DNA from: Rhodothermales bacterium
Lineage (GTDB): Bacteria; Bacteroidota; Rhodothermia; Rhodothermales; Bin80
Assembly (NCBI GenBank): GCA_965208025.1
Contig: OZ242302.1
Location: 3,280,727-3,344,726 of the forward strand
Length of the DNA: 64,000 nt
Direction: 5' to 3'
Every line of letters starts with the position of its first letter. Within the stretch, counting starts at the first letter, position 1. The translations under genes were made by a program, and so were the position numbers. Positions 1-64,000 of this stretch are shown here, piece by piece. The notes under the pieces are model-generated. The model ran no database searches. It was given only the letters and a program-made list of their open reading frames with translations, and was not told where the DNA came from.

Positions 1-2
1 TG

Positions 3-2351
3 ATGCTTGCTCACCGATATGCTTTTAGCCCTATTACCAAGGGATTTGTTGGTGAGGCCATACCTAAATTAATTACTTGGTATCGTCAGTTTCTTGGGAG
101 TCAACTGCAACGTACCTATGAAGTGAGAGCCCCCTTCCTGTTTCGCAAGAAATTATGGCTCAGTGCTGCTGCCGTCTATGTGGTAGGGCTGATCCTTGCC
201 CTCTTGGGGACATTCATGAATACTTCTGAAGGACCTTCCCCTGTAACGTTCATATCGGTTCTCTTTGGTCTAGGGGTTATTTCGCTCTTGATCTTGGCTG
301 TCATCCGAACCCCCAACCCCTATCTAAGAAATTCTTTCTGTTTTGTCTGTCTGATTGTTGGCATCGCTCTACTGGTGATTGGCGGTATTGTGTCTGGATT
401 GGCCAATCCCTCTGCAGGTACTGTGCTTCTTTATCCAGCGTTCATTCTCCTTGCGGCTGGGTTGGCGATGATCCTGCTTCACTGTGTTGAAATTATCTAT
501 CTCAGTGGGATAACCAGCGTTAAATTTGGTGGATTCTTTGCGGGTGTGTCTACGGTAATATTGGGACTGATGTCACTCCTCCGAGGAGCGGAACTCCAGA
601 CGATTCTGATTTTACTTTGTCTTCCCGCGATCATCATGATCATTGGAGCGATTGGTCACTTAGTGAATGGCAAATTCCTTCCCCATCGAACCCGACTGTT
701 AATCACGGATAATCGTGCTCGACTCCTCGTGGGAGTTGCTGGTGGATTTGTTGCGATTGTTGGTCTGTTTATTGCCGCACCAACTGGAGTTGAATTTTTC
801 CCTGACACCGATCCAAATATCATTACAGTTGATCTTGAACTCCCTCTAGGAACCCATTTAGAGGAAACCAATAGCGTGACAGAGATTGCCCAGTCCAGTA
901 TTAATTCACTCTTACAAGAGAATCAGTCGGATCGAGATAACATCAAAAGTATTCTCGTCAATGTGGGGACTAGCAGTAGTGGAGGCGATCTGATGGGAGG
1001 GGGGCCCGGTAGTCCAGAAAGTTCTGTTCTCACGCTGAATGTGGTTGATTATGGGAACCGCCCTGAAACGAGCAGGAATACACTTGAGCGACTTCGGGAG
1101 TCTCTGCGGGGAATTCCAGGAGTGATCTTTGAAATCAACAAAGATAACGCTGGGCCACCGGTTGGTAAACCCGTCAATATTGAAATCACTGGACCAGACT
1201 TTTCCCAAATTACCCAAATCACCGAAGAGGTCACGGCTTCACTACGACAGGCATCGCAGAACAATACCATTCCGCTATTGGTGGACATCAACAATAATCT
1301 CAACACTGGGCGTCCCCAAGTTCAAGTCCACATTGACCGTGAACGGGCTGCTCGGATTGGATTAGATTCTCGTAAAGTCAGTAATGTCGTACGTTCGGCG
1401 ATTCAAGGGAGTGAAGCGACGAAATATCGTTCTGGTGAAGATGAATATGACGTCACTGTTCGGCTGAAAGAGAGTCAGCGGGCAAGTCTTGAAGCGCTTG
1501 ATGGTCTGACCGTCCTACATGAAGGAACCCAAATCCCACTTTCGTCCATTGCTGATTTCGAAATCGGAAGCGGGTTCGGATCCATTACCCGATTAGATTT
1601 GAATCGGGTTGCCACCATTACAGGTGATGTAGTCGCGGGGGGCAATGGGGCTGCAGTCCTCGGACAGGTTCAGACCCATTTGCTTGAACTTCAGAATTCC
1701 CTGCCTTCCGGTTATAAACTGACCTATACGGGGGAGAGCGAGGATCAGGCAGAGGCCTTTGGGTTTCTTCAAGTTGCCATGGGAATCGGAGTTGCAGCCA
1801 TTACACTGATCTTGATTGCACAGTTCAACAGCGTCATTGTCCCGATTATCATCATGTTGGCTGTCTTTCTGGGACTGATCGGCGTACTTCTTGGTTTGAT
1901 TCTGACTCGCACTCCTTTTGGGTTAATGACCTTTATTGGTCTTATCAGTCTGGCGGGAATCGTAGTAAACAATAATATTGTCCTGATTGACTATATCCGA
2001 CAGCTACGGGACCGTGGCTTAGAAAAGCTGGAAGCAATTGTCGAAGGTGGAGCGACTCGTCTCCGACCTGTACTGCTTACCTTCTTGACCACCGTGATCG
2101 GTCTGGTTCCGCTCACGTTCGGACTGAACATTGATTTTATTGGATTACTGGCTGAACTTACCCCGAACATTCAGTTTGGATCTCAAAATACCCAGTTCTG
2201 GGGGCCCATGGGCATTGCGATCATCAGTGGACTCACCTTTGCAACATTTCTAACCTTGGTGATCGTCCCCGTCATGTATTCTGCTTTTGACTCTTTATTT
2301 ACAATCTTGAGTTCTCGTAACAATACAGATTTGCCACCATCCTCCGAATGA
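3..2351 (+). CDS. RND (AcrB/HAE1-type) efflux permease, 5'-truncated by the window edge. C-terminal half plus an atypical multi-helix hydrophobic insertion
   Basis: ORF is open from the window start. Second-half RND hallmarks: porter-loop entry 'FFPDTDPNIITVDLELPLGT', a large soluble loop, then a TM block 'GIGVAAITLILIAQFNS ... SLAGIVVNNNIVLIDY ... GATRLRPVLLTFLTTVIGLVPL'. Confidence 0.85.
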   Translation: MLAHRYAFSPITKGFVGEAIPKLITWYRQFLGSQLQRTYEVRAPFLFRKKLWLSAAAVYVVGLILALLGTFMNTSEGPSPVTFISVLFGLGVISLLILAVIRTPNPYLRNSFCFVCLIVGIALLVIGGIVSGLANPSAGTVLLYPAFILLAAGLAMILLHCVEIIYLSGITSVKFGGFFAGVSTVILGLMSLLRGAELQTILILLCLPAIIMIIGAIGHLVNGKFLPHRTRLLITDNRARLLVGVAGGFVAIVGLFIAAPTGVEFFPDTDPNIITVDLELPLGTHLEETNSVTEIAQSSINSLLQENQSDRDNIKSILVNVGTSSSGGDLMGGGPGSPESSVLTLNVVDYGNRPETSRNTLERLRESLRGIPGVIFEINKDNAGPPVGKPVNIEITGPDFSQITQITEEVTASLRQASQNNTIPLLVDINNNLNTGRPQVQVHIDRERAARIGLDSRKVSNVVRSAIQGSEATKYRSGEDEYDVTVRLKESQRASLEALDGLTVLHEGTQIPLSSIADFEIGSGFGSITRLDLNRVATITGDVVAGGNGAAVLGQVQTHLLELQNSLPSGYKLTYTGESEDQAEAFGFLQVAMGIGVAAITLILIAQFNSVIVPIIIMLAVFLGLIGVLLGLILTRTPFGLMTFIGLISLAGIVVNNNIVLIDYIRQLRDRGLEKLEAIVEGGATRLRPVLLTFLTTVIGLVPLTFGLNIDFIGLLAELTPNIQFGSQNTQFWGPMGIAIISGLTFATFLTLVIVPVMYSAFDSLFTILSSRNNTDLPPSSE

Positions 2352-3811
2352 GATCACTAGAGGAATTTTCTGATGCACATCTGAGAATTTTTCATAGACC
2401 ACCTCCCAAACCTGATACACATGACATTTATTTGATTGGGATTGGCGGTACGGGAATGGGGGCACTTGCCGGGCTCCTTACCGAGGCGGGGTATGCGGTG
2501 AGAGGATCTGATCGTGGAATCTATCCACCAATGAGCACCTTTCTTCATGATCTGGGCATCTCTGTTTATGATGGATACGCAGAGTCCAATCTCTCAACTC
2601 ACCCTGATTTAGTGATCACAGGGAATGCCTGTGTCCCCACCCATCTTGAAGCAACCGTCGTAAGAGAGAAAAAAATCCCCCAACTCTCATTCCCTGAGGC
2701 GATCCATCATTTTTTTCTTCAGAACCGGCGAAGCATCGTCGTTGCGGGAACCCACGGAAAAACAACCACCTCTGGAATGCTCGTCCATGTCTTTCGCTCC
2801 TCAGGGCGAGAGCCTGGATATTTAGTGGGAGGGATACTTCAAGATTTCGAAAGAAGCTTTTCCATCGGTTCGGATCCGCAATTCATCATTGAAGGAGATG
2901 AATATGACAGTGCATATTTTGATAAGCGTCCAAAGTTTATTCACTATGCTCCCAAAGTAGCTGTCATTACTTCCGTAGAATTTGATCATGCCGATATCTA
3001 CACCTGCTATGAGGAGTACAAGGAGGCATTTGAGACCTTCGCGAATCTGATTCCAGAGGATGGACTCTTGGCCATCTGTGGGGATGATCCCGGTGTGACT
3101 CAATTACACACCCATTCTGCCCCAGTTCTTACCTATGGGCTGGATTCTCAACATGATGTAGTTGGTCAAATCCTTGAATCAAATGAAACCGGGATCCGAT
3201 TTGAATTAATCTATCATGGGGAAGATCTCGGAGAGGTGATGCTCCCCTTGCATGGCGACCATAATCTCAGGAATGCCTTGGCGGTTTGTACGATTGCATT
3301 GCACGAGGGACTGACCTTTGAGGAAATTGCGATAGGACTCGCATCTTTTTCTGGCATGAAACGACGTCAGGAAATTCTTGGCGAACCGGATGGGATCCTG
3401 ATCATTGACGATTTTGCGCATCACCCAACTGCTGTTCGCGCGACCATTCAGGCTGCAGAACAGCGCTGGCCTCATCGACGACTCATTGCCGTGTTTGAAC
3501 CTGGCACAAATTCCAGTCGGCGGAAAATATTTGAAGATTCCTATGGCCAAGCCTTCGGAGGGGCATCGATGGCCTATCTATGCTCTCCCCCTTTTCGTCA
3601 TAATGACACACTGGAGCAATTTTTGGACATTCAAGTGGTGATGGATCGTATTCGTGATGATGGCACTGATGTGAAGTGCTTTGAAAATACTTCCTCGTTA
3701 CTGGAGGACTTGACCCGAGAGGTGAAGACTGAGGATGTCGTCCTGATCATGAGCAATGGAAGTTTCAATGGCCTGCACCAGAACCTTCTCCATGCACTCC
3801 ATTCACGCTAA
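2348..3811 (+). CDS. mpl: UDP-N-acetylmuramate:L-alanyl-gamma-D-glutamyl-meso-DAP ligase (murein peptide ligase Mpl)
   Basis: N-terminus 'IYLIGIGGTGMGALAGLL..GYAVRGSDRGIYPPMSTFL..LGISVYDGY' matches the Mpl-specific pattern (GSD..YPPMS). Mur-ligase P-loop 'GTHGKTTTSGM'. ATGA overlap with the upstream gene. Confidence 0.9.
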   Translation: MRSLEEFSDAHLRIFHRPPPKPDTHDIYLIGIGGTGMGALAGLLTEAGYAVRGSDRGIYPPMSTFLHDLGISVYDGYAESNLSTHPDLVITGNACVPTHLEATVVREKKIPQLSFPEAIHHFFLQNRRSIVVAGTHGKTTTSGMLVHVFRSSGREPGYLVGGILQDFERSFSIGSDPQFIIEGDEYDSAYFDKRPKFIHYAPKVAVITSVEFDHADIYTCYEEYKEAFETFANLIPEDGLLAICGDDPGVTQLHTHSAPVLTYGLDSQHDVVGQILESNETGIRFELIYHGEDLGEVMLPLHGDHNLRNALAVCTIALHEGLTFEEIAIGLASFSGMKRRQEILGEPDGILIIDDFAHHPTAVRATIQAAEQRWPHRRLIAVFEPGTNSSRRKIFEDSYGQAFGGASMAYLCSPPFRHNDTLEQFLDIQVVMDRIRDDGTDVKCFENTSSLLEDLTREVKTEDVVLIMSNGSFNGLHQNLLHALHSR

Positions 3812-3819
3812 CACAGAAT

Positions 3820-6207
3820 ATGTCAGGGATCGTAGGACACATACTGATTTTGACAGCTTTTGTCAGTAGCATTATATCTATCTTCGCATTTTATCAGTCC
3901 GCGCAAGAGGATCAACCCGACCGAGGCTATTTTCGTCTTGGGAATGCGCTTTGGTGGGTCATGACAATTTGTCTTGTGAGTGCATGGCTACTTCTGATCG
4001 TTCTGATCGCTACCCATCAGTTCCAATATAATTATGTCTGGGCCCATTCGTCGCGGGATTTGCCATTCCATTTTTTGTTTTCCGCCAGTTGGGAAGGACA
4101 GGAAGGCTCTTTTCTTCTGTGGATCATCATGAACTGTCTGATGGGGCTCGCCCTCATCCGCTGGGCCGCTCCCTCTTACAAAGCGGCGGTCATGACCGTG
4201 GTGGCCTTATGCCAAGCCTTCTTATTGACCATGATTGTAGGCATCCAGTTGGGGCCAATTGAAATTGGTGCTGCCCCCTTTGCGACATTGGCTGAAGCAA
4301 ATCCTGACGCCCCAATCTTTCAGTCCAATCCAGACTTTGTCCCTGCTGATGGAACGGGGTTGAATGATCTGCTTCAAAACTACTGGATGGTGATTCATCC
4401 ACCTATGCTATTTGTAGGGTTCACCACCATGATTGCACCATTTGCATTTGCGGTGGTCGCTCTTTGGAAGAAGCGATATACTCAATGGGTGCGGCCCGCA
4501 CTTCCCTGGACGCTGATTAGCGTCATGTGCCTGGGGGTCGGGATTGCCATGGGGGGCTACTGGGCTTATGAGACATTGAACTTTGGTGGATACTGGGCAT
4601 GGGATCCTGTCGAAAATTCTTCACTTGTACCTTGGCTCGTCGGTGTTGCGGCGGTTCACCTGATGCTCATCCAGCGCAAAGGAGGCATCGGGCATAAGGC
4701 GGCCTTGTTCCTGTCTGTTCTCGCCTATATTTTAGTCGTCTATTCTACCTTCCTAACACGTAGTGGCATCTTGGGAGATGCCTCTGTGCATGCCTTTGTA
4801 GATCTTGGGCTCTATAATCAGTTATTAATTTGGATTGTCGCAATGGGAATGTTGGGCTTTGGACTTTTTGTCTGGCGTTACCGCGAACTTCCGAGCGCCC
4901 AACAGGAAGCCTATTATCTATCCCGCGAGTTTCTCGTCTTCTCGGGCTCTGTTCTCCTGACCGTTGTGGCAACTGTGGTGATTCTTGGGACTAGCGCTCC
5001 CATCTTTGGAAAGCTGTTCAACAATAATCCTGCAACCGTCCCAATTGACTTCTACAATGACTGGACGCTTCCTATCTCGGTAGGAATATTATTTCTGGCC
5101 GGGCTAGGACAACTATTCTGGTGGACCAAAATGAGTGTCCAGAAAGTGAACCGTGTAGTGGCCTGGCCTATTTTACTTGCAAGTTTAAGTACAATCCTTG
5201 TATTGATTCTGACTCCATTCGCATCTGAAACCGTTGCCGAAGGGGAGAACTTCTGGCAACGCTATGGCTATGGACTTCAATTGATTCTGCTTCTTTTTGT
5301 AGCATTTTTCGCACTCTTTGGGAATGCCTCGGTCCTTTGGAAAGTTGGACGGGGGAACCTGAAACTTGCCGGTGGTGCACTTGCACATGTAGGATTGGGA
5401 ATTATGGTGATCGGTATCATCGCGTCCTCCGGGTTTAGTCGCCCGATCTCTGATGCCCCCCGGGGGAGTGAGAGGAATAACTTCGTGGTCGAGCAGGGAC
5501 AACCCGTTCGCGTTGCAGGCTATCAGGTGAATTATGTTGGAACAGAACCTGGAGCGCGCGGACATACTCGTTTTGTGCTGGATTTCACAGACCCTGAAGG
5601 ACAATCCTTCCGCCTTAAACCGGTTGCCTACGAATCCAATACAGGTCAATGGATCCAGCATCCTGACCTGAAGCCCTACTTTGAAAAAGATATCTTCGTC
5701 GCCGTTACACCTCGGGAAATGCTTGATGGAGATACCGTCAATAACGAAATTGATCTACGGAAAGGACAGAGTACGATCATCGGGGATGGAACCTACCGCG
5801 TCACGTTCACGGGCTTTGAGATCGGAGTGGATTTGCCCTCCCTATTGAGCGAAGAAGAGGTAGAACGTACCGAAATCGCCGTAGGTGCGGTGCTGCAGGT
5901 CATGAACTTGAGCACCAATCTGATTGAAGAGATCATGCCTGTATACACCATTCAAACCGACCGTAGTTTGAATCCAATTGGTGCCGCATCTGGTGGGATT
6001 CAATTCTATTTTACAAGTATGAATGTGGACACTGGCGAAATTACACTCCTCCTTGATGGAGCGACCACGGCAGACTATGTTGTTGTCCAAGCACAAGTGA
6101 AACCGGCCATCAGTTTGGTGTGGATCGGAATTATTCTGCTGAGTGGGGGCTTTTTCTTGTCTGCCTCTCGGAGAATGATAGATCTGCGGCGGAGCCTTTC
6201 CCTGTAG
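3820..6207 (+). CDS. ccmF: Cytochrome c biogenesis heme lyase, CcmF/NrfE family (long form)
   Basis: Polytopic membrane protein with the W-rich heme-handling motif 'GGYWAWDPVENSSLVPWL' and 'WEGQEGSFLLW'. C-terminal soluble extension plus a final TM helix. Confidence 0.8.
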   Translation: MSGIVGHILILTAFVSSIISIFAFYQSAQEDQPDRGYFRLGNALWWVMTICLVSAWLLLIVLIATHQFQYNYVWAHSSRDLPFHFLFSASWEGQEGSFLLWIIMNCLMGLALIRWAAPSYKAAVMTVVALCQAFLLTMIVGIQLGPIEIGAAPFATLAEANPDAPIFQSNPDFVPADGTGLNDLLQNYWMVIHPPMLFVGFTTMIAPFAFAVVALWKKRYTQWVRPALPWTLISVMCLGVGIAMGGYWAYETLNFGGYWAWDPVENSSLVPWLVGVAAVHLMLIQRKGGIGHKAALFLSVLAYILVVYSTFLTRSGILGDASVHAFVDLGLYNQLLIWIVAMGMLGFGLFVWRYRELPSAQQEAYYLSREFLVFSGSVLLTVVATVVILGTSAPIFGKLFNNNPATVPIDFYNDWTLPISVGILFLAGLGQLFWWTKMSVQKVNRVVAWPILLASLSTILVLILTPFASETVAEGENFWQRYGYGLQLILLLFVAFFALFGNASVLWKVGRGNLKLAGGALAHVGLGIMVIGIIASSGFSRPISDAPRGSERNNFVVEQGQPVRVAGYQVNYVGTEPGARGHTRFVLDFTDPEGQSFRLKPVAYESNTGQWIQHPDLKPYFEKDIFVAVTPREMLDGDTVNNEIDLRKGQSTIIGDGTYRVTFTGFEIGVDLPSLLSEEEVERTEIAVGAVLQVMNLSTNLIEEIMPVYTIQTDRSLNPIGAASGGIQFYFTSMNVDTGEITLLLDGATTADYVVVQAQVKPAISLVWIGIILLSGGFFLSASRRMIDLRRSLSL

Positions 6208-6218
6208 TCCGCGATATT

Positions 6219-7331
6219 TTAGTCTTCAACTATTGCCTCCTGAGCGAATTCTCTGCCGGTTTTTGTCAACTCCAGATACTCTCCGACGGCTTGGAGCAAA
6301 TTCTTTGAAGCGGCTCGAGAAACCACTTCTTTGGCAAAGTCGGTGTCCCAAGCCAAGTGATCCTGTAAATGATCCATCCGACATTCTCTTTCCGCCTCCG
6401 GGGTTTTTTCGTGTTGCAAAAGATGGATCAGTAACATCTTCATGGCAAATTGCCATTTCTGACGCCTTTTTCGCTCCCAGACGGCGAGTAACCCTTGTTT
6501 GGGAGTAACACAGAGCAAGATCGCAAACTGAATCCCGACCATGGTTGCCATACATCCTGCAATTGAGGCATCCAGGAGGTATGCAGCCCAGTAACCAGTC
6601 ACGGCCGAAGTCATCCCAAAAAGAACACTCAGGATGAGCATCCTTCCAAGCCGATTGGTCATCAGGTACGCGCTGGCGGGCGGTCCGACCATAAAGGCAA
6701 TGACCAGAATGGAACCAACGGCATCAAACGCAGCGACTGCCGTCATCGATACCAGTCCCATGAGCGCATAATGAAGCGTGACGGGTAAAAATCCCAGGGT
6801 TGCACAAAGTGCGCTATCAAATGTAGCAAGCTTCAACTCTTTATAAAACAATAGAATAAATCCTGCACAGAGGAGTCCTACGATTCCAGTTGCATACAAG
6901 GCCTTAGGGCCAAGATCATACCCATTCAATTGGACACGATCAAATGGCACAAATGCCAATTCTCCAAGCAGTACGGCATCAGTATCCAGGTGTACATCAC
7001 CTGCAAAACGTGCAATCAAGATGACCCCGATCGCAAACAGAGTGGAAAACACCAACCCCATCGCAGCATCCTCACGAATGAGGTTCGTCCGTTGTAACCG
7101 CTCCACCAGATACACGGTTAGAAGTCCAGCGACTGCTCCACCAAGAATCAGAAACGGTGAGGATAAGCTACCTGTCAGGAAAAATCCAACCACGATTCCA
7201 GGCAGAATTGCGTGGCTGATTGCATCACTCATCATCGCCATTCTGCGCAGAACCAGAAATGAACCAGGCAACGCGCAGGCAGCAGAAACCACAATGGCGA
7301 CCAACTGGATTTCGAATTGGAACGTGCTCAT
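6219..7331 (-). CDS. Metal (Mn/Zn/Fe-type, ABC-3 family) ABC transporter permease with a ~80-aa C-terminal soluble extension
   Basis: ABC-3 permease pattern 'MMSDAISHAILPGIVVGF'. Hydrophobic core of ~280 aa, then a charged tail 'WERKRRQKWQFAMKMLLIHLLQHE...'. 4-nt overlap with the upstream permease gene. Confidence 0.85.
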   Translation of the reverse strand: MSTFQFEIQLVAIVVSAACALPGSFLVLRRMAMMSDAISHAILPGIVVGFFLTGSLSSPFLILGGAVAGLLTVYLVERLQRTNLIREDAAMGLVFSTLFAIGVILIARFAGDVHLDTDAVLLGELAFVPFDRVQLNGYDLGPKALYATGIVGLLCAGFILLFYKELKLATFDSALCATLGFLPVTLHYALMGLVSMTAVAAFDAVGSILVIAFMVGPPASAYLMTNRLGRMLILSVLFGMTSAVTGYWAAYLLDASIAGCMATMVGIQFAILLCVTPKQGLLAVWERKRRQKWQFAMKMLLIHLLQHEKTPEAERECRMDHLQDHLAWDTDFAKEVVSRAASKNLLQAVGEYLELTKTGREFAQEAIVED

Positions 7332-8440
7332 TGGTTACGTTCGCGCAGGAGTTCATTACATTCTTGAACTCCATCCGGGGTCAAGGCCCACATGCCATTG
7401 GAATGCATCCGGACTAATCCTTTCCCTTCCAATGTCCGTAAATGTCTGCGGGGAGAACCGGAATAAGGTCGGATCACCTGAAGAGCAGTTTCCTTGTGAG
7501 GATATTCATAGGAATCATGCGATTTAGCCAACTCAAATAGGTCAAGCAACAGGGCCTCACTTTTGAGCTTCTGATTCTGTATTCCTTGGCGAACACGCTG
7601 CCAGATGATCCCTCGCTTGGGTGCAAAAAGCATGGAAACCACAACAAGACTGGCAGCACACACTACAATTGTTGGACCCGTAGGTAAGTTGGAGGTGGAT
7701 ACGCTCAGCAGTGACCCAGCTATGCCGGAAAGTGAACCCAGCATCATTGCAATCAACATCATTACCCCAAAATGATTGGTCCACTGACGGGCGGCAGCGG
7801 CTGGAGCAATAATCATTGCACTCATCAGAACGACACCAACGGTTTGCAGTCCGATCACGATCGCTACAACAAGGAGCGTAGTTAAGCCCAAGTCCAATCT
7901 CCGAACGGGTAGCTCGAGGCTATGGGCAAACTCTGAATCAAATGCGAGTAGCTTGAATTCTTTCCAGAACAGTATTAGAATCACGAATGCCAGCCCTCCC
8001 AAAACTGCCATCGTGATCACATCCTGAGCGATCAGTGACGCAGCTTGACCGAATAGAAACGAATCCAGTCCGGCCTGATTGGCATTCGGAAATTTCTGAA
8101 TGAACGTCAGCAGTACTAAGCCTGCACCAAAAAATACAGATAGGACAAGCCCTAATGCACTATCATACTTGACTCGTGTGCTCGCAACCACAAACAAGAC
8201 TACGGCGGTTGCCAACCATCCTGTAAGCCCTGCCCCAACCATCAAGATCAGAGATGCTTTACTGCCAGTGAGTAGAAAAGCAAGTCCGATCCCTGGCAGT
8301 GCAGCATGAGATACCGCATCACCCAATAAACTTTGCTGTCGGAGGACGGCAAATGTGCCCAGTGCACCACTCACTGCCCCCAAGATTGCAGTACCAAGAG
8401 TGACCATTCGTAGGGTGTAGTCATCAAAAAACTGCTCCAT
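7328..8440 (-). CDS. Metal ABC transporter permease (ABC-3 family) with a C-terminal winged-helix-like extension
   Basis: 'LLGDAVSHAALPGIGLAFL' ABC-3 motif. C-terminal 'RRHLRTLEGKGLVRMHSNGMWALTPDGVQ' resembles a DtxR/MarR-type wHTH. Confidence 0.85.
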   Translation of the reverse strand: MEQFFDDYTLRMVTLGTAILGAVSGALGTFAVLRQQSLLGDAVSHAALPGIGLAFLLTGSKASLILMVGAGLTGWLATAVVLFVVASTRVKYDSALGLVLSVFFGAGLVLLTFIQKFPNANQAGLDSFLFGQAASLIAQDVITMAVLGGLAFVILILFWKEFKLLAFDSEFAHSLELPVRRLDLGLTTLLVVAIVIGLQTVGVVLMSAMIIAPAAAARQWTNHFGVMMLIAMMLGSLSGIAGSLLSVSTSNLPTGPTIVVCAASLVVVSMLFAPKRGIIWQRVRQGIQNQKLKSEALLLDLFELAKSHDSYEYPHKETALQVIRPYSGSPRRHLRTLEGKGLVRMHSNGMWALTPDGVQECNELLRERNQ

Positions 8441-8442
8441 GA

Positions 8443-9204
8443 CTATACCTGATCTTTGATGATTGCTATTCGTCCTCCGTAGGTAAGTCCAAGGTTGGTA
8501 TCGGTGAACACCTCTGTAACCGGTCCACTGGCAATTCGACGAATATTCAGAAGTAAGACTTCATCAAAGTAGGAAGTTACCGTCTGCAGATCATGGTGTA
8601 CGGTAAGTACCGTTTTCCCAGATGTGCGGAGGGTTTGAAGAAGGTCAATGATGGCGTGCTCAGTGATCGCATCTACACCTTGAAGAGGTTCATCCATGAG
8701 ATAAATTTGAGCATCCTGAACCAGAGCTCTCGCCAGAAATACACGCTGCTGTTGGCCTCCTGAGAGTTGGCTGATCTGCCGGTGAGCCAACTCATGCATA
8801 TCAACTTGTTCAAGAGCAGACATAGCCACAGAGCGCTCATGTCTCCCAGGTCTACGAATCCAACCCAGTTGGCCATACAAGCCCATTAAGACAACATCCA
8901 GTACGCTAGTGGGAAAATCCCAATCTACGGTACCTCGCTGAGGAACATATCCAACATTAGAAGCGACAGATTGATACGGCTGACCGAGGATCCGAATCTG
9001 TCCAGCTGCAGGATTGATCAGCCCCAGAATCGCCTTGATCAGTGTTGTCTTTCCAGCCCCATTGGGGCCAACGACAGCCATTAATACTCCGGAGGCCACA
9101 TCTAAATCTATGTCCCAAAGGACAGGCTTTTCCTGATAGGCAACGGTCAGATCTCGTACTTCAACTGCGTTGACCATTGAAGAGCGCATTGACGATTGTA
9201 TCAA
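8443..9204 (-). CDS. Metal ABC transporter ATP-binding protein
   Basis: Walker A 'GPNGAGKTT', signature 'LSGGQQQRV', Walker B 'IYLMDEP'. The start is uncertain: several in-frame Met codons, and the ORF overlaps the end of the binding-protein gene. Confidence 0.9.
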   Translation of the reverse strand: MIQSSMRSSMVNAVEVRDLTVAYQEKPVLWDIDLDVASGVLMAVVGPNGAGKTTLIKAILGLINPAAGQIRILGQPYQSVASNVGYVPQRGTVDWDFPTSVLDVVLMGLYGQLGWIRRPGRHERSVAMSALEQVDMHELAHRQISQLSGGQQQRVFLARALVQDAQIYLMDEPLQGVDAITEHAIIDLLQTLRTSGKTVLTVHHDLQTVTSYFDEVLLLNIRRIASGPVTEVFTDTNLGLTYGGRIAIIKDQV

Positions 9205-10105
9205 TATTGTATTGGACCATCTTTAAGTATGTGTCCGCTTCGGAGCCTGGTCCACCCAATGCATCTCCATACAATGTACCCCCAACACGCACTTCAAAGC
9301 CTTTTGCCTTGACAGCTTCCTGCACCGCTTCAATCCCTCTCGGAGATATGGACGACTCTACAAATATTGCTGGAATTTCTCGTTCAACTACAAGCGCTGC
9401 CAAGCCCTGAACATCTCCAGCACCCGATTCCAAAGCTGTTGAAATACCTTGCAGCCCCTCTACCTCAAAACCATATGCTTTCCCAAAGTATCCAAATGCA
9501 TCATGGGATGTGATGAGCACTCGTTTCGCTTCGGGGACTTCGCTTGCTTTCTGAGCCACATAGGCATCTAACTCCATGAGTTTCTCTTCGTACGTGGCAG
9601 CACCGGAGGTAAAGATTGTTTGTCTATTGGGATCAAGCGTACCAAGTGCAGTTGCGATAGCATACCCCGCCTTTGCCCATAACAAGGGATCAAACCAGAT
9701 ATGGGGATCATGATTGCCCTGAAATAATTCTGATGAAATTAATAAGCTGTCCAAGATACTCACCTCGGCAACCGCAATGATGGAGATCTCATCCTCTTGC
9801 ATGCCCTCAAAAACATCTCCCATTTTGCCCTCCAAATGGAGGCCATTGTAGACAATCAGATCAGCTTCTTTCATCTTTGACACATCCCGAGCACTTGCCT
9901 TGTAGAGATGAGGATCTACCCCCGGCCCCATGAGCGATTCAACCACAACCTCCGTACCACCCACCGCATGAACCAGATCTGCAACAATACTTGTCGTGGC
10001 AGTCACCCGAATTGGACGTTCCGTGATTGGGAGATCAACTTGATCTGTGGATGTACAAGAAGCAAGTATAGAAAGCCCGATAAGAAATACTATGAATCCA
10101 CGCAT
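9161..10105 (-). CDS. Metal ABC transporter substrate-binding lipoprotein (TroA/PsaA/ZnuA cluster-9 type)
   Basis: Lipoprotein signal 'MRGFIVFLIGLSILASC'. Metal-ligand contexts 'GVDPHLY', 'DPHIWFDP', 'ITSHDAFGYF'. The start is placed at the ATG at 10105 rather than the TTG at 10114 in the ORF track. Confidence 0.85.
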   Translation of the reverse strand: MRGFIVFLIGLSILASCTSTDQVDLPITERPIRVTATTSIVADLVHAVGGTEVVVESLMGPGVDPHLYKASARDVSKMKEADLIVYNGLHLEGKMGDVFEGMQEDEISIIAVAEVSILDSLLISSELFQGNHDPHIWFDPLLWAKAGYAIATALGTLDPNRQTIFTSGAATYEEKLMELDAYVAQKASEVPEAKRVLITSHDAFGYFGKAYGFEVEGLQGISTALESGAGDVQGLAALVVEREIPAIFVESSISPRGIEAVQEAVKAKGFEVRVGGTLYGDALGGPGSEADTYLKMVQYNIDTIVNALFNGQRS

Positions 10106-10116
10106 CCTATGCAAAA

Positions 10117-10132
10117 TTTAGTCTTGCCTAAA
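10117..10132. promoter_or_regulatory. Candidate metalloregulator (DtxR/MntR-type) operator just upstream of the metal importer operon
   Basis: Inverted repeat TTTAG-N6-CTAAA ('tttagtcttgcctaaa') lies 12-27 nt upstream of the binding-protein ATG. Its half-sites resemble the TTAG/CTAA half-sites of DtxR-family boxes. The arms are short, so support is weak. Confidence 0.2.
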
Positions 10133-10463
10133 ACTGCATAACCGCTGATCTGTTGCGTTTCAATCCCCCATTCATGAATCACTGATTGGATATCCTACTC
10201 CAATTAATACTCAACTCCCAATTTGGGCATTCTAACCACAGGAACAATTATTTTCAGCCACGCAGAACCTTGGAGTACGACGACCATCAGGACAACTTCG
10301 AATGGTCACATGTTGAACAAGGAGTGATTTCTGGATCAATTGATTGCCAGAGACCATACGTCATGTGGTTGGAGGTCTCCGAAGAGTTTGGCAGAAGAAT
10401 GGGTATGCAGGGATCCCCTACTCCATGGCAACGGGAATCATTTGAAAAGTACTTGCTAATGAA

Positions 10464-11558
10464 CTATGTGATTGCTCCGCCGCAGCTACTCCCTGCCCCG
10501 GCGGTACATCCGTAACAATGTCGTGCTGTCCGAATAGCATGATCCTGCCAGATGGCAAGATCAAAGTCTTGAACATGGGGGCTCGGAATCTCCATGTGCA
10601 GATCAAGCTGCTGGTTAAAATCACAATCATATAAATACCCATCCCATCCAATCGAAAGCGTATTCCTGCACATGAGCCCTGCAATGGTGGATGGATTGAA
10701 TGCCTGTAACAGCCTGTTCAGGTAAAGCTCCACTTGACCAGTTTCCATGAGCCACTCCAGGTATCGTGAGATTGGTAGATTGTTCAAGGTCAGTAGTTGA
10801 TCAAAATGGACGTCATGGTTTCGCATCAATGCTGCCTTCCACTCACTTTCAAGCGATTCTTGATTTCCCGAAAGGAATGCGCCAACGGGGTTTGTAACAA
10901 TGACCAGTCTGCGGTCAGGATCTCCTTGTCCATATCCGACTTGATTCAGGCGCTGTAATGCCTCAATAGATTTTCGATAGGTCCCCTGTCCACGCTGGGC
11001 ATCGGTACTCATTTTTCTGTAATGAGGTAACGAACAGACAACTTCCACTCCCCGCTCAGCAAACCATTCTGGGAGGTACTGGTACCTGCGCGTTAGCAGG
11101 ATCGTAAGGTTGCAACGATCCATCACTCGGAGCCCTCTCTGAATACATTGATCTACAAGATATTCAAAGTTCGGATTGAGTTCAGGCGCTCCACCTGTGA
11201 GATCAACCACTCGGACTCCTGTTTCCTCAATGACGCGCAGACAGGCATCCACAGTTTCTCGATCCATATTTTCATGGATTCGATCGGGACCAGCATCCAC
11301 ATGACAATGTCGGCAAGTCATATTGCATAGCTTGCCAAGATTGATCTGTACAATCTCTAAATTGGACGGTTTGATTCGTGGCCATCCACTGGAGGCTAAA
11401 TCAAGTTCAAACTGGCCGCTATTCGTAGGCCCACCCGAGATATGAGCCGAACCCAGAACTTTGAGTTGTTCGATCGGGTGCGCCAACGGGACAACCCGAG
11501 AAGAGAGGGAGGTCGTAGCTCTGGGACTCAGAGGAAGCGTCTCAAGCATGATTCTCAA
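10464..11558 (-). CDS. arsS: Radical SAM / Cys-rich C-terminal domain protein, arsenosugar biosynthesis ArsS-like
   Basis: CxxxCxxC 'CNMTCRHCH'. Characteristic Cys-rich tail 'RHCYGCTAGAGSSCGGAI'. Sits in a cluster with ArsM-like and AhpD-like genes. Confidence 0.8.
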   Translation of the reverse strand: MRIMLETLPLSPRATTSLSSRVVPLAHPIEQLKVLGSAHISGGPTNSGQFELDLASSGWPRIKPSNLEIVQINLGKLCNMTCRHCHVDAGPDRIHENMDRETVDACLRVIEETGVRVVDLTGGAPELNPNFEYLVDQCIQRGLRVMDRCNLTILLTRRYQYLPEWFAERGVEVVCSLPHYRKMSTDAQRGQGTYRKSIEALQRLNQVGYGQGDPDRRLVIVTNPVGAFLSGNQESLESEWKAALMRNHDVHFDQLLTLNNLPISRYLEWLMETGQVELYLNRLLQAFNPSTIAGLMCRNTLSIGWDGYLYDCDFNQQLDLHMEIPSPHVQDFDLAIWQDHAIRTARHCYGCTAGAGSSCGGAIT

Positions 11559-11579
11559 CAGATGGGTTGCAGGAGATGA

Positions 11580-11912
11580 TCACATCGTCAAGCGCTTCAC
11601 CTGATCAAGCATCTGTACCCCATGTACCAGAGAGGCACCACCTCGAATAGCCGTGGCAACATGGATAGCCTCTGTCATCTGTTCAAGGTCCGAACCAGAT
11701 TCAAGACATGCAGTGGTATAGGCATCAATACAATAGGGACATTGAACCGTACTGGCAACTGCCAAGGCAATTAATGCTTTTTCCCGTTCGGTTAGTGCAC
11801 CCTCTGCAAATACCTGATTGTAATACCCAAAAAAGGAGTCAGCCAACTCCTGATTTCCCTCAGCAATTTCTCCAAACCGAGGTAAATGAGAACGATCATA
11901 ATAATGCTCCAT
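11580..11912 (-). CDS. AhpD/carboxymuconolactone decarboxylase-family protein (arsenosugar biosynthesis-associated peroxidase-like)
   Basis: 110-aa AhpD-core protein with the CxxC motif 'VQCPYCIDAY'. Positioned between arsM-like and arsS-like genes. Confidence 0.7.
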   Translation of the reverse strand: MEHYYDRSHLPRFGEIAEGNQELADSFFGYYNQVFAEGALTEREKALIALAVASTVQCPYCIDAYTTACLESGSDLEQMTEAIHVATAIRGGASLVHGVQMLDQVKRLTM

Positions 11913-11938
11913 GCTAATGGGAAGATTGTTAGAGATGA

Positions 11939-12670
11939 TTAGGGTTTCCTGATGGCGCTAAATGTCAGACTTGCAAAGCCATCATGTTCGTCAACAACTT
12001 GTAGAAAACGCATATCCAATAAGTCTGGTGTCTTGAACTCAGCTTCGGAGACCATTAAAAAGAAATCGCTCATGTTTGGCGCTCCGTTGATGCATCCAAC
12101 ATGTTGTTCAAGAACACTGCGAACGTCCGGAGGTAAGTCCACCAGCGTCATCACATCTGAGATAACCATCCTGCCTCCTGGACGTAGGACTCTGGCGATT
12201 TCAGAGATGGCTTTCTTTTTATCTGGTACAAGGTTCAGGGTGCAATTACTGATAACCACATCTACCGAACTATCTTCAATCGGGAGATCCTCTATATCCC
12301 CTTTCAGAAAGGTAACATTCGAAATTCCAGCCGCATTCGCATTTTCAGTTGCTTTTGCGACCATAGTTGGAGTGATATCCACACCAATCACCTTACCTGT
12401 ATCCCCCACAAGCGGCGACGCAATCAGAGCATCCAGTCCAGCCCCAGATCCAAGATCAAGGACCGTTTCGCCGAGTTGTAGTTCGGCATGGTCAACTGGG
12501 GTACCACACCCAAGGCCTAAGTCAGCGTCCGAGCAGTAGCCTGTTTGATTGCCGTATGCGTTTTTGTCAATCATACAGTACCCGGACTCTTGCATCCCGC
12601 GAGCGATTGCATCATACTTTTCACGCACATCGTCTTTTACCGTACGCTCAGATTCGTTAGGTTCAAACAT
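11939..12670 (-). CDS. arsM: SAM-dependent methyltransferase, arsenite methyltransferase (ArsM)-like
   Basis: SAM motif I 'VLDLGSGAGLD'. ArsM-like Cys contexts: 'GLGCGTP', 'SNCTLNLVPDK', 'HVGCINGAP'. Confidence 0.7.
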   Translation of the reverse strand: MFEPNESERTVKDDVREKYDAIARGMQESGYCMIDKNAYGNQTGYCSDADLGLGCGTPVDHAELQLGETVLDLGSGAGLDALIASPLVGDTGKVIGVDITPTMVAKATENANAAGISNVTFLKGDIEDLPIEDSSVDVVISNCTLNLVPDKKKAISEIARVLRPGGRMVISDVMTLVDLPPDVRSVLEQHVGCINGAPNMSDFFLMVSEAEFKTPDLLDMRFLQVVDEHDGFASLTFSAIRKP

Positions 12671-12758
12671 TGTAGTTGATTAGTTGGTGCATGCTATACC
12701 CTATTTCTGTAATGGTGTTCAGAGGGAGTTGAGTTCGGTGACGAAGTATACGAATCCA

Positions 12759-14543
12759 TCAGGAAAACTCGGCAATTTGTTCTTGTTCCTGATATTGCAA
12801 TTCATAGAGAGTTTGGTAAAGTCCGCCGGCATCCACCAACTCCTCATGAGTTCCTTGTTCTCGGAGGAGACCTTTATGAAGAACGAGAATGGTATCCGCG
12901 TGACGAACCGTTGACAACCGGTGAGCAACCACTAATGAGGTTCTCCCTCGGAGTACTCGTTCCAGAGCTCGCTGGATGATCTGTTCGGTTTCCGTATCAA
13001 TACTTGAGGTTGCCTCATCAAGTACTAAAATATCGGGATCATGGGCTAGAACCCGAACAAACGAAAGAAGCTGTCTCTGGCCCTGAGAAAGTGATACTCC
13101 TCGCTCACGTACATCATGATCGTACTGATCAGGCAGTTGCTCAATGAATTGATCCGCACCGATAGTCGTTGCCGCCTCTTTTACCTGTTCAAGCGATATA
13201 TCGGAATTTCCCAAGGATACATTACGATACACAGATCCAGAGAAGAGAAAAACATCCTGCAGTACAAGTCCGATTCGCCAGCGGAGATACTTGATCCGAA
13301 ACGTGCGAATATCTCTTCCATCTATGAAAATTTGCCCTTTCTGAATGTCATAAAACCGCATTAACAGGCTAATGAGTGTTGTTTTTCCACTGCCTGTGGC
13401 GCCAACGATCGCGGCATTTTCTCCTCGCTTAATTGTAAATGAGACGCCTTGGAGTACCCAATCAGGGGAACCATCTTCAAGATTTTTATAGGCAAACCAG
13501 ACATTATCAAAAACAATATCTCCCTCGAGTCGCATTGGCGGATGGACCGCATCCGTTTCGGGCAGGGATTGGTCATGATCCAGCACATCAAAGATGCGCT
13601 CTGCACCAGCCATTGCACTCTGGAGCATGTTAAATTGCTCTGAAAGGTTTCGAATGGGCTCAAAAAATTGCCGACAGTATTGGATAAACGCAACCAGAAC
13701 CCCAATCGTGATCGCTCCACCAAGTGCACTCACTCCTCCTGTCCACAATATAAACCCAATTGCTGCGGATGCGATGATGTCCACGGCAGGCCAAAAAAGT
13801 GAGTGGTAAAAGACTGTTTTTAGCTGTGCAATCTGATGGTCGTCATTGATTTTTTCAAAACGCTTCATCTCCACTTTCTCCCGCCCGAAGAGTTGTACAA
13901 TCAGCATTCCTGACACATGCTCCTGCATGAAAGAATTCAAGCGTGCCACTTGTTTGCGTGTTTCGCGGTATTGCCCGCGAACATTTCGCTTGAACCACAT
14001 GGTGACCAGAAGCATGAATGGCATCACACATAATGTGACCAACGCCAAGACCCAGTTCAAGCTGAACATGAATGCAGCGATAAATACAAGCTTAAACATA
14101 TCCCCCATGATGACGACGATTCCTGCCGATAGTACTTCGGAAAGCGCCTCCACATCGGAGGTTGTTCTGGTAATCAGTCTCCCGATCGGAGTTCGGTCAA
14201 AGAAAGAAAGAGACTGCCTCTGTACATGCCTGAAGACTCGTACTCGCACATCATAGATCGCTTGCTGCCCAATCCATTGCGTGAAATATGTATTGATATA
14301 CCCCAATGCACCCTCAACCACAATGACTCCAAACAGGGCACAAATCAAAAGAAATAAACCATCCAGTTCTCCAGGAACGATATGACGGTCAATCGCCAAA
14401 CGGATTAACCATGGACGGAGGGGGCCCAGAAATGAAAACAACAATACCAGACCAAAGGCGATGAGTACCCAATGCTTGTAGGGCATGAGGTAGCCGATGA
14501 TTCGCTTTAATAGTCTCCGATCAAGCCCTTTCCCTGTACTCAT
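12759..14543 (-). CDS. ABC exporter, fused permease/ATPase (MsbA/MdlB-type half transporter)
   Basis: Six-TM N-domain. Walker A 'GATGSGKTT', signature 'LSQGQRQLL', Walker B 'ILVLDEATS'. Confidence 0.9.
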   Translation of the reverse strand: MSTGKGLDRRLLKRIIGYLMPYKHWVLIAFGLVLLFSFLGPLRPWLIRLAIDRHIVPGELDGLFLLICALFGVIVVEGALGYINTYFTQWIGQQAIYDVRVRVFRHVQRQSLSFFDRTPIGRLITRTTSDVEALSEVLSAGIVVIMGDMFKLVFIAAFMFSLNWVLALVTLCVMPFMLLVTMWFKRNVRGQYRETRKQVARLNSFMQEHVSGMLIVQLFGREKVEMKRFEKINDDHQIAQLKTVFYHSLFWPAVDIIASAAIGFILWTGGVSALGGAITIGVLVAFIQYCRQFFEPIRNLSEQFNMLQSAMAGAERIFDVLDHDQSLPETDAVHPPMRLEGDIVFDNVWFAYKNLEDGSPDWVLQGVSFTIKRGENAAIVGATGSGKTTLISLLMRFYDIQKGQIFIDGRDIRTFRIKYLRWRIGLVLQDVFLFSGSVYRNVSLGNSDISLEQVKEAATTIGADQFIEQLPDQYDHDVRERGVSLSQGQRQLLSFVRVLAHDPDILVLDEATSSIDTETEQIIQRALERVLRGRTSLVVAHRLSTVRHADTILVLHKGLLREQGTHEELVDAGGLYQTLYELQYQEQEQIAEFS

Positions 14544-15481
14544 TCTGGAAAAGTATTCTGGTTCTCTGGAGCTCCTGAACCAAGGGAATACTCATGAAAT
14601 TCCTTGGCTATTTCTGCGTGAGGGAACACTGTTCTGGCTTCTTCCTGAAGACGAATCACATCCGAGTACATAGAACTGAAGTGCGTCAGTAGCAATCGGT
14701 TTGATTGGGCATCTTTTGCCACCATTGCAGCACCTTGTGCGGTGCTATGTCCTGTGATTGATGCACGATCATGATCATTTTGGCTAAACGTAGCCTCATG
14801 GATCATCAAGTCAGAGTCCTTTGCCAACTCTATCCCTGCCTCACACGGACGCGTATCACCAACATACGCAAAGATGATCCTGTGTGTGGCCTTGACGGCA
14901 TCTGGTGTGATGAGTCCCTTTGGTGTTCGGATCGTCTGTCCAGTGGCCAGTTTTTTGAACTCGTCTTGGGTTGTAACGCCAAGAGACCTCGCCAGTGTTC
15001 TATCAATTTGGAGTGTCTCACTGCGTTGAATCACACGAAAACCAAAACACAATCTTCCATGATCCAGAGGGAGAGCATGTACGGTAACTCCGTGTTCGTG
15101 GTAGATGGGTCCTGATTTGCCATTTTCATCAAGTCCCACATGTTGGATGTGAAATTCCAGTTCATCTGAACCTAGCCCGGGAATCGCCATGAGGATTTGA
15201 CGGAACTCCTTGGGGGCTACAATGGTGAGCGGCGAGGTACGTCTCCGAAGAGACATCGTAATCAGGAGTCCAAAAAGACCGAGATAATGATCTCCATGCA
15301 AGTGAGAAAGAAAAATTGCTCGAATCCGACTGAAACGGATCCCCGCCCTTAGGAGCCGAAACTGTGTCCCGTCTCCGCAATCAAAAAGAAAAATATTGCG
15401 TCCACTGCGTAGCACATAGGACGATAACCCCCGATCTCGCACAATGGATGCCGAGGAGGTCCCCAATGGAATTAGTTCCAT
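14540..15481 (-). CDS. rnz: Ribonuclease Z (metallo-beta-lactamase fold, tRNA 3' processing)
   Basis: 'LFDCGDGTQ', 'FLSHLHGDHYLGLFGLL' (HxHxDH), C-terminal 'LLLTHFS'. 4-nt overlap with the downstream ABC gene. Confidence 0.85.
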   Translation of the reverse strand: MELIPLGTSSASIVRDRGLSSYVLRSGRNIFLFDCGDGTQFRLLRAGIRFSRIRAIFLSHLHGDHYLGLFGLLITMSLRRRTSPLTIVAPKEFRQILMAIPGLGSDELEFHIQHVGLDENGKSGPIYHEHGVTVHALPLDHGRLCFGFRVIQRSETLQIDRTLARSLGVTTQDEFKKLATGQTIRTPKGLITPDAVKATHRIIFAYVGDTRPCEAGIELAKDSDLMIHEATFSQNDHDRASITGHSTAQGAAMVAKDAQSNRLLLTHFSSMYSDVIRLQEEARTVFPHAEIAKEFHEYSLGSGAPENQNTFPE

Positions 15482-15484
15482 CGT

Positions 15485-17287
15485 TCACTGAAGGGCTTCA
15501 AGTTTTTCTTCAAGTAATTGTTGCTGATACATTCGAGAGTATAATCCCCCGTGATCCATGAGCGATTCATGTGTACCATGCTCTACAATGCGCCCACTAT
15601 CCAATACAATAATCTGATCCACTCCCTTGATGCTGGAAATCCTGTGGCTAACGAGAATCATCGTATGATGTCCTTTTCTTTTATGCAAATGTTCAAGGAT
15701 ACGGCTTTCTGTTTTCGTGTCCACACTGCTGAGCGCATCATCCATGATGAAGATCCGAGGCTCCCGTATCAGTGCACGAGCAATAGTGGTGCGTTGGGCC
15801 TGCCCACCAGAAAGTGTAACTCCACGTTCGCCAACTGTACTATTGAGTCCATCTGGAAATTCCATCACGGTTTCCAGAAGTTCGGCTTCAAACGCAGATT
15901 GGAGGATATCATCCTCAGATGCCCCAACCGTTCCGAAGGAAATATTATTTCCGATTGAATCACTGAATAGAAACACATCCTGAGGCACATAGCCAATCCC
16001 CCTCCGCAGTATGGCAAGAGGAAACGTTTGTAGATCGTGACCATCAATGTGAATTCTCCCCGCAGTTGGTTCAGCTAAACGGACAATCAAATCAATCAGG
16101 GTGGATTTTCCTGATCCTGTTCTTCCAACGATGGCGAAGCTCTGGCCAGAGGGGACGGAAAAGGATATATCCTGAAGAGCATAAGGCAGGTTGTCTGCAT
16201 ACCGGAATGAGACCTTCTCAAAGGTCAACCGCCCGTCTATCTCTTGAATCAGATGGTTGGTGCGTGAACCATCAGAAATATCTGGATCCTGTTCCAGAAC
16301 TTCGTAGATCCGTTCGGCAGATGCACTGGCTCTTTGCATCATCGAAATCACAAGTCCAAATGCAGCAACAGGCCATGTCATCAGTGCGACATACATTACA
16401 TACTCTACAATATTTCCGACCGTAATGATTCCTTCGGAGACAAGCCGACCACCGATCCAGACCACCATAATTTCTGATAATCCCACGACAATCAAAAATA
16501 CTGGTCTCCATGCCGCCTCTACACGCGCGAGTCCCAGCATCTTCAACTTATAGGTAAAACTTTCTTTTTCAAACGCGTCGGTCTCCGTCTCCTCTGTGGC
16601 ATATGCCTTCACCAATCGAATCCCTACAAGCGTTTCCTGAACCCGACTCGTAAGCTGTGCATATTGGCGCTGAAGTGCATCACTTTGTTTATGAACCAGC
16701 TGTGCTACAATAAAAATCGCTACGCCCAGGATGGATAGCGGCATGAGCGCATACAGCGTGAGGGTCGGTGAGATGATGAGCATGGCGGTGATCGCAGTGA
16801 TCACGATCACGAGCGCTCGCGTAGAATACATAATTGCGGGCCCAATATAACGACGAACCTGCTCTATATCGCTGGTCGCGCGTGTGATCACATCCCCCGT
16901 CTTGGTTTGATGATAGAAACTGGCGGAGAGTTTTTGGAGATGATCATACAGGGTATTGCGCAGATCAAATTCAATATGTCGAGAAGCTACGATCACGGTC
17001 TGGCGCATCAAAAACGAAAAAAACCCATTCGCCAGGCTCAGACCAATGATGATCAGCGCAAAGGTGAGCAACGTCCAAAAAAAATCCCAATACAACGAAT
17101 GTTGGAGCGTCGTTGCATCAAATTGACGGTACAGTCTTTCAAACCGCGGAATGCTGTCAATTGCTTGCCGAACGACGACTGGGACGGCAATTGCAAAAAC
17201 TGCAGAGATCATCGTAAATAAGAGCCCCGGTACGAAGAGCCGCCAGTAGCGTATAAAGTAGTGGTTTAACCGGGAGAGTGATCGCAT
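15485..17287 (-). CDS. ABC exporter, fused permease/ATPase (probable heterodimer partner of 12759-14543)
   Basis: Walker A 'GRTGSGKST', signature 'LSGGQAQRT', Walker B 'IFIMDDALS', N-terminal six-TM domain. Confidence 0.9.
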   Translation of the reverse strand: MRSLSRLNHYFIRYWRLFVPGLLFTMISAVFAIAVPVVVRQAIDSIPRFERLYRQFDATTLQHSLYWDFFWTLLTFALIIIGLSLANGFFSFLMRQTVIVASRHIEFDLRNTLYDHLQKLSASFYHQTKTGDVITRATSDIEQVRRYIGPAIMYSTRALVIVITAITAMLIISPTLTLYALMPLSILGVAIFIVAQLVHKQSDALQRQYAQLTSRVQETLVGIRLVKAYATEETETDAFEKESFTYKLKMLGLARVEAAWRPVFLIVVGLSEIMVVWIGGRLVSEGIITVGNIVEYVMYVALMTWPVAAFGLVISMMQRASASAERIYEVLEQDPDISDGSRTNHLIQEIDGRLTFEKVSFRYADNLPYALQDISFSVPSGQSFAIVGRTGSGKSTLIDLIVRLAEPTAGRIHIDGHDLQTFPLAILRRGIGYVPQDVFLFSDSIGNNISFGTVGASEDDILQSAFEAELLETVMEFPDGLNSTVGERGVTLSGGQAQRTTIARALIREPRIFIMDDALSSVDTKTESRILEHLHKRKGHHTMILVSHRISSIKGVDQIIVLDSGRIVEHGTHESLMDHGGLYSRMYQQQLLEEKLEALQ

Positions 17288-17381
17288 TCGGGATGAATCT
17301 GGATTACTGCAAACGAACGCGGGTACATTCGGATCCGAAATGCTACAAAATATTCCGGGAACTCACCCTATCTGATCGATC

Positions 17382-18275
17382 ATGAATAACCGAATTCGAG
17401 ATATTTGTCTGATCGGGGTTCCGTTGGATTTGGGACAGGATCTGCGAGGGGTAGATGTTGGTCCCAGTGCACTCCGATATGCTGGACTTGCTGATCGTCT
17501 GGAACAAATTGGGCATAAAGTCACGGATTACGGGAATATTCCAACCGCACTCCCCAGCACACTTGCGAAAAGTGAGGATTACGTAGAATCCATTCAACAC
17601 ACCTGTAACATCCTCTATCATGAGGTACAACAGGCACTTGCCCGAGGAGAATTCCCATTGGTCATGGGAGGTGATCATTCCATTGCCATCGGAAGTATAG
17701 GTGGCGCTACTCATGATGCGCCCAAAGGGGTGATCTGGATTGATGCTCATGCAGATTTTAATACCCCTTCATCCTCTCCTAGCGGAAACATCCATGGAAT
17801 GCCTTTGGCCGTCCTCTCTGGATCTGGATACGATCAGTTAACCAGCGTAGGGCGTTCGGGACCAAAACTTGAATCAAGGGATATTGCAATGATTGCACTG
17901 CGTGATTTGGATCTGGAAGAACGACGTGTCTTGCATGAATCTAATCTGGGAATCTATACCATGCGAGATATTGATGAACGCGGAATTGCAGATGTAACCA
18001 AATCGGTACTTCGTCAACTCAGTCATCATGAAAGCCTTCACGTCAGTTTTGATGTGGACAGCCTGGACCCTCATTTTGCCCCTGGAGTTGGAACCCCTGT
18101 TGAAGGTGGACTCAATCCGAGAGAAGCTCACCTCTTGATGGAATTGATTGCCGAGGATGGCCGGCTTTCATCGGCGGAAATCGTTGAGATTAACCCGATC
18201 ATTGATGAAGGTAACCGCACCGCGGAGCTGGCTGCTGGACTGTTGGCGTCCCTACTTGGAAAAACGATCATTTAG
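17382..18275 (+). CDS. rocF: Arginase (ureohydrolase family)
   Basis: Mn-binding motifs 'GGDHSIAIGS', 'IWIDAHADFNTP', 'VSFDVDSLDP'. Confidence 0.9.
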   Translation: MNNRIRDICLIGVPLDLGQDLRGVDVGPSALRYAGLADRLEQIGHKVTDYGNIPTALPSTLAKSEDYVESIQHTCNILYHEVQQALARGEFPLVMGGDHSIAIGSIGGATHDAPKGVIWIDAHADFNTPSSSPSGNIHGMPLAVLSGSGYDQLTSVGRSGPKLESRDIAMIALRDLDLEERRVLHESNLGIYTMRDIDERGIADVTKSVLRQLSHHESLHVSFDVDSLDPHFAPGVGTPVEGGLNPREAHLLMELIAEDGRLSSAEIVEINPIIDEGNRTAELAAGLLASLLGKTII

Positions 18276-18916
18276 ATGATCACATGCACACTGTCCGAAA
18301 CCGTCTCATTAATAAATTCCTCTCGCTCACCAATTCGTACCGTCATCCCATGGTTCTCCCTCTTGATGACATGAACCATACGGCCAGGCATGAGACCAAT
18401 CTGTTCCAGAAAATCCAGGATAGCTGGATCTGAATCGGATAAGTGGTGAATATTCAGGGGGTGATTGGAAGGTGCGTTGGAAAGCGTGCTTGTTTCCGCT
18501 CGCACCATCTTCAAGTCTTGGGTTGGAATTGGATGCCCATGAGGATCATGGGTAGGATATCCCAGGAGAGCATCAATGCGCTGCTCAAAATCCTCAGAAA
18601 TGTGATGCTCAAGGTGTTCGGCCTCATCGTGCATTTTTTCCCATGAGTATCCCATGATTTCCCGGAGATAGGTTTCCAGTAGTCGGTGGTGGCGAATAAT
18701 TTCCAGAGCAATCTTCTTGCCTGCGGCGGTGAGCCTGACTCCCTTATAGGATTCATGAATGACCAATTGCATCCGATCTAGCCGTTTGATCATTCCAGTT
18801 ACGGATGCGGCGGACACATCCATGGCCCGAGCGATATCCGTAGTTGTCACCACAGGATTCTCTTCCTGTATGGTGAAAATTACTTTTAGATAATCCTGGA
18901 TTGCCTGACTCAGCAT
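18272..18916 (-). CDS. DtxR/MntR-family metal-dependent transcriptional regulator with a C-terminal SH3-like (FeoA) domain
   Basis: 'QDYLKVIF..', wHTH 'TTTDIARAMDVSAASVTGMIKRL', dimerisation/metal-site region 'RHHRLLETYL...HDEAEHLEH'. Confidence 0.85.
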   Translation of the reverse strand: MLSQAIQDYLKVIFTIQEENPVVTTTDIARAMDVSAASVTGMIKRLDRMQLVIHESYKGVRLTAAGKKIALEIIRHHRLLETYLREIMGYSWEKMHDEAEHLEHHISEDFEQRIDALLGYPTHDPHGHPIPTQDLKMVRAETSTLSNAPSNHPLNIHHLSDSDPAILDFLEQIGLMPGRMVHVIKRENHGMTVRIGEREEFINETVSDSVHVII

Positions 18917-19229
18917 ACGATTGGAAACCTTAACGGGCCATTTTGATCGTCAAATCAGACGATGGTCCCTCCCAAATTCAACGTTAGTTGGATGTCAAAA
19001 AGGTTGAATAATTTTTGATAGATGAATTTAAGTCTATATTCGGATCTGTCAAAGTAGCGTGAATATTCTCGGATAGGTACTGTACAAGATCTCATAAAAA
19101 GACAGCTCTCAGAAATTGGGTTGTTTTGAGCCTCCATTGGTAGGTATGTGGCGTGCGCCTGTTACTCCAGATCTCGTAACCGTCGTAGTAAACGGTTTAG
19201 AGTTCTTTTTGATGAATCGGAGTAATTTG

Positions 19230-19532
19230 TTAGCGTGGTGGACGACCAATTTTCCCCTTCTCTTGATGAGTAGAATTTTTATTTCGGATTACAAATATAC
19301 CCAAAGAGTATTTCATCACAATCTTCGTTTGCACTTGGTTCCGGGCGATTCGGTAATCTGAGGTAAATGCGTAACACCCCATTTCTGACACTTTTTTCAT
19401 CCATGTTTCATCTGGTGCGCCCTGAGTGAGTATCTCTCTATGCCTGACTACCATCAATCCAGAACCTTCAAGAGCGTGAACAAATTGATCACGATCCACA
19501 AGGTTCGTGGTAGAACCAATAAATAGCTTCAT
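19230..19532 (-). CDS. Small PIN-like / DUF5615-type protein (putative orphan toxin-like), hypothetical
   Basis: 100-aa ORF starting 4 nt after the dctP stop. The pattern 'MKLFI...PDETWMKKVSEMGCYAFTSDYRI..N' resembles PIN-like DUF5615/VapC45-type proteins. No partner antitoxin ORF was seen. Confidence 0.3.
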   Translation of the reverse strand: MKLFIGSTTNLVDRDQFVHALEGSGLMVVRHREILTQGAPDETWMKKVSEMGCYAFTSDYRIARNQVQTKIVMKYSLGIFVIRNKNSTHQEKGKIGRPPR

Positions 19533-19535
19533 CAG

Positions 19536-20525
19536 CTATCGTGTCCCACTGAACAGATCTACCATCTCGGCTGCGGTTACACCGCTTACCTGTCGACGAA
19601 GACTTGCATCTCGTACTGGGGCGATTGCCTCATTAAAGCGTTGCTTTTCTGTTTCTGACAGATCAATGATTTGGACACCACCTCCCCGGGCCATCCGCAT
19701 ACCAGTCGCTCCAGATCGCGCGAAGGCTTTAGCTCCAGCAATAGAGAAAGAGAGGTCAGAAATCTGATCTATCCATCCTTGTTCCTCTGGTGAAAGATCA
19801 TCATACACGCCCTGATTCATCAACAGGGCAAATGGTAGTCCAGATAAAGGGAGCCAATTGGTCAAGTAGTTCGTCGGCTCATGAAGTTGGAACGATTCTA
19901 TCCCTGAAGGTGAGACGGCTACGCCGTCAATGACACCCGTACTCAGACTCTGATGAAGTACGGTAGCAGACTGCATAATGGCACTGGCACCAAGGGCTTC
20001 AATATATGGGATAGCGCTGCGAGTAGAGACTCGGATCTTAAGTCCGTGCATGTCCTCGAGGGTCCGAACAGGCCTGTCGCGAGTAAGGAGTATCGGCGCA
20101 TCATTGGCCCAAAGCCCCAGAACCTTTGCATCGTATTCATCTTCCAGAATCGGTCGAGCACGCTGTAAGGCCTCGGTACATTCAACCGCGGTCTTACATA
20201 CACCCGGGAAACTGATGAGGTCAGTTTTTGGAAAGAGATCTGCAGTGTAGGCAGGAACGACGAGAGCTAAATCCGACACGCCACTGAGCAAAATGGAGTA
20301 TTGCGCGGGTGCCGACGAGTTCAATGCTCCAGCGGGATAGAGCCGAATGGTCATCGTTCCACCTGAAAGTTTCTCCACTTCCTCCGTCAGAGGTGAGAAC
20401 ATATCCTCATTCAAGACATGTCCTGCCGACAAAAAATGTGCTAACGATAACTCTCTGGTTTCGGATTTCTCGGTGCATCCACAGGCAAAGAAAAATATGA
20501 GCACGAAAATAAACCTGTATCTCAT
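19536..20525 (-). CDS. dctP: TRAP transporter substrate-binding protein (DctP family), lipoprotein
   Basis: Lipobox 'FFFACGC' after the Met at 20525. DctP-like body ('TMTIRLYPAGAL', 'LKIRVSTRS'). Confidence 0.8.
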   Translation of the reverse strand: MRYRFIFVLIFFFACGCTEKSETRELSLAHFLSAGHVLNEDMFSPLTEEVEKLSGGTMTIRLYPAGALNSSAPAQYSILLSGVSDLALVVPAYTADLFPKTDLISFPGVCKTAVECTEALQRARPILEDEYDAKVLGLWANDAPILLTRDRPVRTLEDMHGLKIRVSTRSAIPYIEALGASAIMQSATVLHQSLSTGVIDGVAVSPSGIESFQLHEPTNYLTNWLPLSGLPFALLMNQGVYDDLSPEEQGWIDQISDLSFSIAGAKAFARSGATGMRMARGGGVQIIDLSETEKQRFNEAIAPVRDASLRRQVSGVTAAEMVDLFSGTR

Positions 20526-20535
20526 CTTGATTCGT

Positions 20536-22317
20536 TTAGTCTTGTGATGAACTTTTGGAAGGGGAAGCAGAGACATGTAGAGTCAGGATATCCATGTCAT
20601 GAAACTGGCGATGTTTGACCGAGGTGGCTAGGTGTCTCAGGAGACGGAGGGAAACATCATGCTCAATTTGAGTGATCTCCACACGATCATCAATCCACTC
20701 CAACTGATCCTGCAGATTTAACTCATTGTTACTCGCCGACCCAACTCTGAATTCTAACACTGCATCATTATCTTTCTTATAGACCGTCAAGCGTAATTCT
20801 TCCCTCTCTTCATCCACAGAGATCTCTGCTCCTGCCAGTTCAGTCCTTGATTGCATCAGGGTGAGCAATGCTTCCTCGCTGGCAGCTTCTATCCGTTCAA
20901 GAGTTGAACTCAACCCTCGACGAGTGGCGAACTCTTGGAGGAATTCATAGATTCGCGGTAGTTCAGCCATATCAAGCTTTCCTCGGAATCGACTTTTCGG
21001 TCGGGCAGTTAATGCGGTGAGCAGAAGTGCTACGAGTCCCCCTGATGTCAAACCATTACTCAAAAGTCCGCCTGCTAAGTTTGCAAAATACGCAGATGAT
21101 ATTAAATCAAACTCAAATGCAATGCCGACCCAGAAGGAAATGCCAGCGATCAATCCATTCCGCGGGTTTTCATCCATACTCCTGACGACTTCCCGGAACC
21201 CAACCGCAAACAAAGTAGCCATGACCACAGCAATCGTAGCGGCTACAACTGGAGGCGGGATCGCAAGAATGACCGCTAGTGCCTTAGGCAGGAAGGCCAG
21301 CGTTAAAAGCACCAATCCAGCGGCAACCCCGATCGTCCGTGCAGCGACACCAGTGATTTCGACCGCCGCCACGGCTCCAGCATGAGGCGTATTTGGCATC
21401 GTTCCCACGAAACCTGCAAATAAATTTCCTACCCCTTCGGCAGACACCGCACGTTGAACCGCACGATAATTCACTGCATGCGTTCGGTGCCAAGCTACAC
21501 GCTCGGCGGAGGCCACAATGGCAATTGACTTGGTTGAACCCACCAAGGCTACAAAAAGAAAAGCGGGTAACAAAGCCCAAAAGGAGGTGTCAAAACGAAG
21601 GTTTAATCCAGAGGGAAAACCAGAGGGTAGACCAACCCAGGCGGCATCCAACACACGTTCAAAATCATAAATCCCAAAATATGCACCGATCAAGGATCCA
21701 CCAATGATACCAGCAGCAGGTGCCCAAAGACGAAAGGCACCACGCCCCCGAAGTACCATGATCAAGATGATAAGAATCGTGATACCTGCACTTAATGATC
21801 CGACATAGGTAGGGGTTTCAGGTGGGATCTCATCAAGCATATTAAATAAAATCGGCATCACGGTGACAGGAAGGAGCATAATCATGGTTCCTGTGATGAC
21901 AGGTGTGAGCACTCTGTGCAACAGGGAGAGACGCATGGAGAGAACAATCTGGGCAATGGCCGTCACCACAACCAATGTGGCGAGCAGCCCCGCACCTCCC
22001 TCTAACAGGGCCTCAGCACAAACAGCAATAAAGATCGCCGAACTCACATGGGTCAGCGCATAACCCGAACCGATCTGACCAACCCGCATGCTTTGCAGGA
22101 TCCCGGAAATGCCACATGCCACAACGGACGCAAATACCGCCCAAGAGATGAGTTCCTCTGCACCCCCCGCACGAAATACAATCGTTGGGAGCAGTACGAC
22201 TCCGTTGATTGCCAGAGCAGCAAGCTGGATGCCCAATCCTAATGCGAGTCTCTTCGGAATCTTGTCGTCCGCTTCATAGCGTAGCTTTCCCTCCGAGTCA
22301 GAACGTGAGTACTTCAT
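20536..22317 (-). CDS. NCS2 (xanthine/uracil permease)-family transporter with a ~150-aa soluble C-terminal domain
   Basis: NCS2-like segments 'LGLGIQLAALAINGVVLLPTIV', 'LTPVITGTMIMLLPVTV', 'AIPPPVVAATIAVVMATLFAVG'. The start is placed at the Met at 22317, downstream of the dctM stop. Confidence 0.6.
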   Translation of the reverse strand: MKYSRSDSEGKLRYEADDKIPKRLALGLGIQLAALAINGVVLLPTIVFRAGGAEELISWAVFASVVACGISGILQSMRVGQIGSGYALTHVSSAIFIAVCAEALLEGGAGLLATLVVVTAIAQIVLSMRLSLLHRVLTPVITGTMIMLLPVTVMPILFNMLDEIPPETPTYVGSLSAGITILIILIMVLRGRGAFRLWAPAAGIIGGSLIGAYFGIYDFERVLDAAWVGLPSGFPSGLNLRFDTSFWALLPAFLFVALVGSTKSIAIVASAERVAWHRTHAVNYRAVQRAVSAEGVGNLFAGFVGTMPNTPHAGAVAAVEITGVAARTIGVAAGLVLLTLAFLPKALAVILAIPPPVVAATIAVVMATLFAVGFREVVRSMDENPRNGLIAGISFWVGIAFEFDLISSAYFANLAGGLLSNGLTSGGLVALLLTALTARPKSRFRGKLDMAELPRIYEFLQEFATRRGLSSTLERIEAASEEALLTLMQSRTELAGAEISVDEEREELRLTVYKKDNDAVLEFRVGSASNNELNLQDQLEWIDDRVEITQIEHDVSLRLLRHLATSVKHRQFHDMDILTLHVSASPSKSSSQD

Positions 22318-22357
22318 TCGGATTCCCTTTTTGTAAAGATTGGTCGGTGGTTCATCC

Positions 22358-23665
22358 TCATCCGTACATTGCATCCGGCAGAAACGTTGCGAGATAAGGC
22401 ATCAGTGCAAGTAGAATCAATGCGATGCCCATCACAAGCCAGAATGGAATGATCCCACGAAACATTGTATGTATGGGTATATCAGGAGCTACTCCCTTCA
22501 CAACAAAGATATTCAACCCAACTGGCGGTGAAATCAGTCCCATCTCGAGCGTAATGACAATCATGATACCGAACCAGATCATATCCACTCCCAAGGATTC
22601 AAGAATCGGCTGAACCAGGGGGACTGTGAGCACGAGCATAGCAAAACCGTCGAGAAAGGTCCCCAAGATCACAAAGATAAGAAGGACGATTAAGGCTACT
22701 TGACCGCCCGAAAATCCCTGTTCTCCGACCCACTCGGTAGCGACGAATGCGATTCCAGTAAATCCCAGGAACACCTTGAAAACAAACGCGCCTAACAGGA
22801 TAAGGAAGGCAGTACCACTTGCCTTGAGTGTTGCGTGAACGGTTTCTATCAAAGTCTTCCAATTTAGTCTGCGCCGTACCAGCGCAGCGATCAGGGTAAG
22901 AAGTGCGCCCACACCTGCTGCTTCAACGGCAGAAAAGATGCCTGCATAAATCCCACCGATCGTTACGATGATAATGCATAGAATCCAGAATGCTCTCGCA
23001 GTAATTGCGAGACTTTCTTTCCTCGGGACAGATACCTTGACCAGAGGAGCTTTTTTCGGATTAAGTTGAGTGACAATCCAGACGACAAGAATAAACAGGA
23101 AAGTGAGTAGAATTCCAGGGATGATCCCTGCCATGAACAGACGGCCAATGCTCTCCTCGGTGATGATTCCATAGATTACCAGTCCTGCTGACGGTGGGAT
23201 GAGTATGCCAAGTGTTCCCCCTGCTGCAATGGCACCTGTGGCTAATGAATCATCATACTTGTACCTTTTCATCTCTGGGAGAGACACGCGCGCCATGGTC
23301 ATTGCAGCGGCTAACGATGATCCAGAAAGAGCTGAAAATCCAGCACATGCGAGGATGGAGGCAGATGCAAGACTGCCGCGAAAACGTCCTAACCAGGTGA
23401 AGGCCGCACGGTAGATATCGTGGCTCATCCCCGAGACTACGACCAGATTTCCCATGAGTATGAACAGGGGGAGGATCGTGAGGGGGTATCGGGAGGCAAC
23501 CGCAAACATTTCTCCGGCCACAACGGGCACCGCGGCGTTCGGCCGAATCAGGATGACGCCAACCGCTCCTACGATCAGCATCGCCAGCCCTGCCGGCACG
23601 CGAATGAAGAGTAGAACAAGTAGCGCACCAAAAGCAATGAGGGCAATTCCTGTAGCGTCAATCAT
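22358..23665 (-). CDS. dctM: TRAP transporter large permease (DctM)
   Basis: 435-aa polytopic protein with typical DctM segments ('GIIPGILLT', 'GTLGILIPPS', 'ISPPVGLNIFV'). Confidence 0.9.
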   Translation of the reverse strand: MIDATGIALIAFGALLVLLFIRVPAGLAMLIVGAVGVILIRPNAAVPVVAGEMFAVASRYPLTILPLFILMGNLVVVSGMSHDIYRAAFTWLGRFRGSLASASILACAGFSALSGSSLAAAMTMARVSLPEMKRYKYDDSLATGAIAAGGTLGILIPPSAGLVIYGIITEESIGRLFMAGIIPGILLTFLFILVVWIVTQLNPKKAPLVKVSVPRKESLAITARAFWILCIIIVTIGGIYAGIFSAVEAAGVGALLTLIAALVRRRLNWKTLIETVHATLKASGTAFLILLGAFVFKVFLGFTGIAFVATEWVGEQGFSGGQVALIVLLIFVILGTFLDGFAMLVLTVPLVQPILESLGVDMIWFGIMIVITLEMGLISPPVGLNIFVVKGVAPDIPIHTMFRGIIPFWLVMGIALILLALMPYLATFLPDAMYG

Positions 23666-24201
23666 TCCGGTGGCTCATTCGGATCCTCGGTATTCCATGA
23701 AGCAAGTCCGAGGAGTAAATGCAAGACAAGCACCAGTCCGTATACCGTAAGTGAAGCGCCAATTGCGGAGTAGAATGGTGCGTGAGGGATTGAAACAGTA
23801 CTTGTGATCGCACCACAGGGAAGACCACAACTACCATGGGTAAATAGGGCGAAGGCCGCCATCATGGTCATTCCAATACCAAGGAGTCGGGCAATCGCAT
23901 CCGTAACTCTCGTGACTTGACGGCCCCAAACCCGCGTAATCAGATTCACACAAATGTGAGCTCCTTCCCCCGCACCGTAGGCAATTGCAGCGGATACCAC
24001 GATCGTAAGTGACATCGTGGAGAGATCCTCAGCCCAGATCAGTGAATCATTCAGAATATAACGCCAAAAGACCTCTGCGACCGTGCCCCCCAAAAGTACG
24101 GCAAGTGCGATGCCTCCGACAGCCGCAAACCCTGCGATCAATCGTTTAGAGTACCACTCCGCTCGTGTAAAACGGGAAGTATGATGTTCAAAGACTCTCA
24201 T
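23662..24201 (-). CDS. dctQ: TRAP transporter small permease (DctQ)
   Basis: 179-aa four-TM protein directly upstream of dctM and overlapping it by 4 nt. 'VFWRYILNDSLIWAEDLS' is DctQ-like. Confidence 0.8.
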   Translation of the reverse strand: MRVFEHHTSRFTRAEWYSKRLIAGFAAVGGIALAVLLGGTVAEVFWRYILNDSLIWAEDLSTMSLTIVVSAAIAYGAGEGAHICVNLITRVWGRQVTRVTDAIARLLGIGMTMMAAFALFTHGSCGLPCGAITSTVSIPHAPFYSAIGASLTVYGLVLVLHLLLGLASWNTEDPNEPPE

Positions 24202-24496
24202 GTGCTCCGTAGAAATGATTCACGAACCCCCTCACAAAGGAAATCATATACTCTTGCATACCATGACGTAAAGGATTATTCAAAGAACTAACCAACGAGA
24301 ACACATTCATCCGCCAGAGAAATCCAACCGATTTGTTTTGTTATAACCCAGCAAGTGAATTGACGCAACAATTTACTCAATTTTTTCCTTCGGCGAGTGA
24401 AACCCTGATGCATGGTCGTAACTACTGATAAATAGTTACTTAATGGTTAGATAGCCTCAAAAAATATTCTCAACTAATCACAATAATAATAAGGGA

Positions 24497-24515
24497 CTAT
24501 ACAAGAGTTGTATAG
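24497..24515 (-). terminator. Possible intrinsic terminator hairpin downstream of the TonB-dependent receptor gene
   Basis: Perfect 8-bp stem CTATACAA/TTGTATAG with a 3-nt loop, followed on the minus strand by T-rich sequence. A second palindrome (CACCCTAGGGTG) lies at 24528-24544. Confidence 0.3.
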
Positions 24516-24563
24516 AAATACCATTAGGACACCCTAGGGTGCCAAGCGCTCATAAGTGTAGGT

Positions 24564-27236
24564 TTACCAAAGCCTCTTCACGGAAAGGGACCATTCAAAT
24601 GGCCTTCCATACACCTGTTCAATGTAGGCGGCCGCAGTCCCCCAAGCGGAAGTTCCCGTGAGTAGATAACGCTCGTCCGTCAGATTGCGGAATGCGGAGA
24701 CTACCTCCCATTTACGGTCTGCCGTTCCTACGCTAATGGAAGCGTGGAGGAGATGATATCCTTCTTGAAACAGCTGGGGAGTATTGACGGCATCATGGTA
24801 CTGCGAAGCTGTATAGGTCCAGTTGATCTTCGGGGTCACGATAAAATTTCGGATATTCAGTTCTTTTCCGATTTCGAGGGAATGATTGAAACGGGGCGTT
24901 TTGGGTAGCCTATAACCGGGTAAAACAGGAGTATTGCTTTCCAGAACATCAGTGCTCAGTTCGTCATATTCCGAATCCAGAAAACCCAGATTTGCTATGA
25001 GATTCCAGCCAGTAGCAGGAGCCCATATCCCTTCCAGTTCTATACCTTGTAGGTTAGCCGAGCCTCCATTGACTGTGATGGGATTGATGGATTGACGTAT
25101 AATGACCTGCACATCCTCGTATTCAGCCCGAAAAAAAGTCAAGTTCAGTTTGAGGCGATCATCGCTCGTATTTGACTTGATCCCGGCTTCGTAACTGGCA
25201 AGGGTTTCAGGCTCGTAATCGGTCGGCGAAGCATTGGGGGAATTTGCCTCAAAACCGGGCGGGGGTGTCGGGACGCGAGCATCAAAACCGCCGCTCTTAA
25301 ACCCTTCCGTGAAACTGATATAGGCCATCACATTGTCGTTAAATTCGTACGCAAGATTCGCCATCCACGTTAGGGCATCAAAATCTCTGGTAAACTTCCT
25401 GTTTGGGAGCATACGGTCACCAGGATTCATGGGCCCAGTTATTGGACGATAGATTCCTCTAGCCAACGGCCATGTTGGTTCATGAATACTTCGCCTCCCT
25501 TGTGATGCATCCCCTCTGGCATACACATCGGGAAGAACACTCTTATGGTCTCTGGTGTAGCGGGCACCGAGAGTCAGAGAAAGCCTGGAAATCAGCTCGA
25601 CCGTCGCCTGACTAAACCCTGCAATGGATGTGTAGCCTAAGTCCCAGTTACTGTCAAAGGAGCCAGTTGGAATCACCAGTGAGGTTCGCGAAAATCCGAT
25701 CTCATTGGCAAGATAAAGACCGGCTTGCCAGTACATACGATTGTTCAGCCCAACACCGCTCAGCCGCAATTCCTGGCTGAGTTGACTGGATTCAACTACA
25801 TTCTCGTTCTGTAAGATATTTGCGGGAGTATTATCAGCATCACGGGAAATGACCATATCCAACCCTCTGTAGCCTGTTAGTGACAGGAAGGTGATTTGCC
25901 TTCCAATCAACCAAGAGATCTGCGCACTGCCCCCCCAAGCATCAACATCGGAGAATACAGGGAACGTACCCTCCGAGACGTACTCTCCAGCAAAGCTGTC
26001 AGGTCCATAACAGCCCTCTGCACCCTTTGTACCATTTCCAGGTGGAGGGAACGATGGCGGTCCACTCGCGGGGAAGTTTGGGTTAATTCGGATCGCAGTG
26101 CAACTGGGCAATACGGCGTTGCCAAACGTTGCAAACGCTTGCTTATCATTCACACCACCATTGACGGTTGGGGCTCCATTCTCTCGCCGGCGAGCATAGT
26201 CTCCAGTTGCAAAGACCTTTAGAGTATTCGATGGGCGCCATACAAGTGAACTGCGGGCCGCCAGTAAATTATCATTTCCCATATCAAGCCCATCATGGAC
26301 TCTCGTCACGTATCCATCTCGATTTCTGAGGGCAAGCACTAGACCTCCAAACAGTCCGTCTTTCAGTGCGCCATTGGCCGACGCGGTAAGATGGATCATA
26401 CGATCATCACCAAACTGTGCATGGATACTTTTCTGGGCTTCGGCATCAGGTTTTCTGGAGTGTATAGATATGGCTCCACCGACCGCATTGCGTCCGAAAA
26501 GAGTTCCCTGCGGCCCACGCAAGACCTCCACCCGCTCCAAATCAACAAGGTCCAGCACTGCTCCCACTGTGCGAGGCATATAGACTCCATCAACATAGAT
26601 GACCACTCCAGGGTCTGTAACTGGCAGGTAGTCGCGCTGCCCGACGCCCCGAATGAAGACTTGTGCGGCAGATTTTGTTCCTGCCAACGATCCCGAATGA
26701 TTGAAGGTCGTGTTGGGAATGATCTGACCGAGGCGATCGGTCGTTTCGATCTGTCTGGTTTCTAAATTCCTGCCTGAGAAGGCGGAAACTGCCAACGGAA
26801 CATCCTGGAGCAACTCTTCCCTATTTCTGGGCATGACCACCAGATCATCAAGTTGGAGAAGGTTAATTTTCAGTACAAAGTTCTCGGTCATTTCTTCCTC
26901 CCCCACAGTGATTTGACGGGTTTGATTTTCATAGGCAATGAACCGGGCCGTCAAAATCAGGGTTTCTCCCAATTGGCCAGATGGAATCCGAAGGCTGTAA
27001 TTTCCCTCAAAATCCGTAGAGGTCCCAATCGCGAGCGATTCAATCAAAACGGTGGCACCACTCAATGCTTCCCCTTTCTCATTAAGGACACGACCCGAAA
27101 CTACTGACTGGGCCGACGCAAGGCTCGTGGACAGAAGAAAGGCTATGAAGAGTAGACAGAATTGTTTTATCACTGGTTCGCGTGTATTGAAGGAACTATG
27201 TCTAGATTGTGACATGCCCGAGAAATTATGATTCAT
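24564..27236 (-). CDS. TonB-dependent outer-membrane receptor with an N-terminal carboxypeptidase-regulatory-like domain
   Basis: Signal peptide '...LLSTSLASAQS', 'VSGRVLNEKGEALSGATVLI' CarboxypepD_reg-like, plug 'VEVLRGPQGTLFGRNAVGGAI', and a C-terminal barrel ending in an aromatic residue. The start is probably the Met at 27236 or 27215, not 27326. Confidence 0.85.
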   Translation of the reverse strand: MNHNFSGMSQSRHSSFNTREPVIKQFCLLFIAFLLSTSLASAQSVVSGRVLNEKGEALSGATVLIESLAIGTSTDFEGNYSLRIPSGQLGETLILTARFIAYENQTRQITVGEEEMTENFVLKINLLQLDDLVVMPRNREELLQDVPLAVSAFSGRNLETRQIETTDRLGQIIPNTTFNHSGSLAGTKSAAQVFIRGVGQRDYLPVTDPGVVIYVDGVYMPRTVGAVLDLVDLERVEVLRGPQGTLFGRNAVGGAISIHSRKPDAEAQKSIHAQFGDDRMIHLTASANGALKDGLFGGLVLALRNRDGYVTRVHDGLDMGNDNLLAARSSLVWRPSNTLKVFATGDYARRRENGAPTVNGGVNDKQAFATFGNAVLPSCTAIRINPNFPASGPPSFPPPGNGTKGAEGCYGPDSFAGEYVSEGTFPVFSDVDAWGGSAQISWLIGRQITFLSLTGYRGLDMVISRDADNTPANILQNENVVESSQLSQELRLSGVGLNNRMYWQAGLYLANEIGFSRTSLVIPTGSFDSNWDLGYTSIAGFSQATVELISRLSLTLGARYTRDHKSVLPDVYARGDASQGRRSIHEPTWPLARGIYRPITGPMNPGDRMLPNRKFTRDFDALTWMANLAYEFNDNVMAYISFTEGFKSGGFDARVPTPPPGFEANSPNASPTDYEPETLASYEAGIKSNTSDDRLKLNLTFFRAEYEDVQVIIRQSINPITVNGGSANLQGIELEGIWAPATGWNLIANLGFLDSEYDELSTDVLESNTPVLPGYRLPKTPRFNHSLEIGKELNIRNFIVTPKINWTYTASQYHDAVNTPQLFQEGYHLLHASISVGTADRKWEVVSAFRNLTDERYLLTGTSAWGTAAAYIEQVYGRPFEWSLSVKRLW

Positions 27237-27560
27237 GAGATCAGGAGAAAATATTAAACACCCGTTGGCAATGTATTGCTTGCATGAATATACGCAACTT
27301 TTTGAAACATAGAGAGTTAATTCCATGATCTCACAAGGACATCCTCCAAGATCAACTTTGATCCAGAAATTCTCAGAATTCCCCGTACAGCAAAATTAGG
27401 GAACTGGTATGCACGATTTAAGCAAGAAACATCTGAACCCGTACAGGCAGATATGTTCGGCAAAGTACAACATCCGCAATCTGGACACAACTTCGCAGAT
27501 GCAACTTATAGTTGCGAATAGGCCAGAAAAACGGTTCAGTACAAATACATGATCGTGTAG

Positions 27561-29042
27561 ATGGATGCGGTCAAAACGTTTGGCAAAGTGTACACGCCCG
27601 CCTGGGTTGTGGATTATATGCTGGCTCCTTTGTTTGAGGGGGCATTGAAGGGGGTGCATATTTGTGATCCCGCGTGTGGATCAGGGGATTTCCTTGCTCC
27701 GATCGTCAAGCAGATATGCAATCAAGCGTTGACCGCCTCCAAAAGTGAGCGCCCCCAATATATAGCAACACTGAAGCATCTGACTGGATACGACATAGAT
27801 AGTGAAGCGGTTAAGTATTGCAGACAAAGGTTATCTTCCATTGCGAAAAAGATTCTTGGTCAAGATGTCTCGCATAATTTTTGGCGTGTGAGGGAAATAG
27901 ACGCAATGGACGCACAGGAAGCAGATCAGATGCGTTTTGACTGGGTTGTCGGCAATCCCCCTTATGTTCGTATTCAGCACCTGGAAGTGGACTGTAGAGA
28001 CAAAATCAAGCAGGCCGGGTGGAAGTATTTCTATGGATCAAGTGATCTTTATATTGTCTTCTTTGAACTGGGTTTGAGATTGCTAAAAAACGGGGGCAAC
28101 CTGAGATTTATTTCTCCTAGTGGTTGGATACGCAATGATGCGGGGAAGCTTATGCGTAACGATTTGGACAAAAAGCACGGAATTGTTTCCTTGTGTGATT
28201 TTCGTGATTACCAAGTATTTCCAGGTGTGTGTACTTACACTTGCATTACTCATATTCGCAAAGGGGGAAGCACTGACAGACAGGTAATTCGCCAATGGAA
28301 TGGCGATTCGTTTTCTGTACAATCCACTCTGATGAAGGATGAATCAAGATGGGCCATCACTGATCATCTTGAAACACCAACATCAGCCTTCGTTAAGCTC
28401 TCTGATATTGCAGAAATTCGTGTAGGAATTCAGACTTTGGCAGATAAGGTATTTATCCTTGAATTGATTGGACGGAAGGGGAATTTTGTAACTGTTACAG
28501 ATGGTCAAAAACAGTTCTCTATTGAAGAAAAAGCTGTAAGGCGAATCCTGAAAGCATCTGTTTTGAGGGATGGCAAAGACCAGATTAACCGAGTGGTGAT
28601 TTATCCATATGATCCCGTGGGAAAACTAATCCCAGAAGACAGGTTTGTCCACAAATTCCCCCGTGCCTACCAATGGCTTCTTGAAAACAAAAAGCGATTA
28701 TTAGGTCGGGACAAAGGGACATTCTGTAAATCAAAATGGTATGGGTATGGATGTGAGGTCGGGATTCTAAGTGCATTTGGACGCAAAATTTTAACGTCGG
28801 CCATGAATCCCAAGCCAAACTTTCAAGTATGTAATGATCCCGACGCTCTGTTTTATTCCGGCTATTGCGTGAAGCCTCGTAATGATATAAGATTGACTGC
28901 TTTGCAGAAGGTATTGAACAGTCCCGAAATGGATCGTCATATCAAGACATTCGCACAACCATTTCGGGGTGGATGGTACAGCTATGCAAAGCGTTACATT
29001 TCAGATTTTCCAATTAATGGAACCCTAGCAAACTTACCATGA
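27561..29042 (+). CDS. N6-adenine DNA methyltransferase, Eco57I/TaqI-like (gamma class) with a C-terminal target-recognition domain
   Basis: Motif I 'ICDPACGSGDFL' followed by motif IV 'VVGNPPYVRI', which is the gamma-class order. The N-terminal 'GKVYTPAWVVDYM' is typical of this family. Confidence 0.85.
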   Translation: MDAVKTFGKVYTPAWVVDYMLAPLFEGALKGVHICDPACGSGDFLAPIVKQICNQALTASKSERPQYIATLKHLTGYDIDSEAVKYCRQRLSSIAKKILGQDVSHNFWRVREIDAMDAQEADQMRFDWVVGNPPYVRIQHLEVDCRDKIKQAGWKYFYGSSDLYIVFFELGLRLLKNGGNLRFISPSGWIRNDAGKLMRNDLDKKHGIVSLCDFRDYQVFPGVCTYTCITHIRKGGSTDRQVIRQWNGDSFSVQSTLMKDESRWAITDHLETPTSAFVKLSDIAEIRVGIQTLADKVFILELIGRKGNFVTVTDGQKQFSIEEKAVRRILKASVLRDGKDQINRVVIYPYDPVGKLIPEDRFVHKFPRAYQWLLENKKRLLGRDKGTFCKSKWYGYGCEVGILSAFGRKILTSAMNPKPNFQVCNDPDALFYSGYCVKPRNDIRLTALQKVLNSPEMDRHIKTFAQPFRGGWYSYAKRYISDFPINGTLANLP

Positions 29043-29553
29043 GTATCACTCTCAGAGATCGGTTGTTATCTGCATTATCAGAAGAATACAGGCGATATGT
29101 TGAAAGCGGCCCGCACTCAACCAGAAAGATTAAAGCGTTGCATGGATGGGTAATTAAGGAGTTAAAGGCAACCCTAGGAGATGAAATCCAAGTGAAAGGA
29201 TGATCTGGTTCAGGCGGTGGGGAAGCGAAGGTTCAAGGGAGATATTACCCCAAATGTAGATGTAGCTATTTCGCGTTCAGGAACCACGCTTGGGGTTGTA
29301 AGCGTCAAATTTGTGATGACCAATTACAACCAGAATAAGACGAATTATTTTGAGCAACAACCCCAGCGAGACAGCCAGTTTGCGAAGTAACGACATTGTT
29401 CATGGACATATCATGCTCAGAATCCATCCAACTCCGTATTTGAAGCGTATTGGTGTAGTACAGCGCAATGAGAATGTAAATGATGGGGCAGATTGGTATG
29501 CACTCAAAGATTCATGGACGAACGAATCATGTAAAAGAGGTCAGCACTCATGA
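29039..29553 (+). pseudogene. Decayed restriction-endonuclease-like gene (PD-(D/E)xK-like core), split over three reading frames
   Basis: Starts with an ATGA overlap on the methyltransferase stop. The coding-like signal runs 29039-29203 (phase 2, ends in TGA), then 29196-29390 (phase 0, 'NVDVAISRSGTTLGVVSVKF' = D..x13..SxK), then 29320-29553 (phase 1). No single frame is open throughout. Confidence 0.45.
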
Positions 29554-30377
29554 AAACTGAATCAGATGCATTCGTGATTGCACTTATTCGTGAAATTTTT
29601 AATTCTGAAGACACACTGACCTCGTGCCTTCGGAATGCGCAGGCACATGGGGCAGAATTGGCTTTACTTCCAGAGTTACCCCTGAATACTTGGTCTCCTG
29701 CAACAAAACTCCGCAAGTCTGAAGATGCAGAATTTCCAGGCGGCTGGCGGGAGACCATGCTTCGGTCTTCTGCCAGAAAAGCAGGCATTGCCGTTTTAGG
29801 AGGAGTGATTCGGCAAAGAGATGATGGCTCACGGGTCAATCTTGCACTGCTGATCAATGCACAGGGAAACATGATTGGCACCTCGTCGAAGCATGTCTTG
29901 CCAAATGAAGAAGGGTTCTGGGAATGTGATCACTATGAGGCCAGCTTGGATCCTCCCAAGGTTATTGAATACATGGGTGCCAAATTTGGAGTCCAGATCT
30001 GCTCCGATGCAAATCGTTCAACTGCAGCACAACTCTTGGCTGCCCAAGGCGTACAGGTTATCTTGGCACCGCGTGCTACAAGTGCTGCGTCATGGAATCG
30101 ATGGCGTTTGGCATATCAAGCTATGGCTCTCACCTCTGCCGCTTGGGTGATTTCCGTGAATCGCCCGAGGTCAGAATTCGGTGTAGAGATCGGTGGCCCC
30201 TCGCTGATCGTGAATCCAATGGGAGAGATCGTTCTAGAATCGGAGAAGAAAATTGCCATACATTCGGTAAGTTTAGGAGAAGTCATTCATGCACGTCAAG
30301 CCTATCCTGGATACCTCCCGTGGCCAGCAGAAATGTATATCGCTGGCTGGCAGGAAATCCAACAGAATCAATCATAA
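29550..30377 (+). CDS. Carbon-nitrogen hydrolase (nitrilase superfamily) protein
   Basis: Candidate catalytic triad contexts: 'LALLPELP' (Glu), 'SSKHVLP' (Lys), 'VQICSDAN' (Cys). Confidence 0.8.
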   Translation: MKTESDAFVIALIREIFNSEDTLTSCLRNAQAHGAELALLPELPLNTWSPATKLRKSEDAEFPGGWRETMLRSSARKAGIAVLGGVIRQRDDGSRVNLALLINAQGNMIGTSSKHVLPNEEGFWECDHYEASLDPPKVIEYMGAKFGVQICSDANRSTAAQLLAAQGVQVILAPRATSAASWNRWRLAYQAMALTSAAWVISVNRPRSEFGVEIGGPSLIVNPMGEIVLESEKKIAIHSVSLGEVIHARQAYPGYLPWPAEMYIAGWQEIQQNQS

Positions 30378-30393
30378 CCAGTTACTCAATCAC

Positions 30394-31818
30394 ATGAGAT
30401 CTACCTCCATCTTTCTTATCATTATTTACCTTCTTTTTCCTCAGAAGGCTGTTGCACAAAAAGCCGAGATCATTCAAGCTTTAGATGCTCAGGCGGACGA
30501 CTATTTCCATGTGGCTAAACAAATTTGGGAATGGGCAGAACTCGGGTACCAAGAAGAGAAGAGTAGTGCGCTTCTACAAGAGCAACTTATTCAAGAGGGG
30601 TTTTCAGTTGAGTCGGGCGTGGTAGGAATTCCAACTGCATTTATTGCTGAATATGGAACTGGAACCCCCGTGATTGGCATACTGGCTGAGTTTGATGCAC
30701 TCCCCGGATTGTCACAGAATGCAATTCCGGTTCGAGAGCCACGGGTTGCGGATGGTTCAGGGCATGCTTGTGGACACCATTTATTTGGGACCGCTTCCAT
30801 TGCAGCGGCGGCAGCAGTCAAGGATTGGATGGATACAAGTGGTTTAACAGGAACGATTCGGGTCTATGGAACTCCTGCGGAGGAGGGTGGAGCTGGGAAA
30901 GTATATATGGTTCGAGCAGGACTTTTTAATGACGTAGATGCAGTGCTTCATTGGCATCCCAGCGATCGGAATGATGCCAGCCCAGCCACAACTCTGGCAA
31001 ACCGATCGGCAAAATTTCGCTTTTATGGGCACTCTACACACGCTGCGGGAGCCCCCGAGCGCGGCAGGAGTGCTTTGGATGGTGTGGAAGCCATGAACAT
31101 GATGGTCAATCTGCTCCGAGAGCATGTACCTCAGGAGACTCGTATCCATTATGTGATCACTCGTGGAGGCTTGGCCCCCAACGTAGTTCCCGATTATGCA
31201 GAGGTGTATTATTATGTCCGCCACCCCTTTGCCGAAACCCTGGAAAAAATTTTCCCACGAGTTGTTGATGCAGCAGAGGGAGCGGCCCTCGGAACAGGCA
31301 CAACCATGGATTATGAGATCATTCATGGCCTTCACAGTGTGCTTCCTGTTCATGTATTATCTCAGGCAATCCTTGCCAATATGAAATCTCTCGGTGGTGT
31401 GGAATACGATGACGCTGAAATGAGCTTTGCCGAAGAAATTCGTGAGACTATAGATGATCCAACAATCTCTTTGGGTTCGGAAGCAATGATTCAACCGTTT
31501 GAACCAAGAACGACCAAAGGGTCTACAGATGTAGGGGATGTTAGCTATATGGCACCAACTGCGGGGTTCAATACAGCCACCTGGGTTCCTGGAACCGCTG
31601 CTCACAGTTGGCAGGCGGTTGCAGCCGGTGGAATGAGTATTGGCAAAAAAGGAATGATCTTAGCCTCCAAGGTTCTCGCCACAACAGTTGTAGACCTCAT
31701 GGTGAATGAAGATCTACTAAGGGAAGCAAAAATGGAGTTTGTCAATCGGAGAGGACCTAATTTTGAATACCATCCTCTTCTTGGAGACCGAGATCCACCA
31801 TTGGACTATCGGAAATAG
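30394..31818 (+). CDS. M20-family amidohydrolase/peptidase (AbgB-like), secreted
   Basis: Signal peptide 'MRSTSIFLIIIYLLFPQKAVAQ'. 'GSGHACGHHLFG' metal-site motif, 'GTPAEEGGAGK'. The start is placed at the internal Met at 30394. Confidence 0.8.
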   Translation: MRSTSIFLIIIYLLFPQKAVAQKAEIIQALDAQADDYFHVAKQIWEWAELGYQEEKSSALLQEQLIQEGFSVESGVVGIPTAFIAEYGTGTPVIGILAEFDALPGLSQNAIPVREPRVADGSGHACGHHLFGTASIAAAAAVKDWMDTSGLTGTIRVYGTPAEEGGAGKVYMVRAGLFNDVDAVLHWHPSDRNDASPATTLANRSAKFRFYGHSTHAAGAPERGRSALDGVEAMNMMVNLLREHVPQETRIHYVITRGGLAPNVVPDYAEVYYYVRHPFAETLEKIFPRVVDAAEGAALGTGTTMDYEIIHGLHSVLPVHVLSQAILANMKSLGGVEYDDAEMSFAEEIRETIDDPTISLGSEAMIQPFEPRTTKGSTDVGDVSYMAPTAGFNTATWVPGTAAHSWQAVAAGGMSIGKKGMILASKVLATTVVDLMVNEDLLREAKMEFVNRRGPNFEYHPLLGDRDPPLDYRK

Positions 31819-31994
31819 GGTATTCAGCTAAGAATTTTCCTGACGGTGAACCATGGAACGGTTCGGATTGAATGGAGGAGCAATAACATTATGGGGAGAC
31901 GGACTGCTTCCCTTTCAAACTGAATATTGATTGATGAAGTAGTGAAAGTGACCTGTGTGCAACTGTCATCCCATGTAAAGGAATGATCATTCAT

Positions 31995-34900
31995 ATGAAA
32001 TTGTTTAATTCTGAGAATCTCTGCAGGTCGTTGGGGTTCGTTGCAATGTTCATGATCCTCATCTTTCACTTGTATCTCCCACAGGCCAACGCTCAGCAAC
32101 CTGCCGCTTATCAGTCTGGCATGGTTGTAGTCCAGTTTGATTCTACCCGTCACATCACAGCAAAGTTAAATTGGAGAGGACTTGAGGGATTGGTTCGCAT
32201 CGCATCCAGATATGAGATCTACGAAATTGAGCGTGTATATCCGTTTCTTGATCATGTTGAGCCTACACCTGTACTCTGGAAGAATCTGATGGCTCTGCGG
32301 CGCACATACTATGTGCGATACCATTCAGATGCTGACCCAGTTGCGGTTTCCGTGAGTCTATTGAATGTTGCCGGGGTCGTATATGCGGAACCAGTTCCGA
32401 TTAACCGAATGCATATGGAGAGCCAGAGGGAGATCGTAGACCCCAACGATCCCAGATTTGGTTCTCAATCCGAACTCCGTCTGTTACGTATTCCCGAAGC
32501 CTGGGATGAGGTAAAGAGTGAATCCAGTACTCCAAAAGTAGTGATTGCTGTGATTGATGGAGGCGGAGAATGGCGACACGAAGACCTGCGAGCTAATGTA
32601 TGGACGAACGAGAATGAAATTCCTGAAAATGGGATTGATGATGACAATAATGGTTTCATTGATGATGTTCACGGAGTTGATTTTTCGGACGAGGATGATA
32701 CGGATAATGATCCAACCAGAGATCCTACGATCGGTAGTTCTGTGCATGGAACCGCAGCCGCAGGACTAGCGAGTGCGGTAACTGACAACCAGATTGGTAT
32801 CGCTGGGGCTTCCTGGAATGCTTCGTTGATGCACATCAATGCTGCTCATCCTTTAGGATTTGGCATTCAGTATGGATATGAGGGGATTCTTTATGCAGCC
32901 ATGAATGGTGCAGACATCATCAATGCAAGTTGGGGGGCAATCGTAAAAGCGAATCAAGAAGTGTTGTTTTTGGATCAGACATTAGAGTTAGCGACAGATT
33001 TAGGTGCCTTGGTGATCACTTCGGCAGGTAACGGGGATCTCAACAATGATTTGTTTCGGACCTATCCAGCCCGTCACCCGCGCGTCCTTTCGGTTGGTGC
33101 GACGGAAAAAGAGACCATAAGACGGGCAGAATTCTCAAACTATGGTAAGCTGGTTGATGTGTTTGCCCCTGGAGAATCAATCATTTCTACTGGAACAGAG
33201 AATGGCTACACCGAGGTTAGCGGAACTTCCTTTGCCGCTCCATTGGTCGCGGGAATCGCTGCACTCATAAAGACAAAATTTTCAAATATGTCTGCGGATG
33301 AACTACGGGAGACAATTAGGTTTTCAGCCGAGAGCATTGACGATCAGAACCCTGAGGATCGCCACTTACTTGGACGTGGCATTGTAAATGCACTTGCAGC
33401 AGTTCAGAAAGTGGAAACTCCAGCCATTCGTCTGAAGCATTGGTCTCTTGAAGATCATGACGGGAATCAACCAATTCAATCTGGAGATTTGGTCAGGATC
33501 AAGACCGTTTTCGTAAACTATCTCGCGGATGCATCGAACGTAATGGTGGAGTTCAGGGAGAGCCAACCCTACTCCTTTGTGGAATTGCTTCAGAGTGAGA
33601 CCCTCACGGATGATTGGAAAAGTGGAGAGGAAAAGGAGTTAAAATTTGAATTCCAGGTTTTTCCCGATGCCCCACTCAATCAGAGAGTTCGTTTCTTTTT
33701 CCATGTAAAGACAGGAGATACTGAGGATGTGGCAGATATGCTCACATTTGCAGTGAATCGTTCTTTTGAGGTCGTGTATCAGGGGCTAAACGCACTCTAT
33801 ACATCAACGAATGGTGATCATTGGAATGACAACAGCAATTGGGATTTTACTTCGGTTCCTGGTATAGAGGAGCTTGATCAATGGTACGGTGTCTCCACGA
33901 ATGAAGGTTGGCTGGAGCAGTTAAACCTAGGTCAAAATAATCTTACAGGTATCATTCCATCAGAAATTGTGGGACTCACAGAATTACAGGTGCTTTACTT
34001 ACCTGGCAACGATCTCACTGGATTGATTCCTGATGGATTCACGCGTCTCTCAGAACTGCGCGGGTTGCGCTTGGGGGATAATTCTCTTTCGGGCTCCATC
34101 CCTCAAGAACTTGGGAATCTGTCCAATCTGGAATGGCTAAGTCTCTTCAGAAACTCACTGACTGGTTCAATTCCGCCCTCAATTGGCAATCTATCAAATC
34201 TCAAACATCTGAATCTCGAATCGAATTCTCTATCTGGACCAATCCCTATGGAGCTTGGCAGCCTTTCAAGTCTAGAATGGCTTGGATTACGTGATAATTT
34301 TCTGACGGGATCAATTCCCCATGAATTTGGGGCTCTATCCAACGTATCTATCATTGATCTGGGAAAGAATTCTCTCTCTGGCTTGATCCCCAAAGAACTT
34401 GCGAATCTTCCAAAGCTTTCGTGGCTGGTAATACCAGAAAATTCTATATCTGGCACAATTCCTGGCGAACTTGGCAGGATCACTACGCTGGAATTATTGG
34501 ATTTGGAGGATAACTTGCTTTCAGGACAGATTCCAATCGAACTTGGAAACTTGGTTGCTTTGAAGCAGCTAAACTTATCAGCAAACACTTTATCTGGAGC
34601 GGTGCCCTCTGAATTAGGAAACCTACTCAAGTTGGAATCACTCTATCTTTCAGGTAATTCGCTGATGGGCACTCTTCCAAGAAGTCTAATGAAAATGGAA
34701 AACCTTCAAGTTCTCTGGTTTGATGGGCAGGAATTATGTGCACCTCAGGATGATGAATTTCAGGAATGGCTTCAAACCATTCCTGATGTAATTGGTCGGT
34801 CCTGTGGAGACTTGGCATTTGTATCTGATGTTGATGATCAGAACTACAAACTCGGTGTACCGATTCATCCATTGGTGCTTCCTGAAGTGATCGGAGGCAC

Positions 34901-35390
34901 TCAACCCGTTGAGTATTCACTTACTCCAGCATTGCCAGTGGGATTAAGTTTTCTGCCATCCACTCGTACGGTTTTTGGAACGCCTATGGCTACAACGGAT
35001 TCTCCGATTGAGTACATCTACAGCGCTACTGATGTGAATGGCGCAAAGGGTAGCTTGACGTTTGAAGTCAGTGTTTACTCTCCAGTTAATACAGAGCCTG
35101 AGGATTTGCCCCATACATTACAGGTGATAGGGAATTATCCCAATCCATTTCAAAATGAAACCCAACTCATATTCAATCTACCTTGGCAGGCAAATGTACA
35201 GGTAGAATTGATGGACTTGATTGGACGACATATTCTGACAATTCCAGAAAGGAGCATCTCCGCTGGATGGTCAAAAACAATCAATTTAAGTGGAGCCACT
35301 CTTCCCGCAGGATTTTATCTCTACCGTCTAATTGCCAATTCGTCCTCGGGTCGTTTCATTGAGGTTGGTCGGTTTGTGCGGACTCGTTGA
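31995..35390 (+). CDS. Secreted multidomain S8 (subtilisin-like) serine protease with a plant-type LRR array and a T9SS C-terminal sorting domain
   Basis: Signal peptide ending 'PQANAQQ'. Catalytic triad contexts 'VIAVIDGGGE' (Asp), 'SVHGTAAAG' (His), 'SGTSFAAPLVAG' (Ser). 11-12 LRRs of 24 aa each. C-terminus 'GNYPNPFQNETQLIFNLP...FYLYRLIAN' is T9SS CTD-like. Confidence 0.85.
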   Translation: MKLFNSENLCRSLGFVAMFMILIFHLYLPQANAQQPAAYQSGMVVVQFDSTRHITAKLNWRGLEGLVRIASRYEIYEIERVYPFLDHVEPTPVLWKNLMALRRTYYVRYHSDADPVAVSVSLLNVAGVVYAEPVPINRMHMESQREIVDPNDPRFGSQSELRLLRIPEAWDEVKSESSTPKVVIAVIDGGGEWRHEDLRANVWTNENEIPENGIDDDNNGFIDDVHGVDFSDEDDTDNDPTRDPTIGSSVHGTAAAGLASAVTDNQIGIAGASWNASLMHINAAHPLGFGIQYGYEGILYAAMNGADIINASWGAIVKANQEVLFLDQTLELATDLGALVITSAGNGDLNNDLFRTYPARHPRVLSVGATEKETIRRAEFSNYGKLVDVFAPGESIISTGTENGYTEVSGTSFAAPLVAGIAALIKTKFSNMSADELRETIRFSAESIDDQNPEDRHLLGRGIVNALAAVQKVETPAIRLKHWSLEDHDGNQPIQSGDLVRIKTVFVNYLADASNVMVEFRESQPYSFVELLQSETLTDDWKSGEEKELKFEFQVFPDAPLNQRVRFFFHVKTGDTEDVADMLTFAVNRSFEVVYQGLNALYTSTNGDHWNDNSNWDFTSVPGIEELDQWYGVSTNEGWLEQLNLGQNNLTGIIPSEIVGLTELQVLYLPGNDLTGLIPDGFTRLSELRGLRLGDNSLSGSIPQELGNLSNLEWLSLFRNSLTGSIPPSIGNLSNLKHLNLESNSLSGPIPMELGSLSSLEWLGLRDNFLTGSIPHEFGALSNVSIIDLGKNSLSGLIPKELANLPKLSWLVIPENSISGTIPGELGRITTLELLDLEDNLLSGQIPIELGNLVALKQLNLSANTLSGAVPSELGNLLKLESLYLSGNSLMGTLPRSLMKMENLQVLWFDGQELCAPQDDEFQEWLQTIPDVIGRSCGDLAFVSDVDDQNYKLGVPIHPLVLPEVIGGTQPVEYSLTPALPVGLSFLPSTRTVFGTPMATTDSPIEYIYSATDVNGAKGSLTFEVSVYSPVNTEPEDLPHTLQVIGNYPNPFQNETQLIFNLPWQANVQVELMDLIGRHILTIPERSISAGWSKTINLSGATLPAGFYLYRLIANSSSGRFIEVGRFVRTR
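33912..34730 (+). repeat. In-frame 72-nt periodic coding repeat (11-12 leucine-rich repeats of exactly 24 aa)
   Basis: The unit LxxLxLxxNxL(S/T)GxIPxELGxLxx repeats back to back, e.g. 'LEWLSLFRNSLTGSIPPSIGNLSN' and 'LKHLNLESNSLSGPIPMELGSLSS'. Confidence 0.8.
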
Positions 35391-35538
35391 GGGAATCCAT
35401 CAATGATCAAGGAGCAATTTCAGGTACAGTGAATCCGAGAATTCGGATCCCCATCATGTTACTCAGTTTTTCTTCCCAAGTTAAGTGCTAACGGGTATGG
35501 ATTGGTTGCAAAATAATGCCTAACTTTAGTCACTCACG

Positions 35539-36489
35539 ATGAACAAAAGACTCATACCCATGACGAATCGCCGCAACTTCCTAAAGACTAGTGTTTCTGC
35601 CGCCGCAGGACTCATGATGGCACCAGAACGTACCTACCAATCAAAAATCGTTTCTAAGCCGAATCCGATAGGAGTATCAACCTACTCATTTTGGCGATTT
35701 AATGGTCCGAAAGAAAATTATCCGATTGAGACATGCATCGATCAGGCAGCAGCAATGGGGTTTGACGGAATTGAACTCCTTCATATGCAGATGACGTCTG
35801 AAGAGCCAGACTACTTGCAGAATCTAAAGCGAATGGCTTTCGTGAATGGATTAGATCTTATGGGGTTCTCTACGCATCAAGGCTTTGTGTCTCCTGACGC
35901 TGACGAACGCCAACGCAATGTTAACGAAACAATTCGACAAATTGATCTATGTTATGAGTTGGGGATTCCTACGATGCGGCTAAATACAGGACGGTGGGGT
36001 ACATCCGAGTCGTTCACCGCACTCATGAATAATCGCGGAATTGAACCACCACTTGATGGGTATAATGATGATGATGCATTTGTGTGGGTAATTGATGCCA
36101 TTGAAAAATTGATTCCCAAGGCTCAACAATGTGGGGTTTTACTTGGACTAGAAAATCACTGGGGGCTTGGAAGGACACCAGAAGGAGTTCTCAAGATCGT
36201 CCAAGCAATTGATTCTCCGTGGTTGAAAGTCACACTTGATACAGGGAATTTCTTGGAGAATCCCTACGAAAAACTTGAAATGTTGGCTCCCTATACCATT
36301 CTCATGCAAGCAAAAACATACTACGGGGGAGGGACTTGGTACACACTGGAACTGGATTATCCCAGGATTGCAGAAATCATGCGAAAACATAACTACTCCG
36401 GCTATGTTTCGCTTGAATTTGAGGGGAAAGAAGATGAGAAAACCGCTATTCCGAAGAGCCTGGAACTCCTGAGGAAAGCATTCAGCTAA
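35539..36489 (+). CDS. Sugar phosphate isomerase/epimerase (xylose isomerase-like TIM barrel) with a Tat-type signal
   Basis: Twin-arginine leader 'NRRNFLKTSVSAAAGLMMAP'. 'GFDGIEL', 'GLENHWG' and 'TLDTGNF' are typical of the AP_endonuc_2/TIM-barrel family. Confidence 0.75.
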   Translation: MNKRLIPMTNRRNFLKTSVSAAAGLMMAPERTYQSKIVSKPNPIGVSTYSFWRFNGPKENYPIETCIDQAAAMGFDGIELLHMQMTSEEPDYLQNLKRMAFVNGLDLMGFSTHQGFVSPDADERQRNVNETIRQIDLCYELGIPTMRLNTGRWGTSESFTALMNNRGIEPPLDGYNDDDAFVWVIDAIEKLIPKAQQCGVLLGLENHWGLGRTPEGVLKIVQAIDSPWLKVTLDTGNFLENPYEKLEMLAPYTILMQAKTYYGGGTWYTLELDYPRIAEIMRKHNYSGYVSLEFEGKEDEKTAIPKSLELLRKAFS

Positions 36490-36768
36490 TCTATCAGAAA
36501 CTCAGTAATCTGACAGTTCAATTAGTAGATGATGAAGGAAGTAACTTCACCGCGTTTCCGAAATCAAAAATACCAAGCCATTGCAGATGCTCATCGTTCT
36601 TGAAACCACTTGTGGCAACCTAAATCCGTAGATAGTTCCGTTGTGAAAACGAAGAACTAATACGATGGGTAACACAAATAGACAACCAGTTGGAGACTTA
36701 AAAATTACCAACTTGGCCGATTGTAGATACGATGTACCTACAATCGCAATGGAGCAGTTAGAATACCT

Positions 36769-36807
36769 AAAAAGATCTACCCTATGGTGGGGGGGGGAAG
36801 ATCTTGA
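36769..36807 (-). terminator. Probable intrinsic terminator of the cold-shock gene
   Basis: On the minus strand, AAGATCT...AGATCTT forms a 7-bp stem around a C-rich loop (C9 run) and is followed by TTTTT. It lies immediately after the csp stop codon. Confidence 0.4.
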
Positions 36808-36811
36808 ATAA

Positions 36812-37024
36812 TTAGATAGTGTCTACATTTTGTGCTTGAAACCCTTTTTCGCCTTGGGTCACAGCAAATTCTACTCGCTGTCCTTCATCAAGAGATTTGT
36901 AACCGTCCTTGTTGACTTCGGAGTAGTGCACAAACACATCCTTCTCACCACTGTCACGCTCAATAAAGCCATAGCCTTTCTCAGCGTTGAACCACTTTAC
37001 AGTACCTTGTTCGCGATCTTGCAT
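36812..37024 (-). CDS. csp: Cold-shock protein (CspA family)
   Basis: '[15 protein letters not shown]' RNP1 and 'VFVHYS' RNP2 motifs. 70 aa. Confidence 0.95.
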
Positions 37025-37333
37025 TAATAAAACACCTTACGGTAATGATTAAAAAATATAACAATTAGCTAGAAAACAGTTTTGGAAACATCTTCTAACA
37101 AGCGTTTATACGTCAAAACGCCAAATAGGTGCAGATTAATACTGAAATGATGTGTAGAATTGGTGAAAATTTGGTGAAGGACAGGATACTCCAACACCGT
37201 AGTTCCTCAGGTCATTGAAAATAACATTGATCCGAAAAGGTAGTCGGAATACATGATGGGAATTAAATCAATGATCTCAAATTCTACAGGGTACTGCGAG
37301 TGAATGTGCGGACAACTGTAAGGGTGGAATCAA

Positions 37334-37669
37334 TTACATGAATCCAAGTTCAAGTTTCGCCTCGTCACTCATCATCTCAATCGTGAAAGGAGGATCAAAC
37401 GTGAGCTCAACATGTGCATCGGTTACCCCCTCGGTGAGCATCACCACGGACTCAACCTGACTCGGGAGACTATCGGCTACTGGACAGTTGGGAGTTGTTA
37501 AGGTCATAGTCACAAATGCACGATCATCCTTATCAAGTTGGACCTTGTAGATTAGTCCCAGATCATACACATTGACTGGAATTTCAGGGTCATAGACCTG
37601 TCGGATGGATGCAATCACCTCATCAGCTAATCCTTTGGTCTTCGCATTGTCAATGACTTCGCAGTTCAT
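37334..37669 (-). CDS. sufT: SUF system Fe-S assembly protein (SufT/DUF59, MIP18 family)
   Basis: 'VYDPEIPVNVYDLGLIY ... MTLTTPNCPVADSL' is the DUF59 signature. It is the last gene of the suf operon, with a 4-nt overlap with sufS. Confidence 0.8.
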   Translation of the reverse strand: MNCEVIDNAKTKGLADEVIASIRQVYDPEIPVNVYDLGLIYKVQLDKDDRAFVTMTLTTPNCPVADSLPSQVESVVMLTEGVTDAHVELTFDPPFTIEMMSDEAKLELGFM

Positions 37670-39396
37670 ACGACTTCGGCAATAGAGGCTTCTTTCTGGA
37701 TGCGCTCAATCATTCGATTCAGTCCATTTTTTCGACGTGCAGTAATCAGACTTGGGAGACCTACTTCGTGGATCAGGGCAGGAAGGTCAGTCATGAGAAT
37801 CGTTTGGGGAGATTGTCCATTGAATAGCTGGATGAGCAGAGCAATCATTCCACGTGTAATGAGTGCGTCGCTGTCTGCTTCAAAATAGATTCTACCCTCC
37901 CGGATCGTACTGTGAAGCCAGACCATGGCTAAACAGCCATGAATTCGGTTTGTCTCTGTCTTAAGTGAAGCATCCAGTTCGGGAAGATTTTCTCCAAGTT
38001 CAATTAAATACTCGCGACGTTCGTCGTCGTCTTCAAATAGATTCAGATCCTCCATCAACAACGATTTACGACGATCAATAGACACATCACGGGATAAGGG
38101 AAGACTAACTCCATTGGAAGATGTGGATGCAGATGTTCTGATTGACTTGGGATTCGCAGAAATTTCGTTGATCCTTTCCACAAGTGCGTCCACATCATCT
38201 GTGGTATTGTAGGCACCAAACGAGGCACGAACGGTGCCAGAAATACCAAAATATTTCATGAGAGGCATGGCGCAATGATGTCCTGTTCTCACCGCAATCC
38301 CGGCCTGATCCAGAGCATAGCCCACATCATAGGGATGATGCCCATCCAGAAGGAAACTTAGAACGCCAACTTTTTTTGGAGCGGTTCCGACAACCGTGAG
38401 GCTTGGTATGGTTGAAACGTTTTCGTGAGCATAATCAAGAAGTGCTTCCTCTCTACGGTGCAGAACATCCATTCCAATGTTGTCAAGATAGTCAATCGCC
38501 GCTGCCATTCCAATCACACCAGCGATATTTGGAGTACCAGCCTCAAATTTATGAGGAAGTTCAGCCCATGTAGAGGATGTACGGTGTACTTCCTCAATCA
38601 TGTCACCCCCTCCATGCCAAGGGGGTAGATCTTCAAGAATTTCTTCTTTTCCATAGAGGAAACCCACTCCCGTCGGCCCGTATGCCTTATGACTGCCAGC
38701 ACAATAGAAATCGCACTCCAGACTCTGCATATCCAAGGGAAGGTGGGGTAACCCCTGAGCACCATCCAACAGAACAGCAATGTCCCGTTTATGTGCCTCG
38801 TAAATGATCTCCTCCACTGGATGAAGCGTGCCCAAACTGTTGGAAACATGCCCAATAGCAATGAGACGAGTACGTTGATTTACATGCCTGAACAGTACAT
38901 CAACGCTGATGGTGCCAGTCATGGATACATCCACGACACGTAACTGCGCACCGCACTCTTTTGCCAAGGTTTGCCATGGGACAAGATTTGAGTGGTGCTC
39001 CATGACGGTTGTTAAAATCTCATCGCCGCGGTGAATGCGCTGGCGACCATAGGTCGCGGCAACCAAGTTGATGGCTTCGGTCGTTCCACGAGTGAAAATA
39101 ATGGATCGTTCACTCGGAGCTCCAATGAACTGGGCTAAGCGTTTTCGAGCAGCCTCATAGCGCTCAGTCGCATGCTGGCTAAGGTAGTGTACCCCCCGGT
39201 GTACGTTGCTGTGTTCGTTGGTATAGTAATTGGCTATACAGTCAATCACACACTGAGGCTTTAGCGATGAAGCTGCACTATCCAAATAGACCAACGGATG
39301 GTCGTGCACTCGCTGACGCAGGGTTGGAAAGTCAGCCCTGATCTGGTGATCATCAATTTCGGTTAGATCTAGCATTGCGTGGGCGTCCCACATCAA
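37666..39396 (-). CDS. sufS: Cysteine desulfurase SufS fused to a C-terminal SufE sulfur-acceptor domain
   Basis: The SufS part carries the PLP-Lys context 'CAGSHKAYGPTG' and 'RTGHHCAMPL' (catalytic Cys loop). After a Ser/Thr-rich linker comes a SufE-like domain with 'NRIHGCLAMVWL' (conserved Cys) and 'ITARRKNGL'. Confidence 0.9.
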   Translation of the reverse strand: MMWDAHAMLDLTEIDDHQIRADFPTLRQRVHDHPLVYLDSAASSLKPQCVIDCIANYYTNEHSNVHRGVHYLSQHATERYEAARKRLAQFIGAPSERSIIFTRGTTEAINLVAATYGRQRIHRGDEILTTVMEHHSNLVPWQTLAKECGAQLRVVDVSMTGTISVDVLFRHVNQRTRLIAIGHVSNSLGTLHPVEEIIYEAHKRDIAVLLDGAQGLPHLPLDMQSLECDFYCAGSHKAYGPTGVGFLYGKEEILEDLPPWHGGGDMIEEVHRTSSTWAELPHKFEAGTPNIAGVIGMAAAIDYLDNIGMDVLHRREEALLDYAHENVSTIPSLTVVGTAPKKVGVLSFLLDGHHPYDVGYALDQAGIAVRTGHHCAMPLMKYFGISGTVRASFGAYNTTDDVDALVERINEISANPKSIRTSASTSSNGVSLPLSRDVSIDRRKSLLMEDLNLFEDDDERREYLIELGENLPELDASLKTETNRIHGCLAMVWLHSTIREGRIYFEADSDALITRGMIALLIQLFNGQSPQTILMTDLPALIHEVGLPSLITARRKNGLNRMIERIQKEASIAEVV

Positions 39397-40679
39397 CGCA
39401 GCATTCGCTCCACATGATCGTAGAGCACTTCGCGCAGAGCGGAGACTGGTGCCTGTTCAATGATGTCGCCAGCAAATGAACTCAACATGAGCCGGCGTGC
39501 TTCATCCTCGGGAATTCCCCGAGAACGAAGGTAAAATAAGCCATCTTTGTCTAGCTGTCCAGTGGTTGCTCCGTGAGAGCACTTCACATCATCAGCGTAG
39601 ATCTCCAAGGCAGGCTTAGAAAACATTCGAGCGGTATCAGAAAGCAGGATACTTCGGTTGGTCTGGTAGGCATTGGTTAACTGTGCATCTTCACGCACGA
39701 GAACCTTTCCGTTAAATACCCCTGTTGCATAATCATCCAGGATTCCCTTGTAGTACTCTGAACTGTAACAATTTGGTTTGGCGTGATCAACTAGTGTGTT
39801 ACTATCAATGTGAGAACGCCCTCGCCCCATGAAGAGTCCGTGGAGCAGACTTTCACAGAACTCTGCATTGGGCAGGATTGAAACATTGTTCCGAACCAAT
39901 TCACCACCGAAAGTAAATATTCCACTATAAAATTTACTCTGGGCTTCTTGGTAGACGCTTAGATTGTTTATCCTGCTAACCTTGGGGGCACTGACCTGCA
40001 GGTCAATAAAATCGGTGTGCGCTCCATGTCCAACATAAATCTCTGTAACTGCATTGATCAGGGAAGAAACTGCACCAACAAATTCAGTTGATAGCAAGAC
40101 CTGTACAGAGGCTTCGTCTCCAGTATGGATCAAGATTCGGGGCTGAATCATGGCGGACTCATCACTTTTGATCACATGGAGGATATGGATTGGATGTTCC
40201 AGTTTTGAACCGGATGCAACCTTGATCACTGCACCATCCTTGAGGAAAGCAGTATTTAGGGCGGTAAAAGGCTCCTTGGCATAATCAGCATATTGGCCTA
40301 AGTGTTTCTGAACAAGATGATCACCTGCCACAGCAGAGAGGCTCTCAATGGATACCCCGGAGGGGAGGTGATCAAGTCGGGATTGGTCAGGAGCAAAGAT
40401 GCCGTTGATGAACACGACCACATGTGAATCAAACGCATTCAGTCCTCGGGCCTTGGCATGTGAGGTACCAACCAACTGGTAGGTGCGGTTGACCACTGGT
40501 GTCACATTTGTGTATTTCCAGGCCTCATCTTTACGTGTGGGGAAGCCTGTCTTGGCAAATTGGTCAATGGCCCGCTGGGAGAGTTCGGAAAGGGGGCCGA
40601 CGGTCCCATTAAGAGACTGGTAGCGTTGATAGACGGACAGAAAACGGTCTTCCACACGATGATCAATCAAGTTAGACAT
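39393..40679 (-). CDS. sufD: Fe-S cluster assembly protein SufD
   Basis: Position between sufC and sufS. C-terminal 'CSHGATTGQLD..LFYLRSRGI' is the SufB/D family motif. Confidence 0.85.
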   Translation of the reverse strand: MSNLIDHRVEDRFLSVYQRYQSLNGTVGPLSELSQRAIDQFAKTGFPTRKDEAWKYTNVTPVVNRTYQLVGTSHAKARGLNAFDSHVVVFINGIFAPDQSRLDHLPSGVSIESLSAVAGDHLVQKHLGQYADYAKEPFTALNTAFLKDGAVIKVASGSKLEHPIHILHVIKSDESAMIQPRILIHTGDEASVQVLLSTEFVGAVSSLINAVTEIYVGHGAHTDFIDLQVSAPKVSRINNLSVYQEAQSKFYSGIFTFGGELVRNNVSILPNAEFCESLLHGLFMGRGRSHIDSNTLVDHAKPNCYSSEYYKGILDDYATGVFNGKVLVREDAQLTNAYQTNRSILLSDTARMFSKPALEIYADDVKCSHGATTGQLDKDGLFYLRSRGIPEDEARRLMLSSFAGDIIEQAPVSALREVLYDHVERMLR

Positions 40680-40682
40680 TTT

Positions 40683-41444
40683 TCAGGCGGGTACTCCATT
40701 TTGAACCCAGTCATATCCGCGTTTTTCAAGCTCCAGGGCAAGCTCTTTTCCCCCAGATTGGACAATCCGACCGCTCACCATCACATGGACAAAATCGGGC
40801 ACTATATAATTGAGTAGACGCTGATAATGAGTAATGACCAGAAATCCGCGCTCGGGGGTACGCAATTGGTTTACACCACGAGCAACACTTCTAAGTGCAT
40901 CAATGTCAAGCCCTGAATCGGTCTCATCCAGGATTGCGAGCGTAGGTTCAAGCATAGCAAGCTGGAAGATCTCGTTACGTTTCTTTTCTCCACCCGAAAA
41001 ACCCTGATTCACTGAGCGCTGTTTCAGACGGGGATCCAGTTCAATCAATGCTGCTTTTTCTTTGGCAAGACGCAGTAGCGCCGCGGCGCCCAGTGCTTCC
41101 ATCCCCCTATGTTCGCGCACGGAGTTGACCGCTTGCTTGAGGAAGTTCATCGTGCTAACGCCCGGAAGTTCAATAGGATATTGAAAAGCAAGAAAGATTC
41201 CCTCACGGGCGCGTTCATCAACATCCATTTCCAGAAGATCCTCTCCTTGATAGTGAACGGATCCCTGATCAACTTCGTATTCTTCACGGCCAGCGAGGAT
41301 GGACGCCAGCGTACTTTTGCCTGATCCATTCGGTCCCATGATCGCATGAACCTCGCCGGCATTCACAGAGAGATCAACTCCTCTCAGAATAGGCACATTC
41401 TCAACGGAGGCCTCGAGGCCTCGGATTTCTAAAATAGGATTCAT
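40683..41444 (-). CDS. sufC: Fe-S cluster assembly ATPase SufC
   Basis: Walker A 'GPNGSGKST', 'FSGGEKKRNEI', Walker B 'LAILDETDSGLD', 'ITHYQRLL'. Confidence 0.95.
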   Translation of the reverse strand: MNPILEIRGLEASVENVPILRGVDLSVNAGEVHAIMGPNGSGKSTLASILAGREEYEVDQGSVHYQGEDLLEMDVDERAREGIFLAFQYPIELPGVSTMNFLKQAVNSVREHRGMEALGAAALLRLAKEKAALIELDPRLKQRSVNQGFSGGEKKRNEIFQLAMLEPTLAILDETDSGLDIDALRSVARGVNQLRTPERGFLVITHYQRLLNYIVPDFVHVMVSGRIVQSGGKELALELEKRGYDWVQNGVPA

Positions 41445-41488
41445 TCCTCGTTTTCTGACAAGTAATTATAGTCCGCGAAAAAAAAAGA

Positions 41489-42949
41489 TTATCCGACGGA
41501 ACCTTCAAGTTCAATGGCCAAAAGTTTTCTTGCCTCCACGGCAAACTCCATTGGCAGTTTGGTTAGAATTTCTTGGCAAAATCCACTTACCAAGAGTTTG
41601 ATTGCATCCTGCTCGCTAATTCCCCGCTGCTGACAATAGAACATCTGATCTTCTCCAACTTTGCTGGTCGTAGCTTCATGTTCTACCTGGGCGGAGGGGT
41701 TAAAAATTTCCAGATAGGGGAAGGTATGAGCTCCGCAACGATCGCCTAACAGCATGGAGTCACATTGGGCAAAATTCCTGGCATTCTCGGCCCCTTTGTT
41801 AATGCGAACCAATCCTCGATAGCTGTTATTTGATCGACCAGCTGAGATACCTTTGGAGATGATCGTGCTGGATGTATTACGCCCGAGGTGGAGCATTTTC
41901 GTTCCGGTATCGGCTTGCTGACGACCTTTTGTGAAGGCAACGGAATAAAATTCTCCAATTGAATGGTCCCCCTTGAGGATGACGCTTGGATATTTCCAAG
42001 TGATGGCAGACCCTGTCTCTAATTGAGTCCAGGAGATTTTGGAGCCAGCACCTTCACAGATTCCGCGTTTCGTCACAAAATTGAATACTCCCCCGGTGCC
42101 ATCTTCATTCCCGGGATACCAATTTTGGATGGTGGAATATTTCACTTCTGCATCTTTATGAGCAATAATCTCAACGACTGCGGCATGAAGCTGGTTTTCA
42201 TCCCGACGGGGAGCGGTACAACCTTCAAGATAAGAGACATAGGATCCCTCTTCGGCGACAATCAATGTGCGTTCAAACTGACCGGTCCCAGCCTGGTTGA
42301 TCCGAAAATAGGTTGATAATTCCATTGGGCAGCGAACGCCTGCGGGAATATAGCAGAATGATCCATCACTGAAGACCGCGGCATTGAGGGCAGCATAAAA
42401 GTTGTCTGTATATGGGACAACGGTGCCCATGTACTTCTGAACAAGATCTCCATGATGTTCAATTGCCTCGGTGAACGAACAGAAAATAATTCCGAGCTTA
42501 GCCAGCTCATCTTTAAAGGTAGTCGCAACAGAGACGCTATCTACGACGGCATCCACAGCCACGCCAGCGAGCACTTTCTGTTCTTCAAGAGGAATGCCAA
42601 GTGCCTCAAACGTTTTGATCAACTCAGGATCAACCTCATCTAGGCTTTCGTAGCGGGGTTGACTACCAGGGGCAGAGTAGTAACTGATATCCTGAAAATT
42701 AATTTCAGGATAGTTAAGGTGGGCCCAACGAGGATATTTATCCGTGTCAGAGGCCAATTTCTGCCAATGGCGAAACGCTTTCAGCCGACTTTTGAGCATC
42801 CAATCCGGATCCTGTTTTTTGGCGGAGATCAGACGGATCACCTCTTCATTCAATCCTTTTGGAATGGTATCGGAGACGATATCGGTTGACCACCCGTGCT
42901 CGTAGTCACTTTCGGCGACTTTATGAAGATATTGCGTGTCCGTATTCAT
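41489..42949 (-). CDS. sufB: Fe-S cluster assembly scaffold SufB
   Basis: Highly conserved SufB segments: '[23 protein letters not shown]', '[10 protein letters not shown]', '[21 protein letters not shown]'. Confidence 0.95.
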
Positions 42950-43081
42950 AGTAGGAAGACCAGTTCAGGAACTTTAGTGCGTACAACGACAAATCACCTG
43001 GGATTTGTCAGGTAAACCTTAGGATCCTTTCTTCGTTCCTAAAGACGTACCTTTTAAGATCTAATTCAACCCTAATTCACA

Positions 43082-43414
43082 ATGCTTTTGAAGATTACAA
43101 AGCGGGCGAATGAACAGATTCGTTCAGTCGCCACCGAAGAGCAGATTGACTTGGATAAAGCTTATGTACGCTTGGCGGTTGTTCAAGGAGGTTGCTCGGG
43201 GCTTACGTATGATTTAGGATGGGACACAGAAGTGAAGGAAGGGGATGTTCAACTGAATATGGATGGGCTGTCTATTGTTGTCGATCAGCGTAGTGGACTG
43301 TATCTGGATGGCACAGAACTGGATTTTACCGATGGATTAGAGGGAAAAGGATTTCATTTTTCGAATCCACAGGCTGCCCGAACCTGCGCATGTGGAGAAT
43401 CGTTCGGTTTATAG
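43082..43414 (+). CDS. HesB/IscA/SufA-family Fe-S cluster insertion protein
   Basis: 'GGCSGLTYDL' and C-terminal 'CACGESF' (Cx..CxC cluster ligands). Divergent from sufB. Confidence 0.9.
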   Translation: MLLKITKRANEQIRSVATEEQIDLDKAYVRLAVVQGGCSGLTYDLGWDTEVKEGDVQLNMDGLSIVVDQRSGLYLDGTELDFTDGLEGKGFHFSNPQAARTCACGESFGL

Positions 43415-43506
43415 CATTCTAACACTAGTAAGTAGCGATTTGATCGTATTTTTTGAACCGGATTCGCTCAACTATGTGATCCACGGAGTCACAATATTGC
43501 ATAATC

Positions 43507-44214
43507 ATGACGGTATTTGTTAATGGAGTGAGTTATCCCATTGATCCAGGCTTAATCAGTGGAGCCGTGCTGCATGAACTTGCTGGCCCGAATCTTCTGT
43601 ATAGTGTTGATGGTACAGTCATTCCTGTATTTTCAGAAGATTATCTACTTGTCCGTGGAGGGGAGAGGTTTATCCTTGAGAAAGGTAAAATCAAAGACAG
43701 TCCCTCTCTTCAGGATCCACTGAAGCCGAGTTTCAACGACGCCCAAGATGTTGCCCTGATCACCCCCAAAATAATTGCAAAAGATCTGAAGGCTTATGAT
43801 CCTGAATTTCCAGACGGTCGTTTATTTGCGGAAATATCCAAGGACCTAGATGTAGAAATCGGTGACGATCTACGACTCATTGTTCAGGCTAGTGATTCTT
43901 ATTTCGTCATTCCTCCAGGAGATTTTGGGGGAGTCATTGACATTGAAAAATGCGGAAGTCATGGTCGCAAAGTTCCCAAAGGTGGAATTTATCTGTATCG
44001 GCTTGACCATGGCTACCATAGATCAGAAGATCAGAAGATTAGAGGCACAGACATCTTGGCTCAGGCAGGCAAAAAAATTGAGGAGTGGTCTCTAAATCTG
44101 AAACTTAGCGGTGGCACGCGGATCAAGATTGATGAAGATTGGATTGATCTCACAAAATTAGGAAGTGAGCGGTTTGAATCCGTTCGTCGTCATGCGCAGC
44201 AGGGGGGTGAATGA
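43507..44214 (+). CDS. Poly-beta-grasp ubiquitin-like protein (Multiubiquitin-type), three tandem Ubl units, C-terminus ...QQGG-E
   Basis: Three internally similar ~60-80-aa units with anchors 'LISGAVLHELAG', 'ITPKIIAKDLKA' and 'IRGTDILAQAG'. Each is followed by an acidic 'D..(I/L/V)..' strand. Unit 2 ends 'GDFGG' and the protein ends 'HAQQGGE*'. Confidence 0.6.
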   Translation: MTVFVNGVSYPIDPGLISGAVLHELAGPNLLYSVDGTVIPVFSEDYLLVRGGERFILEKGKIKDSPSLQDPLKPSFNDAQDVALITPKIIAKDLKAYDPEFPDGRLFAEISKDLDVEIGDDLRLIVQASDSYFVIPPGDFGGVIDIEKCGSHGRKVPKGGIYLYRLDHGYHRSEDQKIRGTDILAQAGKKIEEWSLNLKLSGGTRIKIDEDWIDLTKLGSERFESVRRHAQQGGE

Positions 44215-44593
44215 TTTGATTGAACTCCCACCTGAAGATTCAGAGTACTTAGACGGTAACTATGAAAACCAATGGCGGATTATTTCTGACGGGGGTGCGA
44301 AGAGTGCATTATTAATAGAGAGTTTCCCCATTCCAAGTGGTTATGATCTTAGGACAACAACCCTCATGATTTTGATTCCAAGCGGTTACCCCGGGACATC
44401 TCTTGATATGTTCTATTTCAATCCTCCCTTAGTGAGGTCAGATGGTGCAGAGATTCCCTCCCTTACCAAAGAGTCACATTTTGATATAACGTGGCAACGT
44501 TGGTCACGCCACTATACATGGGAACCTAGTCGGGACTCTCTCACAGGGCATGTTGAGTTTGTAAAACGAAAACTCCACGATGAACTCCGATGA
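44192..44593 (+). CDS. Prokaryotic E2/UBC-like protein (Prok-E2_E-like), cysteine-free
   Basis: 'LPPEDSEYL ... IPSGYPGTSLDMFYFNPPL.RSDG..IP ... WQRWSRHY.W' matches my recollection of the bacterial E2 family E pattern. Start is uncertain (ATG 44192 or GTG 44207), and either one overlaps the Ubl gene end. The whole ORF contains no Cys. Confidence 0.55.
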   Translation: MRSRGVNDLIELPPEDSEYLDGNYENQWRIISDGGAKSALLIESFPIPSGYDLRTTTLMILIPSGYPGTSLDMFYFNPPLVRSDGAEIPSLTKESHFDITWQRWSRHYTWEPSRDSLTGHVEFVKRKLHDELR

Positions 44594-45987
44594 CCTTGAC
44601 CACGAGGAAGCTAACTCTGACGGCATCTTCCCACCTCTCTCTTGTGGATTATCTGTTTCCTGGAGATGGGTTAGAGGCAGTTGCAATTCTTATCTGTAAC
44701 TTGGGGAAAGGCCGGCTTGGAGAGCATCTGATTGTCAAGGATATAGTTTTTCCACCCTATGAGAGGTGTGAACGGTATCCAGATAAAGTAATTTGGCCGT
44801 TTGCCGAAATCGTACCCCCTAGCCTAATCAGTACAATTGACCGCGAGGGACAGTCACTGATCACAATTCATTCACATCCTTCGGGTGATGCATTTTTTTC
44901 GGCAATAGACGATGAGAATGATTACCAATTAATCACGTCTATTGCGGGTTGGTTTGATGATGCAAGGCCACATGGGACAGCAGTGATGCGATCAGATGGA
45001 ATGATGATCGCACGTGTACTGGATGAATCAGGAGAATTTAGAAATATTGAAGTCGTGGGTGTCGTGGGCGAAGAAATACAATTCTGGAAACGATTCGTTG
45101 AATCTCCCGAAAGAACATCCGAACTTAGGATTAAGCAGACATTTGGACAGGGAACGCTTGAGATGCTGAAGGGGATGCTGGTTGGAGTCGTGGGTTGTTC
45201 TGGCACTGGAAGCATAATGATTGAACTATTAGTTCGCAACGCGATCGGAGCGTTGGTCATCGTTGATGATGACTCCTTAGATGAATTAAATCTAAATCGG
45301 ATAATCAACGGTACATCTGAGGATGCACGATTGGGACGACCAAAGGTGCGAGCATTAGAAGAGGCAATTGAGCGGATTGGACTCGGAACGAATGTCTGTG
45401 CCTTTGAGGGACGCACGGATTCTGCTTCTGTTGTCAGGGCTTTGATTGATTGTGATGTGATCTTTGGGTGTATGGACACTGCCTTTGGACGTTATCACTT
45501 GGATTGCATTGCAAGTGCGTACTTAATCCCCTACTTTGATTTGGGGGTAGATTTGGTCGCGGATGGAGAGGGAGGAATCCAATCAGCTGATGCTGTATCT
45601 CATTATGTCCATCCAGATGGGACTAGTTTACTTTCTCGTATGGCCTATACCATGGATCAAGTGACATCGGAGATGTGGCACAGGGATGATGTGGAGCATC
45701 ACGAACGCCAGTGGCGTGCGGGGTATCTTGCGGCAGTTGATGAAAATCATCCTGCCGTCATATCAGTGAACATGCAGGCAGCTTGTCTGGCATTCAATGA
45801 TTTTTTGGCTCGGATCTCAAATTTCCGGCTTGATTCGAATGGTGAATTCACGACTCAACGGTTTAGACTGGTTCATGGCTCATTTGAGAATGATACCGCA
45901 AAAGGGGAACCACATGATTTATTAAAACCATACGTAGCTTCTGGAGACAAAAGCCTACTCGTCAGAAACAATACTTCTTATGCATAG
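44590..45987 (+). CDS. JAB/JAMM deubiquitinase-like metalloprotease fused to a ThiF/E1-like adenylating enzyme
   Basis: JAMM motif 'HSHPSGDAFFSAID' (HxHx7Sx2D) with an upstream Glu ('GLEAVAIL'). E1 Rossmann 'VGVVGCSGTGSIMIELL...LVIVDDDSLDELNLNRI' and 'VIFGCMDTAFGRYHLD'. ATGA overlap with the E2-like gene. Confidence 0.8.
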   Translation: MTLTTRKLTLTASSHLSLVDYLFPGDGLEAVAILICNLGKGRLGEHLIVKDIVFPPYERCERYPDKVIWPFAEIVPPSLISTIDREGQSLITIHSHPSGDAFFSAIDDENDYQLITSIAGWFDDARPHGTAVMRSDGMMIARVLDESGEFRNIEVVGVVGEEIQFWKRFVESPERTSELRIKQTFGQGTLEMLKGMLVGVVGCSGTGSIMIELLVRNAIGALVIVDDDSLDELNLNRIINGTSEDARLGRPKVRALEEAIERIGLGTNVCAFEGRTDSASVVRALIDCDVIFGCMDTAFGRYHLDCIASAYLIPYFDLGVDLVADGEGGIQSADAVSHYVHPDGTSLLSRMAYTMDQVTSEMWHRDDVEHHERQWRAGYLAAVDENHPAVISVNMQAACLAFNDFLARISNFRLDSNGEFTTQRFRLVHGSFENDTAKGEPHDLLKPYVASGDKSLLVRNNTSYA

Positions 45988-46341
45988 GTTGCCAGATTCT
46001 TTTTGGGTATCCTGTCTCAATTGCATCCTTACCAGACCGAGTACATTCAAGATTTACATCTATATGTTAAACTCAATACGATCTGTATCATCGGAGAACA
46101 TGCCCTCCTCATTGTATTCAGCAATTGTCTGTCCGATGTATCGAAGTAAGAAAGTTGTCCATTTAGATTTATCTGTTGTAAGTACCACTGGAAGATCACA
46201 GAGATTCCAATGGCCGTGTATCACTTCTGCCATCAGTGCGTGGATCCGAATTGAAATGCAATTACCAGTATAGATTCCGATGTGGATATTGTATTGTCTG
46301 TATCAAACCGCCCATGTTTTAAGTTTCCAAGGTGAACCGAT

Positions 46342-47949
46342 ATGATTGAGCGAATAGAAATACGCAATGTCATGCGTTTCCGTGAGTTGAACTGCGAACT
46401 GGAGAAGCATCTTCTAATTGTTGGACCAAATAATTGTGGCAAGACGACGCTTCTCCAAGTGATCGCACTATGGTCAGAAATTGCAGCATACTGGTCGAGA
46501 AACAATCCCGATTTAGCTAGAGACAGCAATGGTGATTATTCGAGCACTGCATTGAATTTATTGAGAACATCCTCAATTCTTTTATCTGACTGGAATCATT
46601 TATGGTATGATAAAAATGTTACATCTCCAGCCTCAATCCGACTACAAATTGCAGGTAGACGACTTGGTTTTGAGTTGATCTATAAGGGGCGGGAAATTGT
46701 AGATGTTCGACCAACTTCGGATGTATTGGAGTCCGTTCTGGAATGGTATCTTGACAATCCTATCATCCCAGTTTACATTCCATCAATGTCAGGAGTGGAT
46801 AGGGAAGAACCTAACTATGATCCTGGGGTCATTCCAGCAAGACTCTCAAGAGGACAGGCTGGGACGGTGCTCCGAAATATTCTTTTGGATGTCAGCACCG
46901 ACTCCGATAGATGGCAACAGCTAAGCAATGTTGTATCCGATCTTTTCGGGAGCGAGTTGATGATGCCAAGTGGAGGCGCCGAGATATTTGCAGAGTATCG
47001 GGAGAGTCCTTCAAAATTAGGCTTAGACTATTGCAGTGGTGGTTCCGGGTTTCTTCAGATCGTAATGATATATGCGACCATTTTCTGGAGAACACAATCT
47101 GTGATTCTAATTGATGAGCCAGACGCTCATCTACACTTGTTCTTACAAGACAGACTCTATGGTGATCTCAAGCGACGCGCCAAACACCATGGATGGCAGT
47201 TGATCATTGCAACTCATTCGCAGCAACTCATTAATCAGGCTACTACCAGTGATATAAGGATATTATCAAATGATCTGAACAGGATATCAGATCGCAGAGT
47301 CGTTGCAGAGTCATTGCGATTGGACAATATAGATTTACTGCTCGCTCAGAAATCAAAATGTGTTTTATATCTGGAGGGATGGACAGATAAGGAAATATTA
47401 TGGAAGTGGGCACAGATTCTGGGCCACCCAATCTTGCAACATTTGGATAAACTTCTCTATAAATTCACTGCAGAGGAAAGCCGCCGTTCTACGCGACATT
47501 TTGGGGCAGTACAAGCTCATGTTCCTGCATTGAAAGGGGTTGAGTTATTGGATAGGAACAATAAAGGCACCAGTGCGGATTCTAAATCGTATCCTGAGGG
47601 CATGAAGCTTTTAGTTTGGAGTCGGTATGAGATAGAAAATTATCTAATCCATCCTGCTGCAATACTTCGGTGGCTCACCTCAAGAGGTGGGAAGGATGCA
47701 GCTGACAGGGCCAATCATTACATGAAAAACTATTTTCCACCGGCTCTACATTTGAATCCATTGGAGATGGATTTTCATGAGGGTGTCAAGGGGAAGCAGG
47801 TAATTGACAGAATTGTTGATGCTGCACAAATTCAAATTGATAGGTCAGAGTACGCTGAGATTGCAGGCGGGATGCTGAAAGAAGAGATTCATTCAGAAGT
47901 GATTGAGAAGCTAGACCTGATATTCGATCATTTGAATCTTGTAAACTAG
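46342..47949 (+). CDS. ABC-type (AAA_15/21-like) ATPase fused to a DUF4435/Toprim-like domain. PARIS-like (fused AriA-AriB) or OLD-family defence nuclease candidate
   Basis: Walker A 'GPNNCGKTT', signature-like 'CSGGSGFLQI', Walker B 'VILIDEPDAHLH', H-loop 'IIATHS'. C-terminal 'CVLYLEGWTDKEIL' and 'SRYEIENYLIHP' resemble DUF4435/Toprim motifs. Confidence 0.65.
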   Translation: MIERIEIRNVMRFRELNCELEKHLLIVGPNNCGKTTLLQVIALWSEIAAYWSRNNPDLARDSNGDYSSTALNLLRTSSILLSDWNHLWYDKNVTSPASIRLQIAGRRLGFELIYKGREIVDVRPTSDVLESVLEWYLDNPIIPVYIPSMSGVDREEPNYDPGVIPARLSRGQAGTVLRNILLDVSTDSDRWQQLSNVVSDLFGSELMMPSGGAEIFAEYRESPSKLGLDYCSGGSGFLQIVMIYATIFWRTQSVILIDEPDAHLHLFLQDRLYGDLKRRAKHHGWQLIIATHSQQLINQATTSDIRILSNDLNRISDRRVVAESLRLDNIDLLLAQKSKCVLYLEGWTDKEILWKWAQILGHPILQHLDKLLYKFTAEESRRSTRHFGAVQAHVPALKGVELLDRNNKGTSADSKSYPEGMKLLVWSRYEIENYLIHPAAILRWLTSRGGKDAADRANHYMKNYFPPALHLNPLEMDFHEGVKGKQVIDRIVDAAQIQIDRSEYAEIAGGMLKEEIHSEVIEKLDLIFDHLNLVN

Positions 47950-48049
47950 ACCAGAGAACTGTGTCTAAAGGAATAGGATTACGGGTTAATTTGAACCACA
48001 TGATGCGATCCCCTCGGGGATATACTTCATCCCAAGGGGATTCGATCGT

Positions 48050-48535
48050 CTATTGACGGATCCAACTCACTCGGTCTCCTACTACGATTCCCTTTGTATC
48101 TGCGAAGCCACCGGGGACTTCCAATACATACTGCGCTGGGGCGCTACTTACAATCGAATCATCAGAGAACGGTTTCGCATACTTCGCAATATCTACGATG
48201 ACCGAGTCTCTGGAGATAAACAGGATATCCAAGGACAGCGGCGTGTTGCCCATCCAGAATTGGCGAATTTCTTGTTGACCGAATAAAAATAGCATCCCTG
48301 ATTCTGGGGGGAAAGAGGTTCGTTGCATCATTCCCCGCTCCCGAAGGGAGTCGGTATCCGCAATCTCAATATCAAGCGTTAGGATGGATTCATCCATCCG
48401 CACAAAATCAAGTGTCCCGTCAACTCGAAATGGAATCTCAATTTCCGAAGGAGTCGGATCTGGAGATTCGGTTGAGTTCTGACAAGAAGTTGCCAGAAGG
48501 GTGAGAACGAGAAAAAGGGCGAAGCGATAGTTCAT
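48050..48535 (-). CDS. DUF192 domain-containing protein (secreted/lipoprotein)
   Basis: 'RERGMMQR....SGMLFLF......FWMGNTPLSLDILFI........YVLEVPGG' is the DUF192 pattern. N-terminal signal 'LLATSC'. Confidence 0.8.
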   Translation of the reverse strand: MNYRFALFLVLTLLATSCQNSTESPDPTPSEIEIPFRVDGTLDFVRMDESILTLDIEIADTDSLRERGMMQRTSFPPESGMLFLFGQQEIRQFWMGNTPLSLDILFISRDSVIVDIAKYAKPFSDDSIVSSAPAQYVLEVPGGFADTKGIVVGDRVSWIRQ

Positions 48536-48536
48536 G

Positions 48537-48992
48537 CTACGAATCTGTTTTAGTCCATTGAATAGAGGCAGTGGTATCTATTCCATACCTGTCGCTGAAT
48601 CCTCCACGAACTTCAACGACATATTGAGCCAGATCTGTGGAGCGTATATATTCCCTGGAAAGGGGGGTTGTACGCTTGGCAATGTTGACAATTCCTGAAT
48701 CTGCATCTACAAAAATGATGTCAAGAGGGATGGGGGTATTTGCCATCCAGAAACTCAATGAATCAGGTTCAGGGAACACAAACAACATCCCCTGACTGAG
48801 AGGGAGTTGACGCCGCTCCATTAACCCTTTGGCCCGGGTTTCGTCATTCTCCGCAAACTCAATATCAATCGTGGTGACAATTTCTCCACTACTACTAAGA
48901 AAGTTTAATTTCCCAATGGGGAGTTCATCAGGTTCACCTGAACACCCCATCAGTATCATCAGAGCGCTAATGAGTAGGAAACTACGTATCAT
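48537..48992 (-). CDS. DUF192 domain-containing protein (tandem paralogue)
   Basis: 'RAKGLMERRQLPLSQGMLFVF....FWMANTPIPLDIIFV....YVVEVRGG'. Signal/lipobox 'ILMGCS'. 1-nt spacer to the downstream paralogue. Confidence 0.8.
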   Translation of the reverse strand: MIRSFLLISALMILMGCSGEPDELPIGKLNFLSSSGEIVTTIDIEFAENDETRAKGLMERRQLPLSQGMLFVFPEPDSLSFWMANTPIPLDIIFVDADSGIVNIAKRTTPLSREYIRSTDLAQYVVEVRGGFSDRYGIDTTASIQWTKTDS

Positions 48993-49038
48993 GGACTAGA
49001 AGGCTATCTCGTTTTCAACCAGATGATGAATTGCTGGT

Positions 49039-50223
49039 TCAGTCAGGCCATAACTGTGCAATGATACGGTCACAAACCTGCATCCCCCCCGTGGTGAGAC
49101 ATATCTGGTTCCCAGTCTGATTGATTAGGCCGTTTGATTGCAGAGTTGCAATTTCTTCGTACTTCTCTTTGGATAAATTGAAGCCATATCTCGTCTTTAC
49201 TTCTTCCATGTTCAGTCCATCGGATGTGCGGAGTGCCAGCATGATTTTTTCGCGGATTAAATCCGATTCTGAGAGCGTTTTCTCATGAATCTTGGCGGAT
49301 TGGCCAGATGTGAGCAATTCACAATAGGTACGAAGATTGCGGATATTCTCCCATCGTATGGTCTTGCCATCCTGCCACCAGAATGAATGTGCACTGGGAC
49401 CTATCCCAATGTAGTTCACATGATTCCAGTATCGGGTATTATGTTTGGCGCGATGTCCAGCACGGGCAAAATTTGAAATTTCGTAGTGTTCAAAGCCGTA
49501 GGAATTCAAGCATTTAATTGCCATAAGGAATTGATCTGCTGTTTCTTCATCCGATACAGGTTGGACGATACCTCTCTTGACTTGGTTCTGCAGGGGGGTG
49601 TTTGGTTCAATTGTTAAGCCATAGGTGGAGATATGTGGAACACCAGTTGCAGCAGCATGATGTAAATTCTGTTCCCAACCATGTAAAGAACTTTCTGGCA
49701 AACCAAAAATCAGGTCCAGAGACCAACTCACAAATCCGGAGGAACGAATCAAGTGGCATGCTTGAATTGCTTGATCTGAGGTATGGCTACGATTCATGAA
49801 TTGTAGATCCTCATCACAAAAAGACTGTACTCCGAGGCTAATTCGAGTGATCCCTATTTCTAACATTTGATCTATTCCCTCCGTTGTAATGTCCTCGGGA
49901 TTTGCTTCCAGAGTCATTTCTTGGACTTGAGATGTCTGAAAGCTTGAATGAATCTGAACTATAATTTGATGGATTAGCTTGGGATCCAGACGTGAGGGAG
50001 TGCCCCCACCAAAGTAGATTGAACGTAAAGACGTATTGGGAAAATGGTGAGCTACTTCAATAATTTCCCTACAAAGCGCGTCTACAAACTGATTTTGAAT
50101 GCTCTGGTTGGTGACGAAGTAAAAGTCACAGTACGAGCAACGCTGAGTACAGAATGGAATATGAATATACAGAGAGGCCTTTGGTTGAGAACGATCCATA
50201 CCGTCAACTGAATTTGTAGTCAC
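49039..50223 (-). CDS. hemW: Radical SAM heme chaperone HemW (HemN-like, coproporphyrinogen oxidase family)
   Basis: 'LYIHIPFCTQRCSYCDFY' (CxxxCxxC), 'FGGGTPS', length ~390 aa, HemN_C-like tail. Confidence 0.85.
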   Translation of the reverse strand: MTTNSVDGMDRSQPKASLYIHIPFCTQRCSYCDFYFVTNQSIQNQFVDALCREIIEVAHHFPNTSLRSIYFGGGTPSRLDPKLIHQIIVQIHSSFQTSQVQEMTLEANPEDITTEGIDQMLEIGITRISLGVQSFCDEDLQFMNRSHTSDQAIQACHLIRSSGFVSWSLDLIFGLPESSLHGWEQNLHHAAATGVPHISTYGLTIEPNTPLQNQVKRGIVQPVSDEETADQFLMAIKCLNSYGFEHYEISNFARAGHRAKHNTRYWNHVNYIGIGPSAHSFWWQDGKTIRWENIRNLRTYCELLTSGQSAKIHEKTLSESDLIREKIMLALRTSDGLNMEEVKTRYGFNLSKEKYEEIATLQSNGLINQTGNQICLTTGGMQVCDRIIAQLWPD

Positions 50224-50405
50224 AATAGATCAGGATTCCTTATAGTCGTGGGTAAATACATCCTTGGATTCACCTATACAAAATATAGCTTACGAGACAG
50301 GAGTCTGGCAATGCCACGGATCATGATGGCTTCGCGTTGAGAAAACCTGAGCAAAACACGAACGAACTCTATACTTCGCTCTGCTCAGTGATGCTGACAC
50401 TGAAG

Positions 50406-50918
50406 CTATAGAATTACACCAAAACGGAGTGGAAGCTGAACTTCAACAGCAGACTGAGCGATGATTAGAGCAGGAGTAACTTCCAAATATAATGATGTGG
50501 CTTGAAGGGAGAAAACCCATCCAGTGCCAGCGTGCAAGGAGGGTCCAGAGTCGTTGGACATTGCTTCACCACCAAGGGGGATATTTCCACCTATCCCAAA
50601 AATGAGGTACGGAGAACGTAGATTGGACGCATCCAATGTAATAATTGCGGATGCAGTCGGATGAAGAAAGTAAGCAGCTTCCTCACGTCCTTGAAGAATA
50701 TAATTGTTGAAATTAATACTGGTGGCGAACGAGAGGTCTGCGTTAATCACCCATGCAAAGCGGGTATCAATCCCAATCCCCAAGGTCTCATCCGTTGTGC
50801 CTGGGACTAAACTTAATCCGAACCCTAACCTCGGTTGAATAGACTGTCCGTAGAGATTGGGGACACAGATCAGCAGAAAAAGCAACAAGACAAGGGGTTT
50901 ACCAGAACTCAATCGCAT
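50406..50918 (-). CDS. Hypothetical small outer-membrane beta-barrel protein
   Basis: Signal peptide 'LLFLLICVPNLYGQS', then alternating hydrophobic beta-strand-like segments rich in Gly/aromatic residues. No specific family was recognised. Confidence 0.35.
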   Translation of the reverse strand: MRLSSGKPLVLLLFLLICVPNLYGQSIQPRLGFGLSLVPGTTDETLGIGIDTRFAWVINADLSFATSINFNNYILQGREEAAYFLHPTASAIITLDASNLRSPYLIFGIGGNIPLGGEAMSNDSGPSLHAGTGWVFSLQATSLYLEVTPALIIAQSAVEVQLPLRFGVIL

Positions 50919-51129
50919 TTTAGCAGTGAAAGCCTAATCTTGGTTAAACCCCAGCCTCCGTCCGATGTTGCGAATTAACTACCATAAGTTAAGATGATAG
51001 CGAATTGATTGAGTCTCGCACTACCTTCTTTAATTGGGGAGGAACTAAAAATTTGAATTCATGACCTATTCCATTCTAAACTCCAGTGGCTGAACACTTT
51101 ACAATTGAACCATAGAGATTGCTGATTTA

Positions 51130-52968
51130 ATGATGGGATCGTACGATGAAAATCAAACAGAATCCGTTAATGGTGGATCTATCACGATCACCGAGAACAA
51201 ACTACTGGATATTCTTAAGAAGAATGCTCCAGAGGCATTCACCGAGGATAAGATTGATTGGGAAAAATTTCGAGCTACCTTAGGTGGTAACGTTGAATTC
51301 AGTGAGGAACGCTACCATCTAAATTGGGCTGGCAAAGCCAATGTATTTCGTATGCTTCAAAGGCCTACCAATGCTACTCTTAGACCATGTCGAGAAGAAT
51401 CAATCAAATTTGACACTAGTAGCAATTTATTTATTGAGGGCGAGAATTTGGAAGTGCTTAAAATTCTCCAGAAGCCATATTTCGGTAAAGTCAAGATGAT
51501 CTATATTGATCCGCCCTATAACACTGGGAACGACCAATTTATTTATCCAGACAGCTTTGCTGAGAATAAAAATGCTTATCTAAAACACATCGGTAAAAAG
51601 GATGAACAAGGACATAGTATCCGAGAGGGGATATTCCAAAAAAACAATCGGGAGAATGGCCATTTTCACTCCAATTGGCTCAGCATGATATACCCACGAC
51701 TTTACATGGCCAGAAATCTCCTGCGAGATGATGGAGTGATTTTTGTCTCCATTGACGACAATGAAGTTCATAATTTGCGTCTTGTGATGAATGAAATTTT
51801 TGGGGAGGATAATTTTATCGCATGCTTCGCTTGGAGGAGAACAGACAATCAGTCAAATATTGGAAATGTAGCCAGAATCAAGGAATATATTTTGTGCTAT
51901 GCCAAAGTTGGTTCTTCTCTTCGTTTGAACAAAATGAAATTATCTGAGAGAGCACGGAAAGAGTATAGATATTCTGATGATAAAGGCAAATATAGAAGAT
52001 CAATTCTCCATCATAAAACAAGAGGTCGGTTCCACTATCAAGTCGTTGCCCCAAATGGAAATACAGTAAATGGTCCATGGATGGTTGACGAATCCGAATT
52101 CAAAAAACTCTTAAATAATGATGGGATCCATTGGGCAGGGAAAGGACATCAACACCCTTATGGGAAAATCTATCTTAAAGAGTCTAAGGGTCAAATTACG
52201 AGCGACTTTTTAGGCCTTGAGTTTGGATCTAATCAGCAAGGAAGTATTGAATTGGAGAGGTTATTTGGTGCAAGATATTTCGATTTTCCAAAACCGGTAA
52301 GTTTGGTCAAACATTTTATAACTATTGGAACGAATGACGATGATATAGTGATGGATTTCTTTGCTGGGTCATGCACCACTGCCCATGCAGTCCTTCAACT
52401 CAACTCTGAGGAAAAGGCTAATCGTAGATTTATTTGTATCCAAATGCCAGAATTATGTGACGGTGGATCCAGAGCTGGAAAAGAAGCCCTGAAAGCATGC
52501 TTCAATACTATTGCTGATATAGGGAAAGAACGTATTCGTAAGGTTCTAATTAATTCTGATCTTCGAGACGGGTTCAAAGTTTTCACACTTCAAAAATCCA
52601 ACTTCAAAACATGGCGAGGTGAGGATATACGCACGCAACAAGATCTTGAAAAACAACTTGAAATCCATATCACGCCACTTATTGAAAATGCGGATACTGA
52701 GCATGTCCTCTATGAGTTATTACTCAAATCGGGCTTGCCTTTGACTTCCAAAATTGAAGACAGGGGCAAGTGGTTTAAGGCCGAGTATCTTAACACTCTC
52801 ATTGCTTTTGCTTTGAACGACATTGATGAGGTTATAGTTAATGAGGTCGTTGCAGAAAGCCCACAAAAATTTATTGCTCTGGATCATTTATTCCAGAATA
52901 ATGATCAACTCAAAACCAATACTTCCTTGCGGATGGAAGATTCTGGAATAGAGTTTGAGACAGTTTGA
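51130..52968 (+). CDS. mod: Type III restriction-modification methyltransferase (Mod, beta-class N6A/N4C MTase)
   Basis: Motif IV 'IYIDPPYNTGND' precedes motif I 'DFFAGSCTTAHA'. The N-terminal 'YHLNWAGK' and 'LFIEGENLEVLK' are typical of Mod. It lies directly upstream of res. Confidence 0.9.
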   Translation: MMGSYDENQTESVNGGSITITENKLLDILKKNAPEAFTEDKIDWEKFRATLGGNVEFSEERYHLNWAGKANVFRMLQRPTNATLRPCREESIKFDTSSNLFIEGENLEVLKILQKPYFGKVKMIYIDPPYNTGNDQFIYPDSFAENKNAYLKHIGKKDEQGHSIREGIFQKNNRENGHFHSNWLSMIYPRLYMARNLLRDDGVIFVSIDDNEVHNLRLVMNEIFGEDNFIACFAWRRTDNQSNIGNVARIKEYILCYAKVGSSLRLNKMKLSERARKEYRYSDDKGKYRRSILHHKTRGRFHYQVVAPNGNTVNGPWMVDESEFKKLLNNDGIHWAGKGHQHPYGKIYLKESKGQITSDFLGLEFGSNQQGSIELERLFGARYFDFPKPVSLVKHFITIGTNDDDIVMDFFAGSCTTAHAVLQLNSEEKANRRFICIQMPELCDGGSRAGKEALKACFNTIADIGKERIRKVLINSDLRDGFKVFTLQKSNFKTWRGEDIRTQQDLEKQLEIHITPLIENADTEHVLYELLLKSGLPLTSKIEDRGKWFKAEYLNTLIAFALNDIDEVIVNEVVAESPQKFIALDHLFQNNDQLKTNTSLRMEDSGIEFETV

Positions 52969-53021
52969 TCAGATCAATGACGCTCTTTATGAGCTCTTGT
53001 TTTCCTTGAACCAGACGACTA

Positions 53022-55702
53022 ATGGTATGTCTTCATTTTGATTCAAACCAACAATACCAACTGGATGCAATCCATGCGGTCTTGCGTATTTTTAAGGGGC
53101 AGCCTGTGAAGAGCAGCAATACATTTTCTTCACACAATGCTGGGGAGTTAATAGCTGAAACAGGCTTTGCCAATCGTTTGTATATCAATGAAAAACAAAT
53201 CCTTCGGAATGTTCAGGACATTCAAAAAGAAGCACACGAAAACAAGAGACAGGTCAGAAGAAAATATGAAAAATGGGCAGTTTCCGAGTATCTTGACGGA
53301 ATGCACTTCTCTGTGGAGATGGAAACTGGCACAGGAAAAACGTATGTTTATTTACGCACGATCTATGAATTGAACTTCAATTATGGCTTCCGAAAGTTTG
53401 TCATTGTCGTTCCTTCAATCGCAATTCGGGAGGGGGTTCTGAAAAATCTGACAATTACCAGTTCTCACTTGCAAAACTTGTATAACCGTCCGCCGACCCA
53501 TTATCAAGTCTACGATTCCAGTAGGGTTGCTAACCTGAGGTCATTTGCTCTAAGCGATGCAATTGAAATTCTAGTCATCAACATAGATTCGTTTGCGAAA
53601 GACAAAAACATAATCAACCGCCCCAATGATAAATTAATGGGGAATAAGCCCATTGATTTTATCAAACGTGCAAACCCAATAGTTATTCTGGACGAGCCGC
53701 AGAATATGGAAACAGATATTCGCAGAAATGCCATCCAGAATTTGAACTATCTCTGTACTTTGCGCTACTCGGCTACTCATACCAAGAGATATAATTTGAT
53801 TTATAGCCTTGATCCCGTTCAGGCTTATGATCTGAACTTAGTAAAACAAATCGAAGTCAGTTCCGTTGTCTCTAAGAATGATTTTAACGCTGGGTATGTG
53901 CGATTGAAGAAAATCAACACTGCACGTTCCTTATCGGCCTCTATTGAAATAGATTGTAACACGCGGAACGGTGTGAAAAGGCAATCAATTACTGTACGTG
54001 TTGGGGATGACTTATTCGCTGCTTCAGGGAAAAGAGAGGTATACAGAAACAACTATATTGTGAATGAAATTAATGCGGAAAAAGGTAGTATCGTATTGTC
54101 TGGGGGCAGGCAATTATCAGTTGGTGAAAGGATTGGCGGACTGAATGACGATATAATGCGAGCTCAGATCTATGAGACTGTTTCCGAGCATTTTAGCAAG
54201 GAGAAGCGGTTAAACGGGATAAAAGTAATTTCCCTATTTTTTATCGACCGAGTGGCAAATTATCGTACCTACGATGTGGAGGGTAATCCTGTCAAGGGAA
54301 AATTTGTAGAGTATTTTGAGGAAGCATTCAACCATTATTCAAATATGGAGGAATATAGGGGAGTGATTCCGTTTGAGGTGGAAGAAGTCCACGACGGATA
54401 TTTTTCTCAAGACAGAAACAGGTGGAAAGATACCAGAGGCAACACCCGTGCAGACAATAAGACATATGAGTTGATCATGCGAGAAAAGGAGCGCTTACTG
54501 GACACGCACGAACCTTTACGCTTCATTTTCAGTCACTCTACGCTTCGAGAGGGTTGGGACAATCCGAATGTATTTCAAATATGTACACTGAATGAAACAC
54601 ACTCTGAGTTAAAGAAACGCCAAGAGATAGGTAGAGGGATGCGATTGGCAGTGGGCAGTGACGGCAAGCGTATATGGGATAGAAATGTGAACCTGTTAAC
54701 AGTAATTGCAAATGAGAGCTACGAAGATTTTGCTCGCCAGTTGCAGAATGAAATTGAGGATGAATGTGGGGTCATGTTTGAAAACCGGACAAAAAATAAA
54801 CGAGAAAGAGTGAGCATACGATACCGTAAGGGATTTCAGTTGGATGAAAATTTCAAGGCGTTATGGGACAGGATTAAATTTAAAACTGTCTATCGCGTTG
54901 AGTACGATACGGATGAATTAATTAGCCGTGCGATAGAGTCGGTGAAAAATATGGATGTTGTAACAAAGCCAATGCTCCAGATTGAGAAAGGGGCATTGGA
55001 TTTGACAGATGAAGGGGTCAAACATCAGGTGAAAAAAACTTATAAATCCCCCAGAGAGAGAGATGATTTTTTTATTCCAGATATTCTATCCTACATTCAG
55101 GATCATTCTCATACCAGACTCACACGTTCTACGATTTATCAAATACTGTCGGGTTCTGGGAGAATAGGCGAAATTCTGATTAATCCTCAATTATTTGGAG
55201 ATATGGTTGTTGACGCAATCCGTAATGCACTGACAGACCTGATGGTTAGAGGAATCAAATATGAAAAAATCTTGAAGAAGAATTTGAACTGAAATTATTT
55301 AAAGAGTATGAGTTTCACAGCAACGAACATACCTTTAGGATTAACAACCCGGACAAAACTATTAATTCCAGTCTGATTCCACTTGATTCTGGCGTAGAGA
55401 GCCAGTTCGCTCGGGACTGCGAAAGTAGGGAAGATATTGAATTCTATATCAAGCTTCCCCACTGGTTCAAAATTAAGACACCCATCGGTAACTATAATCC
55501 AGATTGGGCTCTCATTAAAAAGGAGGAGAAGGTTGTATATTTCATTGCCGAGACCAAGTCACAGGGACAAGAATTAAAGGTGAGCGAAAGATTCAAGATA
55601 GCATGTGGAGAAGCAAATTGTAATGCACTGGAGAATGTTGATTTTCGGCATGTCTCATCTGTTAGTGATTTAGATGAGTCAGGTAGCTTTCGCCACAAAT
55701 AG
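53022..55702 (+). pseudogene. res: Type III restriction enzyme Res subunit (SF2 helicase + C-terminal PD-(D/E)xK nuclease), interrupted by a -1 frameshift in an A6 tract
   Basis: Helicase motifs 'METGTGKTYVY' and 'VILDEPQNM'. The frame-0 ORF stops at 55292. The nuclease-domain sequence 'PLDSGVESQFARDCE...NYNPDWALI...VYFIAETK' continues in another frame from 55265 to 55702. One extra A in the A6 run at 55264-55269 would give a single ~893-aa ORF. Confidence 0.85.
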
Positions 55703-55983
55703 AAGTATCCCCGATGGGGTGCAAATCAATCTTGACTGGCATGCTGAAATATTCACGAAACTCCCGAACCCCGAATCAAACAGGACTTGCTGTCCTGCTG
55801 CGAGAGATGAGCCCGCGATACCCAATGGTACTCTGGCAATGCATCAACTTGCAGTAGTCACTGAGACGTAGTACATGTGATCACATTTCCTCCCCAACTT
55901 TTCAGAGAATTGCAAACCGTCGAAGTCAGGAATTCATCCGACTCGTCCTCTCATGACTGATGCGTGTTCTGGTTAGTCTGGTT

Positions 55984-56879
55984 CTAAGCCCAATACCCGC
56001 CTCCACATCTCAAAGGCAAGCCACCAATCCACTTGAGTGCAGTGATGTGTGTCGCCCTTGGCAAACGATCTGCCATAGATTGCAACTTCTTCTGATCATA
56101 GGCATGGTAGCTGCGCACCGAGTAACTCCTTAAAGAATCCAATATGGATTTTTTCATATGAAGGATATATTCAAGAGGGCGGGGATCATGATAAGATCGT
56201 CCAATGTATTTCTTCATTGTCGCATAGCCAACTGAACTAACCTGAATTTCCATTGAAAAAAATGGCTGTGACTTTTCACATGAACTGATTTTTCAGAATT
56301 TTGTTATCAAGCCAAGGAATCGGTTGCTCTGTTTTATGATAGTTGGCGCCCATGAGTAACGGGTTGTGGGAACGACGGGGATACTTGACGATGATCTCAT
56401 CCTTGGTCAATCGGATCGTTGCACGTTTGGGAACTAGGTATTCATAGAGGGTACGATTTTCAGCTACGCTCCACTGCTCATTCGCTCGGAGTCCAAGGAT
56501 TCGGTAGAGCAGACTGGCGATCACCGTGAGTTGAACGTCCACATGAATATTCATCGGAATAGCCGCGCTGAGGGCATCCATATGAAAGAAGTCAATCGTA
56601 TCGCTGATGACATTCTCAATGACCATCCGCCGTGCATAGCGATCAATCAAATGGGAAGCGGACCGTTCCATTTGATTGGTGATCAAGAGAATCATGCGGT
56701 CGTGTCCAAGTCCTTGAATGGCAATTTACCGGGATACCCTTTCAGCTTCACGGTCTGCTCCAGGACACTTGGGGTCCGATATTTACGTCCTATATTGGTC
56801 AGCTTGATAGAACGCCATTGGCTTTGGGGAGAGTCTGGATCTCATCCATGACCGATTTGTGACGGCGGCGCAAGGTAAT
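55984..56879 (-). pseudogene. C-terminal portion of the IS4-like transposase (multiple frameshifts)
   Basis: Coding-like signal hops between frames: 'ITLRRRHKSVMDEIQTLP', then 'SQWRSIKLTNIGRKYRTPSVLEQTVKLKGY', then 'GHDRMILLITNQ...YARRMVIEN', then an 89-aa tail ORF. There is a 1-nt deletion relative to copy 2 at ~56056. Confidence 0.55.
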
Positions 56880-56908
56880 TGTTCAACGACAATACAAATT
56901 ACGGTCGA

Positions 56909-56928
56909 CGACAAAACTTTTTACGGTT
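56909..56928. repeat. IS21 subterminal repeat (left), inverted copy of 59452-59471
   Basis: 'cgacaaaactttttacggtt' is the exact reverse complement of 'aaccgtaaaaagttttgtcg'. Confidence 0.85.
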
Positions 56929-57118
56929 CAAGAAATCCAAAGTTTAACCATGGAGGAGCACATTTCATTGAGGCGGAGCAGCGAGCTGCGACGCCTCAAT
57001 GAAGATGGTAATTTCCACGATTTGGTCCATGTCTGATCTCTCTGTTGGCCTGCTGGACACGGACAACAGCAGGCAGATTCACTTTTAATTGTGTTCCAAG
57101 GGTTCATGTGTTGATTGG

Positions 57119-57916
57119 TTAGGAAGTGGGAGATTCAGGTCCTTCGCTCGCGTTTTCTTGTCGCCGTTGGGCTACTTCTAACCGATAACTCGGCAGATGA
57201 AGCTCTAAGACCACACAATGATGCACCAATCGGTCCACGGCGGCGGTTGCGTGCATTGGATCATAAAAGATGCTCTCCCATTGCGAGAAGGGCAGGTGGC
57301 TGGTCAGGAGCACGCTCTTGCGCTCATAGCACGCAGCCAAAAACTGGAACAGGGCTTCCATCTCTTCCCGACTATGCTTCACATAACCCAGTCCATCAAT
57401 GAGAATCCCATCAAAGCGTAGCAACTGCTGAATGAAGGGTTGGAGTCCTTGCTCCTGTTTTGCACGAAGTAACGCGTCAACCAGCGCATCCGAGGGGTAA
57501 AAGATCAATCGCCGTCCCAGATAAATCAATTCTTGCCCCAGTGCGCACATCAGATGCGTCTTTCCGCTCCCCGTAGGGCCCAGCACCAGCACATTCTCGT
57601 TCCGATCCAGAAAGCCACCTTCCAGTAGCCTGCGCAACTGATGATCCAGCTTCAACGGTAACCGCGTTCGCTCAAACGAAGCCAACGTTTTGGATAAGGG
57701 CAGCTGAGAAGCCCGTAGAGCGCGCTGAATACGGTTGTGAGTACGTGATTGCTGTTCCTGCTCAATCAACGTCAGCAAAAAGTGCTCAAAACTCATAGAT
57801 TCACGACGGGCAAGGTCTGCCGCTTCATGGAGCGCCATGCGAATGCCCGGCATCCGTAACGACCGGAGTCCACGTTCAATCCCTCGCTCCAAGTCCTTTG
57901 AGGATTTGTTGTTCAT
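57119..57916 (-). CDS. istB: IS21 helper ATPase IstB
   Basis: Walker A 'GPTGSGKTHL', Walker B-like 'ILIDGLGY', IstB N-terminal 'SFEHFLLTLIEQE'. The start is placed at the Met at 57916, overlapping the istA stop. Confidence 0.9.
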   Translation of the reverse strand: MNNKSSKDLERGIERGLRSLRMPGIRMALHEAADLARRESMSFEHFLLTLIEQEQQSRTHNRIQRALRASQLPLSKTLASFERTRLPLKLDHQLRRLLEGGFLDRNENVLVLGPTGSGKTHLMCALGQELIYLGRRLIFYPSDALVDALLRAKQEQGLQPFIQQLLRFDGILIDGLGYVKHSREEMEALFQFLAACYERKSVLLTSHLPFSQWESIFYDPMHATAAVDRLVHHCVVLELHLPSYRLEVAQRRQENASEGPESPTS

Positions 57917-59445
57917 CTCAAACCCTCCGTCAAAAGCCCATCGTAACAACCCAGATCCACGGTCGCTTCCGCACCTGGCGCCTGGAGATATGCTTCCACC
58001 GCTACAACCGTAATCGGATGCTGATCTGCAAGCAAATGTGCTAAGGCCGCCTCAACCCCTGATTCACTCTCAGTTGCCGCCAGAAACAAGAGCTTCAAAT
58101 ACACCTTGTCCGATTGAGGACTGCCCAGATTGGACGCTTGGAGACAGTCATACGCCCTACGGAAGGTCTGTGTGGGAAAAAGGTCTGCGCGGTAGCGATA
58201 CCCTGCAAATGCACCCGGCTTTCGGATTAGACTCCGAATCACATGGCGGTAATGAATGGAATGCGCTCCCTCTCCACAGAGACGCGGCATCTGCTCTTGA
58301 AGTCTATGCCGAGACCATACCTCGATTCGCTGAGCATACAAGCGAACCTCCACCCATTGTCCAATCAGCGTACTGGGAACCGAATAGTGATTCTTCTTCA
58401 CCAGAATCGTGCTCCCCTTACTGACACGAACCCGCCGTCGTTCACAGGAATCCAGAGGACGGAGCGGTAATGCCTTGAAGAACGCTCGTTCCTCATTCAG
58501 TTTCGATTGCCGGTGCGCATTCAAGCGGGAGGTGAGTTTTCCCAAAAATCGCTCGTAGGCATCTAAACTCTCAAAGTCACGGTCTCCGCGGAGCGTGAGC
58601 GCACTCTGCACCGCATTCTTGAGGCGGTGATGGCTTTGTTCTACCTTCCCATTCTCGTGTGGACACCGGGGGTGCGTTCGACGAGGTTCTACCCCGTAGT
58701 GTACCATCAATGCCGTGTAGGATCCCGTAAATTCCTCCGAATCACCTCCTCCCCCGTTCTTGACCGCACAACTCATGGAATCCGTTTGATGCGTCTGTGG
58801 GACTCCACCAAGTTCCGTCACCGCCTTTTCAAATCCTGCCGCCAATGCCACAAAACTCTCGGACTCGCACACCATGACGGACTCCCAATTGGAGTACGTC
58901 AACACAAAATGGTACAACAAATGCCGGAATCGGACCCCACCAATCGTAATCTCCAACGAATTCATGTACGTAAAGTCCGATTGGGCACATTCCCCAGGGG
59001 AATACTCCTGCGCAAAGAACACTTCCTTCGGACGGTGCGCTTTCCATCCCTGTACCCGACGTTGAAACGTTCGCAGTTGCTTCGGCGAAAATTGATTTGG
59101 ATACGTATCCATCAAGTATTCAAACAACGCTTTCGCTTCTAAGGTCGGATCCACCTCCAAAAACCCTACACATTCCTTCCATACCCCCGCAAATACATCC
59201 ACGCGTCGACTTGGCACAGGGGGCTTTTTCAGTTCGCTCGGGAACTTCCCCGAACGAAGGTACTTGCGTGCAGTCGACTCACTCATTGCCGCCTTCGCGG
59301 CGGCGGCTTTAACGGTCATCTTATTCTTGTGTCTAAATTGAAAAACATTTTCTACCTGTTGGTCTGTAATCATTTGCTTGAATCTGTGAATGAAATTCAC
59401 TGATTCGCGCAAACTATCTTTAGGATGATCCCAAGATTTAATCAC
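57913..59445 (-). CDS. istA: IS21 transposase IstA
   Basis: N-terminal HTH 'MTVKAAAAKAAMSESTARKYL', DDE core contexts 'AQSDFTY' and 'HQTDSMS', 'PHENGKVE'. The true start may be the internal Met at 59373. Confidence 0.9.
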   Translation of the reverse strand: MIKSWDHPKDSLRESVNFIHRFKQMITDQQVENVFQFRHKNKMTVKAAAAKAAMSESTARKYLRSGKFPSELKKPPVPSRRVDVFAGVWKECVGFLEVDPTLEAKALFEYLMDTYPNQFSPKQLRTFQRRVQGWKAHRPKEVFFAQEYSPGECAQSDFTYMNSLEITIGGVRFRHLLYHFVLTYSNWESVMVCESESFVALAAGFEKAVTELGGVPQTHQTDSMSCAVKNGGGGDSEEFTGSYTALMVHYGVEPRRTHPRCPHENGKVEQSHHRLKNAVQSALTLRGDRDFESLDAYERFLGKLTSRLNAHRQSKLNEERAFFKALPLRPLDSCERRRVRVSKGSTILVKKNHYSVPSTLIGQWVEVRLYAQRIEVWSRHRLQEQMPRLCGEGAHSIHYRHVIRSLIRKPGAFAGYRYRADLFPTQTFRRAYDCLQASNLGSPQSDKVYLKLLFLAATESESGVEAALAHLLADQHPITVVAVEAYLQAPGAEATVDLGCYDGLLTEGLR

Positions 59446-59451
59446 AGCAAA

Positions 59452-59471
59452 AACCGTAAAAAGTTTTGTCG
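59452..59471. repeat. IS21 subterminal repeat (right). A second degenerate copy follows at ~59478-59497
   Basis: 'aaccgtaaaaagttttgtcg', then 'agtaaaaagttttgtcgtt'. Multiple terminal repeats are typical of IS21 ends. Confidence 0.85.
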
Positions 59472-59500
59472 CTGGCAGTAAAAAGTTTTGTCGTTAGACA

Positions 59501-60368
59501 GTAATAAAGTGAATCTTCTGCTGCGTTAAACGTCCCAACTGCTCATAGGTGGTCACACCACTATCAAATATTAACTCAGAGGGTTTCGTACCCGTGCGCT
59601 GCGCATAGTCATCCACAAAGTTCTGGATTGCCAGAGAATGGTTCTCTTTGTGCACCGTCGTATCGGCATAGGAAAAGACGCGATGGTTGGCATCCCGCGC
59701 CAGAAAGGTCAAAACCCCTAATTGTCGCCGACTCCGCTTACTGATATAGTGTTTTTCCAACCGTGCTTTGTCTCCATGATAGGGGATGGTGTGAAAATCC
59801 AGATCAAACGAAGTGCCACGGCCCAGACCTGCGTTAAGACGTGCAGCGGCATCCAGCCATCCATGGGTAAACGGTTGCGTGAAGTGGGGATCACATCGGG
59901 AGCTGTATTCGCTTAATGTGGACCGTTTTGGAATGCCATTGAGTCCGGCAAAGAGTGCGAGTCCCTCGTCCATGGTGTTTGCCATCACATGAGTATGTCG
60001 TCCAATCCCCCAGAGCTTGAGAGCTAACAAGGAACGGATCATACAGGGAGCAGGAATGAACTTGGATCCTGGCAAATGTTGGACTAAGGACTTCATCTCC
60101 ATCTTAACCAAGTCTGGCAGGAAGAGAAAAAGTCCGCCAGAACTGGTAGAGAACTTATGTGGTGATAAGTTGAGCGCGCGACAATCAGCACGCGTGGCCT
60201 GTGCGGGTTTAGGTGAAGGGGGCCGAGTGGGCAGGCGTGGAAGCCCTGCCGCACGGATCACCTTACTGATATAAGACGGGGTTGCATCAAGCCCTTCTTT
60301 CCGTAGCAGAGAGAGAATATGATGGATAGAAACGTTGGGTTCTACCACAATTTGAGTTCTTGGATACA
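59501..60368 (-). pseudogene. N-terminal portion of the IS4-like transposase (severed by IS21)
   Basis: HTH-like 'SIHHILSLLRKEGLDATPSYISKVIRAAGL', first and second DDE Asp contexts 'DLDFHTIPYHG' and 'LIFDSGVTTYEQL'. The ORF runs into the IS21 end ('IHFIT|V*'). Confidence 0.6.
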
Positions 60369-61117
60369 TTGAATGTATACTCAATCCATTCATAAATATC
60401 CTTGAAGTAATTCCATAAAGATTTCGCGGATTGTTCTTGTCGGAGTCTCGCCATGTACTCGCGAATCTTAGAATCACGTTTGGAACCAATCCTCCAGATC
60501 AGAATGCGCTCAAGGTGATCTTGACGCTCTCGCTTCCCACTCATGTACTTCCCGCACATCACCGCTTGACCTCCTTTTTTTGTGAAAAAACGTTTTGCAT
60601 CTGTCACCCATGGGCCGTTGTAGATTGAGTTTCTTAACTCTTGATCAGACAATTCTTTTGCACCTGTGTTAATTGTCTGAAACCAACGCATCAACTCATT
60701 TGGATCCCCTTCGCAAACATGCACATGGAGTTTGTAATTTAAGATTCGTTCCTGATCTTTTTCTTCTAATCCATGCCAGTGTTGGGTTTCTTCATTGCCG
60801 ATAGAGAAGGAGAACTCACGGTTAATGATGAATTTGCAGATGGTAATGATCCGTTGTTGTCCATCCAGCAACTCATAATCATATTCACTATTTTCGGCTT
60901 TCGCAAAGTAGATGAGGTTCACGGGTCGGTCGTGATAGATTGACTCAATAAGTGCCCCCTGGAAGTCTTTCTTGCCATCATAGATGTATTCTCGTTGATA
61001 GGGTGGTCGAATATTCAGCATCCCGCCGTACCCAATGACTTGGCCACTCTCGTCATCATGATAGCCTTCAATGATGTCTCGTATAGTGAGTTCGTGCTCG
61101 TGGATTTTCATCTTCAT
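60287..61117 (-). CDS. DUF262 (ParB-like nuclease / GmrSD N-domain) protein. Its 3' end runs into the IS4-like element
   Basis: 'LLDGQQRIITI' DGQQR motif, 'IRPPYQREY', 'FQTINTGAKELSDQEL'. The last ~35 codons ('NVSKNSNCGRTQRF...') lie in IS-derived sequence. Confidence 0.75.
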   Translation of the reverse strand: MKMKIHEHELTIRDIIEGYHDDESGQVIGYGGMLNIRPPYQREYIYDGKKDFQGALIESIYHDRPVNLIYFAKAENSEYDYELLDGQQRIITICKFIINREFSFSIGNEETQHWHGLEEKDQERILNYKLHVHVCEGDPNELMRWFQTINTGAKELSDQELRNSIYNGPWVTDAKRFFTKKGGQAVMCGKYMSGKRERQDHLERILIWRIGSKRDSKIREYMARLRQEQSAKSLWNYFKDIYEWIEYTFNVSKNSNCGRTQRFYPSYSLSATERRA

Positions 61118-62121
61118 TGCATTTGTAGGTTACGGATAAAGAGACGTTTGTATACTCTCAGGCCATTGAGAACTGCTTGTGCCACTTTGCTTTGGGGGCT
61201 CCAAAGACCACAAGAAAAGCCTTTACCCTCACTTTCCGTTGCACCCAGAATCTCAAACTGATCAGGATTATATTTATCCAGAAAAGTGATGGGGACGCCC
61301 ATGGCACCTTTATAGTCTCTCGGAATTTCCTTCGTCTTGTTCACCTCAATCGCATCGTAGTTGTCGTATTTCGGGTATTCTTGTGGGGAGTATTTCTTGT
61401 AGAGAATCATCTCTTCATGCCGTTTCTTGTGATCTAAGTTGGTGAACCATCTTACCCCTTTCACTCTAACATATTTTTTTCCCAGGTTGTCAACTCTGAA
61501 AGACGAAGCTGTTAAGGGGTAATGGTCCGGTACCCCAAATTCTCGGTCTCCACTTGATATACTGGGGCCATACCATATTTGATTATCCTTAAACAATGGG
61601 AAGATCTCCTTATATGTCACTGCATTCATGTTTCCAATGATCAGAAATTTTTTATTGTACTCCATTAACTGCGCAACATACTCCCGAAAGAGCGAGAATG
61701 GGGGATTCGTTACAACAATATCGGCTTCCTTCAATAACTCAATGCACTCAAGGCTGCGAAAGTCTCCATCTCCCTGCAGGGGATTTGCTGCAATTTCATC
61801 TGGATCGGGACGTCGGTTCCTGTCCTGATCTCCACGGTATTCCAGATAAATCGCTCGCTCGGAATCATGTTTTGAAAATAGATCGGATTGTTGATTCTGA
61901 TAGCATGTCGCTATCAAATTTTTGAGTCCGTAGAACTCAAACTGTTTGGAAAAGAATTTGAAAAAGTTACTCACGCGAGGATCATCGCAGTTGCAATACA
62001 CGATCTTGTCTCGAAAATGACCTTTATAATGACGCAACTCGTTCTCTATGTCGCTTAATTGGGTATAGAATTCATCCTTCTTTGCACTCTTTGCAGATTG
62101 TAGGGTAACGTTTTGAGACAT
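61114..62121 (-). CDS. EcoRI-methylase-like N6-adenine DNA methyltransferase
   Basis: 'DEFYTQLSDIENEL', 'ADIVVTNPPFSLFREY' (NPPF motif IV), 'GVPITFLDKYNPDQFEI'. ATGA overlap with the DUF262 gene. The start is placed at the Met at 62121. Confidence 0.75.
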   Translation of the reverse strand: MSQNVTLQSAKSAKKDEFYTQLSDIENELRHYKGHFRDKIVYCNCDDPRVSNFFKFFSKQFEFYGLKNLIATCYQNQQSDLFSKHDSERAIYLEYRGDQDRNRRPDPDEIAANPLQGDGDFRSLECIELLKEADIVVTNPPFSLFREYVAQLMEYNKKFLIIGNMNAVTYKEIFPLFKDNQIWYGPSISSGDREFGVPDHYPLTASSFRVDNLGKKYVRVKGVRWFTNLDHKKRHEEMILYKKYSPQEYPKYDNYDAIEVNKTKEIPRDYKGAMGVPITFLDKYNPDQFEILGATESEGKGFSCGLWSPQSKVAQAVLNGLRVYKRLFIRNLQMQ

Positions 62122-62575
62122 CAATGCTAATGGAGTTGTTGAATACAAGTCGATCTTCCAGACAAGCTTTTGGAAGTGAAATATTTGCTTCAATCACGAA
62201 CCTCGTGGTAGAACCTTGGTTTTCGTAAAAAATAATACGTCGGTATAGATATGAAGACAATTCAATTGTTGAAAGTATGAAGGTCTTCAATTGAACTATA
62301 ATTTGGAATGTGTTTTCATGATATACGCCCACCAGACTAACCGAATATTTCATACGATGAGTTGCCAGAGAATGGAGCTCATCCTGTTTTCCACGAATAT
62401 TATTGTTCACCAAATCAAAGATACTCCAAATCATGAAGTCTAATCAATTTTATCAAGGCAGTTACTCTTTTCAGATATTCCATTCTTGGTCTATTTCTAA
62501 TCTGTCATCTTTTAATAGCACTATCAATTGGGTTACATTATTTGCTACTCTACCAAAGAATAAGCAACTTCACCA

Positions 62576-63808
62576 ATGGACAAGAAGATGTCTCTGAATA
62601 TTGAAGATGTGCTTTACCTTGAAGATACTCTGAGTGAGGAAGAGCGTCTGATTCAAAATTCTGCCAGACGATATGCACAGGAAAAACTTGAACCGCGTGC
62701 GCTGGAGGGGAATCAGGATGAAGTTTTTCACATGGAAATTGCCAAGGAGATGGGGGAGATTGGGCTGCTGGGAGCGTTCATCCCCGAGAAGTATGGTGGA
62801 GCGGAGGTCAGTTATACGGCCTATGGATTGGTTGCGCGCGAACTCGAGCGTATTGATTCTGGATATCGGTCCTTCATGTCGGTCCAATCGTCATTGGTCA
62901 TGCTCCCCATCTGGAAGTTTGGCACCGAGGAGCAGCGGACGACGTTTCTGCCGCATCTGGCGAACGGGGAGATGATTGGATGCTTCGGTTTATCTGAATC
63001 CAATCATGGATCAGATCCTGGATCCATGGAAACCACTGCACTTAGGGTATCTGGAGGCTGGCAATTGAACGGAGCAAAAATGTGGATCACCAATTCCCCA
63101 ATTGCTGATCTAGCGATCATATGGGCGAAAGCCAAAGAGTCCAGAGATGATCCCGGTGTCATCCGTGGGTTCATCGTTGAACGGGATAGCCCAGGGTTTA
63201 CCGCACCAAAGACTCAAAATAAAATGAGTCTTCGTGCATCCATTACAGGAGAGATTGTTCTGCAAGACACATTCGTTCCTGACTCGAGAGTGTTTCCGGA
63301 TGTTGAGGGACTCCGCGGCCCGTTCACCTGCCTGAATAGTGCTCGGTATGGGATTGTTTGGGGAGCCTGCGGGGCGGCAGAAAACTGCTTTCATCGGGCG
63401 CGAAACTATGTCATGGATCGCAGTCAGTTCGGTCATCCATTAGGAGCTATGCAACTCATCCAGACAAAATTGGCGAACATGGTTACCAGTATTACACAGA
63501 TGCAACTCCTGGCATGGAGGATTGGCAGCCTGATGGATTCCGGTCAAAGTATTCCCGAAATGATCTCCATGGCGAAACGAAACAACTGTAACACGGCACT
63601 CGAGATTGCAAGAACAGCTCGAGATATGCTAGGCGGTAATGGAATCACAGGGGATTTTCGTGTGATTCATCATATGGTCAATCTGGAGAGCGTGAACACC
63701 TATGAGGGCACCTACGATATTCACGGTCTAGTGCTAGGACGAGCGATTACAGGCATTCAGGCGTTCATTCCTCTGGGAAATTCATCCGACTCGTCCTCTC
63801 ATGACTGA
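62576..63808 (+). CDS. Acyl-CoA dehydrogenase, glutaryl-CoA dehydrogenase-like. The last codons derive from an IS end
   Basis: 'GCFGLSESNHGSDP', 'GAKMWITNSP', 'NTYEGTYDIHGLVLGRAITGIQAF'. The tail 'NSSDSSSHD*' is encoded by the repeat starting at 63779. Confidence 0.85.
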   Translation: MDKKMSLNIEDVLYLEDTLSEEERLIQNSARRYAQEKLEPRALEGNQDEVFHMEIAKEMGEIGLLGAFIPEKYGGAEVSYTAYGLVARELERIDSGYRSFMSVQSSLVMLPIWKFGTEEQRTTFLPHLANGEMIGCFGLSESNHGSDPGSMETTALRVSGGWQLNGAKMWITNSPIADLAIIWAKAKESRDDPGVIRGFIVERDSPGFTAPKTQNKMSLRASITGEIVLQDTFVPDSRVFPDVEGLRGPFTCLNSARYGIVWGACGAAENCFHRARNYVMDRSQFGHPLGAMQLIQTKLANMVTSITQMQLLAWRIGSLMDSGQSIPEMISMAKRNNCNTALEIARTARDMLGGNGITGDFRVIHHMVNLESVNTYEGTYDIHGLVLGRAITGIQAFIPLGNSSDSSSHD

Positions 63809-64000
63809 TGCGTGTTCTGGTTAGTCTGGTTCTAAGCCCAATACCCGCCTCCACATCTCAAAGGCAAGCCACCAATCCACTTGAGTGCAGTGATGTGTGT
63901 CGCCCTTGGCAAACCGATCTGCCATAGATTGCAACTTCTTCTGGTCATAGGCATGGTAGCTGCGTACCGAGTAACTCCCTAAAGAATCCAATATGAATTC
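63779..64000 (-). mobile_element. Second copy (partial, runs off the window) of the IS4-like element
   Basis: Collinear with 55931-56152, with 4 substitutions and 1 single-base indel. In this copy the transposase tail reads through as '..MADRFAKGDTHHCTQVDWWLAFEMWRRVLGLEPD*'. Confidence 0.7.

What the first reader, a model, noticed from the sequence alone, without database searches (positions are those of the whole stretch)
43507..45987. Compact three-gene ubiquitin-like conjugation operon (poly-Ubl / E2-like / JAB-E1 fusion) in a defence neighbourhood
Three genes are packed with overlapping stop and start codons. The E2-like start (44192 or 44207) overlaps the Ubl stop at 44214, and there is an ATGA overlap at 44590-44593. 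Gene 1 is a triple beta-grasp protein ending in GG plus one residue. Gene 2 is a small E2/UBC-like protein. Gene 3 fuses a complete JAMM motif (HSHPSGDAFFSAID) to a ThiF/E1 Rossmann domain (GCSGTGS...VDDD...NLNR). This matches the Multiubiquitin + Prok-E2_E + JAB/E1 gene-neighbourhood class predicted by comparative genomics. To my knowledge, that class has not been characterised experimentally, unlike CBASS Cap2/Cap3 or the four-gene Bil (ISG15-like) systems. It sits next to a PARIS/OLD-like ATPase-nuclease and near two R-M systems and IS elements, so an anti-phage or conflict role is a reasonable hypothesis. This is the best candidate in the window for a novel system.
Basis: partly seen in the sequence, partly recalled or inferred. 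Interest (0 to 1): 0.85.

Follow-up and report, generated by a model that had tools for sequence, protein, structure and literature searches.

The report
Bub ubiquitin-like operon with ATPase partner
This is a bacterial ubiquitin-like protein-tagging operon of a kind already characterised biochemically (Type I Bub), but in a subgroup that always carries a PARIS/OLD-like ATPase-nuclease gene behind it, and here its de-tagging protease gene (bubE) has decayed; that partner gene may be a clue to what these operons do.

Summary
The three overlapping genes are real: a triple beta-grasp Ubl ending QQGGE, a Prok-E2_E protein and a JAB-ThiF/E1 fusion. They are a Type I Bub (formerly 6E.1) operon. This class is no longer uncharacterised: crystal structures and in vitro conjugation exist (Ye et al., Gong et al.). 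All catalytic residues map onto Citrobacter BubCD/BubB, including the E1 crossover tyrosine and the cysteine-free Ser/His/Asp E2 site, so conjugation should run through oxyester intermediates. (1) 45980-46346 is a frameshifted pseudogene of bubE, the DUF6527 protease reported in all Bub operons. (2) The "neighbouring" ATPase (46342-47949) is a conserved partner. It lies directly downstream in all 9 Bub-retrieved loci whose JAB-E1 is at least 56% identical. It overlaps intact bubE by 8 nt and co-diverges with the E1 (rho 0.94). It is absent from about 40 more distant Bub loci and from 93 plasmid copies. Its C-terminus is distantly AriB/Toprim-like. bubE was lost independently at least twice in this subclade, while the other genes stay under purifying selection. 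Separate Ubl and E2 genes are common and not novel. Verdict: a new variant of a known system. Functional coupling to the ATPase is inferred, not shown.

The parts
43507..44214 (+). bubA: Ubl3 (three beta-grasp domains), 235 aa. Invariant QQG (G233) is followed by two extra residues (G234, E235) that the JAB domain would presumably trim.
   Evidence: ORF. AF2 model pLDDT 91, strands and helices in three repeats. Foldseek top hits are solved multi-ubiquitin proteins 9d5a, 9cd2, 8u38 and 9ea8_B. Q232 and G233 are invariant in 25 homologues.
44202..44207 (+). G6 homopolymer at the Ubl/E2 junction. G6 (window) and G7 (L001) give split genes. G5 or G8 would give a 361/362-aa BubAB-type fusion.
   Evidence: Sequence; in silico slippage.
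44207..44593 (+). bubB: cysteine-free E2 (Prok-E2_E), 128 aa from GTG 44207. Putative catalytic residues are D67, S100 and H102 (Citrobacter D299, S333, H335).
   Evidence: Pfam 2.3e-29. PDB BubB 1.9e-21, with LDMFY and WSRH aligned. Zero Cys. Start inferred from L001-L003 junctions.
44590..45987 (+). bubCD: JAB/JAMM peptidase fused to an E1 adenylation domain, 465 aa. Key residues are E29, H94, H96, D107 (JAMM), R237 (adenylation) and Y379 (crossover-loop tyrosine). No Cys in the loop (350-388).
   Evidence: Pfam. PDB Citrobacter BubCD 5e-71, with residue-by-residue alignment. Residue check. These positions are invariant in 26 homologues.
45980..46346 (+). bubE (DUF6527 serine protease) pseudogene. 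Homologous pieces lie in three frames and there is an in-frame stop. The CxCHYW motif has become CNYQYR, so a zinc Cys and the catalytic His are lost. The original bubE-stop/ATPase-start junction ATGATTGA is retained.
   Evidence: Six-frame comparison with intact bubE of L003, L038, L040 and L041. tblastn fragments in two frames, E 2e-6. Intact L003 ORF is DUF6527 at 3.6e-14, while the window fragments have no Pfam hit. Junction.
46342..47949 (+). Partner gene: OLD/PARIS-like ABC ATPase (Walker A G28-T35, Walker B D258/E259, H-loop T291-S293) fused to a distant AriB/DUF4435-type Toprim-like domain (E345/D349, E401/D404, E430/E432).
   Evidence: Pfam AAA_21 and AAA_15. PADLOC AriAB 2e-22. AF2 pLDDT 90. 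Foldseek top hit is the Thermus OLD nuclease 6p74, then PtuA, GajA and retron effectors. The C-terminal domain hits AriAB in 13 of 15 family members. Invariant residues.

Best explanation
Window 43507-47949 is one operon-like module: a Type I Bub (bacterial ubiquitination-like, formerly 6E.1) conjugation system of a particular subclade. It consists of bubA (Ubl3), bubB (E2), bubCD (JAB-E1), a dead bubE, and a co-inherited PARIS/OLD-like ABC-ATPase/Toprim gene. The mechanism is inferred from Citrobacter Bub biochemistry and conserved residues. First, the JAB domain (E29/H94/H96/D107) trims the two residues after Gly233. Second, the E1 domain adenylates the Gly carboxylate (R237) and takes it onto Tyr379 of the crossover loop as an oxyester. 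Third, the Ubl passes to Ser100 of the cysteine-free E2 (helped by His102 and Asp67) and then to lysines of unknown targets. Because bubE is a pseudogene, conjugates are not removed by the usual BubE protease. The downstream ATPase-Toprim protein is most likely the nuclease-type effector or sensor arm that works with, or is controlled by, the conjugation arm in anti-phage or stress defence. Shown here: homology, residue conservation, gene order, co-occurrence, co-divergence and purifying selection. Inferred: enzymatic activity, any functional coupling with the ATPase, and the defence role.
For: Family assignment: Pfam, PDB BubCD 5e-71 and BubB 2e-21, and Ubl3 fold. All residues shown to be essential in Citrobacter are conserved. 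Partner gene: it is directly downstream in all 9 distinct loci retrieved through Bub proteins with JAB-E1 at least 56% identical (window, L001, L002, L003, L038, L040, L041, L043, L044). It is also next to Bub genes in 4 of 6 loci retrieved through the ATPase itself (L067, L069, L071, L072). These loci lie in unrelated genomic contexts. Intact bubE overlaps the ATPase start by 8 nt in 8 of the 9 loci where bubE is intact (26 nt in L043), and E1 and ATPase identities co-vary with Spearman rho 0.94. Of the 120 best ATPase homologues, 31 share an exact contig length with listed Bub hits. No ATPase homologue was found in about 40 loci with JAB-E1 at 52% identity or less, nor in plasmids that hold 93 BubCD homologues. 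dN/dS against L001 is Ubl 0.22, E2 0.12, E1 0.13 and ATPase 0.20. Neighbourhoods are defence islands, with Thoeris, GmrSD, R-M, TA, CapH/CapP-like regulators and integrases.
Against: No Bub operon has yet been shown to protect against phage. The ATPase also occurs alone: in L068 it sits in the same suf...DUF192...hemN slot as the window, and in L070 elsewhere. Canonical Bub operons lack it, so each arm may be autonomous. bubE, reported in all Bub operons, is dead here. In relative L002 the ATPase is split by an IS, which could mean the locus is eroding. The Toprim assignment rests on weak hits (best 1e-5) and a whole-chain Foldseek match with low TM (0.33). The co-divergence statistic uses phylogenetically non-independent loci (n=10).
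Confidence: 0.7

Rival explanations
1. Two independent defence systems that merely travel together: a Bub operon and an autonomous single-gene PARIS/OLD-like ATPase-nuclease. They are co-transcribed for convenience but have no biochemical cross-talk.
For: The ATPase is found without Bub genes in L068 and L070. Canonical Bub operons and all 93 plasmid copies lack it. Fused AriAB-type proteins are known as self-contained systems (PADLOC AriAB model). Defence genes cluster in islands generally.
Against: Strict adjacency in 9 of 9 Bub-retrieved loci of the subclade, across different contexts and phyla. A conserved 8-nt overlap with bubE. Co-divergence with rho 0.94. Retention of the ATPase flush against the E1 after bubE deletion in L069.
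Confidence: 0.3
2. The locus is a decaying, non-functional remnant of a five-gene system, and loss of bubE is the first step of erosion.
For: The bubE pseudogene has three frame changes, a stop and lost catalytic His. L002 has no recognisable bubE and an ISL3-interrupted ATPase. L068 keeps only the ATPase in the same slot. L061 and L062 hold only a 3' fragment of the E1.
Against: The four remaining ORFs are intact, with every catalytic residue. dN/dS is 0.12-0.22 against L001, and 0.15 for the Ubl against L002. An independent, clean bubE deletion in L069 left all other genes intact, whereas sister locus L072 keeps bubE. This suggests bubE-less forms are viable variants.
Confidence: 0.15
3. A ThiF/MoeB-type sulfur-carrier activation system linked to the adjacent suf Fe-S cluster operon.
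For: The locus abuts sufA-like, sufB, sufC, sufD and sufS-sufE in the window, L001 and L002. NCBIfam's top hits for the E1 are ThiF and MoeB models.
Against: NCBIfam scores are far below cutoffs (63 against 159 bits). suf adjacency is confined to this Rhodothermales lineage, and 10 other loci of the subclade lie in defence or mobile contexts. An E2, a JAB domain and a three-domain Ubl are present. There is no rhodanese domain and no Cys in the crossover loop. dS shows the Bub block has a different history from the suf genes.
Confidence: 0.02
4. The split Ubl/E2 is an artefact: a sequencing error or inactivating frameshift in a G-run of a BubAB fusion gene.
For: The junction is a G6 homopolymer, and removing one G restores a 361-aa fusion that aligns end to end with about 370-aa BubAB proteins.
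Against: Relatives with quite different junction sequences are also split at the same place: QQG** + ATG in L002, QQGL* + ATGA in L003, G7 in L001, and L040-L042, L067, L069 and L072. Stand-alone E2 genes are the majority among about 57 loci and were described in 2006 and 2016. A GTG start overlaps the stop.
Confidence: 0.03

Closest known systems
Type I Bub operon (formerly 6E.1; Citrobacter sp. RHBSTW-00271 BubAB-BubCD-BubE; Ye et al. bioRxiv 10.1101/2024.11.21.623953, NSMB 2026; Gong et al. 10.1101/2024.11.21.623966)
   Same: Ubl3 with a terminal conserved Gly. Cysteine-free E2 with Asp/Ser/His. JAB-E1 fusion with JAMM residues, an adenylation Arg and a crossover-loop Tyr. Gene order Ubl, E2, JAB-E1, bubE. 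Residence in defence islands.
   Different: JAB-E1 is only about 40% identical to Citrobacter's. The Ubl and E2 are separate, overlapping genes. bubE is a pseudogene. An OLD/PARIS-like ATPase-Toprim gene is appended and conserved throughout this subclade. No CapW, CapH/P or CapK/S regulator lies upstream in the window.
PARIS (AriA ABC ATPase + AriB DUF4435/Toprim nuclease, including fused AriAB forms)
   Same: ABC-type ATPase with Walker A/B, signature and H-loop, followed by a domain with EGxxD...ExENY-like motifs. The PADLOC AriAB model is the best hit for the whole protein (2e-22) and for the C-terminal domain in 13 of 15 relatives.
   Different: Scores are low and partial. There is no Pfam DUF4435 hit and no PDB sequence hit for the C-terminal domain. 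It is embedded in a ubiquitin-like conjugation operon rather than standing alone or in a P4-type hotspot.
OLD-family nucleases, Gabija GajA, and Septu/retron PtuA
   Same: Best structural matches of the AF2 model are Thermus OLD 6p74 (E 8e-12, over the whole length), PtuA, GajA and retron Eco8. They share the AAA_15/AAA_21 ATPase core.
   Different: Whole-chain TM is only 0.3-0.4. There is no partner helicase (GajB) or HNH protein (PtuB). NCBIfam PtuA scores 49 bits against a cutoff of 500.
Bil (BilABCD, ISG15-like) and Type II CBASS Cap2/Cap3
   Same: Bacterial Ubl/E1/E2/JAB machinery in defence islands. In CBASS the conjugation machinery regulates a defence enzyme, a possible analogy for Bub plus ATPase.
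   Different: Bil and Cap2 use catalytic cysteines. The Bil E1 has IAD-AAD-CYS domains, and Cap2 is an E2-E1 fusion without a Ubl. Here there is no Cys, the E1 is a minimal homodimer-type E1 fused to JAB, and PADLOC Cap2 (E1-E2) hits are weak and restricted to the Rossmann core.

Membership tests
Type I Bub (6E.1) | Ubl with beta-grasp domain(s) ending in a conserved Gly | tested here: met
   Three beta-grasp domains in the AF2 model, with Foldseek hits to solved Ubl3 proteins. QQG is invariant in 25 homologues.
Type I Bub (6E.1) | Ubl encoded as a fusion to the E2 (BubAB), as stated for all Type I operons by Ye et al. | tested here: not met
   Separate overlapping ORFs. However, stand-alone E2 genes are the majority in about 57 related loci, and the split layout is in the 2006 and 2016 descriptions. 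The feature is therefore not truly defining.
Type I Bub (6E.1) | Prok-E2_E E2 with an invariant Ser plus His and Asp, and no catalytic Cys | tested here: met
   Pfam 2.3e-29. D67, S100 and H102 align to Citrobacter D299, S333 and H335. Zero Cys.
Type I Bub (6E.1) | JAB/JAMM-E1 fusion with JAMM Glu/His/His/Asp, an adenylation Arg, an invariant crossover-loop Tyr and no loop Cys | tested here: met
   E29, H94, H96, D107, R237 and Y379. These are invariant across 26 homologues.
Type I Bub (6E.1) | bubE (DUF6527/PF20137 serine protease) present | tested here: not met
   Only a frameshifted remnant with lost His and Cys at 45980-46346. It is intact in relatives L003, L038-L044, L067, L071 and L072.
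Type I Bub (6E.1) | ATP-dependent Ubl conjugation through Tyr and Ser oxyester intermediates | not testable with these tools
   Requires biochemistry. Only residue conservation is shown.
PARIS (AriA/AriB or fused AriAB) | AriA-type ABC ATPase | tested here: inconclusive
   PADLOC AriAB 2e-22 and AriA 2e-18, but as partial stretches with similar scores for NsnB, PtuA, GajA and Old. PDB AriA 1.7e-7.
PARIS (AriA/AriB or fused AriAB) | AriB DUF4435/Toprim nuclease domain | tested here: inconclusive
   The C-terminal domain hits AriAB in 13 of 15 members (best 1e-5) and AriB in 6 of 15. There is no Pfam or PDB sequence hit. Acidic residues are invariant.
OLD family nuclease | ABC ATPase + Toprim architecture | tested here: inconclusive
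   The top Foldseek hit is 6p74 over 600 aligned columns, but TM is 0.33. The PDB profile hit to 6p74 (4e-12) covers ATPase motifs only.
Bil (BilABCD) | Cys-dependent E2, and E1 with IAD-AAD-CYS domains | tested here: not met
   The E2 has no Cys. The E1 has a single adenylation domain with a Tyr loop. There are no PADLOC Bil hits.
ThiF/MoeB sulfur-carrier activation | Scores above curated cutoffs for ThiF/MoeB equivalogs, and a biosynthetic context conserved among homologues | tested here: not met
   Best NCBIfam score is 63 bits against a cutoff of 159. suf adjacency is limited to one lineage.

The most novel reading that the evidence does not exclude
The appended PARIS/OLD-like ATPase-Toprim protein is the missing effector or sensor arm of a Bub pathway. 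Ubl3 conjugation (or Ubl3 filament binding) by the Tyr/Ser-oxyester E1-E2 cascade licenses or restrains a Toprim nuclease. BubE normally resets the switch, and bubE-less variants such as this window and L069 are permanently primed forms. This would give Bub operons, whose biological role is still unknown, their first effector logic, analogous to Cap2/Cap3 control of CD-NTases in Type II CBASS.
Probability: 0.3. Interest if true: 0.75.

Novelty: new variant of a known kind. Interest (0 to 1): 0.5.

Why it matters
Bub operons are numerous: 544 were catalogued by the Corbett lab, and about 1,700 JAB-E1 homologues were found here. They are mechanistically unusual because they conjugate without cysteines. 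Yet as of mid-2026 no Bub operon has a demonstrated phenotype, target or effector. A large subclade, which includes the best 120 JAB-E1 clusters (all at least 56% identical), appears to carry a translationally coupled nuclease-type ATPase. This offers a concrete and testable handle on function. It suggests which operons to clone: the complete CapH/P-bubA-bubB-bubCD-bubE-ATPase version in L072, against the natural bubE-less versions. It names an obvious candidate read-out (nuclease or abortive-infection activity) and a natural experiment on BubE dispensability. There are also practical points. bubE is systematically missed by gene callers because it overlaps both neighbours. In addition, 'BubAB fusion' is not a reliable defining feature of Type I Bub.

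Tried and rejected
- PADLOC and NCBIfam have no Bub models, so they gave no direct call.
- phmmer of the Ubl against PDB found nothing. The fold search was needed instead.
- Pfam, a PDB profile search, and single-sequence Pfam scans of the ATPase C-terminal domain found nothing. Only PADLOC AriAB/AriB gave weak, consistent hits.
- The sigma-70 promoter and terminator scan of 42900-48200 was at or below shuffle expectation and is uninformative.
- My first automatic split/fused classification from tblastn frames was unreliable for distant loci. I replaced it with an open-frame test.
- My first ORF filter missed intact bubE in L040-L042. Six-frame translation corrected this.
- No supplementary table of the Bub paper is held, and the published NSMB and Structure versions are not held. 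I could therefore not check whether the authors' operon table lists the ATPase.
- Considered and rejected: the sulfur-carrier reading, a sequencing-error frameshift, programmed frameshifting at the G-run (the frame relation differs between the window and L001, and other relatives have no G-run), and membership of Bil or CBASS.
Full report
**1. Observation**

- The Ubl is 43507-44214: 235 aa, ending RRHAQQGGE*.
- The E2-like ORF is in the +1 frame and overlaps the Ubl stop.
- The JAB-E1 is 44590-45987: 465 aa, with an ATGA overlap.

Pfam gives Prok-E2_E 2.3e-29, ThiF 1.3e-19 and Prok-JAB 6.8e-7. Multi_ubiq scores only 0.019, below its cutoff. The Ubl was therefore tested by structure. An AlphaFold2 model built on 25 homologues has pLDDT 91 and three beta-grasp repeats. 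Its best PDB matches are the solved Citrobacter, E. coli and M. brachiatum multi-ubiquitin proteins.

**2. What it is**

The class is not uncharacterised. The Multiubiquitin/E2_E/JAB-E1 neighbourhood (row 6e of Iyer et al. 2006) is now called Bub (bacterial ubiquitination-like). Type I Bub comprises BubAB, BubCD and BubE. The Corbett laboratory has:
- solved BubCD alone and bound to BubA and BubB;
- shown JAB cleavage after the conserved Gly;
- shown ATP-dependent conjugation that needs an E1 crossover-loop tyrosine and an E2 serine (oxyester intermediates);
- shown that BubE (DUF6527) is a Ser-His protease that removes conjugates.

The window's JAB-E1 hits Citrobacter BubCD at 5e-71, and the E2 hits BubB at 1.9e-21. 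Every functional residue is conserved.

| Role | Window | Citrobacter |
|---|---|---|
| JAMM site | E29 / H94 / H96 / D107 | E28 / H91 / H93 / D104 |
| Adenylation Arg | R237 | R227 |
| Crossover-loop Tyr | Y379 | Y370 |
| E2 triad | D67 / S100 / H102 | D299 / S333 / H335 |

The crossover loop has no Cys, and the E2 has no cysteine at all. These positions are invariant in 26 JAB-E1 homologues.

**3. The Ubl/E2 split**

[quoted passage not shown] Here the two are split at a G6 run (44202-44207). I searched with a conceptual fusion. Most hits were about 370-aa fusions at 45-51% identity. The closest relatives, however, are stand-alone Ubls of about 235-247 aa.

The junctions differ in sequence but always fall 0-2 residues after the invariant QQG:
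- QQG** + ATG in L002
- QQGL* + ATGA in L003
- QQGG* with a G7 run in L001, a Rhodothermales MAG that is 93-97% identical
- QQGGE* in the window

The frame relation between the Ubl and E2 even differs between the window (+1) and L001 (-1). This excludes programmed frameshifting and makes a sequencing artefact unlikely. In silico, G5 or G8 would produce a natural-looking fusion, QQG|VNDLIELPPED. Across about 57 related loci only 13 are fused. [quoted passage not shown] The split is therefore real, but ordinary.

**4. A dead bubE**

In L003, an uncalled 122-aa ORF between the E1 and the next gene is DUF6527 at 3.6e-14. Six-frame translation shows an intact bubE in L003 and L038-L042. It always overlaps the E1 stop and the next gene's start.

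In the window, and in L001, the homologous sequence is broken:
- it runs through three frames (f2, f1, f2, f0);
- it contains an in-frame stop;
- the motif C-x-C-H-Y-W has become C-N-Y-Q-Y-R, losing a zinc cysteine and the catalytic histidine.

L002 has no recognisable bubE. In L069 bubE was removed by a clean deletion that left its last eight codons (VPEANRHD*). Sister locus L072, at the same insertion site, keeps bubE. bubE has therefore been lost at least twice independently.

**5. The ATPase is a partner, not a bystander**

The 535-aa AAA_15/AAA_21 protein at 46342-47949 lies directly downstream of the Bub genes in all 9 distinct loci that were retrieved through Bub proteins and whose JAB-E1 is at least 56% identical to the window's. 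These are the window, L001, L002, L003, L038, L040, L041, L043 and L044. They include both fused and split forms, and their surroundings are unrelated.

Further observations:
- Of six loci retrieved through the ATPase itself, four carry the Bub genes (L067, L069, L071, L072). Two carry the ATPase alone: L068, in the very same suf...DUF192...hemN slot as the window, and L070.
- Of the 120 best ATPase homologues, 31 share an exact contig length with listed Bub hits.
- No homologue was found in about 40 loci with JAB-E1 at 52% identity or less and at least 1 kb of downstream sequence.
- None was found in PLSDB plasmids, which hold 93 BubCD homologues.
- Where bubE is intact, it overlaps the ATPase start by 8 nt (ATGATTGA) in 8 of the 9 such loci (26 nt in L043). 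The window retains this junction.
- E1 and ATPase identities to the window co-vary with Spearman rho 0.94, n=10, though the loci are not phylogenetically independent.

No accessible paper mentions such a partner.

**6. What the partner is**

It has intact Walker A, signature, Walker B and H-loop motifs. Its AlphaFold2 model (pLDDT 90) best matches the full-length Thermus OLD nuclease 6p74, followed by PtuA, GajA and retron effectors.

The C-terminal 220 residues have no Pfam or PDB sequence match. In 13 of 15 family members, however, they hit the PADLOC AriAB model (best 1e-5), and in 6 they hit AriB. The region carries invariant acidic residues in an EGxxD...ExxD...ExENY arrangement. I read it as a distant fused AriA-AriB-like (PARIS/OLD-type) ATPase-Toprim protein. 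The nuclease assignment is provisional.

**7. Is the locus alive?**

Against L001, dN/dS is 0.22 for the Ubl, 0.12 for the E2, 0.13 for the JAB-E1 and 0.20 for the ATPase. Against L002, the Ubl gives 0.15. All ORFs and catalytic residues are intact. Together with the L069/L072 pair, this argues that bubE-less forms are functional variants rather than wrecks.

Erosion elsewhere in the lineage keeps a decay scenario open at about 15%. The evidence for erosion is an IS in the L002 ATPase, the ATPase-only slot in L068, and the E1 fragments in L061 and L062.

**8. Sulfur-carrier rival**

suf adjacency is confined to the Rhodothermales lineage (window, L001, L002, L068). Other members sit among Thoeris, GmrSD, R-M, TA, CapH/CapP-like regulators, integrases and transposases. 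NCBIfam ThiF and MoeB scores are far below their cutoffs. The reading is rejected.

**9. Mechanism**

This is inferred from Citrobacter biochemistry plus conserved residues.
1. The JAB domain trims Gly234-Glu235.
2. The E1 adenylates Gly233.
3. The Ubl is transferred to Tyr379 as an oxyester.
4. It then passes to E2 Ser100.
5. It is finally attached to lysines of unknown targets.

With no BubE, there is no BubE-mediated reversal. The ATPase-Toprim protein probably acts as an effector or sensor arm. Whether it is regulated by, guards, or simply accompanies the conjugation arm is not shown.

**10. Verdict**

What is new relative to the accessible literature is a Bub subclade defined by a coupled PARIS/OLD-like ATPase-Toprim gene, together with recurrent loss of bubE. 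Bub operons still lack any known effector or phenotype, so this is a useful lead of moderate interest. I class it as a new variant of a known kind.

Noticed in passing
window 39393-50223, compared with L001: There is a sharp dS discontinuity between the window and the Rhodothermales MAG L001. sufB, sufC, sufD and the sufA-like gene have dS 0.6-0.96. The block from the Ubl to the hemN-like gene has dS 0.03-0.16. The boundary lies in the 92-nt intergenic region 43415-43506. This implies recent recombination or transfer of a block of about 6.7 kb between diverged genomes.
   Followed up: partly
L068:5506-8576: In another relative the same chromosomal slot (suf operon, sufA-like, then DUF192 x2, then hemN-like) holds only the ATPase (50% identical), 163 nt after the sufA-like gene, with no Bub genes. 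The slot behaves as a defence-gene hotspot with different alleles.
   Followed up: partly
L003:9358-9726; L038:8385-8747; L040-L042, L067 and L071 equivalents; L001:10549-10728 (-): bubE is systematically left uncalled by the gene callers because it overlaps both neighbours. It was called only in L072. In L001 a spurious minus-strand ORF was called over the pseudogene instead.
   Followed up: yes
L002:9697-12653: The partner ATPase of this relative is interrupted by an ISL3-family transposase (10472-11809). The two halves are 62% and 60% identical to the window protein.
   Followed up: yes
window 44202-44207: A G6 homopolymer sits at the Ubl/E2 junction, and L001 has G7. Single-base slippage would toggle between split (G6, G7) and fused (G5, G8) BubAB layouts. 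All of these look functional, which may explain why both layouts are frequent.
   Followed up: partly
window 51130-55292, 57119-59445, 60287-61117, 27561-29042: Other defence or mobile genes in the window are a Type III R-M (N6_N4_Mtase mod + ResIII res), IS21 istA/istB, a GmrSD_N Type IV restriction-like gene, and an Eco57I/MmeI-like methyltransferase 14.5 kb upstream.
   Followed up: partly
window 48050-48992 and 49039-50223 (-): Two tandem DUF192 paralogues and a HemN-like radical SAM gene are conserved downstream of the module in the window, L001, L002 and L068. Their relation to the module, if any, is unknown.
   Followed up: no
L061:5001-5279; L062:723-1001: Two metagenome contigs hold only the last 93 codons of a JAB-E1 gene (59% identical), with no bubE or ATPase after it. 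These are apparently remnants.
   Followed up: no
L038:4589-5793; L071:856-1829; L072:1043-1904; L041:3898-5010: HTH + Peptidase_M78 pairs or fusions (CapH/CapP-like regulators) sit immediately upstream of several ATPase-linked Bub operons. The window has none: its upstream neighbour is the sufA-like gene.
   Followed up: partly
window 31983-35390 (+): A 1135-aa protein combines a subtilase S8 domain, leucine-rich repeats, an Ig-like domain and a T9SS C-terminal sorting domain. It is unrelated to the finding.
   Followed up: no

Follow-up and report, generated by a model that had tools for sequence, protein, structure and literature searches.

The locus analyzed here raises the question of how a protein-conjugation module could work when its E2-like protein contains no cysteine and its E1 lacks one where a catalytic thioester would be expected. 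It lies in a window of 64,000 nucleotides, the whole stretch of Rhodothermales DNA that was analyzed, and all of its genes are on the forward strand. The first three are bubA (43507..44214), encoding a 235-aa ubiquitin-like protein (Ubl) with three β-grasp domains (Ubl3 or "multi-ubiquitin"), bubB (44207..44593), encoding the Cys-free E2-like protein (Prok-E2_E), and bubCD (44590..45987), encoding a 465-aa protein in which a JAB/JAMM peptidase is fused to an E1 adenylation domain. These genes are close homologues of those for the crystallized Citrobacter Type I Bub (bacterial ubiquitination-like, formerly "6E"/DUF6527) proteins BubCD, BubB, and the triple β-grasp BubA. Every published Bub catalytic residue is kept, namely Tyr379 of the E1, Ser105, His107, and Asp72 of the E2, the JAMM motif, and Arg237 and Asp296 of the adenylation site, and the same cassette is found in 83 loci from many phyla. 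Homology, collinearity, and conservation of all catalytic residues are what sequence comparison provides for the window locus, and we infer the operation of the relay there from the Citrobacter structures and mutants, the two E1 proteins being 36% identical. The locus is very probably a Type I-like Bub conjugation module that would work without catalytic cysteines, through the published Tyr-to-Ser oxyester relay. The missing cysteines are thus real, but are already explained in the literature. A cysteine-free ubiquitin-like cascade is remarkable chemistry that was described for Bub operons in 2024–2026; the core chemistry is known, the window locus adds no new principle to it, and its gene organization is a modest new variant. 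The natural variation that it contributes consists of separate bubA and bubB genes, the loss of bubE, and an accompanying OLD/PARIS-like ATPase.

The claim of the earlier note that the E2-like ORF lacks Cys codons altogether is borne out for all three candidate starts (GTG 44165, ATG 44192, and GTG 44207). The probable start is GTG 44207, which gives a protein of 128 aa, the length also of a 95%-identical homologue (P0001), and an 8-nt overlap with the bubA stop; residues are numbered here from ATG 44192. At about 130 aa, a protein without cysteine is no surprise by itself, because 92 of 211 homologous E2 domains have none either. The informative point is the pattern across the family: in the alignment of these 211 domains, Cys never exceeds 7% of the sequences in any column. 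BubB matches Pfam PF14462 (E=1.8e-29) and Citrobacter BubB (9EAE_C, E=1.5e-21), with the motif QRWSRH aligned and S105, H107, and D72 corresponding to S333, H335, and D299. The AF2 model of BubB (pLDDT 90) superimposes on 9EAE_C with TM scores of 0.87/0.90 and an rmsd of 1.4 Å. The proposed active site is made up of Asp72 (44405–44407), Ser105 (44504–44506), and His107 (44510–44512), each of which is conserved in 210 of the 211 domains. Foldseek comparison of BubB with canonical E2s and RWD domains gave non-significant matches, and PADLOC (2023) has no model for BubA or BubB. In a separate comparison by hhalign, the BubB family gave only a weak match to human UBE2D2, in the region of the YP...P motif (probability ~1%, E=0.054), which is uninformative on the equivalence of Ser and Cys.

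In BubCD, Pfam places Prok-JAB at aa 18–115 and ThiF at aa 183–319, and alignment to Citrobacter BubCD (9EA4; E=5e-71, aa 6–428) shows that the E1 domain reaches C-terminal of the ThiF match. The same alignment locates the JAMM residues E29 (44674–44676) and H94/H96/S104/D107 (44869–44910) and the adenylation residues R237 (45298–45300) and D296 (45475–45477). The Citrobacter residues E28/H91/H93/D104/R227 map to E29/H94/H96/D107/R237 and are fully conserved; across the family, the JAMM and adenylation residues are present in 195–196 of 196 homologues. Cysteines occur only at residues 36, 60, 203, 270, 288, 294, 306, and 399, with none between 307 and 398, and after C294 of the FGC motif the sole cysteines are those of LDC (C306) and AAC (C399), exactly as had been stated. 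The stretch named in the earlier note as the expected site of the catalytic Cys, DLVADGEGGIQSADAVSHYVHPDG (45550..45621, aa 321–344), is indeed Cys-free, but it is a β-hairpin that aligns with Citrobacter BubCD 312–328, which buttresses the bound Ubl (bioRxiv 10.1101/2024.11.21.623953), and not the crossover loop. The real loop, YTMDQVTSEMWHRDDVEHHERQWRAGYLAAVDEN (45646..45747, aa 353–386; Citrobacter 347–377 in the 9EA4 alignment), is also devoid of cysteine. Only 8 of the 196 E1 homologues have a Cys anywhere in aa 345–392, and the positions involved are not conserved. The headline claim, that no thioester relay is present, was right, the E2 and the E1 crossover loop lacking a conserved cysteine across homologues. 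The proposed catalytic residue of the loop is Tyr379 (codon 45724–45726), which corresponds to Citrobacter Y370 and is Tyr in 195/196 homologues; a second loop tyrosine, Y353 at the loop start, is nearly as conserved (194/196).

Two ways in which a catalytic cysteine might have been overlooked were considered and rejected. An existing E1 cysteine is not a credible candidate: C306, in the HLDCIA segment singled out beforehand, and C399 are Arg and Ser, respectively, in the active Citrobacter enzyme, and the only family-invariant cysteines are C36 of the JAB domain and C294 of the C-x-D motif in the adenylation core. Neither does a frameshift or sequencing error hide one, as both the E1 and E2 ORFs are full-length and collinear with their crystallized homologues. 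An E1 sequence identical to that of the window is also present as a public protein entry (P0062); a search for contigs encoding this entry returned none.

BubA was placed by fold search, since the sequence searches failed to place it: Multi_ubiq scored 15.6 bits in Pfam, below the cut-off of 24.5, NCBIfam gave no match, and a direct sequence search of the PDB was without result. The AF2 model (pLDDT 89, pTM 0.84) has as its best Foldseek matches in the PDB the Citrobacter multi-ubiquitin 9D5A (E=5e-10) and the Escherichia coli Ubl3 9CD2, and its C-terminal domain superimposes on BubA(155–229) of 9EA8_B with a TMt of 0.76 and an rmsd of 1.8 Å. Homologues of BubA carry PF14452. The conserved C-terminal Gly233 (codon 44203–44205) is part of the motif ERFESVRRHAQQG, and two more residues, GE, form the tail after it; AQQG is invariant in the BubA alignment (A3) and across loci, followed by a variable tail. 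In some relatives the encoded BubA ends exactly at the glycine equivalent to Gly233.

By analogy with Citrobacter, conjugation at the window locus would begin with the JAMM domain of BubCD trimming the two residues after Gly233. The exposed C-terminus would then be adenylated by the E1 domain, involving Arg237, Asp296, and the glycine-rich loop, and the acyl-adenylate would be attacked by Tyr379 on the flexible crossover loop, giving a BubA~Tyr oxyester. BubA would next be passed to Ser105 of BubB, activated by His107 and Asp72, and finally to a lysine of the target protein, forming an isopeptide bond. For the Citrobacter homologue the steps from adenylation onward were shown by structures and mutants (Ye et al., bioRxiv 10.1101/2024.11.21.623953). 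In that work, BubCD cut after the conserved glycine of BubA, the products were Lys-linked conjugates, and both E1 Y370F and the E2 S333A/H335A double mutant abolished conjugation of BubA, both in vitro and in cells. The authors describe S333 of BubB as occupying the structural position of the catalytic Cys in other E2s. A BubA–BubCD adduct still formed with Y370F, and the oxyester intermediates were deduced from mutants and structures and were not trapped directly (bioRxiv 10.1101/2024.11.21.623953).

The last of these points, together with the absence of Cys from the E2 and from the E1 loop, is compatible with the alternative that BubB is an inert, UEV/RWD-like adaptor and that the E1 acyl-adenylate is resolved directly by the target amine without covalent enzyme intermediates. 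An adaptor role also agrees with the 2006 annotation of the "6e" operons, in which Iyer, Burroughs & Aravind predicted the E2 to be inactive, ubiquitin-binding, and RWD-like (PMC1779556), a view that is overturned by the later experiments assigning a catalytic Ser. UEV and RWD proteins have the UBC fold with the catalytic residue lost and no conserved nucleophile, whereas the E2 family analyzed here has Ser in 210 of 211 domains; such conservation, shared by His107 and Asp72, is not expected of a passive adaptor. Ser105 moreover aligns with the very Citrobacter serine reported at the catalytic-Cys position, and the Citrobacter S333A/H335A and Y370F mutations abolish conjugation while leaving the adenylation-site residues untouched. 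The adaptor reading, raised in the earlier note, is accordingly not the best supported one and we regard it as very unlikely. Because Ser105, His107, and Asp72 are conserved and the Citrobacter mutants abolish conjugation, BubB is, with high likelihood, predicted to be a catalytic carrier in a relay that proceeds via oxyesters.

The genomic surroundings had suggested another possibility, a MoeB/ThiF-style sulfur-carrier system tied to the suf/iscA Fe-S genes, in which adenylation of BubA would be followed by its thiocarboxylation. The E1 does have a ThiF-family adenylation domain, BubA ends in Gly-Gly-Glu, and iscA is found 92 nt upstream in the same orientation, with sufBCD-S/E next to it. 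However, among 85 loci the suf/iscA adjacency is restricted to the window and L001, L004/L005, and L013, and is absent in the other ~80. As these four are close Rhodothermales relatives from three distinct genomes (L004 and L005 share one contig), the adjacency reflects the insertion site. The window E1 scores only 37–63 bits against NCBIfam ThiF and MoeB models with cut-offs of 159–647 overall (63.3 bits for ThiF, cut-off 159; 37–45 bits for MoeB, cut-offs 266–633, the best MoeB score of 45 bits facing cut-offs of 266–449). Rather than a small single-domain ThiS/MoaD protein ending in Gly-Gly, BubA is a 235-aa triple β-grasp protein, and Pfam found no rhodanese domain in the three proteins. 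Neither the conserved E2 nor the intact JAMM peptidase would serve any purpose in sulfur transfer; together with the ancestral BubE protease they fit protein conjugation, and the homologous Citrobacter system makes Lys-linked conjugates. The sulfur-carrier reading thus fails and appears exceedingly improbable. What the window does have in common with ThiF/MoeB-ThiS/MoaD and with UBA5 is the homodimeric-type Rossmann adenylation domain with its core C-x-D motif (C294/D296); it differs from them in the Cys-free crossover loop, the E2 and peptidases, the multidomain Ubl, and the scores below cut-off.

Returning to the Bub oxyester reading, the nearest known system is the Type I Bub operon of Citrobacter sp. 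RHBSTW-00271 (BubAB, BubCD, BubE; Ye, Gong, Chambers & Corbett; PDB 9EA4, 9EA8, 9EAE, 9EAV). The two share a JAB-E1 fusion, a Cys-free crossover loop with a conserved Tyr, an E2 site of Ser-x-His and Asp, a triple β-grasp Ubl with a conserved C-terminal Gly, and an identical gene order; the three domains and terminal glycine of the window BubA also fall within the range of Type I Ubls, which have one to three β-grasp domains. In contrast to the Citrobacter operon, the window carries an ABC ATPase gene downstream, and directly upstream it has iscA instead of a CapW, CapH/CapP, or CapK/CapS regulator. Type II Bub (E. coli ZDHYS365; BubA, the E2-E1 fusion BubBD, and BubE) resembles the window in its Cys-free chemistry, with a loop Tyr and an E2 Ser, and in its Ubl3-type Ubl, but has its E2 fused to the E1, no JAB domain, and a Ser accompanied by Lys and His rather than His and Asp. 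The "6e" polyUbl operons (PMC1779556), represented in Pfam by Prok-E2_E, Multi_ubiq, and Prok-JAB, likewise combine a polyUbl and a JAB-E1 fusion with a UBC-fold protein lacking Cys and with "Y", a metal-binding protein that is probably the later DUF6527/BubE. Bil (bacterial ISG15-like) and Type II CBASS Cap2/Cap3 are also bacterial conjugation systems with E1, E2, and JAB peptidase in a defense-island context, but they rely on catalytic cysteines of the canonical kind and on thioester intermediates. The window locus has none of the cysteines of a canonical thioester cascade, whether at the E2 site or in the crossover loop or Cys domain of the E1, and its E1 matches the PADLOC "E1-E2" (Cap2-type) models via the adenylation core only.

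The published definition of Type I differs from the window locus in three respects, the third being the conserved downstream ATPase. [quoted passage not shown] A G6 homopolymer is located at the bubA/bubB junction. A BubAB fusion hidden by a frameshift or sequencing error was rejected, as many genomes share the split junction (it is seen in about 42 of 83 related loci, and also in L005 and L007), which occurs in two different relative frames. Separate genes would make the precursor-splitting role of the JAB domain largely dispensable. A scan for σ70 promoters and terminators gave background level only.

The second difference is the lack of an intact DUF6527/PF20137 Ser-His protease. What is left of bubE (45980..46346) is a pseudogene of three collinear fragments, each in a different reading frame, with a stop codon inside. 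Gln stands in place of the catalytic His, and two of the Zn-binding cysteines are missing. In tblastn searches with seven intact BubE proteins of relatives, the fragments were found at 45994–46095 (aa 3–36), 46070/46115–46174 (aa 30/43–62), and 46188/46206–46346 (aa 71–120), with combined E values that vary with the query from 1e-9 to 2e-13, and a profile search recovered the same fragments; the ORF at 45980–46273 has no Pfam match. Intact bubE occupies exactly this position in 72 of 83 related loci, and judged from the sequence the dedicated deconjugating protease has decayed in the window lineage. This loss, the G6 run, and the ATPase gene of relative L001, broken by an ISL3 transposase gene, would be in keeping with an operon that is a decaying, non-functional remnant, with bubE loss as the first step of degradation. 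Against this, bubA, bubB, bubCD, and the ATPase gene are intact with all catalytic residues kept, and dN/dS relative to the closest relative is 0.12–0.22 for bubA, bubB, and bubCD, which indicates purifying selection. Moreover, E1 and E2 ORFs are detected in all 11 loci without bubE, the window included, nine of which keep the ATPase, and the split bubA/bubB arrangement is common and maintained in both relative frames. General decay of the operon is therefore unlikely.

No Bub operon has yet been shown in the literature to protect against phage or to have any other biological effect, and for that reason the conserved, co-operonic downstream partner (46342..47949, 535 aa) is a concrete lead to the output of the pathway. 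After bubE or bubCD, a homologue of this ATPase is present in 51 of 83 loci (about 60%), and its association with Bub operons is not mentioned in the Bub papers covered. The conservation of an OLD/PARIS-like ATPase suggests a defense or stress-response cassette. We further consider, as a possibility that is rather doubtful, that the window represents an undescribed Bub subtype with separate bubA and bubB, in which the ATPase with a putative Toprim-like nuclease domain would be an integral fifth gene and the module would stay functional after BubE loss, and which would be frequent among Rhodothermales, Latescibacterota, and other lineages that are mostly uncultured and apparently sponge-associated. 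If so, this ATPase might supply the sensor or effector that is missing from Bub systems, with Ubl conjugation either regulating the ATPase-nuclease or being triggered by it.

The ABC ATPase core, with Walker A/B and signature region, is of the OLD/GajA/PtuA/AriA type (Pfam AAA_21/AAA_15, both present in 25/25 homologues), as shared by the OLD family, Gabija GajA, Septu and retron PtuA, and PARIS AriA(B). A PDB profile search matched OLD 6P74 (E=1e-14), PtuA, GajA, and AriA through this core only, and the whole protein matched PADLOC AriAB with E=2e-22. The C-terminal half has no Pfam match, Toprim and DUF4435 included, and alone gives weak PADLOC matches to AriAB (E=4e-4) and AriB (E=0.02). 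The C-terminal domain is nonetheless conserved, with invariant acidic residues E345, D349, D404, E430, and E432 (alignment A4), and these motifs resemble those of Toprim/DUF4435 proteins, so that the domain is possibly a Toprim/DUF4435-like nuclease.

Three tightly packed genes on the forward strand of the window encode the proteins of a Bub (bacterial ubiquitination-like) operon, a class described by Ye, Gong, Chambers and Corbett and known earlier as '6E' or 'DUF6527' (bioRxiv 10.1101/2024.11.21.623953). The first, bubA (43507-44214, +), encodes a 235-aa protein without a significant Pfam match, although PF14452 Multi_ubiq is found in its homologues. Its model (pLDDT 89) resembles the 'multi-ubiquitin' Ubl3 structures 9D5A (Citrobacter, E=5e-10) and 9CD2 (E. 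coli), and the last domain superposes on BubA(155-229) in 9EA8_B with a TMt of 0.76 and an rmsd of 1.8 Å. The second, the E2-like bubB (+, ending at 44593, with candidate starts GTG 44165, ATG 44192 and GTG 44207), matches Pfam Prok-E2_E (PF14462, E=1.8e-29) and, in a PDB sequence search, Citrobacter BubB 9EAE_C (E=1.5e-21), on which its AF2 model (pLDDT 90) superposes with TM 0.87/0.90 and an rmsd of 1.4 Å. The third, bubCD (44590-45987, +), encodes a 465-aa JAB-E1 protein with Pfam Prok-JAB plus ThiF domains, and matches Citrobacter BubCD 9EA4 in the same search with E=5e-71.

An earlier note had proposed from the sequence that this module has no thioester relay, and the cysteine absence behind that proposal is real and family-wide. 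The E2-like ORF contains no Cys whichever of the three starts is used, and the JAB-E1 protein has eight in all, at residues 36, 60, 203, 270, 288, 294, 306 and 399, as had been described. The E1 region singled out as the Cys-free catalytic site (aa 321-344) is indeed Cys-free, but it is not the crossover loop: alignment and numbering conversion place it at Citrobacter BubCD 312-328, a beta-hairpin buttressing the bound Ubl (Ye et al., bioRxiv 10.1101/2024.11.21.623953). The crossover loop lies at aa 353-386 (nt 45646-45747; Citrobacter 347-377) and also lacks Cys. The homologue alignment that the note had called for covers 211 E2 domains and 196 E1 homologues and shows the absence to be a family trait. 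At every column of the E2 alignment Cys occurs in ≤7% of sequences, with 92 of the 211 domains containing none, and any Cys at aa 345-392 of the E1 is restricted to 8 of 196 homologues, at scattered positions. In the E1 family as a whole, with Citrobacter counted, only two cysteines are invariant: C36 of the JAB domain and C294 of the 'C-x-D' motif in the adenylation core. C306 ('HLDCIA') and C399 ('AACLAF') were considered as catalytic residues and rejected, being Arg and Ser, respectively, in the active Citrobacter enzyme. Nor does a frameshift conceal a Cys, since each protein is collinear with its crystallised homologue along almost all of its length and an E1 sequence identical to that of the window is present in a public protein collection (P0062). 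The missing thioester relay is the property that defines Bub systems and has already been published, so the central finding is not new.

In the Citrobacter system, the BubCD JAMM domain cuts the BubAB precursor after a conserved Gly, the E1 crossover loop is without Cys and has Tyr370 as its sole invariant residue, and BubB carries, where other E2s have their catalytic Cys, an invariant Ser333, together with His335 and Asp299. Both Y370F and S333A/H335A abolished conjugation, in E. coli as well as in vitro, and from these results Ye et al. conclude a Tyr and Ser oxyester relay, with the oxyester chemistry drawn from mutants and structures rather than from trapped intermediates (bioRxiv 10.1101/2024.11.21.623953). 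The window retains the corresponding residues: E29, H94, H96, S104 and D107 of the JAMM domain, R237 and D296 for adenylation, and Y379 in the crossover loop. BubB keeps D72, S105 and H107 (numbered from ATG 44192) and the invariant motif 'WQRWSRH', and the C-terminus of BubA is the family-invariant 'ERFE[ST]V..AQQG' plus a final 'GE'. The E1 catalytic residues are conserved in 195-196 of 196 homologues, and D72, S105 and H107 are each found in 210 of the 211 E2 domains. Compared with L005, the Rhodothermales MAG that is the closest relative, dN/dS is 0.22 for bubA, 0.12 for bubB and 0.13 for bubCD. On the basis of this homology, the conserved catalytic residues and the dN/dS range of 0.12-0.22, the window module very probably follows the published mechanism, the homology and residue conservation being observed in the window itself and the chemistry carried over from Citrobacter. 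The JAMM domain would trim BubA after Gly233, adenylation would follow, and BubA would then pass as an oxyester to Tyr379, as a second oxyester to Ser105 and finally to a target lysine.

The earlier note had offered two other ways of reading a Cys-free module. The E2-like protein could act as a UEV-like adaptor, as such operons were viewed in 2006 (Iyer et al., PMC1779556); both the nearly invariant Ser/His/Asp site and the mutant data contradict this. Alternatively, the module could be a sulfur-carrier system, a reading based on its neighbours. Upstream of the bub genes are an iscA-like gene, transcribed in the same direction, and, on the opposite strand, sufB, sufC, sufD and a sufS-sufE fusion. 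Among 85 loci compared, suf/iscA homologues flank the module solely in the window and in its close Rhodothermales relatives L001, L004/L005 (one contig) and L013, which share its insertion site. A sulfur-carrier E1 was rejected on ThiF and MoeB family model scores far under the cut-offs, and a sulfur-carrier Ubl on the triple beta-grasp form of BubA; sulfur transfer has no use for an E2 or a JAMM peptidase. Within the sufBCD-S/E cluster, the SufS cysteine desulfurase and SufE domain share a single 576-aa ORF (37666-39396, -), the Pfam domains being read from its L004 orthologue.

The locus is best classed as a variant of Type I Bub in which bubA and bubB are split, bubE has decayed and an OLD/PARIS-like ATPase is the partner. 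According to Ye et al., every Type I operon encodes a BubA-BubB fusion (bioRxiv 10.1101/2024.11.21.623953), whereas bubA and bubB are separate ORFs in the window. The bubA stop (44212-44214) overlaps GTG 44207 by 8 nt, and this GTG is the likely bubB start, in agreement with a 95%-identical homologue of 128 aa (P0001). About half of the 83 related loci have the split arrangement, often with an identical 8-nt overlap, the split and fused counts being approximate because ORFs were called mechanically. A G homopolymer spans the junction (window 44202-44214; L005 5995-6010), with G6 in the window and G7 in L005; the relative frame differs, and two overlapping ORFs are kept in each. Indels, or switches between a fused and a split form, may be favoured at this junction. 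In L001 and L013, BubA ends precisely at the conserved Gly.

Also in contrast to published Type I operons, bubE (DUF6527/PF20137) is a pseudogene in the window (45980-46346, +): the 354 nt separating bubCD from the ATPase gene contain three collinear fragments, each in a different frame, and an internal stop. Seven intact BubE queries gave combined tblastn E values of 1e-9 to 2e-13; the remnant has Gln in place of the catalytic His and has lost two zinc-binding Cys. L005 shows the same fragment pattern in a region 99.4% nucleotide-identical to the window. Intact bubE occupies the equivalent position in 72 of the 83 loci, and 9 of the 11 bubE-less loci, window included, retain the ATPase.

The ATPase gene (46342-47949, +; 535 aa, Pfam AAA_15/AAA_21) has an ABC-type core like those of OLD, GajA, PtuA and AriA. 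Its C-terminal domain, possibly a nuclease of the Toprim/DUF4435 kind, has invariant acidic residues (E345, D349, D404, E430 and E432; 'YLEGWTD', 'YEIENYL') and a weak PADLOC match to PARIS AriAB/AriB. An ATPase homologue lies directly 3' of bubE or bubCD in 51 of the 83 Bub-like loci, a set gathered by similarity to the window E2 and hence biased, with the ATPase-linked loci as the closest relatives; the predicted ORFs usually overlap. The word 'ATPase' is absent from the text of Ye et al. (bioRxiv 10.1101/2024.11.21.623953), and this association is the sole lead from the locus worth following. In L001, a 71%-identical relative, the Bub-linked ATPase gene is in two fragments with an ISL3-family transposase gene between them (7697-10653).

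Downstream of the bub genes lie a type III restriction-modification pair, comprising an N6_N4 DNA methylase (51130-52968, +; 612 aa) and a ResIII/DEAD helicase-type subunit (53022-55292, +; 756 aa), and a Mu-type transposase with an rve integrase core plus Mu-transpos_C_2 (57913-59445, -). This arrangement fits a defence-island setting, and the transposase suggests a mobile element beside a defence-like region. No Cap-type regulator is found upstream of the window operon, and no phage protection by a Bub operon had been shown in the literature as of 2026. At the place equivalent to the restriction-modification pair, L001 and L004 carry other methylase or GmrSD genes. The closest cassette relatives (L005-L063) are almost all MAGs, from Rhodothermales, Latescibacterota, Poriferihabitans, Aestuariivita, Nitrospira 'SB06xx' bins and similar groups, and many of the source MAGs look sponge-associated. 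This suggests horizontal spread of the cassette inside one habitat. Elsewhere in the window, a 1135-aa protein (31983-35390, +) joins a subtilase domain to leucine-rich repeats and an Ig-like domain, and has a Por (T9SS) secretion tail.

Follow-up and report, generated by a model that had tools for sequence, protein, structure and literature searches.

A probable OLD-family ATPase-Toprim partner of a Type I Bub-like operon in a Rhodothermales genome

The window analysed here, a 64,000-nucleotide stretch of a Rhodothermales bacterium genome (contig OZ242302.1), carries on its forward strand a Type I Bub-like conjugation operon and, behind it, a gene for an ABC ATPase with a C-terminal Toprim-like domain, here termed the OLD-like gene (P0001; Table 1). 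Genes for a ubiquitin-like protein (Ubl), a Prok-E2_E protein and a JAB-E1 fusion lie in one operon and are alike to the Multi_ubiq Ubl, Prok-E2_E and JAB-ThiF genes of the published Type I Bub (formerly 6E.1/DUF6527), exemplified by BubAB-BubCD-BubE of Citrobacter sp. RHBSTW-00271 (10.1101/2024.11.21.623953). The DUF6527 gene of that type, bubE, is present in the window as a three-frame remnant alone, in pieces at 45994-46095 (aa 3-36), 46070-46174 (aa 30-62) and 46206-46346 (aa 75-120). The remnant reads SVRG and LKCNYQ against SVHV and CRCHYW in relatives, with loss of the catalytic His context, and no intact DUF6527 gene was found anywhere in the same genome. The intact BubE of locus L021, with which the remnant was traced, matches PF20137 at 8.8e-14. 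With bubE decayed, the operon in the window might work differently from those of its relatives. A preliminary description of this DNA had placed the OLD-like gene in the same orientation as the Ubl operon and about 355 nt downstream; orientation and spacing hold (354 nt from the end of the JAB-E1 gene to the ATG), but the gap is decayed bubE and not intergenic DNA. That description overlooked the pseudogene, as well as the correspondence of the operon to the published Type I Bub type. A 97-aa ORF (45980-46273) was considered as a small gene and rejected as one frame of the remnant, and neither a conserved RNA nor a promoter was accepted for the 354 nt, whose sequence shows no conservation between the copies of the genus; promoter and terminator scans of the spacer stayed at chance level. 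The OLD-like gene is followed downstream by two genes for DUF192 proteins and one for a HemN-like radical-SAM protein on the opposite strand.

Table 1 Features of the Bub-like operon and the OLD-like gene, in window coordinates
Feature	Position	Strand	Basis
bubA (multi-beta-grasp Ubl, 235 aa, ends ...QQGG-E)	43507..44214	+	translation; homologues annotated PF14452 Multi_ubiq
bubB (Prok-E2_E, E2-like)	44165..44593	+	Pfam PF14462 2.3e-29
bubCD (JAB peptidase-E1 fusion; PF14464, PF00899)	44590..45987	+	Pfam Prok-JAB 6.8e-7, ThiF 1.3e-19
bubE (DUF6527 serine protease) pseudogene	45994..46346	+	tblastn with intact L021 BubE
OLD-like ATPase-Toprim gene (P0001)	46342..47949	+	single ATG-started ORF, 535 aa
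ABC (OLD-ABC, AAA_15/AAA_21) ATPase domain, residues 1-~313	46342..47280	+	Pfam AAA_21 1.3e-16, AAA_15 9.1e-16
Walker A	46423-46446	+	ATPase domain motif
Signature SGGSG	47035-47049	+	ATPase domain motif
Walker B	47101-47118	+	ATPase domain motif
H-loop H292	47215-47217	+	ATPase domain motif
Toprim and C-terminal helical domain, residues 318-535	47293..47949	+	AF2 model and Foldseek
Putative ligand E345	47374-47376	+	family alignment, mapped onto PMC7049728
Putative ligand D349	47386-47388	+	family alignment, mapped onto PMC7049728
Putative ligands D404-R-N406	47551-47559	+	family alignment, mapped onto PMC7049728
Putative ligands E430-I-E432	47629-47637	+	family alignment, mapped onto PMC7049728

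The OLD-like ORF lies on the + strand at the position given in the preliminary description, and its ATG is preceded by a Shine-Dalgarno-like AAGGTGA. All of the motifs quoted there are present in the translation, namely GPNNCGKTT (residues 28-36), SGGSG (232-236), ILIDEPDAHLH (255-265) and ATHS (290-293), followed in the C-terminal half by YLEGWTDKEIL (343-353) and YEIENYLIHP (429-438). Across 64 full-length homologues with 40-57% identity, G28, N30, G33, K34, T35, D258, E259, H263, H265, T291, E345, D349 and E432 are invariant, and H292, D404 and E430 are kept in at least 90%, a conservation that argues against chance occurrence of these motifs. In a wider family alignment of 87 sequences, K34, D258, E259, H292, E430 and E432 are invariant in both of its clades. 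The ATPase domain thus has the Walker A (GPNNCGKT), Walker B (ILIDEPD) and H-loop (ATHS) motifs of the OLD family, and a PDB sequence search matches it to PtuA, OLD and AriA. An AF2 monomer model of the full-length protein (pLDDT 91.3, pTM 0.81) has Thermus scotoductus OLD (6p74; E 2e-12) as its top PDB fold match, followed by PtuA, GajA and retron ATPases. The gene looks alive, because the ORF is intact and its differences from the copy in genome G010 comprise 10 synonymous and 7 non-synonymous codons.

The C-terminal half confidently folds as a Toprim-like domain. Its AF2 model (residues 318-535, pLDDT 92.1) has the beta1-E and beta3-D topology of Toprim, and the top four Foldseek matches are C-terminal regions of class 2 OLD proteins (6njv, 6njx, 6njw and 6nk8; E 3.5e-3 to 1.3e-2, probability 1.00, TM 0.43-0.56), followed at ranks five and six by AriB of PARIS (8v46_D and 8ux9_A; TM 0.31-0.39). 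Model and Foldseek together place this half within the Toprim fold of the OLD family, with the class 2 C-terminal region as its nearest match and AriB as the second nearest. Pfam searches with the isolated half gave no match up to E = 10, including DUF4435 (PF14491) and OLD-like_TOPRIM (PF20469); a PF20469 search of the genome itself matched two other loci and not the OLD-like gene; and a 26-sequence profile of this half, run against PDB sequences, returned a chance match to a designed myoglobin and nothing else. The putative Toprim assignment draws on fold and motif order, and the earlier assignment to DUF4435 does not stand as worded. The proposal of a single polypeptide joining an ABC ATPase to a Toprim-like domain, within the OLD/PARIS/Gabija superfamily, is supported. 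This layout, an ABC ATPase followed by Toprim and helical domains, is that of the OLD family (class 2 proteins of Burkholderia pseudomallei, 6nk8, and Xanthomonas campestris, 6njv, and GajA), and both the whole protein and its C-terminal half have OLD proteins as their best fold matches. In contrast to class 2 and Gabija, no UvrD/PcrA/Rep-like helicase (GajB) adjoins the gene in the window. The protein further differs from OLD proteins in lacking a match to PF20469 or any other Toprim-type Pfam model, in its genomic context (Bub or Type III restriction-modification) and in profile comparison by hhalign, where only the first motif aligns with our own OLD-Toprim alignment (weak, 21%).

The preliminary description had asked whether the OLD-like gene and the Ubl operon act together or simply co-reside. 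Gene neighbourhoods at 80 loci from genome contigs indicate that the gene belongs with the operon, because gene order is conserved, bubE overlaps its neighbours, the Bub-linked copies form one clade and the ATPase diverges together with the E1. The order in relatives is bubA, bubB, bubCD, bubE and then the OLD-like gene, and in 17 related loci of many phyla an intact bubE overlaps both the JAB-E1 stop and the ATPase start. bubCD lies upstream of the OLD-like gene in 21/21 Bub-linked rows of an 88-row tree (the window plus 20 loci); with a frameshifted copy (L077), these rows span at least 10 phyla and share a common gene order. Three further E1 homologues (L117-L119) all have BubE and the ATPase downstream. 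At L021, bubA and bubB are fused into a 394-aa BubAB, an Ubl-E2 fusion as in the published type, and the genes overlap by 4, 8 and 11 nt. The Bub-linked copies group without exception in a single clade (SH-aLRT 100), and identities of the ATPase correlate with those of the E1 (Mantel r = 0.81; 0/2000 permutations as high). The window's operon and its relatives thus differ from published Type I Bub in a fifth gene, fixed behind bubE in the relatives, and the window differs further in its decayed bubE.

The same comparison bears on the reading of the protein as a stand-alone defence gene, a class 1-like OLD that merely sits in one defence islet with the Bub operon and has no functional coupling to it. 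Such a gene would account for the 11/32 clade members that have no adjoining Bub genes, for the 354 nt that separate the two in the window with no intact coupling gene between them, for the faster evolution of the ATPase (31-79% identity, compared with 54-92% for the E1) and for a sister clade that sits in another context, between Type III mod and res genes. One solo copy, in G023, occupies the same chromosomal site as the window's gene, and on the evidence of the solo copies the OLD-like protein can persist, and perhaps act, alone. However, the fixed order with overlaps through bubE, the confinement of Bub linkage to one clade and the co-divergence with the E1 all speak against independence, and two of the solo copies (L027 and L037) still have Bub remnants upstream, which point to Bub loss rather than independent assortment. 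We consider a stand-alone gene unlikely.

The nuclease site was compared with the two-metal set of E, D/E at +4, DxD and (S/T/E)xE plus a basic residue. The acidic residues of the window's protein, in the pattern E-x3-D ... DxD/N ... ExE, would fit the OLD two-metal site, with equivalence to the Burkholderia pseudomallei and Thermus scotoductus OLD residues inferred from motif order and fold. All members of the Bub-linked clade have E345, D349, D404, E430 and E432, the last two of which are present in all 87 sequences, and K483 is kept in 31/32 clade members. The second Asp of DxD is replaced by Asn in the window (N406) and in 18/32 clade members, a difference from OLD proteins seen in about half of the clade, and this Asn could weaken binding of metal A. 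DxN occurs in 5/5 Bub-linked alignment rows without an intact bubE, compared with 5/16 with one. These substitutions would suit a dead or attenuated Toprim in a protein that serves the Bub machinery as an ATP-driven sensor or scaffold, for example a recruiter of targets, and there is a parallel in Cran1 (OLD class 5), which in vivo needs ATPase and not nuclease activity (PMC12796447). Against this stand the conserved acidic residues and lysine, the ability of Asn to ligate metal, and the retention of DxD in 14 clade members and in all 55 members of the sister clade; we regard loss of the nuclease as quite unlikely.

Fused PARIS, with AriA and the DUF4435 protein AriB (OLD class 4) joined as AriAB, has the same two modules as the OLD-like protein. 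A true member would be triggered by anti-restriction proteins such as Ocr, and its Toprim would act as a tRNase cutting host tRNA-Lys. The PADLOC search that the preliminary description had proposed does rank AriAB first for the 535-aa protein (2.1e-22), ahead of NsnB and AriA, and the C-terminus alone matches AriAB at 5e-4 and AriB at 0.027. The EG..D / D.D / E.EN motif order is in register with DUF4435 over 120 aligned columns in hhalign, and AriB supplies the fifth and sixth fold matches. Set against these points, the protein itself is unmatched by Pfam DUF4435, only 5/26 relatives match that model, and weakly (best E 0.0096), and its C-terminal half aligns with our own DUF4435 alignment at a probability of 15% (E 1.8e-3), no better than the 21% of a DUF4435-versus-OLD-Toprim control. 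By this calibration, weak hhalign scores indicate distance from DUF4435 and OLD-Toprim, and not their exclusion. The ATPase part is also much shorter than AriA (~310 aa compared with 464 aa), the genes around it are those of Bub or of Type III restriction-modification, and phage and plasmid collections gave no homologue, with no match to the C-terminal domain. The preliminary label of fused PARIS-like or OLD-like is thus retained in its second half: 'OLD-like' fits better than 'fused PARIS', because the fold is nearer to class 2 OLD than to AriB. Membership of PARIS proper is improbable.

The family occurs in 6/23 genomes of the genus, with up to three copies per genome, and in 2/401 genomes of a phylum sample, where it is too sparse for co-occurrence to be measured. 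The gene tree departs from taxonomy, defence genes surround the family, and its distribution is patchy and horizontally transferred. A housekeeping RecF/SbcC/RecN-like DNA-repair ATPase is very improbable on these grounds, and the weak SMC_N and RecF profile matches cover the P-loop region only and fall below curated cut-offs. Related Bub operons that lack the OLD-like gene have an NsnB-like ABC ATPase (PADLOC 1.4e-51) and a PIN-like protein instead. The behaviour of the family appears defence-like, given its sparse multi-copy presence, its Type III restriction-modification sister clade and this NsnB-like/PIN swap. At a probability of roughly 70%, we conclude from the sequence evidence that the protein is an OLD-family nuclease that serves a Type I Bub-like defence operon as partner or effector. 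On this reading, the gene is neither a strict PARIS member nor a chance neighbour of the operon.

The functional proposals that follow are drawn from sequence and genomic context. ATPase-nuclease pairs provide a precedent: in them the nuclease, attached or bound, is under the control of an OLD-type ABC ATPase, and a third component serves as sensor (PMC12065111). Septu PtuAB, Menshen NsnB/NsnC and the retron Ec78/Eco8 effectors likewise combine an ABC ATPase with a nuclease, but none has a ubiquitin-like conjugation cascade, which is the proposed upstream component in the window. In the OLD-like protein, the N-terminal ABC ATPase would control the C-terminal half, a two-metal Toprim nuclease whose helical domain is class 2-like. 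The protein belongs to a distinct clade whose gene is conserved in last position, and translationally coupled, in Type I Bub-like conjugation operons, and the whole module would function in phage defence or under stress. The dimeric ATPase may sense a trigger and license the Toprim to cleave DNA or tRNA, in the manner of P2 Old, GajA and PARIS AriAB. The Bub machinery would set or reset the nuclease by attaching BubA to it or to its trigger, with removal of BubA left to the JAB domain and BubE; with BubE lost in this genus, conjugation would be reversible through the JAB domain only. We offer more tentatively the specific idea that ubiquitin-like conjugation directly gates the nuclease. The oxyester E1/E2 cascade would couple BubA to the ATPase-Toprim protein or to whatever triggers it, an abortive-infection nuclease would thereby be turned on or off, and JAB/BubE would act as the reset. 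A search for a clade-specific conserved lysine as candidate BubA acceptor yielded K485 alone, a position occupied by Arg in the sister clade. If direct gating is true, the functionally orphan Bub pathway gains a first output and ABC-ATPase nucleases a new way of being controlled, and the sister clade in its mod-X-res arrangement would suggest that the nuclease began as an accessory to restriction systems.

Work published in 2024 established Bub operons as genuine protein-conjugation pathways that use an unusual oxyester chemistry; its authors report no protection against phage and do not settle the biological role (10.1101/2024.11.21.623953). The published operon description includes no ATPase or nuclease gene, both words are absent from the main text, and 'ATPase', 'Toprim', 'DUF4435' and 'nuclease' are absent from the supplementary files examined (10.1101/2024.11.21.623953). 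The pairing of an OLD-like nuclease with a Bub operon was not found in the literature searched. The OLD-like gene may be the output of the Bub pathway: the encoded protein is of an anti-phage nuclease type that is well understood, and the fixed, translationally coupled position of the gene behind bubE across many phyla makes it a concrete candidate. Such a candidate makes the role of Bub testable by ordinary genetics. For the OLD field, the family contributes a clade whose nuclease domain is class 2-like and which has no helicase partner; its contexts, either Bub operons or the interval that separates Type III mod from res, are absent from the current class 1-5 scheme. The copy in the window is a natural variant without BubE and is useful for asking what purpose the deconjugase serves.

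Nearly all of the closest relatives of the OLD-like gene, among 80 loci taken from one-genome-per-species contigs, have homologues of the 235-aa Ubl, the E2 and the JAB-E1 directly upstream of the ATPase gene, and in every such Bub-linked relative ~355 nt separate the E1 end from the ATPase start. The spacing reported in the preliminary description holds, with the window JAB-E1 gene ending at 45987 and 354 nt lying between it and the OLD-like gene. This space holds a ~120-aa gene, intact in 17 loci, that matches DUF6527/BubE (PF20137, 8.8e-14). Successive ORFs overlap by 4, 8 and 11 nt in L021, a locus with intact bubE. The arrangement is that of the published Type I Bub operon (10.1101/2024.11.21.623953) plus a fifth gene, and conserved membership of the OLD-like gene in an operon with the Bub genes is very probable. 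As in the published operon, BubA and BubB are fused in L021 (394 aa), whereas the window has two ORFs; these (43507-44593) overlap in different frames, and bubA and bubB are also called separately in the related loci L117 and L118.

Coordinates of the OLD-like gene and of Bub-associated features in the window and in homologous loci
Locus	Feature	Position	Strand	Remarks
Window	OLD-like gene, single ORF	46342-47949	+	ATG start, 535 aa
Window	BubE remnant	45994-46095, 46070-46174, 46206-46346		three reading frames
L021	fused BubAB	6078-7262		394 aa
L021	BubCD	7259-8653
L021	BubE	8646-9011
L021	OLD-like gene	9001-10608
L121, L122, L123	AAA_15 ATPase gene and overlapping PIN-like gene	L121:3677-5465		ATPase 427 aa, PADLOC NsnB 1.4e-51, PDC-M55A 2.4e-48; immediately upstream of bubA

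The window retains only a remnant of bubE, in which SVHV is replaced by SVRG and CRCHYW by LKCNYQ. The near-twin genome G010 has the same remnant (98% identical, one 5-nt indel), bubE was not detectable beside three further copies of the genus that are Bub-linked, and no DUF6527 was found elsewhere in the window genome. The OLD-like gene itself looks maintained and differs from that of G010 by 10 synonymous and 7 non-synonymous codons, although these numbers are small. Among other loci, a frameshift has apparently broken the OLD-like gene that follows an intact Bub operon in a Latescibacterota genome (L077:8980-10721) into two ORFs of 238 and 333 aa. In L035 (8911-15068) one bubA-bubB-bubCD set is flanked by two diverged OLD-like copies; the second starts 38 nt past E1, and bubE is missing there altogether.

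Two clades separate cleanly (SH-aLRT 100) in a maximum-likelihood tree of 88 family members: one of 32, made up of every Bub-linked row (21) together with 11 solo copies, and one of 56 with no Bub-linked member. Bub remnants lie upstream of two solo copies (the last 15 residues of BubE in L027; E2 and BubE fragments in L037), which implies that loss is at least part of the origin of the solo copies. Another species of the genus (G023:C1:1265000-1283000, L011) has a solo copy of 50% identity and no Bub genes (8604-10710), at the same chromosomal site as in the window, between an IscA-like gene, 164 nt away, and a DUF192 pair. Pairwise identities of ATPase and E1 are correlated across 20 loci (Mantel r = 0.81; 0 of 2,000 permutations as high), which, because the loci are related, shows co-inheritance and not co-adaptation.

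Viewed from the E1 side, BubE and the ATPase lie downstream in 3/3 E1 homologues at ~57% identity. In a sample of 400 scored genomes, drawn from the class to which one Bub-carrying gammaproteobacterium belongs, 7 have DUF6527, and among these are three related Bub operons (L121, L122 and L123; E1 ~50% identical) without the OLD-like gene. All three have an NsnB-like ATPase gene overlapped by a 187-aa PIN-like gene. One way or the other, then, Bub operons of this lineage are accompanied by both an ABC ATPase and a nuclease. In L124 (G936:C1:847000-864000, 3664-8581) a 570-aa relative (30% identity) precedes a ThiF-type E1 gene (428 aa) and a DUF6527 gene by 1.5 kb, and the interval contains a 95-aa ORF and part of a methylase gene; this is possibly a second kind of association, with another gene order and a Type II-like Bub operon.

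The protein itself contains all six motifs quoted in the preliminary description: GPNNCGKTT (residues 28-36), SGGSG (232-236), ILIDEPDAHLH (255-265), ATHS (290-293), YLEGWTDKEIL (343-353) and YEIENYLIHP (429-438). Its ORF is preceded by an AAGGTGA ribosome-binding-like site. In the N-terminal half, AAA_21 (1.3e-16) and AAA_15 (9.1e-16) both clear their Pfam cut-offs, PADLOC ranks fused AriAB first (2.1e-22), followed by NsnB, AriA, retron ATPase-Toprim, PtuA, Old and GajA, and NCBIfam gives only sub-threshold matches, to PtuA, the Eco8 effector and MAD3. A PDB sequence search matched the Walker regions to PtuA, a retron ATPase, Ts OLD and AriA, and K34, D258, E259 and H292 are invariant across 87 aligned family members. 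This part is an OLD-type ABC ATPase of ~310 residues that lacks a long coiled coil, as read from the secondary structure of the model.

The C-terminal half had been described as DUF4435/Toprim-like, as in PARIS AriB. In isolation it matched no Pfam family up to E = 10, its PADLOC matches were limited to AriAB (5e-4) and AriB (0.027) over the EIENY stretch, DUF4435 was weakly touched by 5/26 homologous C-termini (best E 0.0096), and its profile found nothing real among PDB sequences. Structure prediction was confident (pLDDT 91.3 for the whole protein, 92.1 for residues 318-535). In the model E345 comes just past the first of four strands and D404 just past the third, and a helical bundle follows, which is the Toprim layout. 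The whole protein is nearest to Thermus scotoductus OLD (6p74, E 2e-12), then to PtuA, GajA and retron ATPases. The C-terminal model is nearest to class 2 OLD C-terminal regions of Xanthomonas and Burkholderia (6njv, 6njx, 6njw and 6nk8; E 3.5e-3 to 1.3e-2, probability 1.00, TM 0.43-0.56), over ~230 aligned columns that therefore span the Toprim and helical domains, and AriB comes next (8v46_D and 8ux9_A; E ~0.04, TM 0.31-0.39). In comparisons with profile alignments built from PF14491-annotated proteins (DUF4435) and PF20469 loci (OLD Toprim), the three motifs of the domain all matched those of DUF4435 in register across 120 columns (probability 15%), and only the first motif aligned to OLD Toprim (21%). 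As these two alignments score no better against each other (21%), the domain would be a third, equally distant branch of the superfamily and a member of neither Pfam family. We consider assignment of the whole protein to the OLD family highly likely.

E345, D349, D404, E430 and E432 are invariant in the Bub-linked clade and K483 is present in 31/32. In order and spacing they match the two-metal machinery of Bp OLD, in which E400, D455 and D457 bind metal A, E404, T506 and E508 bind metal B, and the helical domain supplies a lysine (PMC7049728); we infer that the residues are equivalent. The second Asp of the DxD motif is N406 in the window and Asn in 18/32 members of its Bub-linked clade, versus Asp in 55/55 aligned sister-clade members. 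DxN is found in 5/5 Bub-linked alignment rows without intact bubE and 8/11 solo copies, versus 5/16 with bubE, a hint of association with bubE loss whose weight is obscured by shared ancestry. The sister pair L019 and L020 has DxN despite intact bubE, so the change preceded bubE loss.

Sister-clade homologues (32-37% identity) lie, in 31 loci, between a ~920-aa Type III methyltransferase (PADLOC MTase_III 5e-154, Pfam N6_N4_Mtase) and a ResIII protein of ~1040 aa. The overlaps in L061 (6212-13778) and L079 (6251-13823) are 4 nt long; eight further loci have one of the two partners. Carriers of this mod-X-res arrangement (among L042-L098) span many phyla, and no description of it was found in the literature searched. 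The entire Bub-plus-OLD block of one Bub-linked sub-lineage (L117, L118, L032, L036 and L037) has an HmaB-like DUF1156 adenine methylase on one side and a PLD/SNF2 helicase on the other, and in L037 the Bub genes there have decayed to fragments. The window has a Type III mod (612 aa) and res (756 aa, ResIII plus DEAD) at 51130-55292, 3.2 kb downstream of the OLD-like gene; DUF192 and HemN-like genes, which are conserved and run on the opposite strand, lie in between. This proximity is notable because of the sister-clade context, and probably reflects a shared defence neighbourhood only.

More than 100 full-length homologues (~535 aa, 40-57% identity) are all annotated only as AAA ATPase. The C-terminal profile matched 441 clusters (50% identity) at E <=1e-10 among 1.84 billion representatives, and the domain sits at ~320-550 in every match longer than ~530 aa, so ATPase-Toprim fusion is the rule. 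The gene occurs in 6 of 23 other genomes of the genus, in two or three copies in some, and, in a phylum sample of 401 genomes, in the window genome and its near-twin only; phage and plasmid collections gave no match. Given this sparse, multi-copy distribution and a protein tree that does not track taxonomy, it behaves as a horizontally moving accessory gene. Many carriers in both clades (L019-L098) are metagenome-assembled genomes with titles naming sponge-associated Poribacteria, Poriferihabitans and Porisulfidus, which suggests exchange of the module within sponge microbiomes.

In the literature searched, subscription journals aside, 'DUF6527' occurs solely in two Bub preprints. Neither names an ATPase in its main text, that of the first (10.1101/2024.11.21.623953) names no nuclease, and 'ATPase', 'Toprim', 'DUF4435' and 'nuclease' are absent from its searched supplementary files. 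An OLD review and a 2025 class 5 paper describe classes 1-5 and ten further unnamed clades, and neither mentions ubiquitin. Domain anatomy, fold, conserved ligand residues, operon membership and accessory distribution come directly from the analysis; the mode of action is inferred from the named families. By analogy with P2 Old, GajA and AriAB (PMC7049728; PMC11464382; PMC12065111), the ATPase would dimerize and sense a trigger, and ATP binding or hydrolysis would then permit cleavage of DNA or tRNA at the Toprim site. The Bub cascade might further act on the OLD-like protein or its trigger, with JAB and BubE reversing that action. Direct gating of the OLD-like protein by conjugation seems less likely than not; the broader reading, to which we give a probability of roughly 0.6, is that the OLD-like gene encodes an effector or partner of one Bub-based system.
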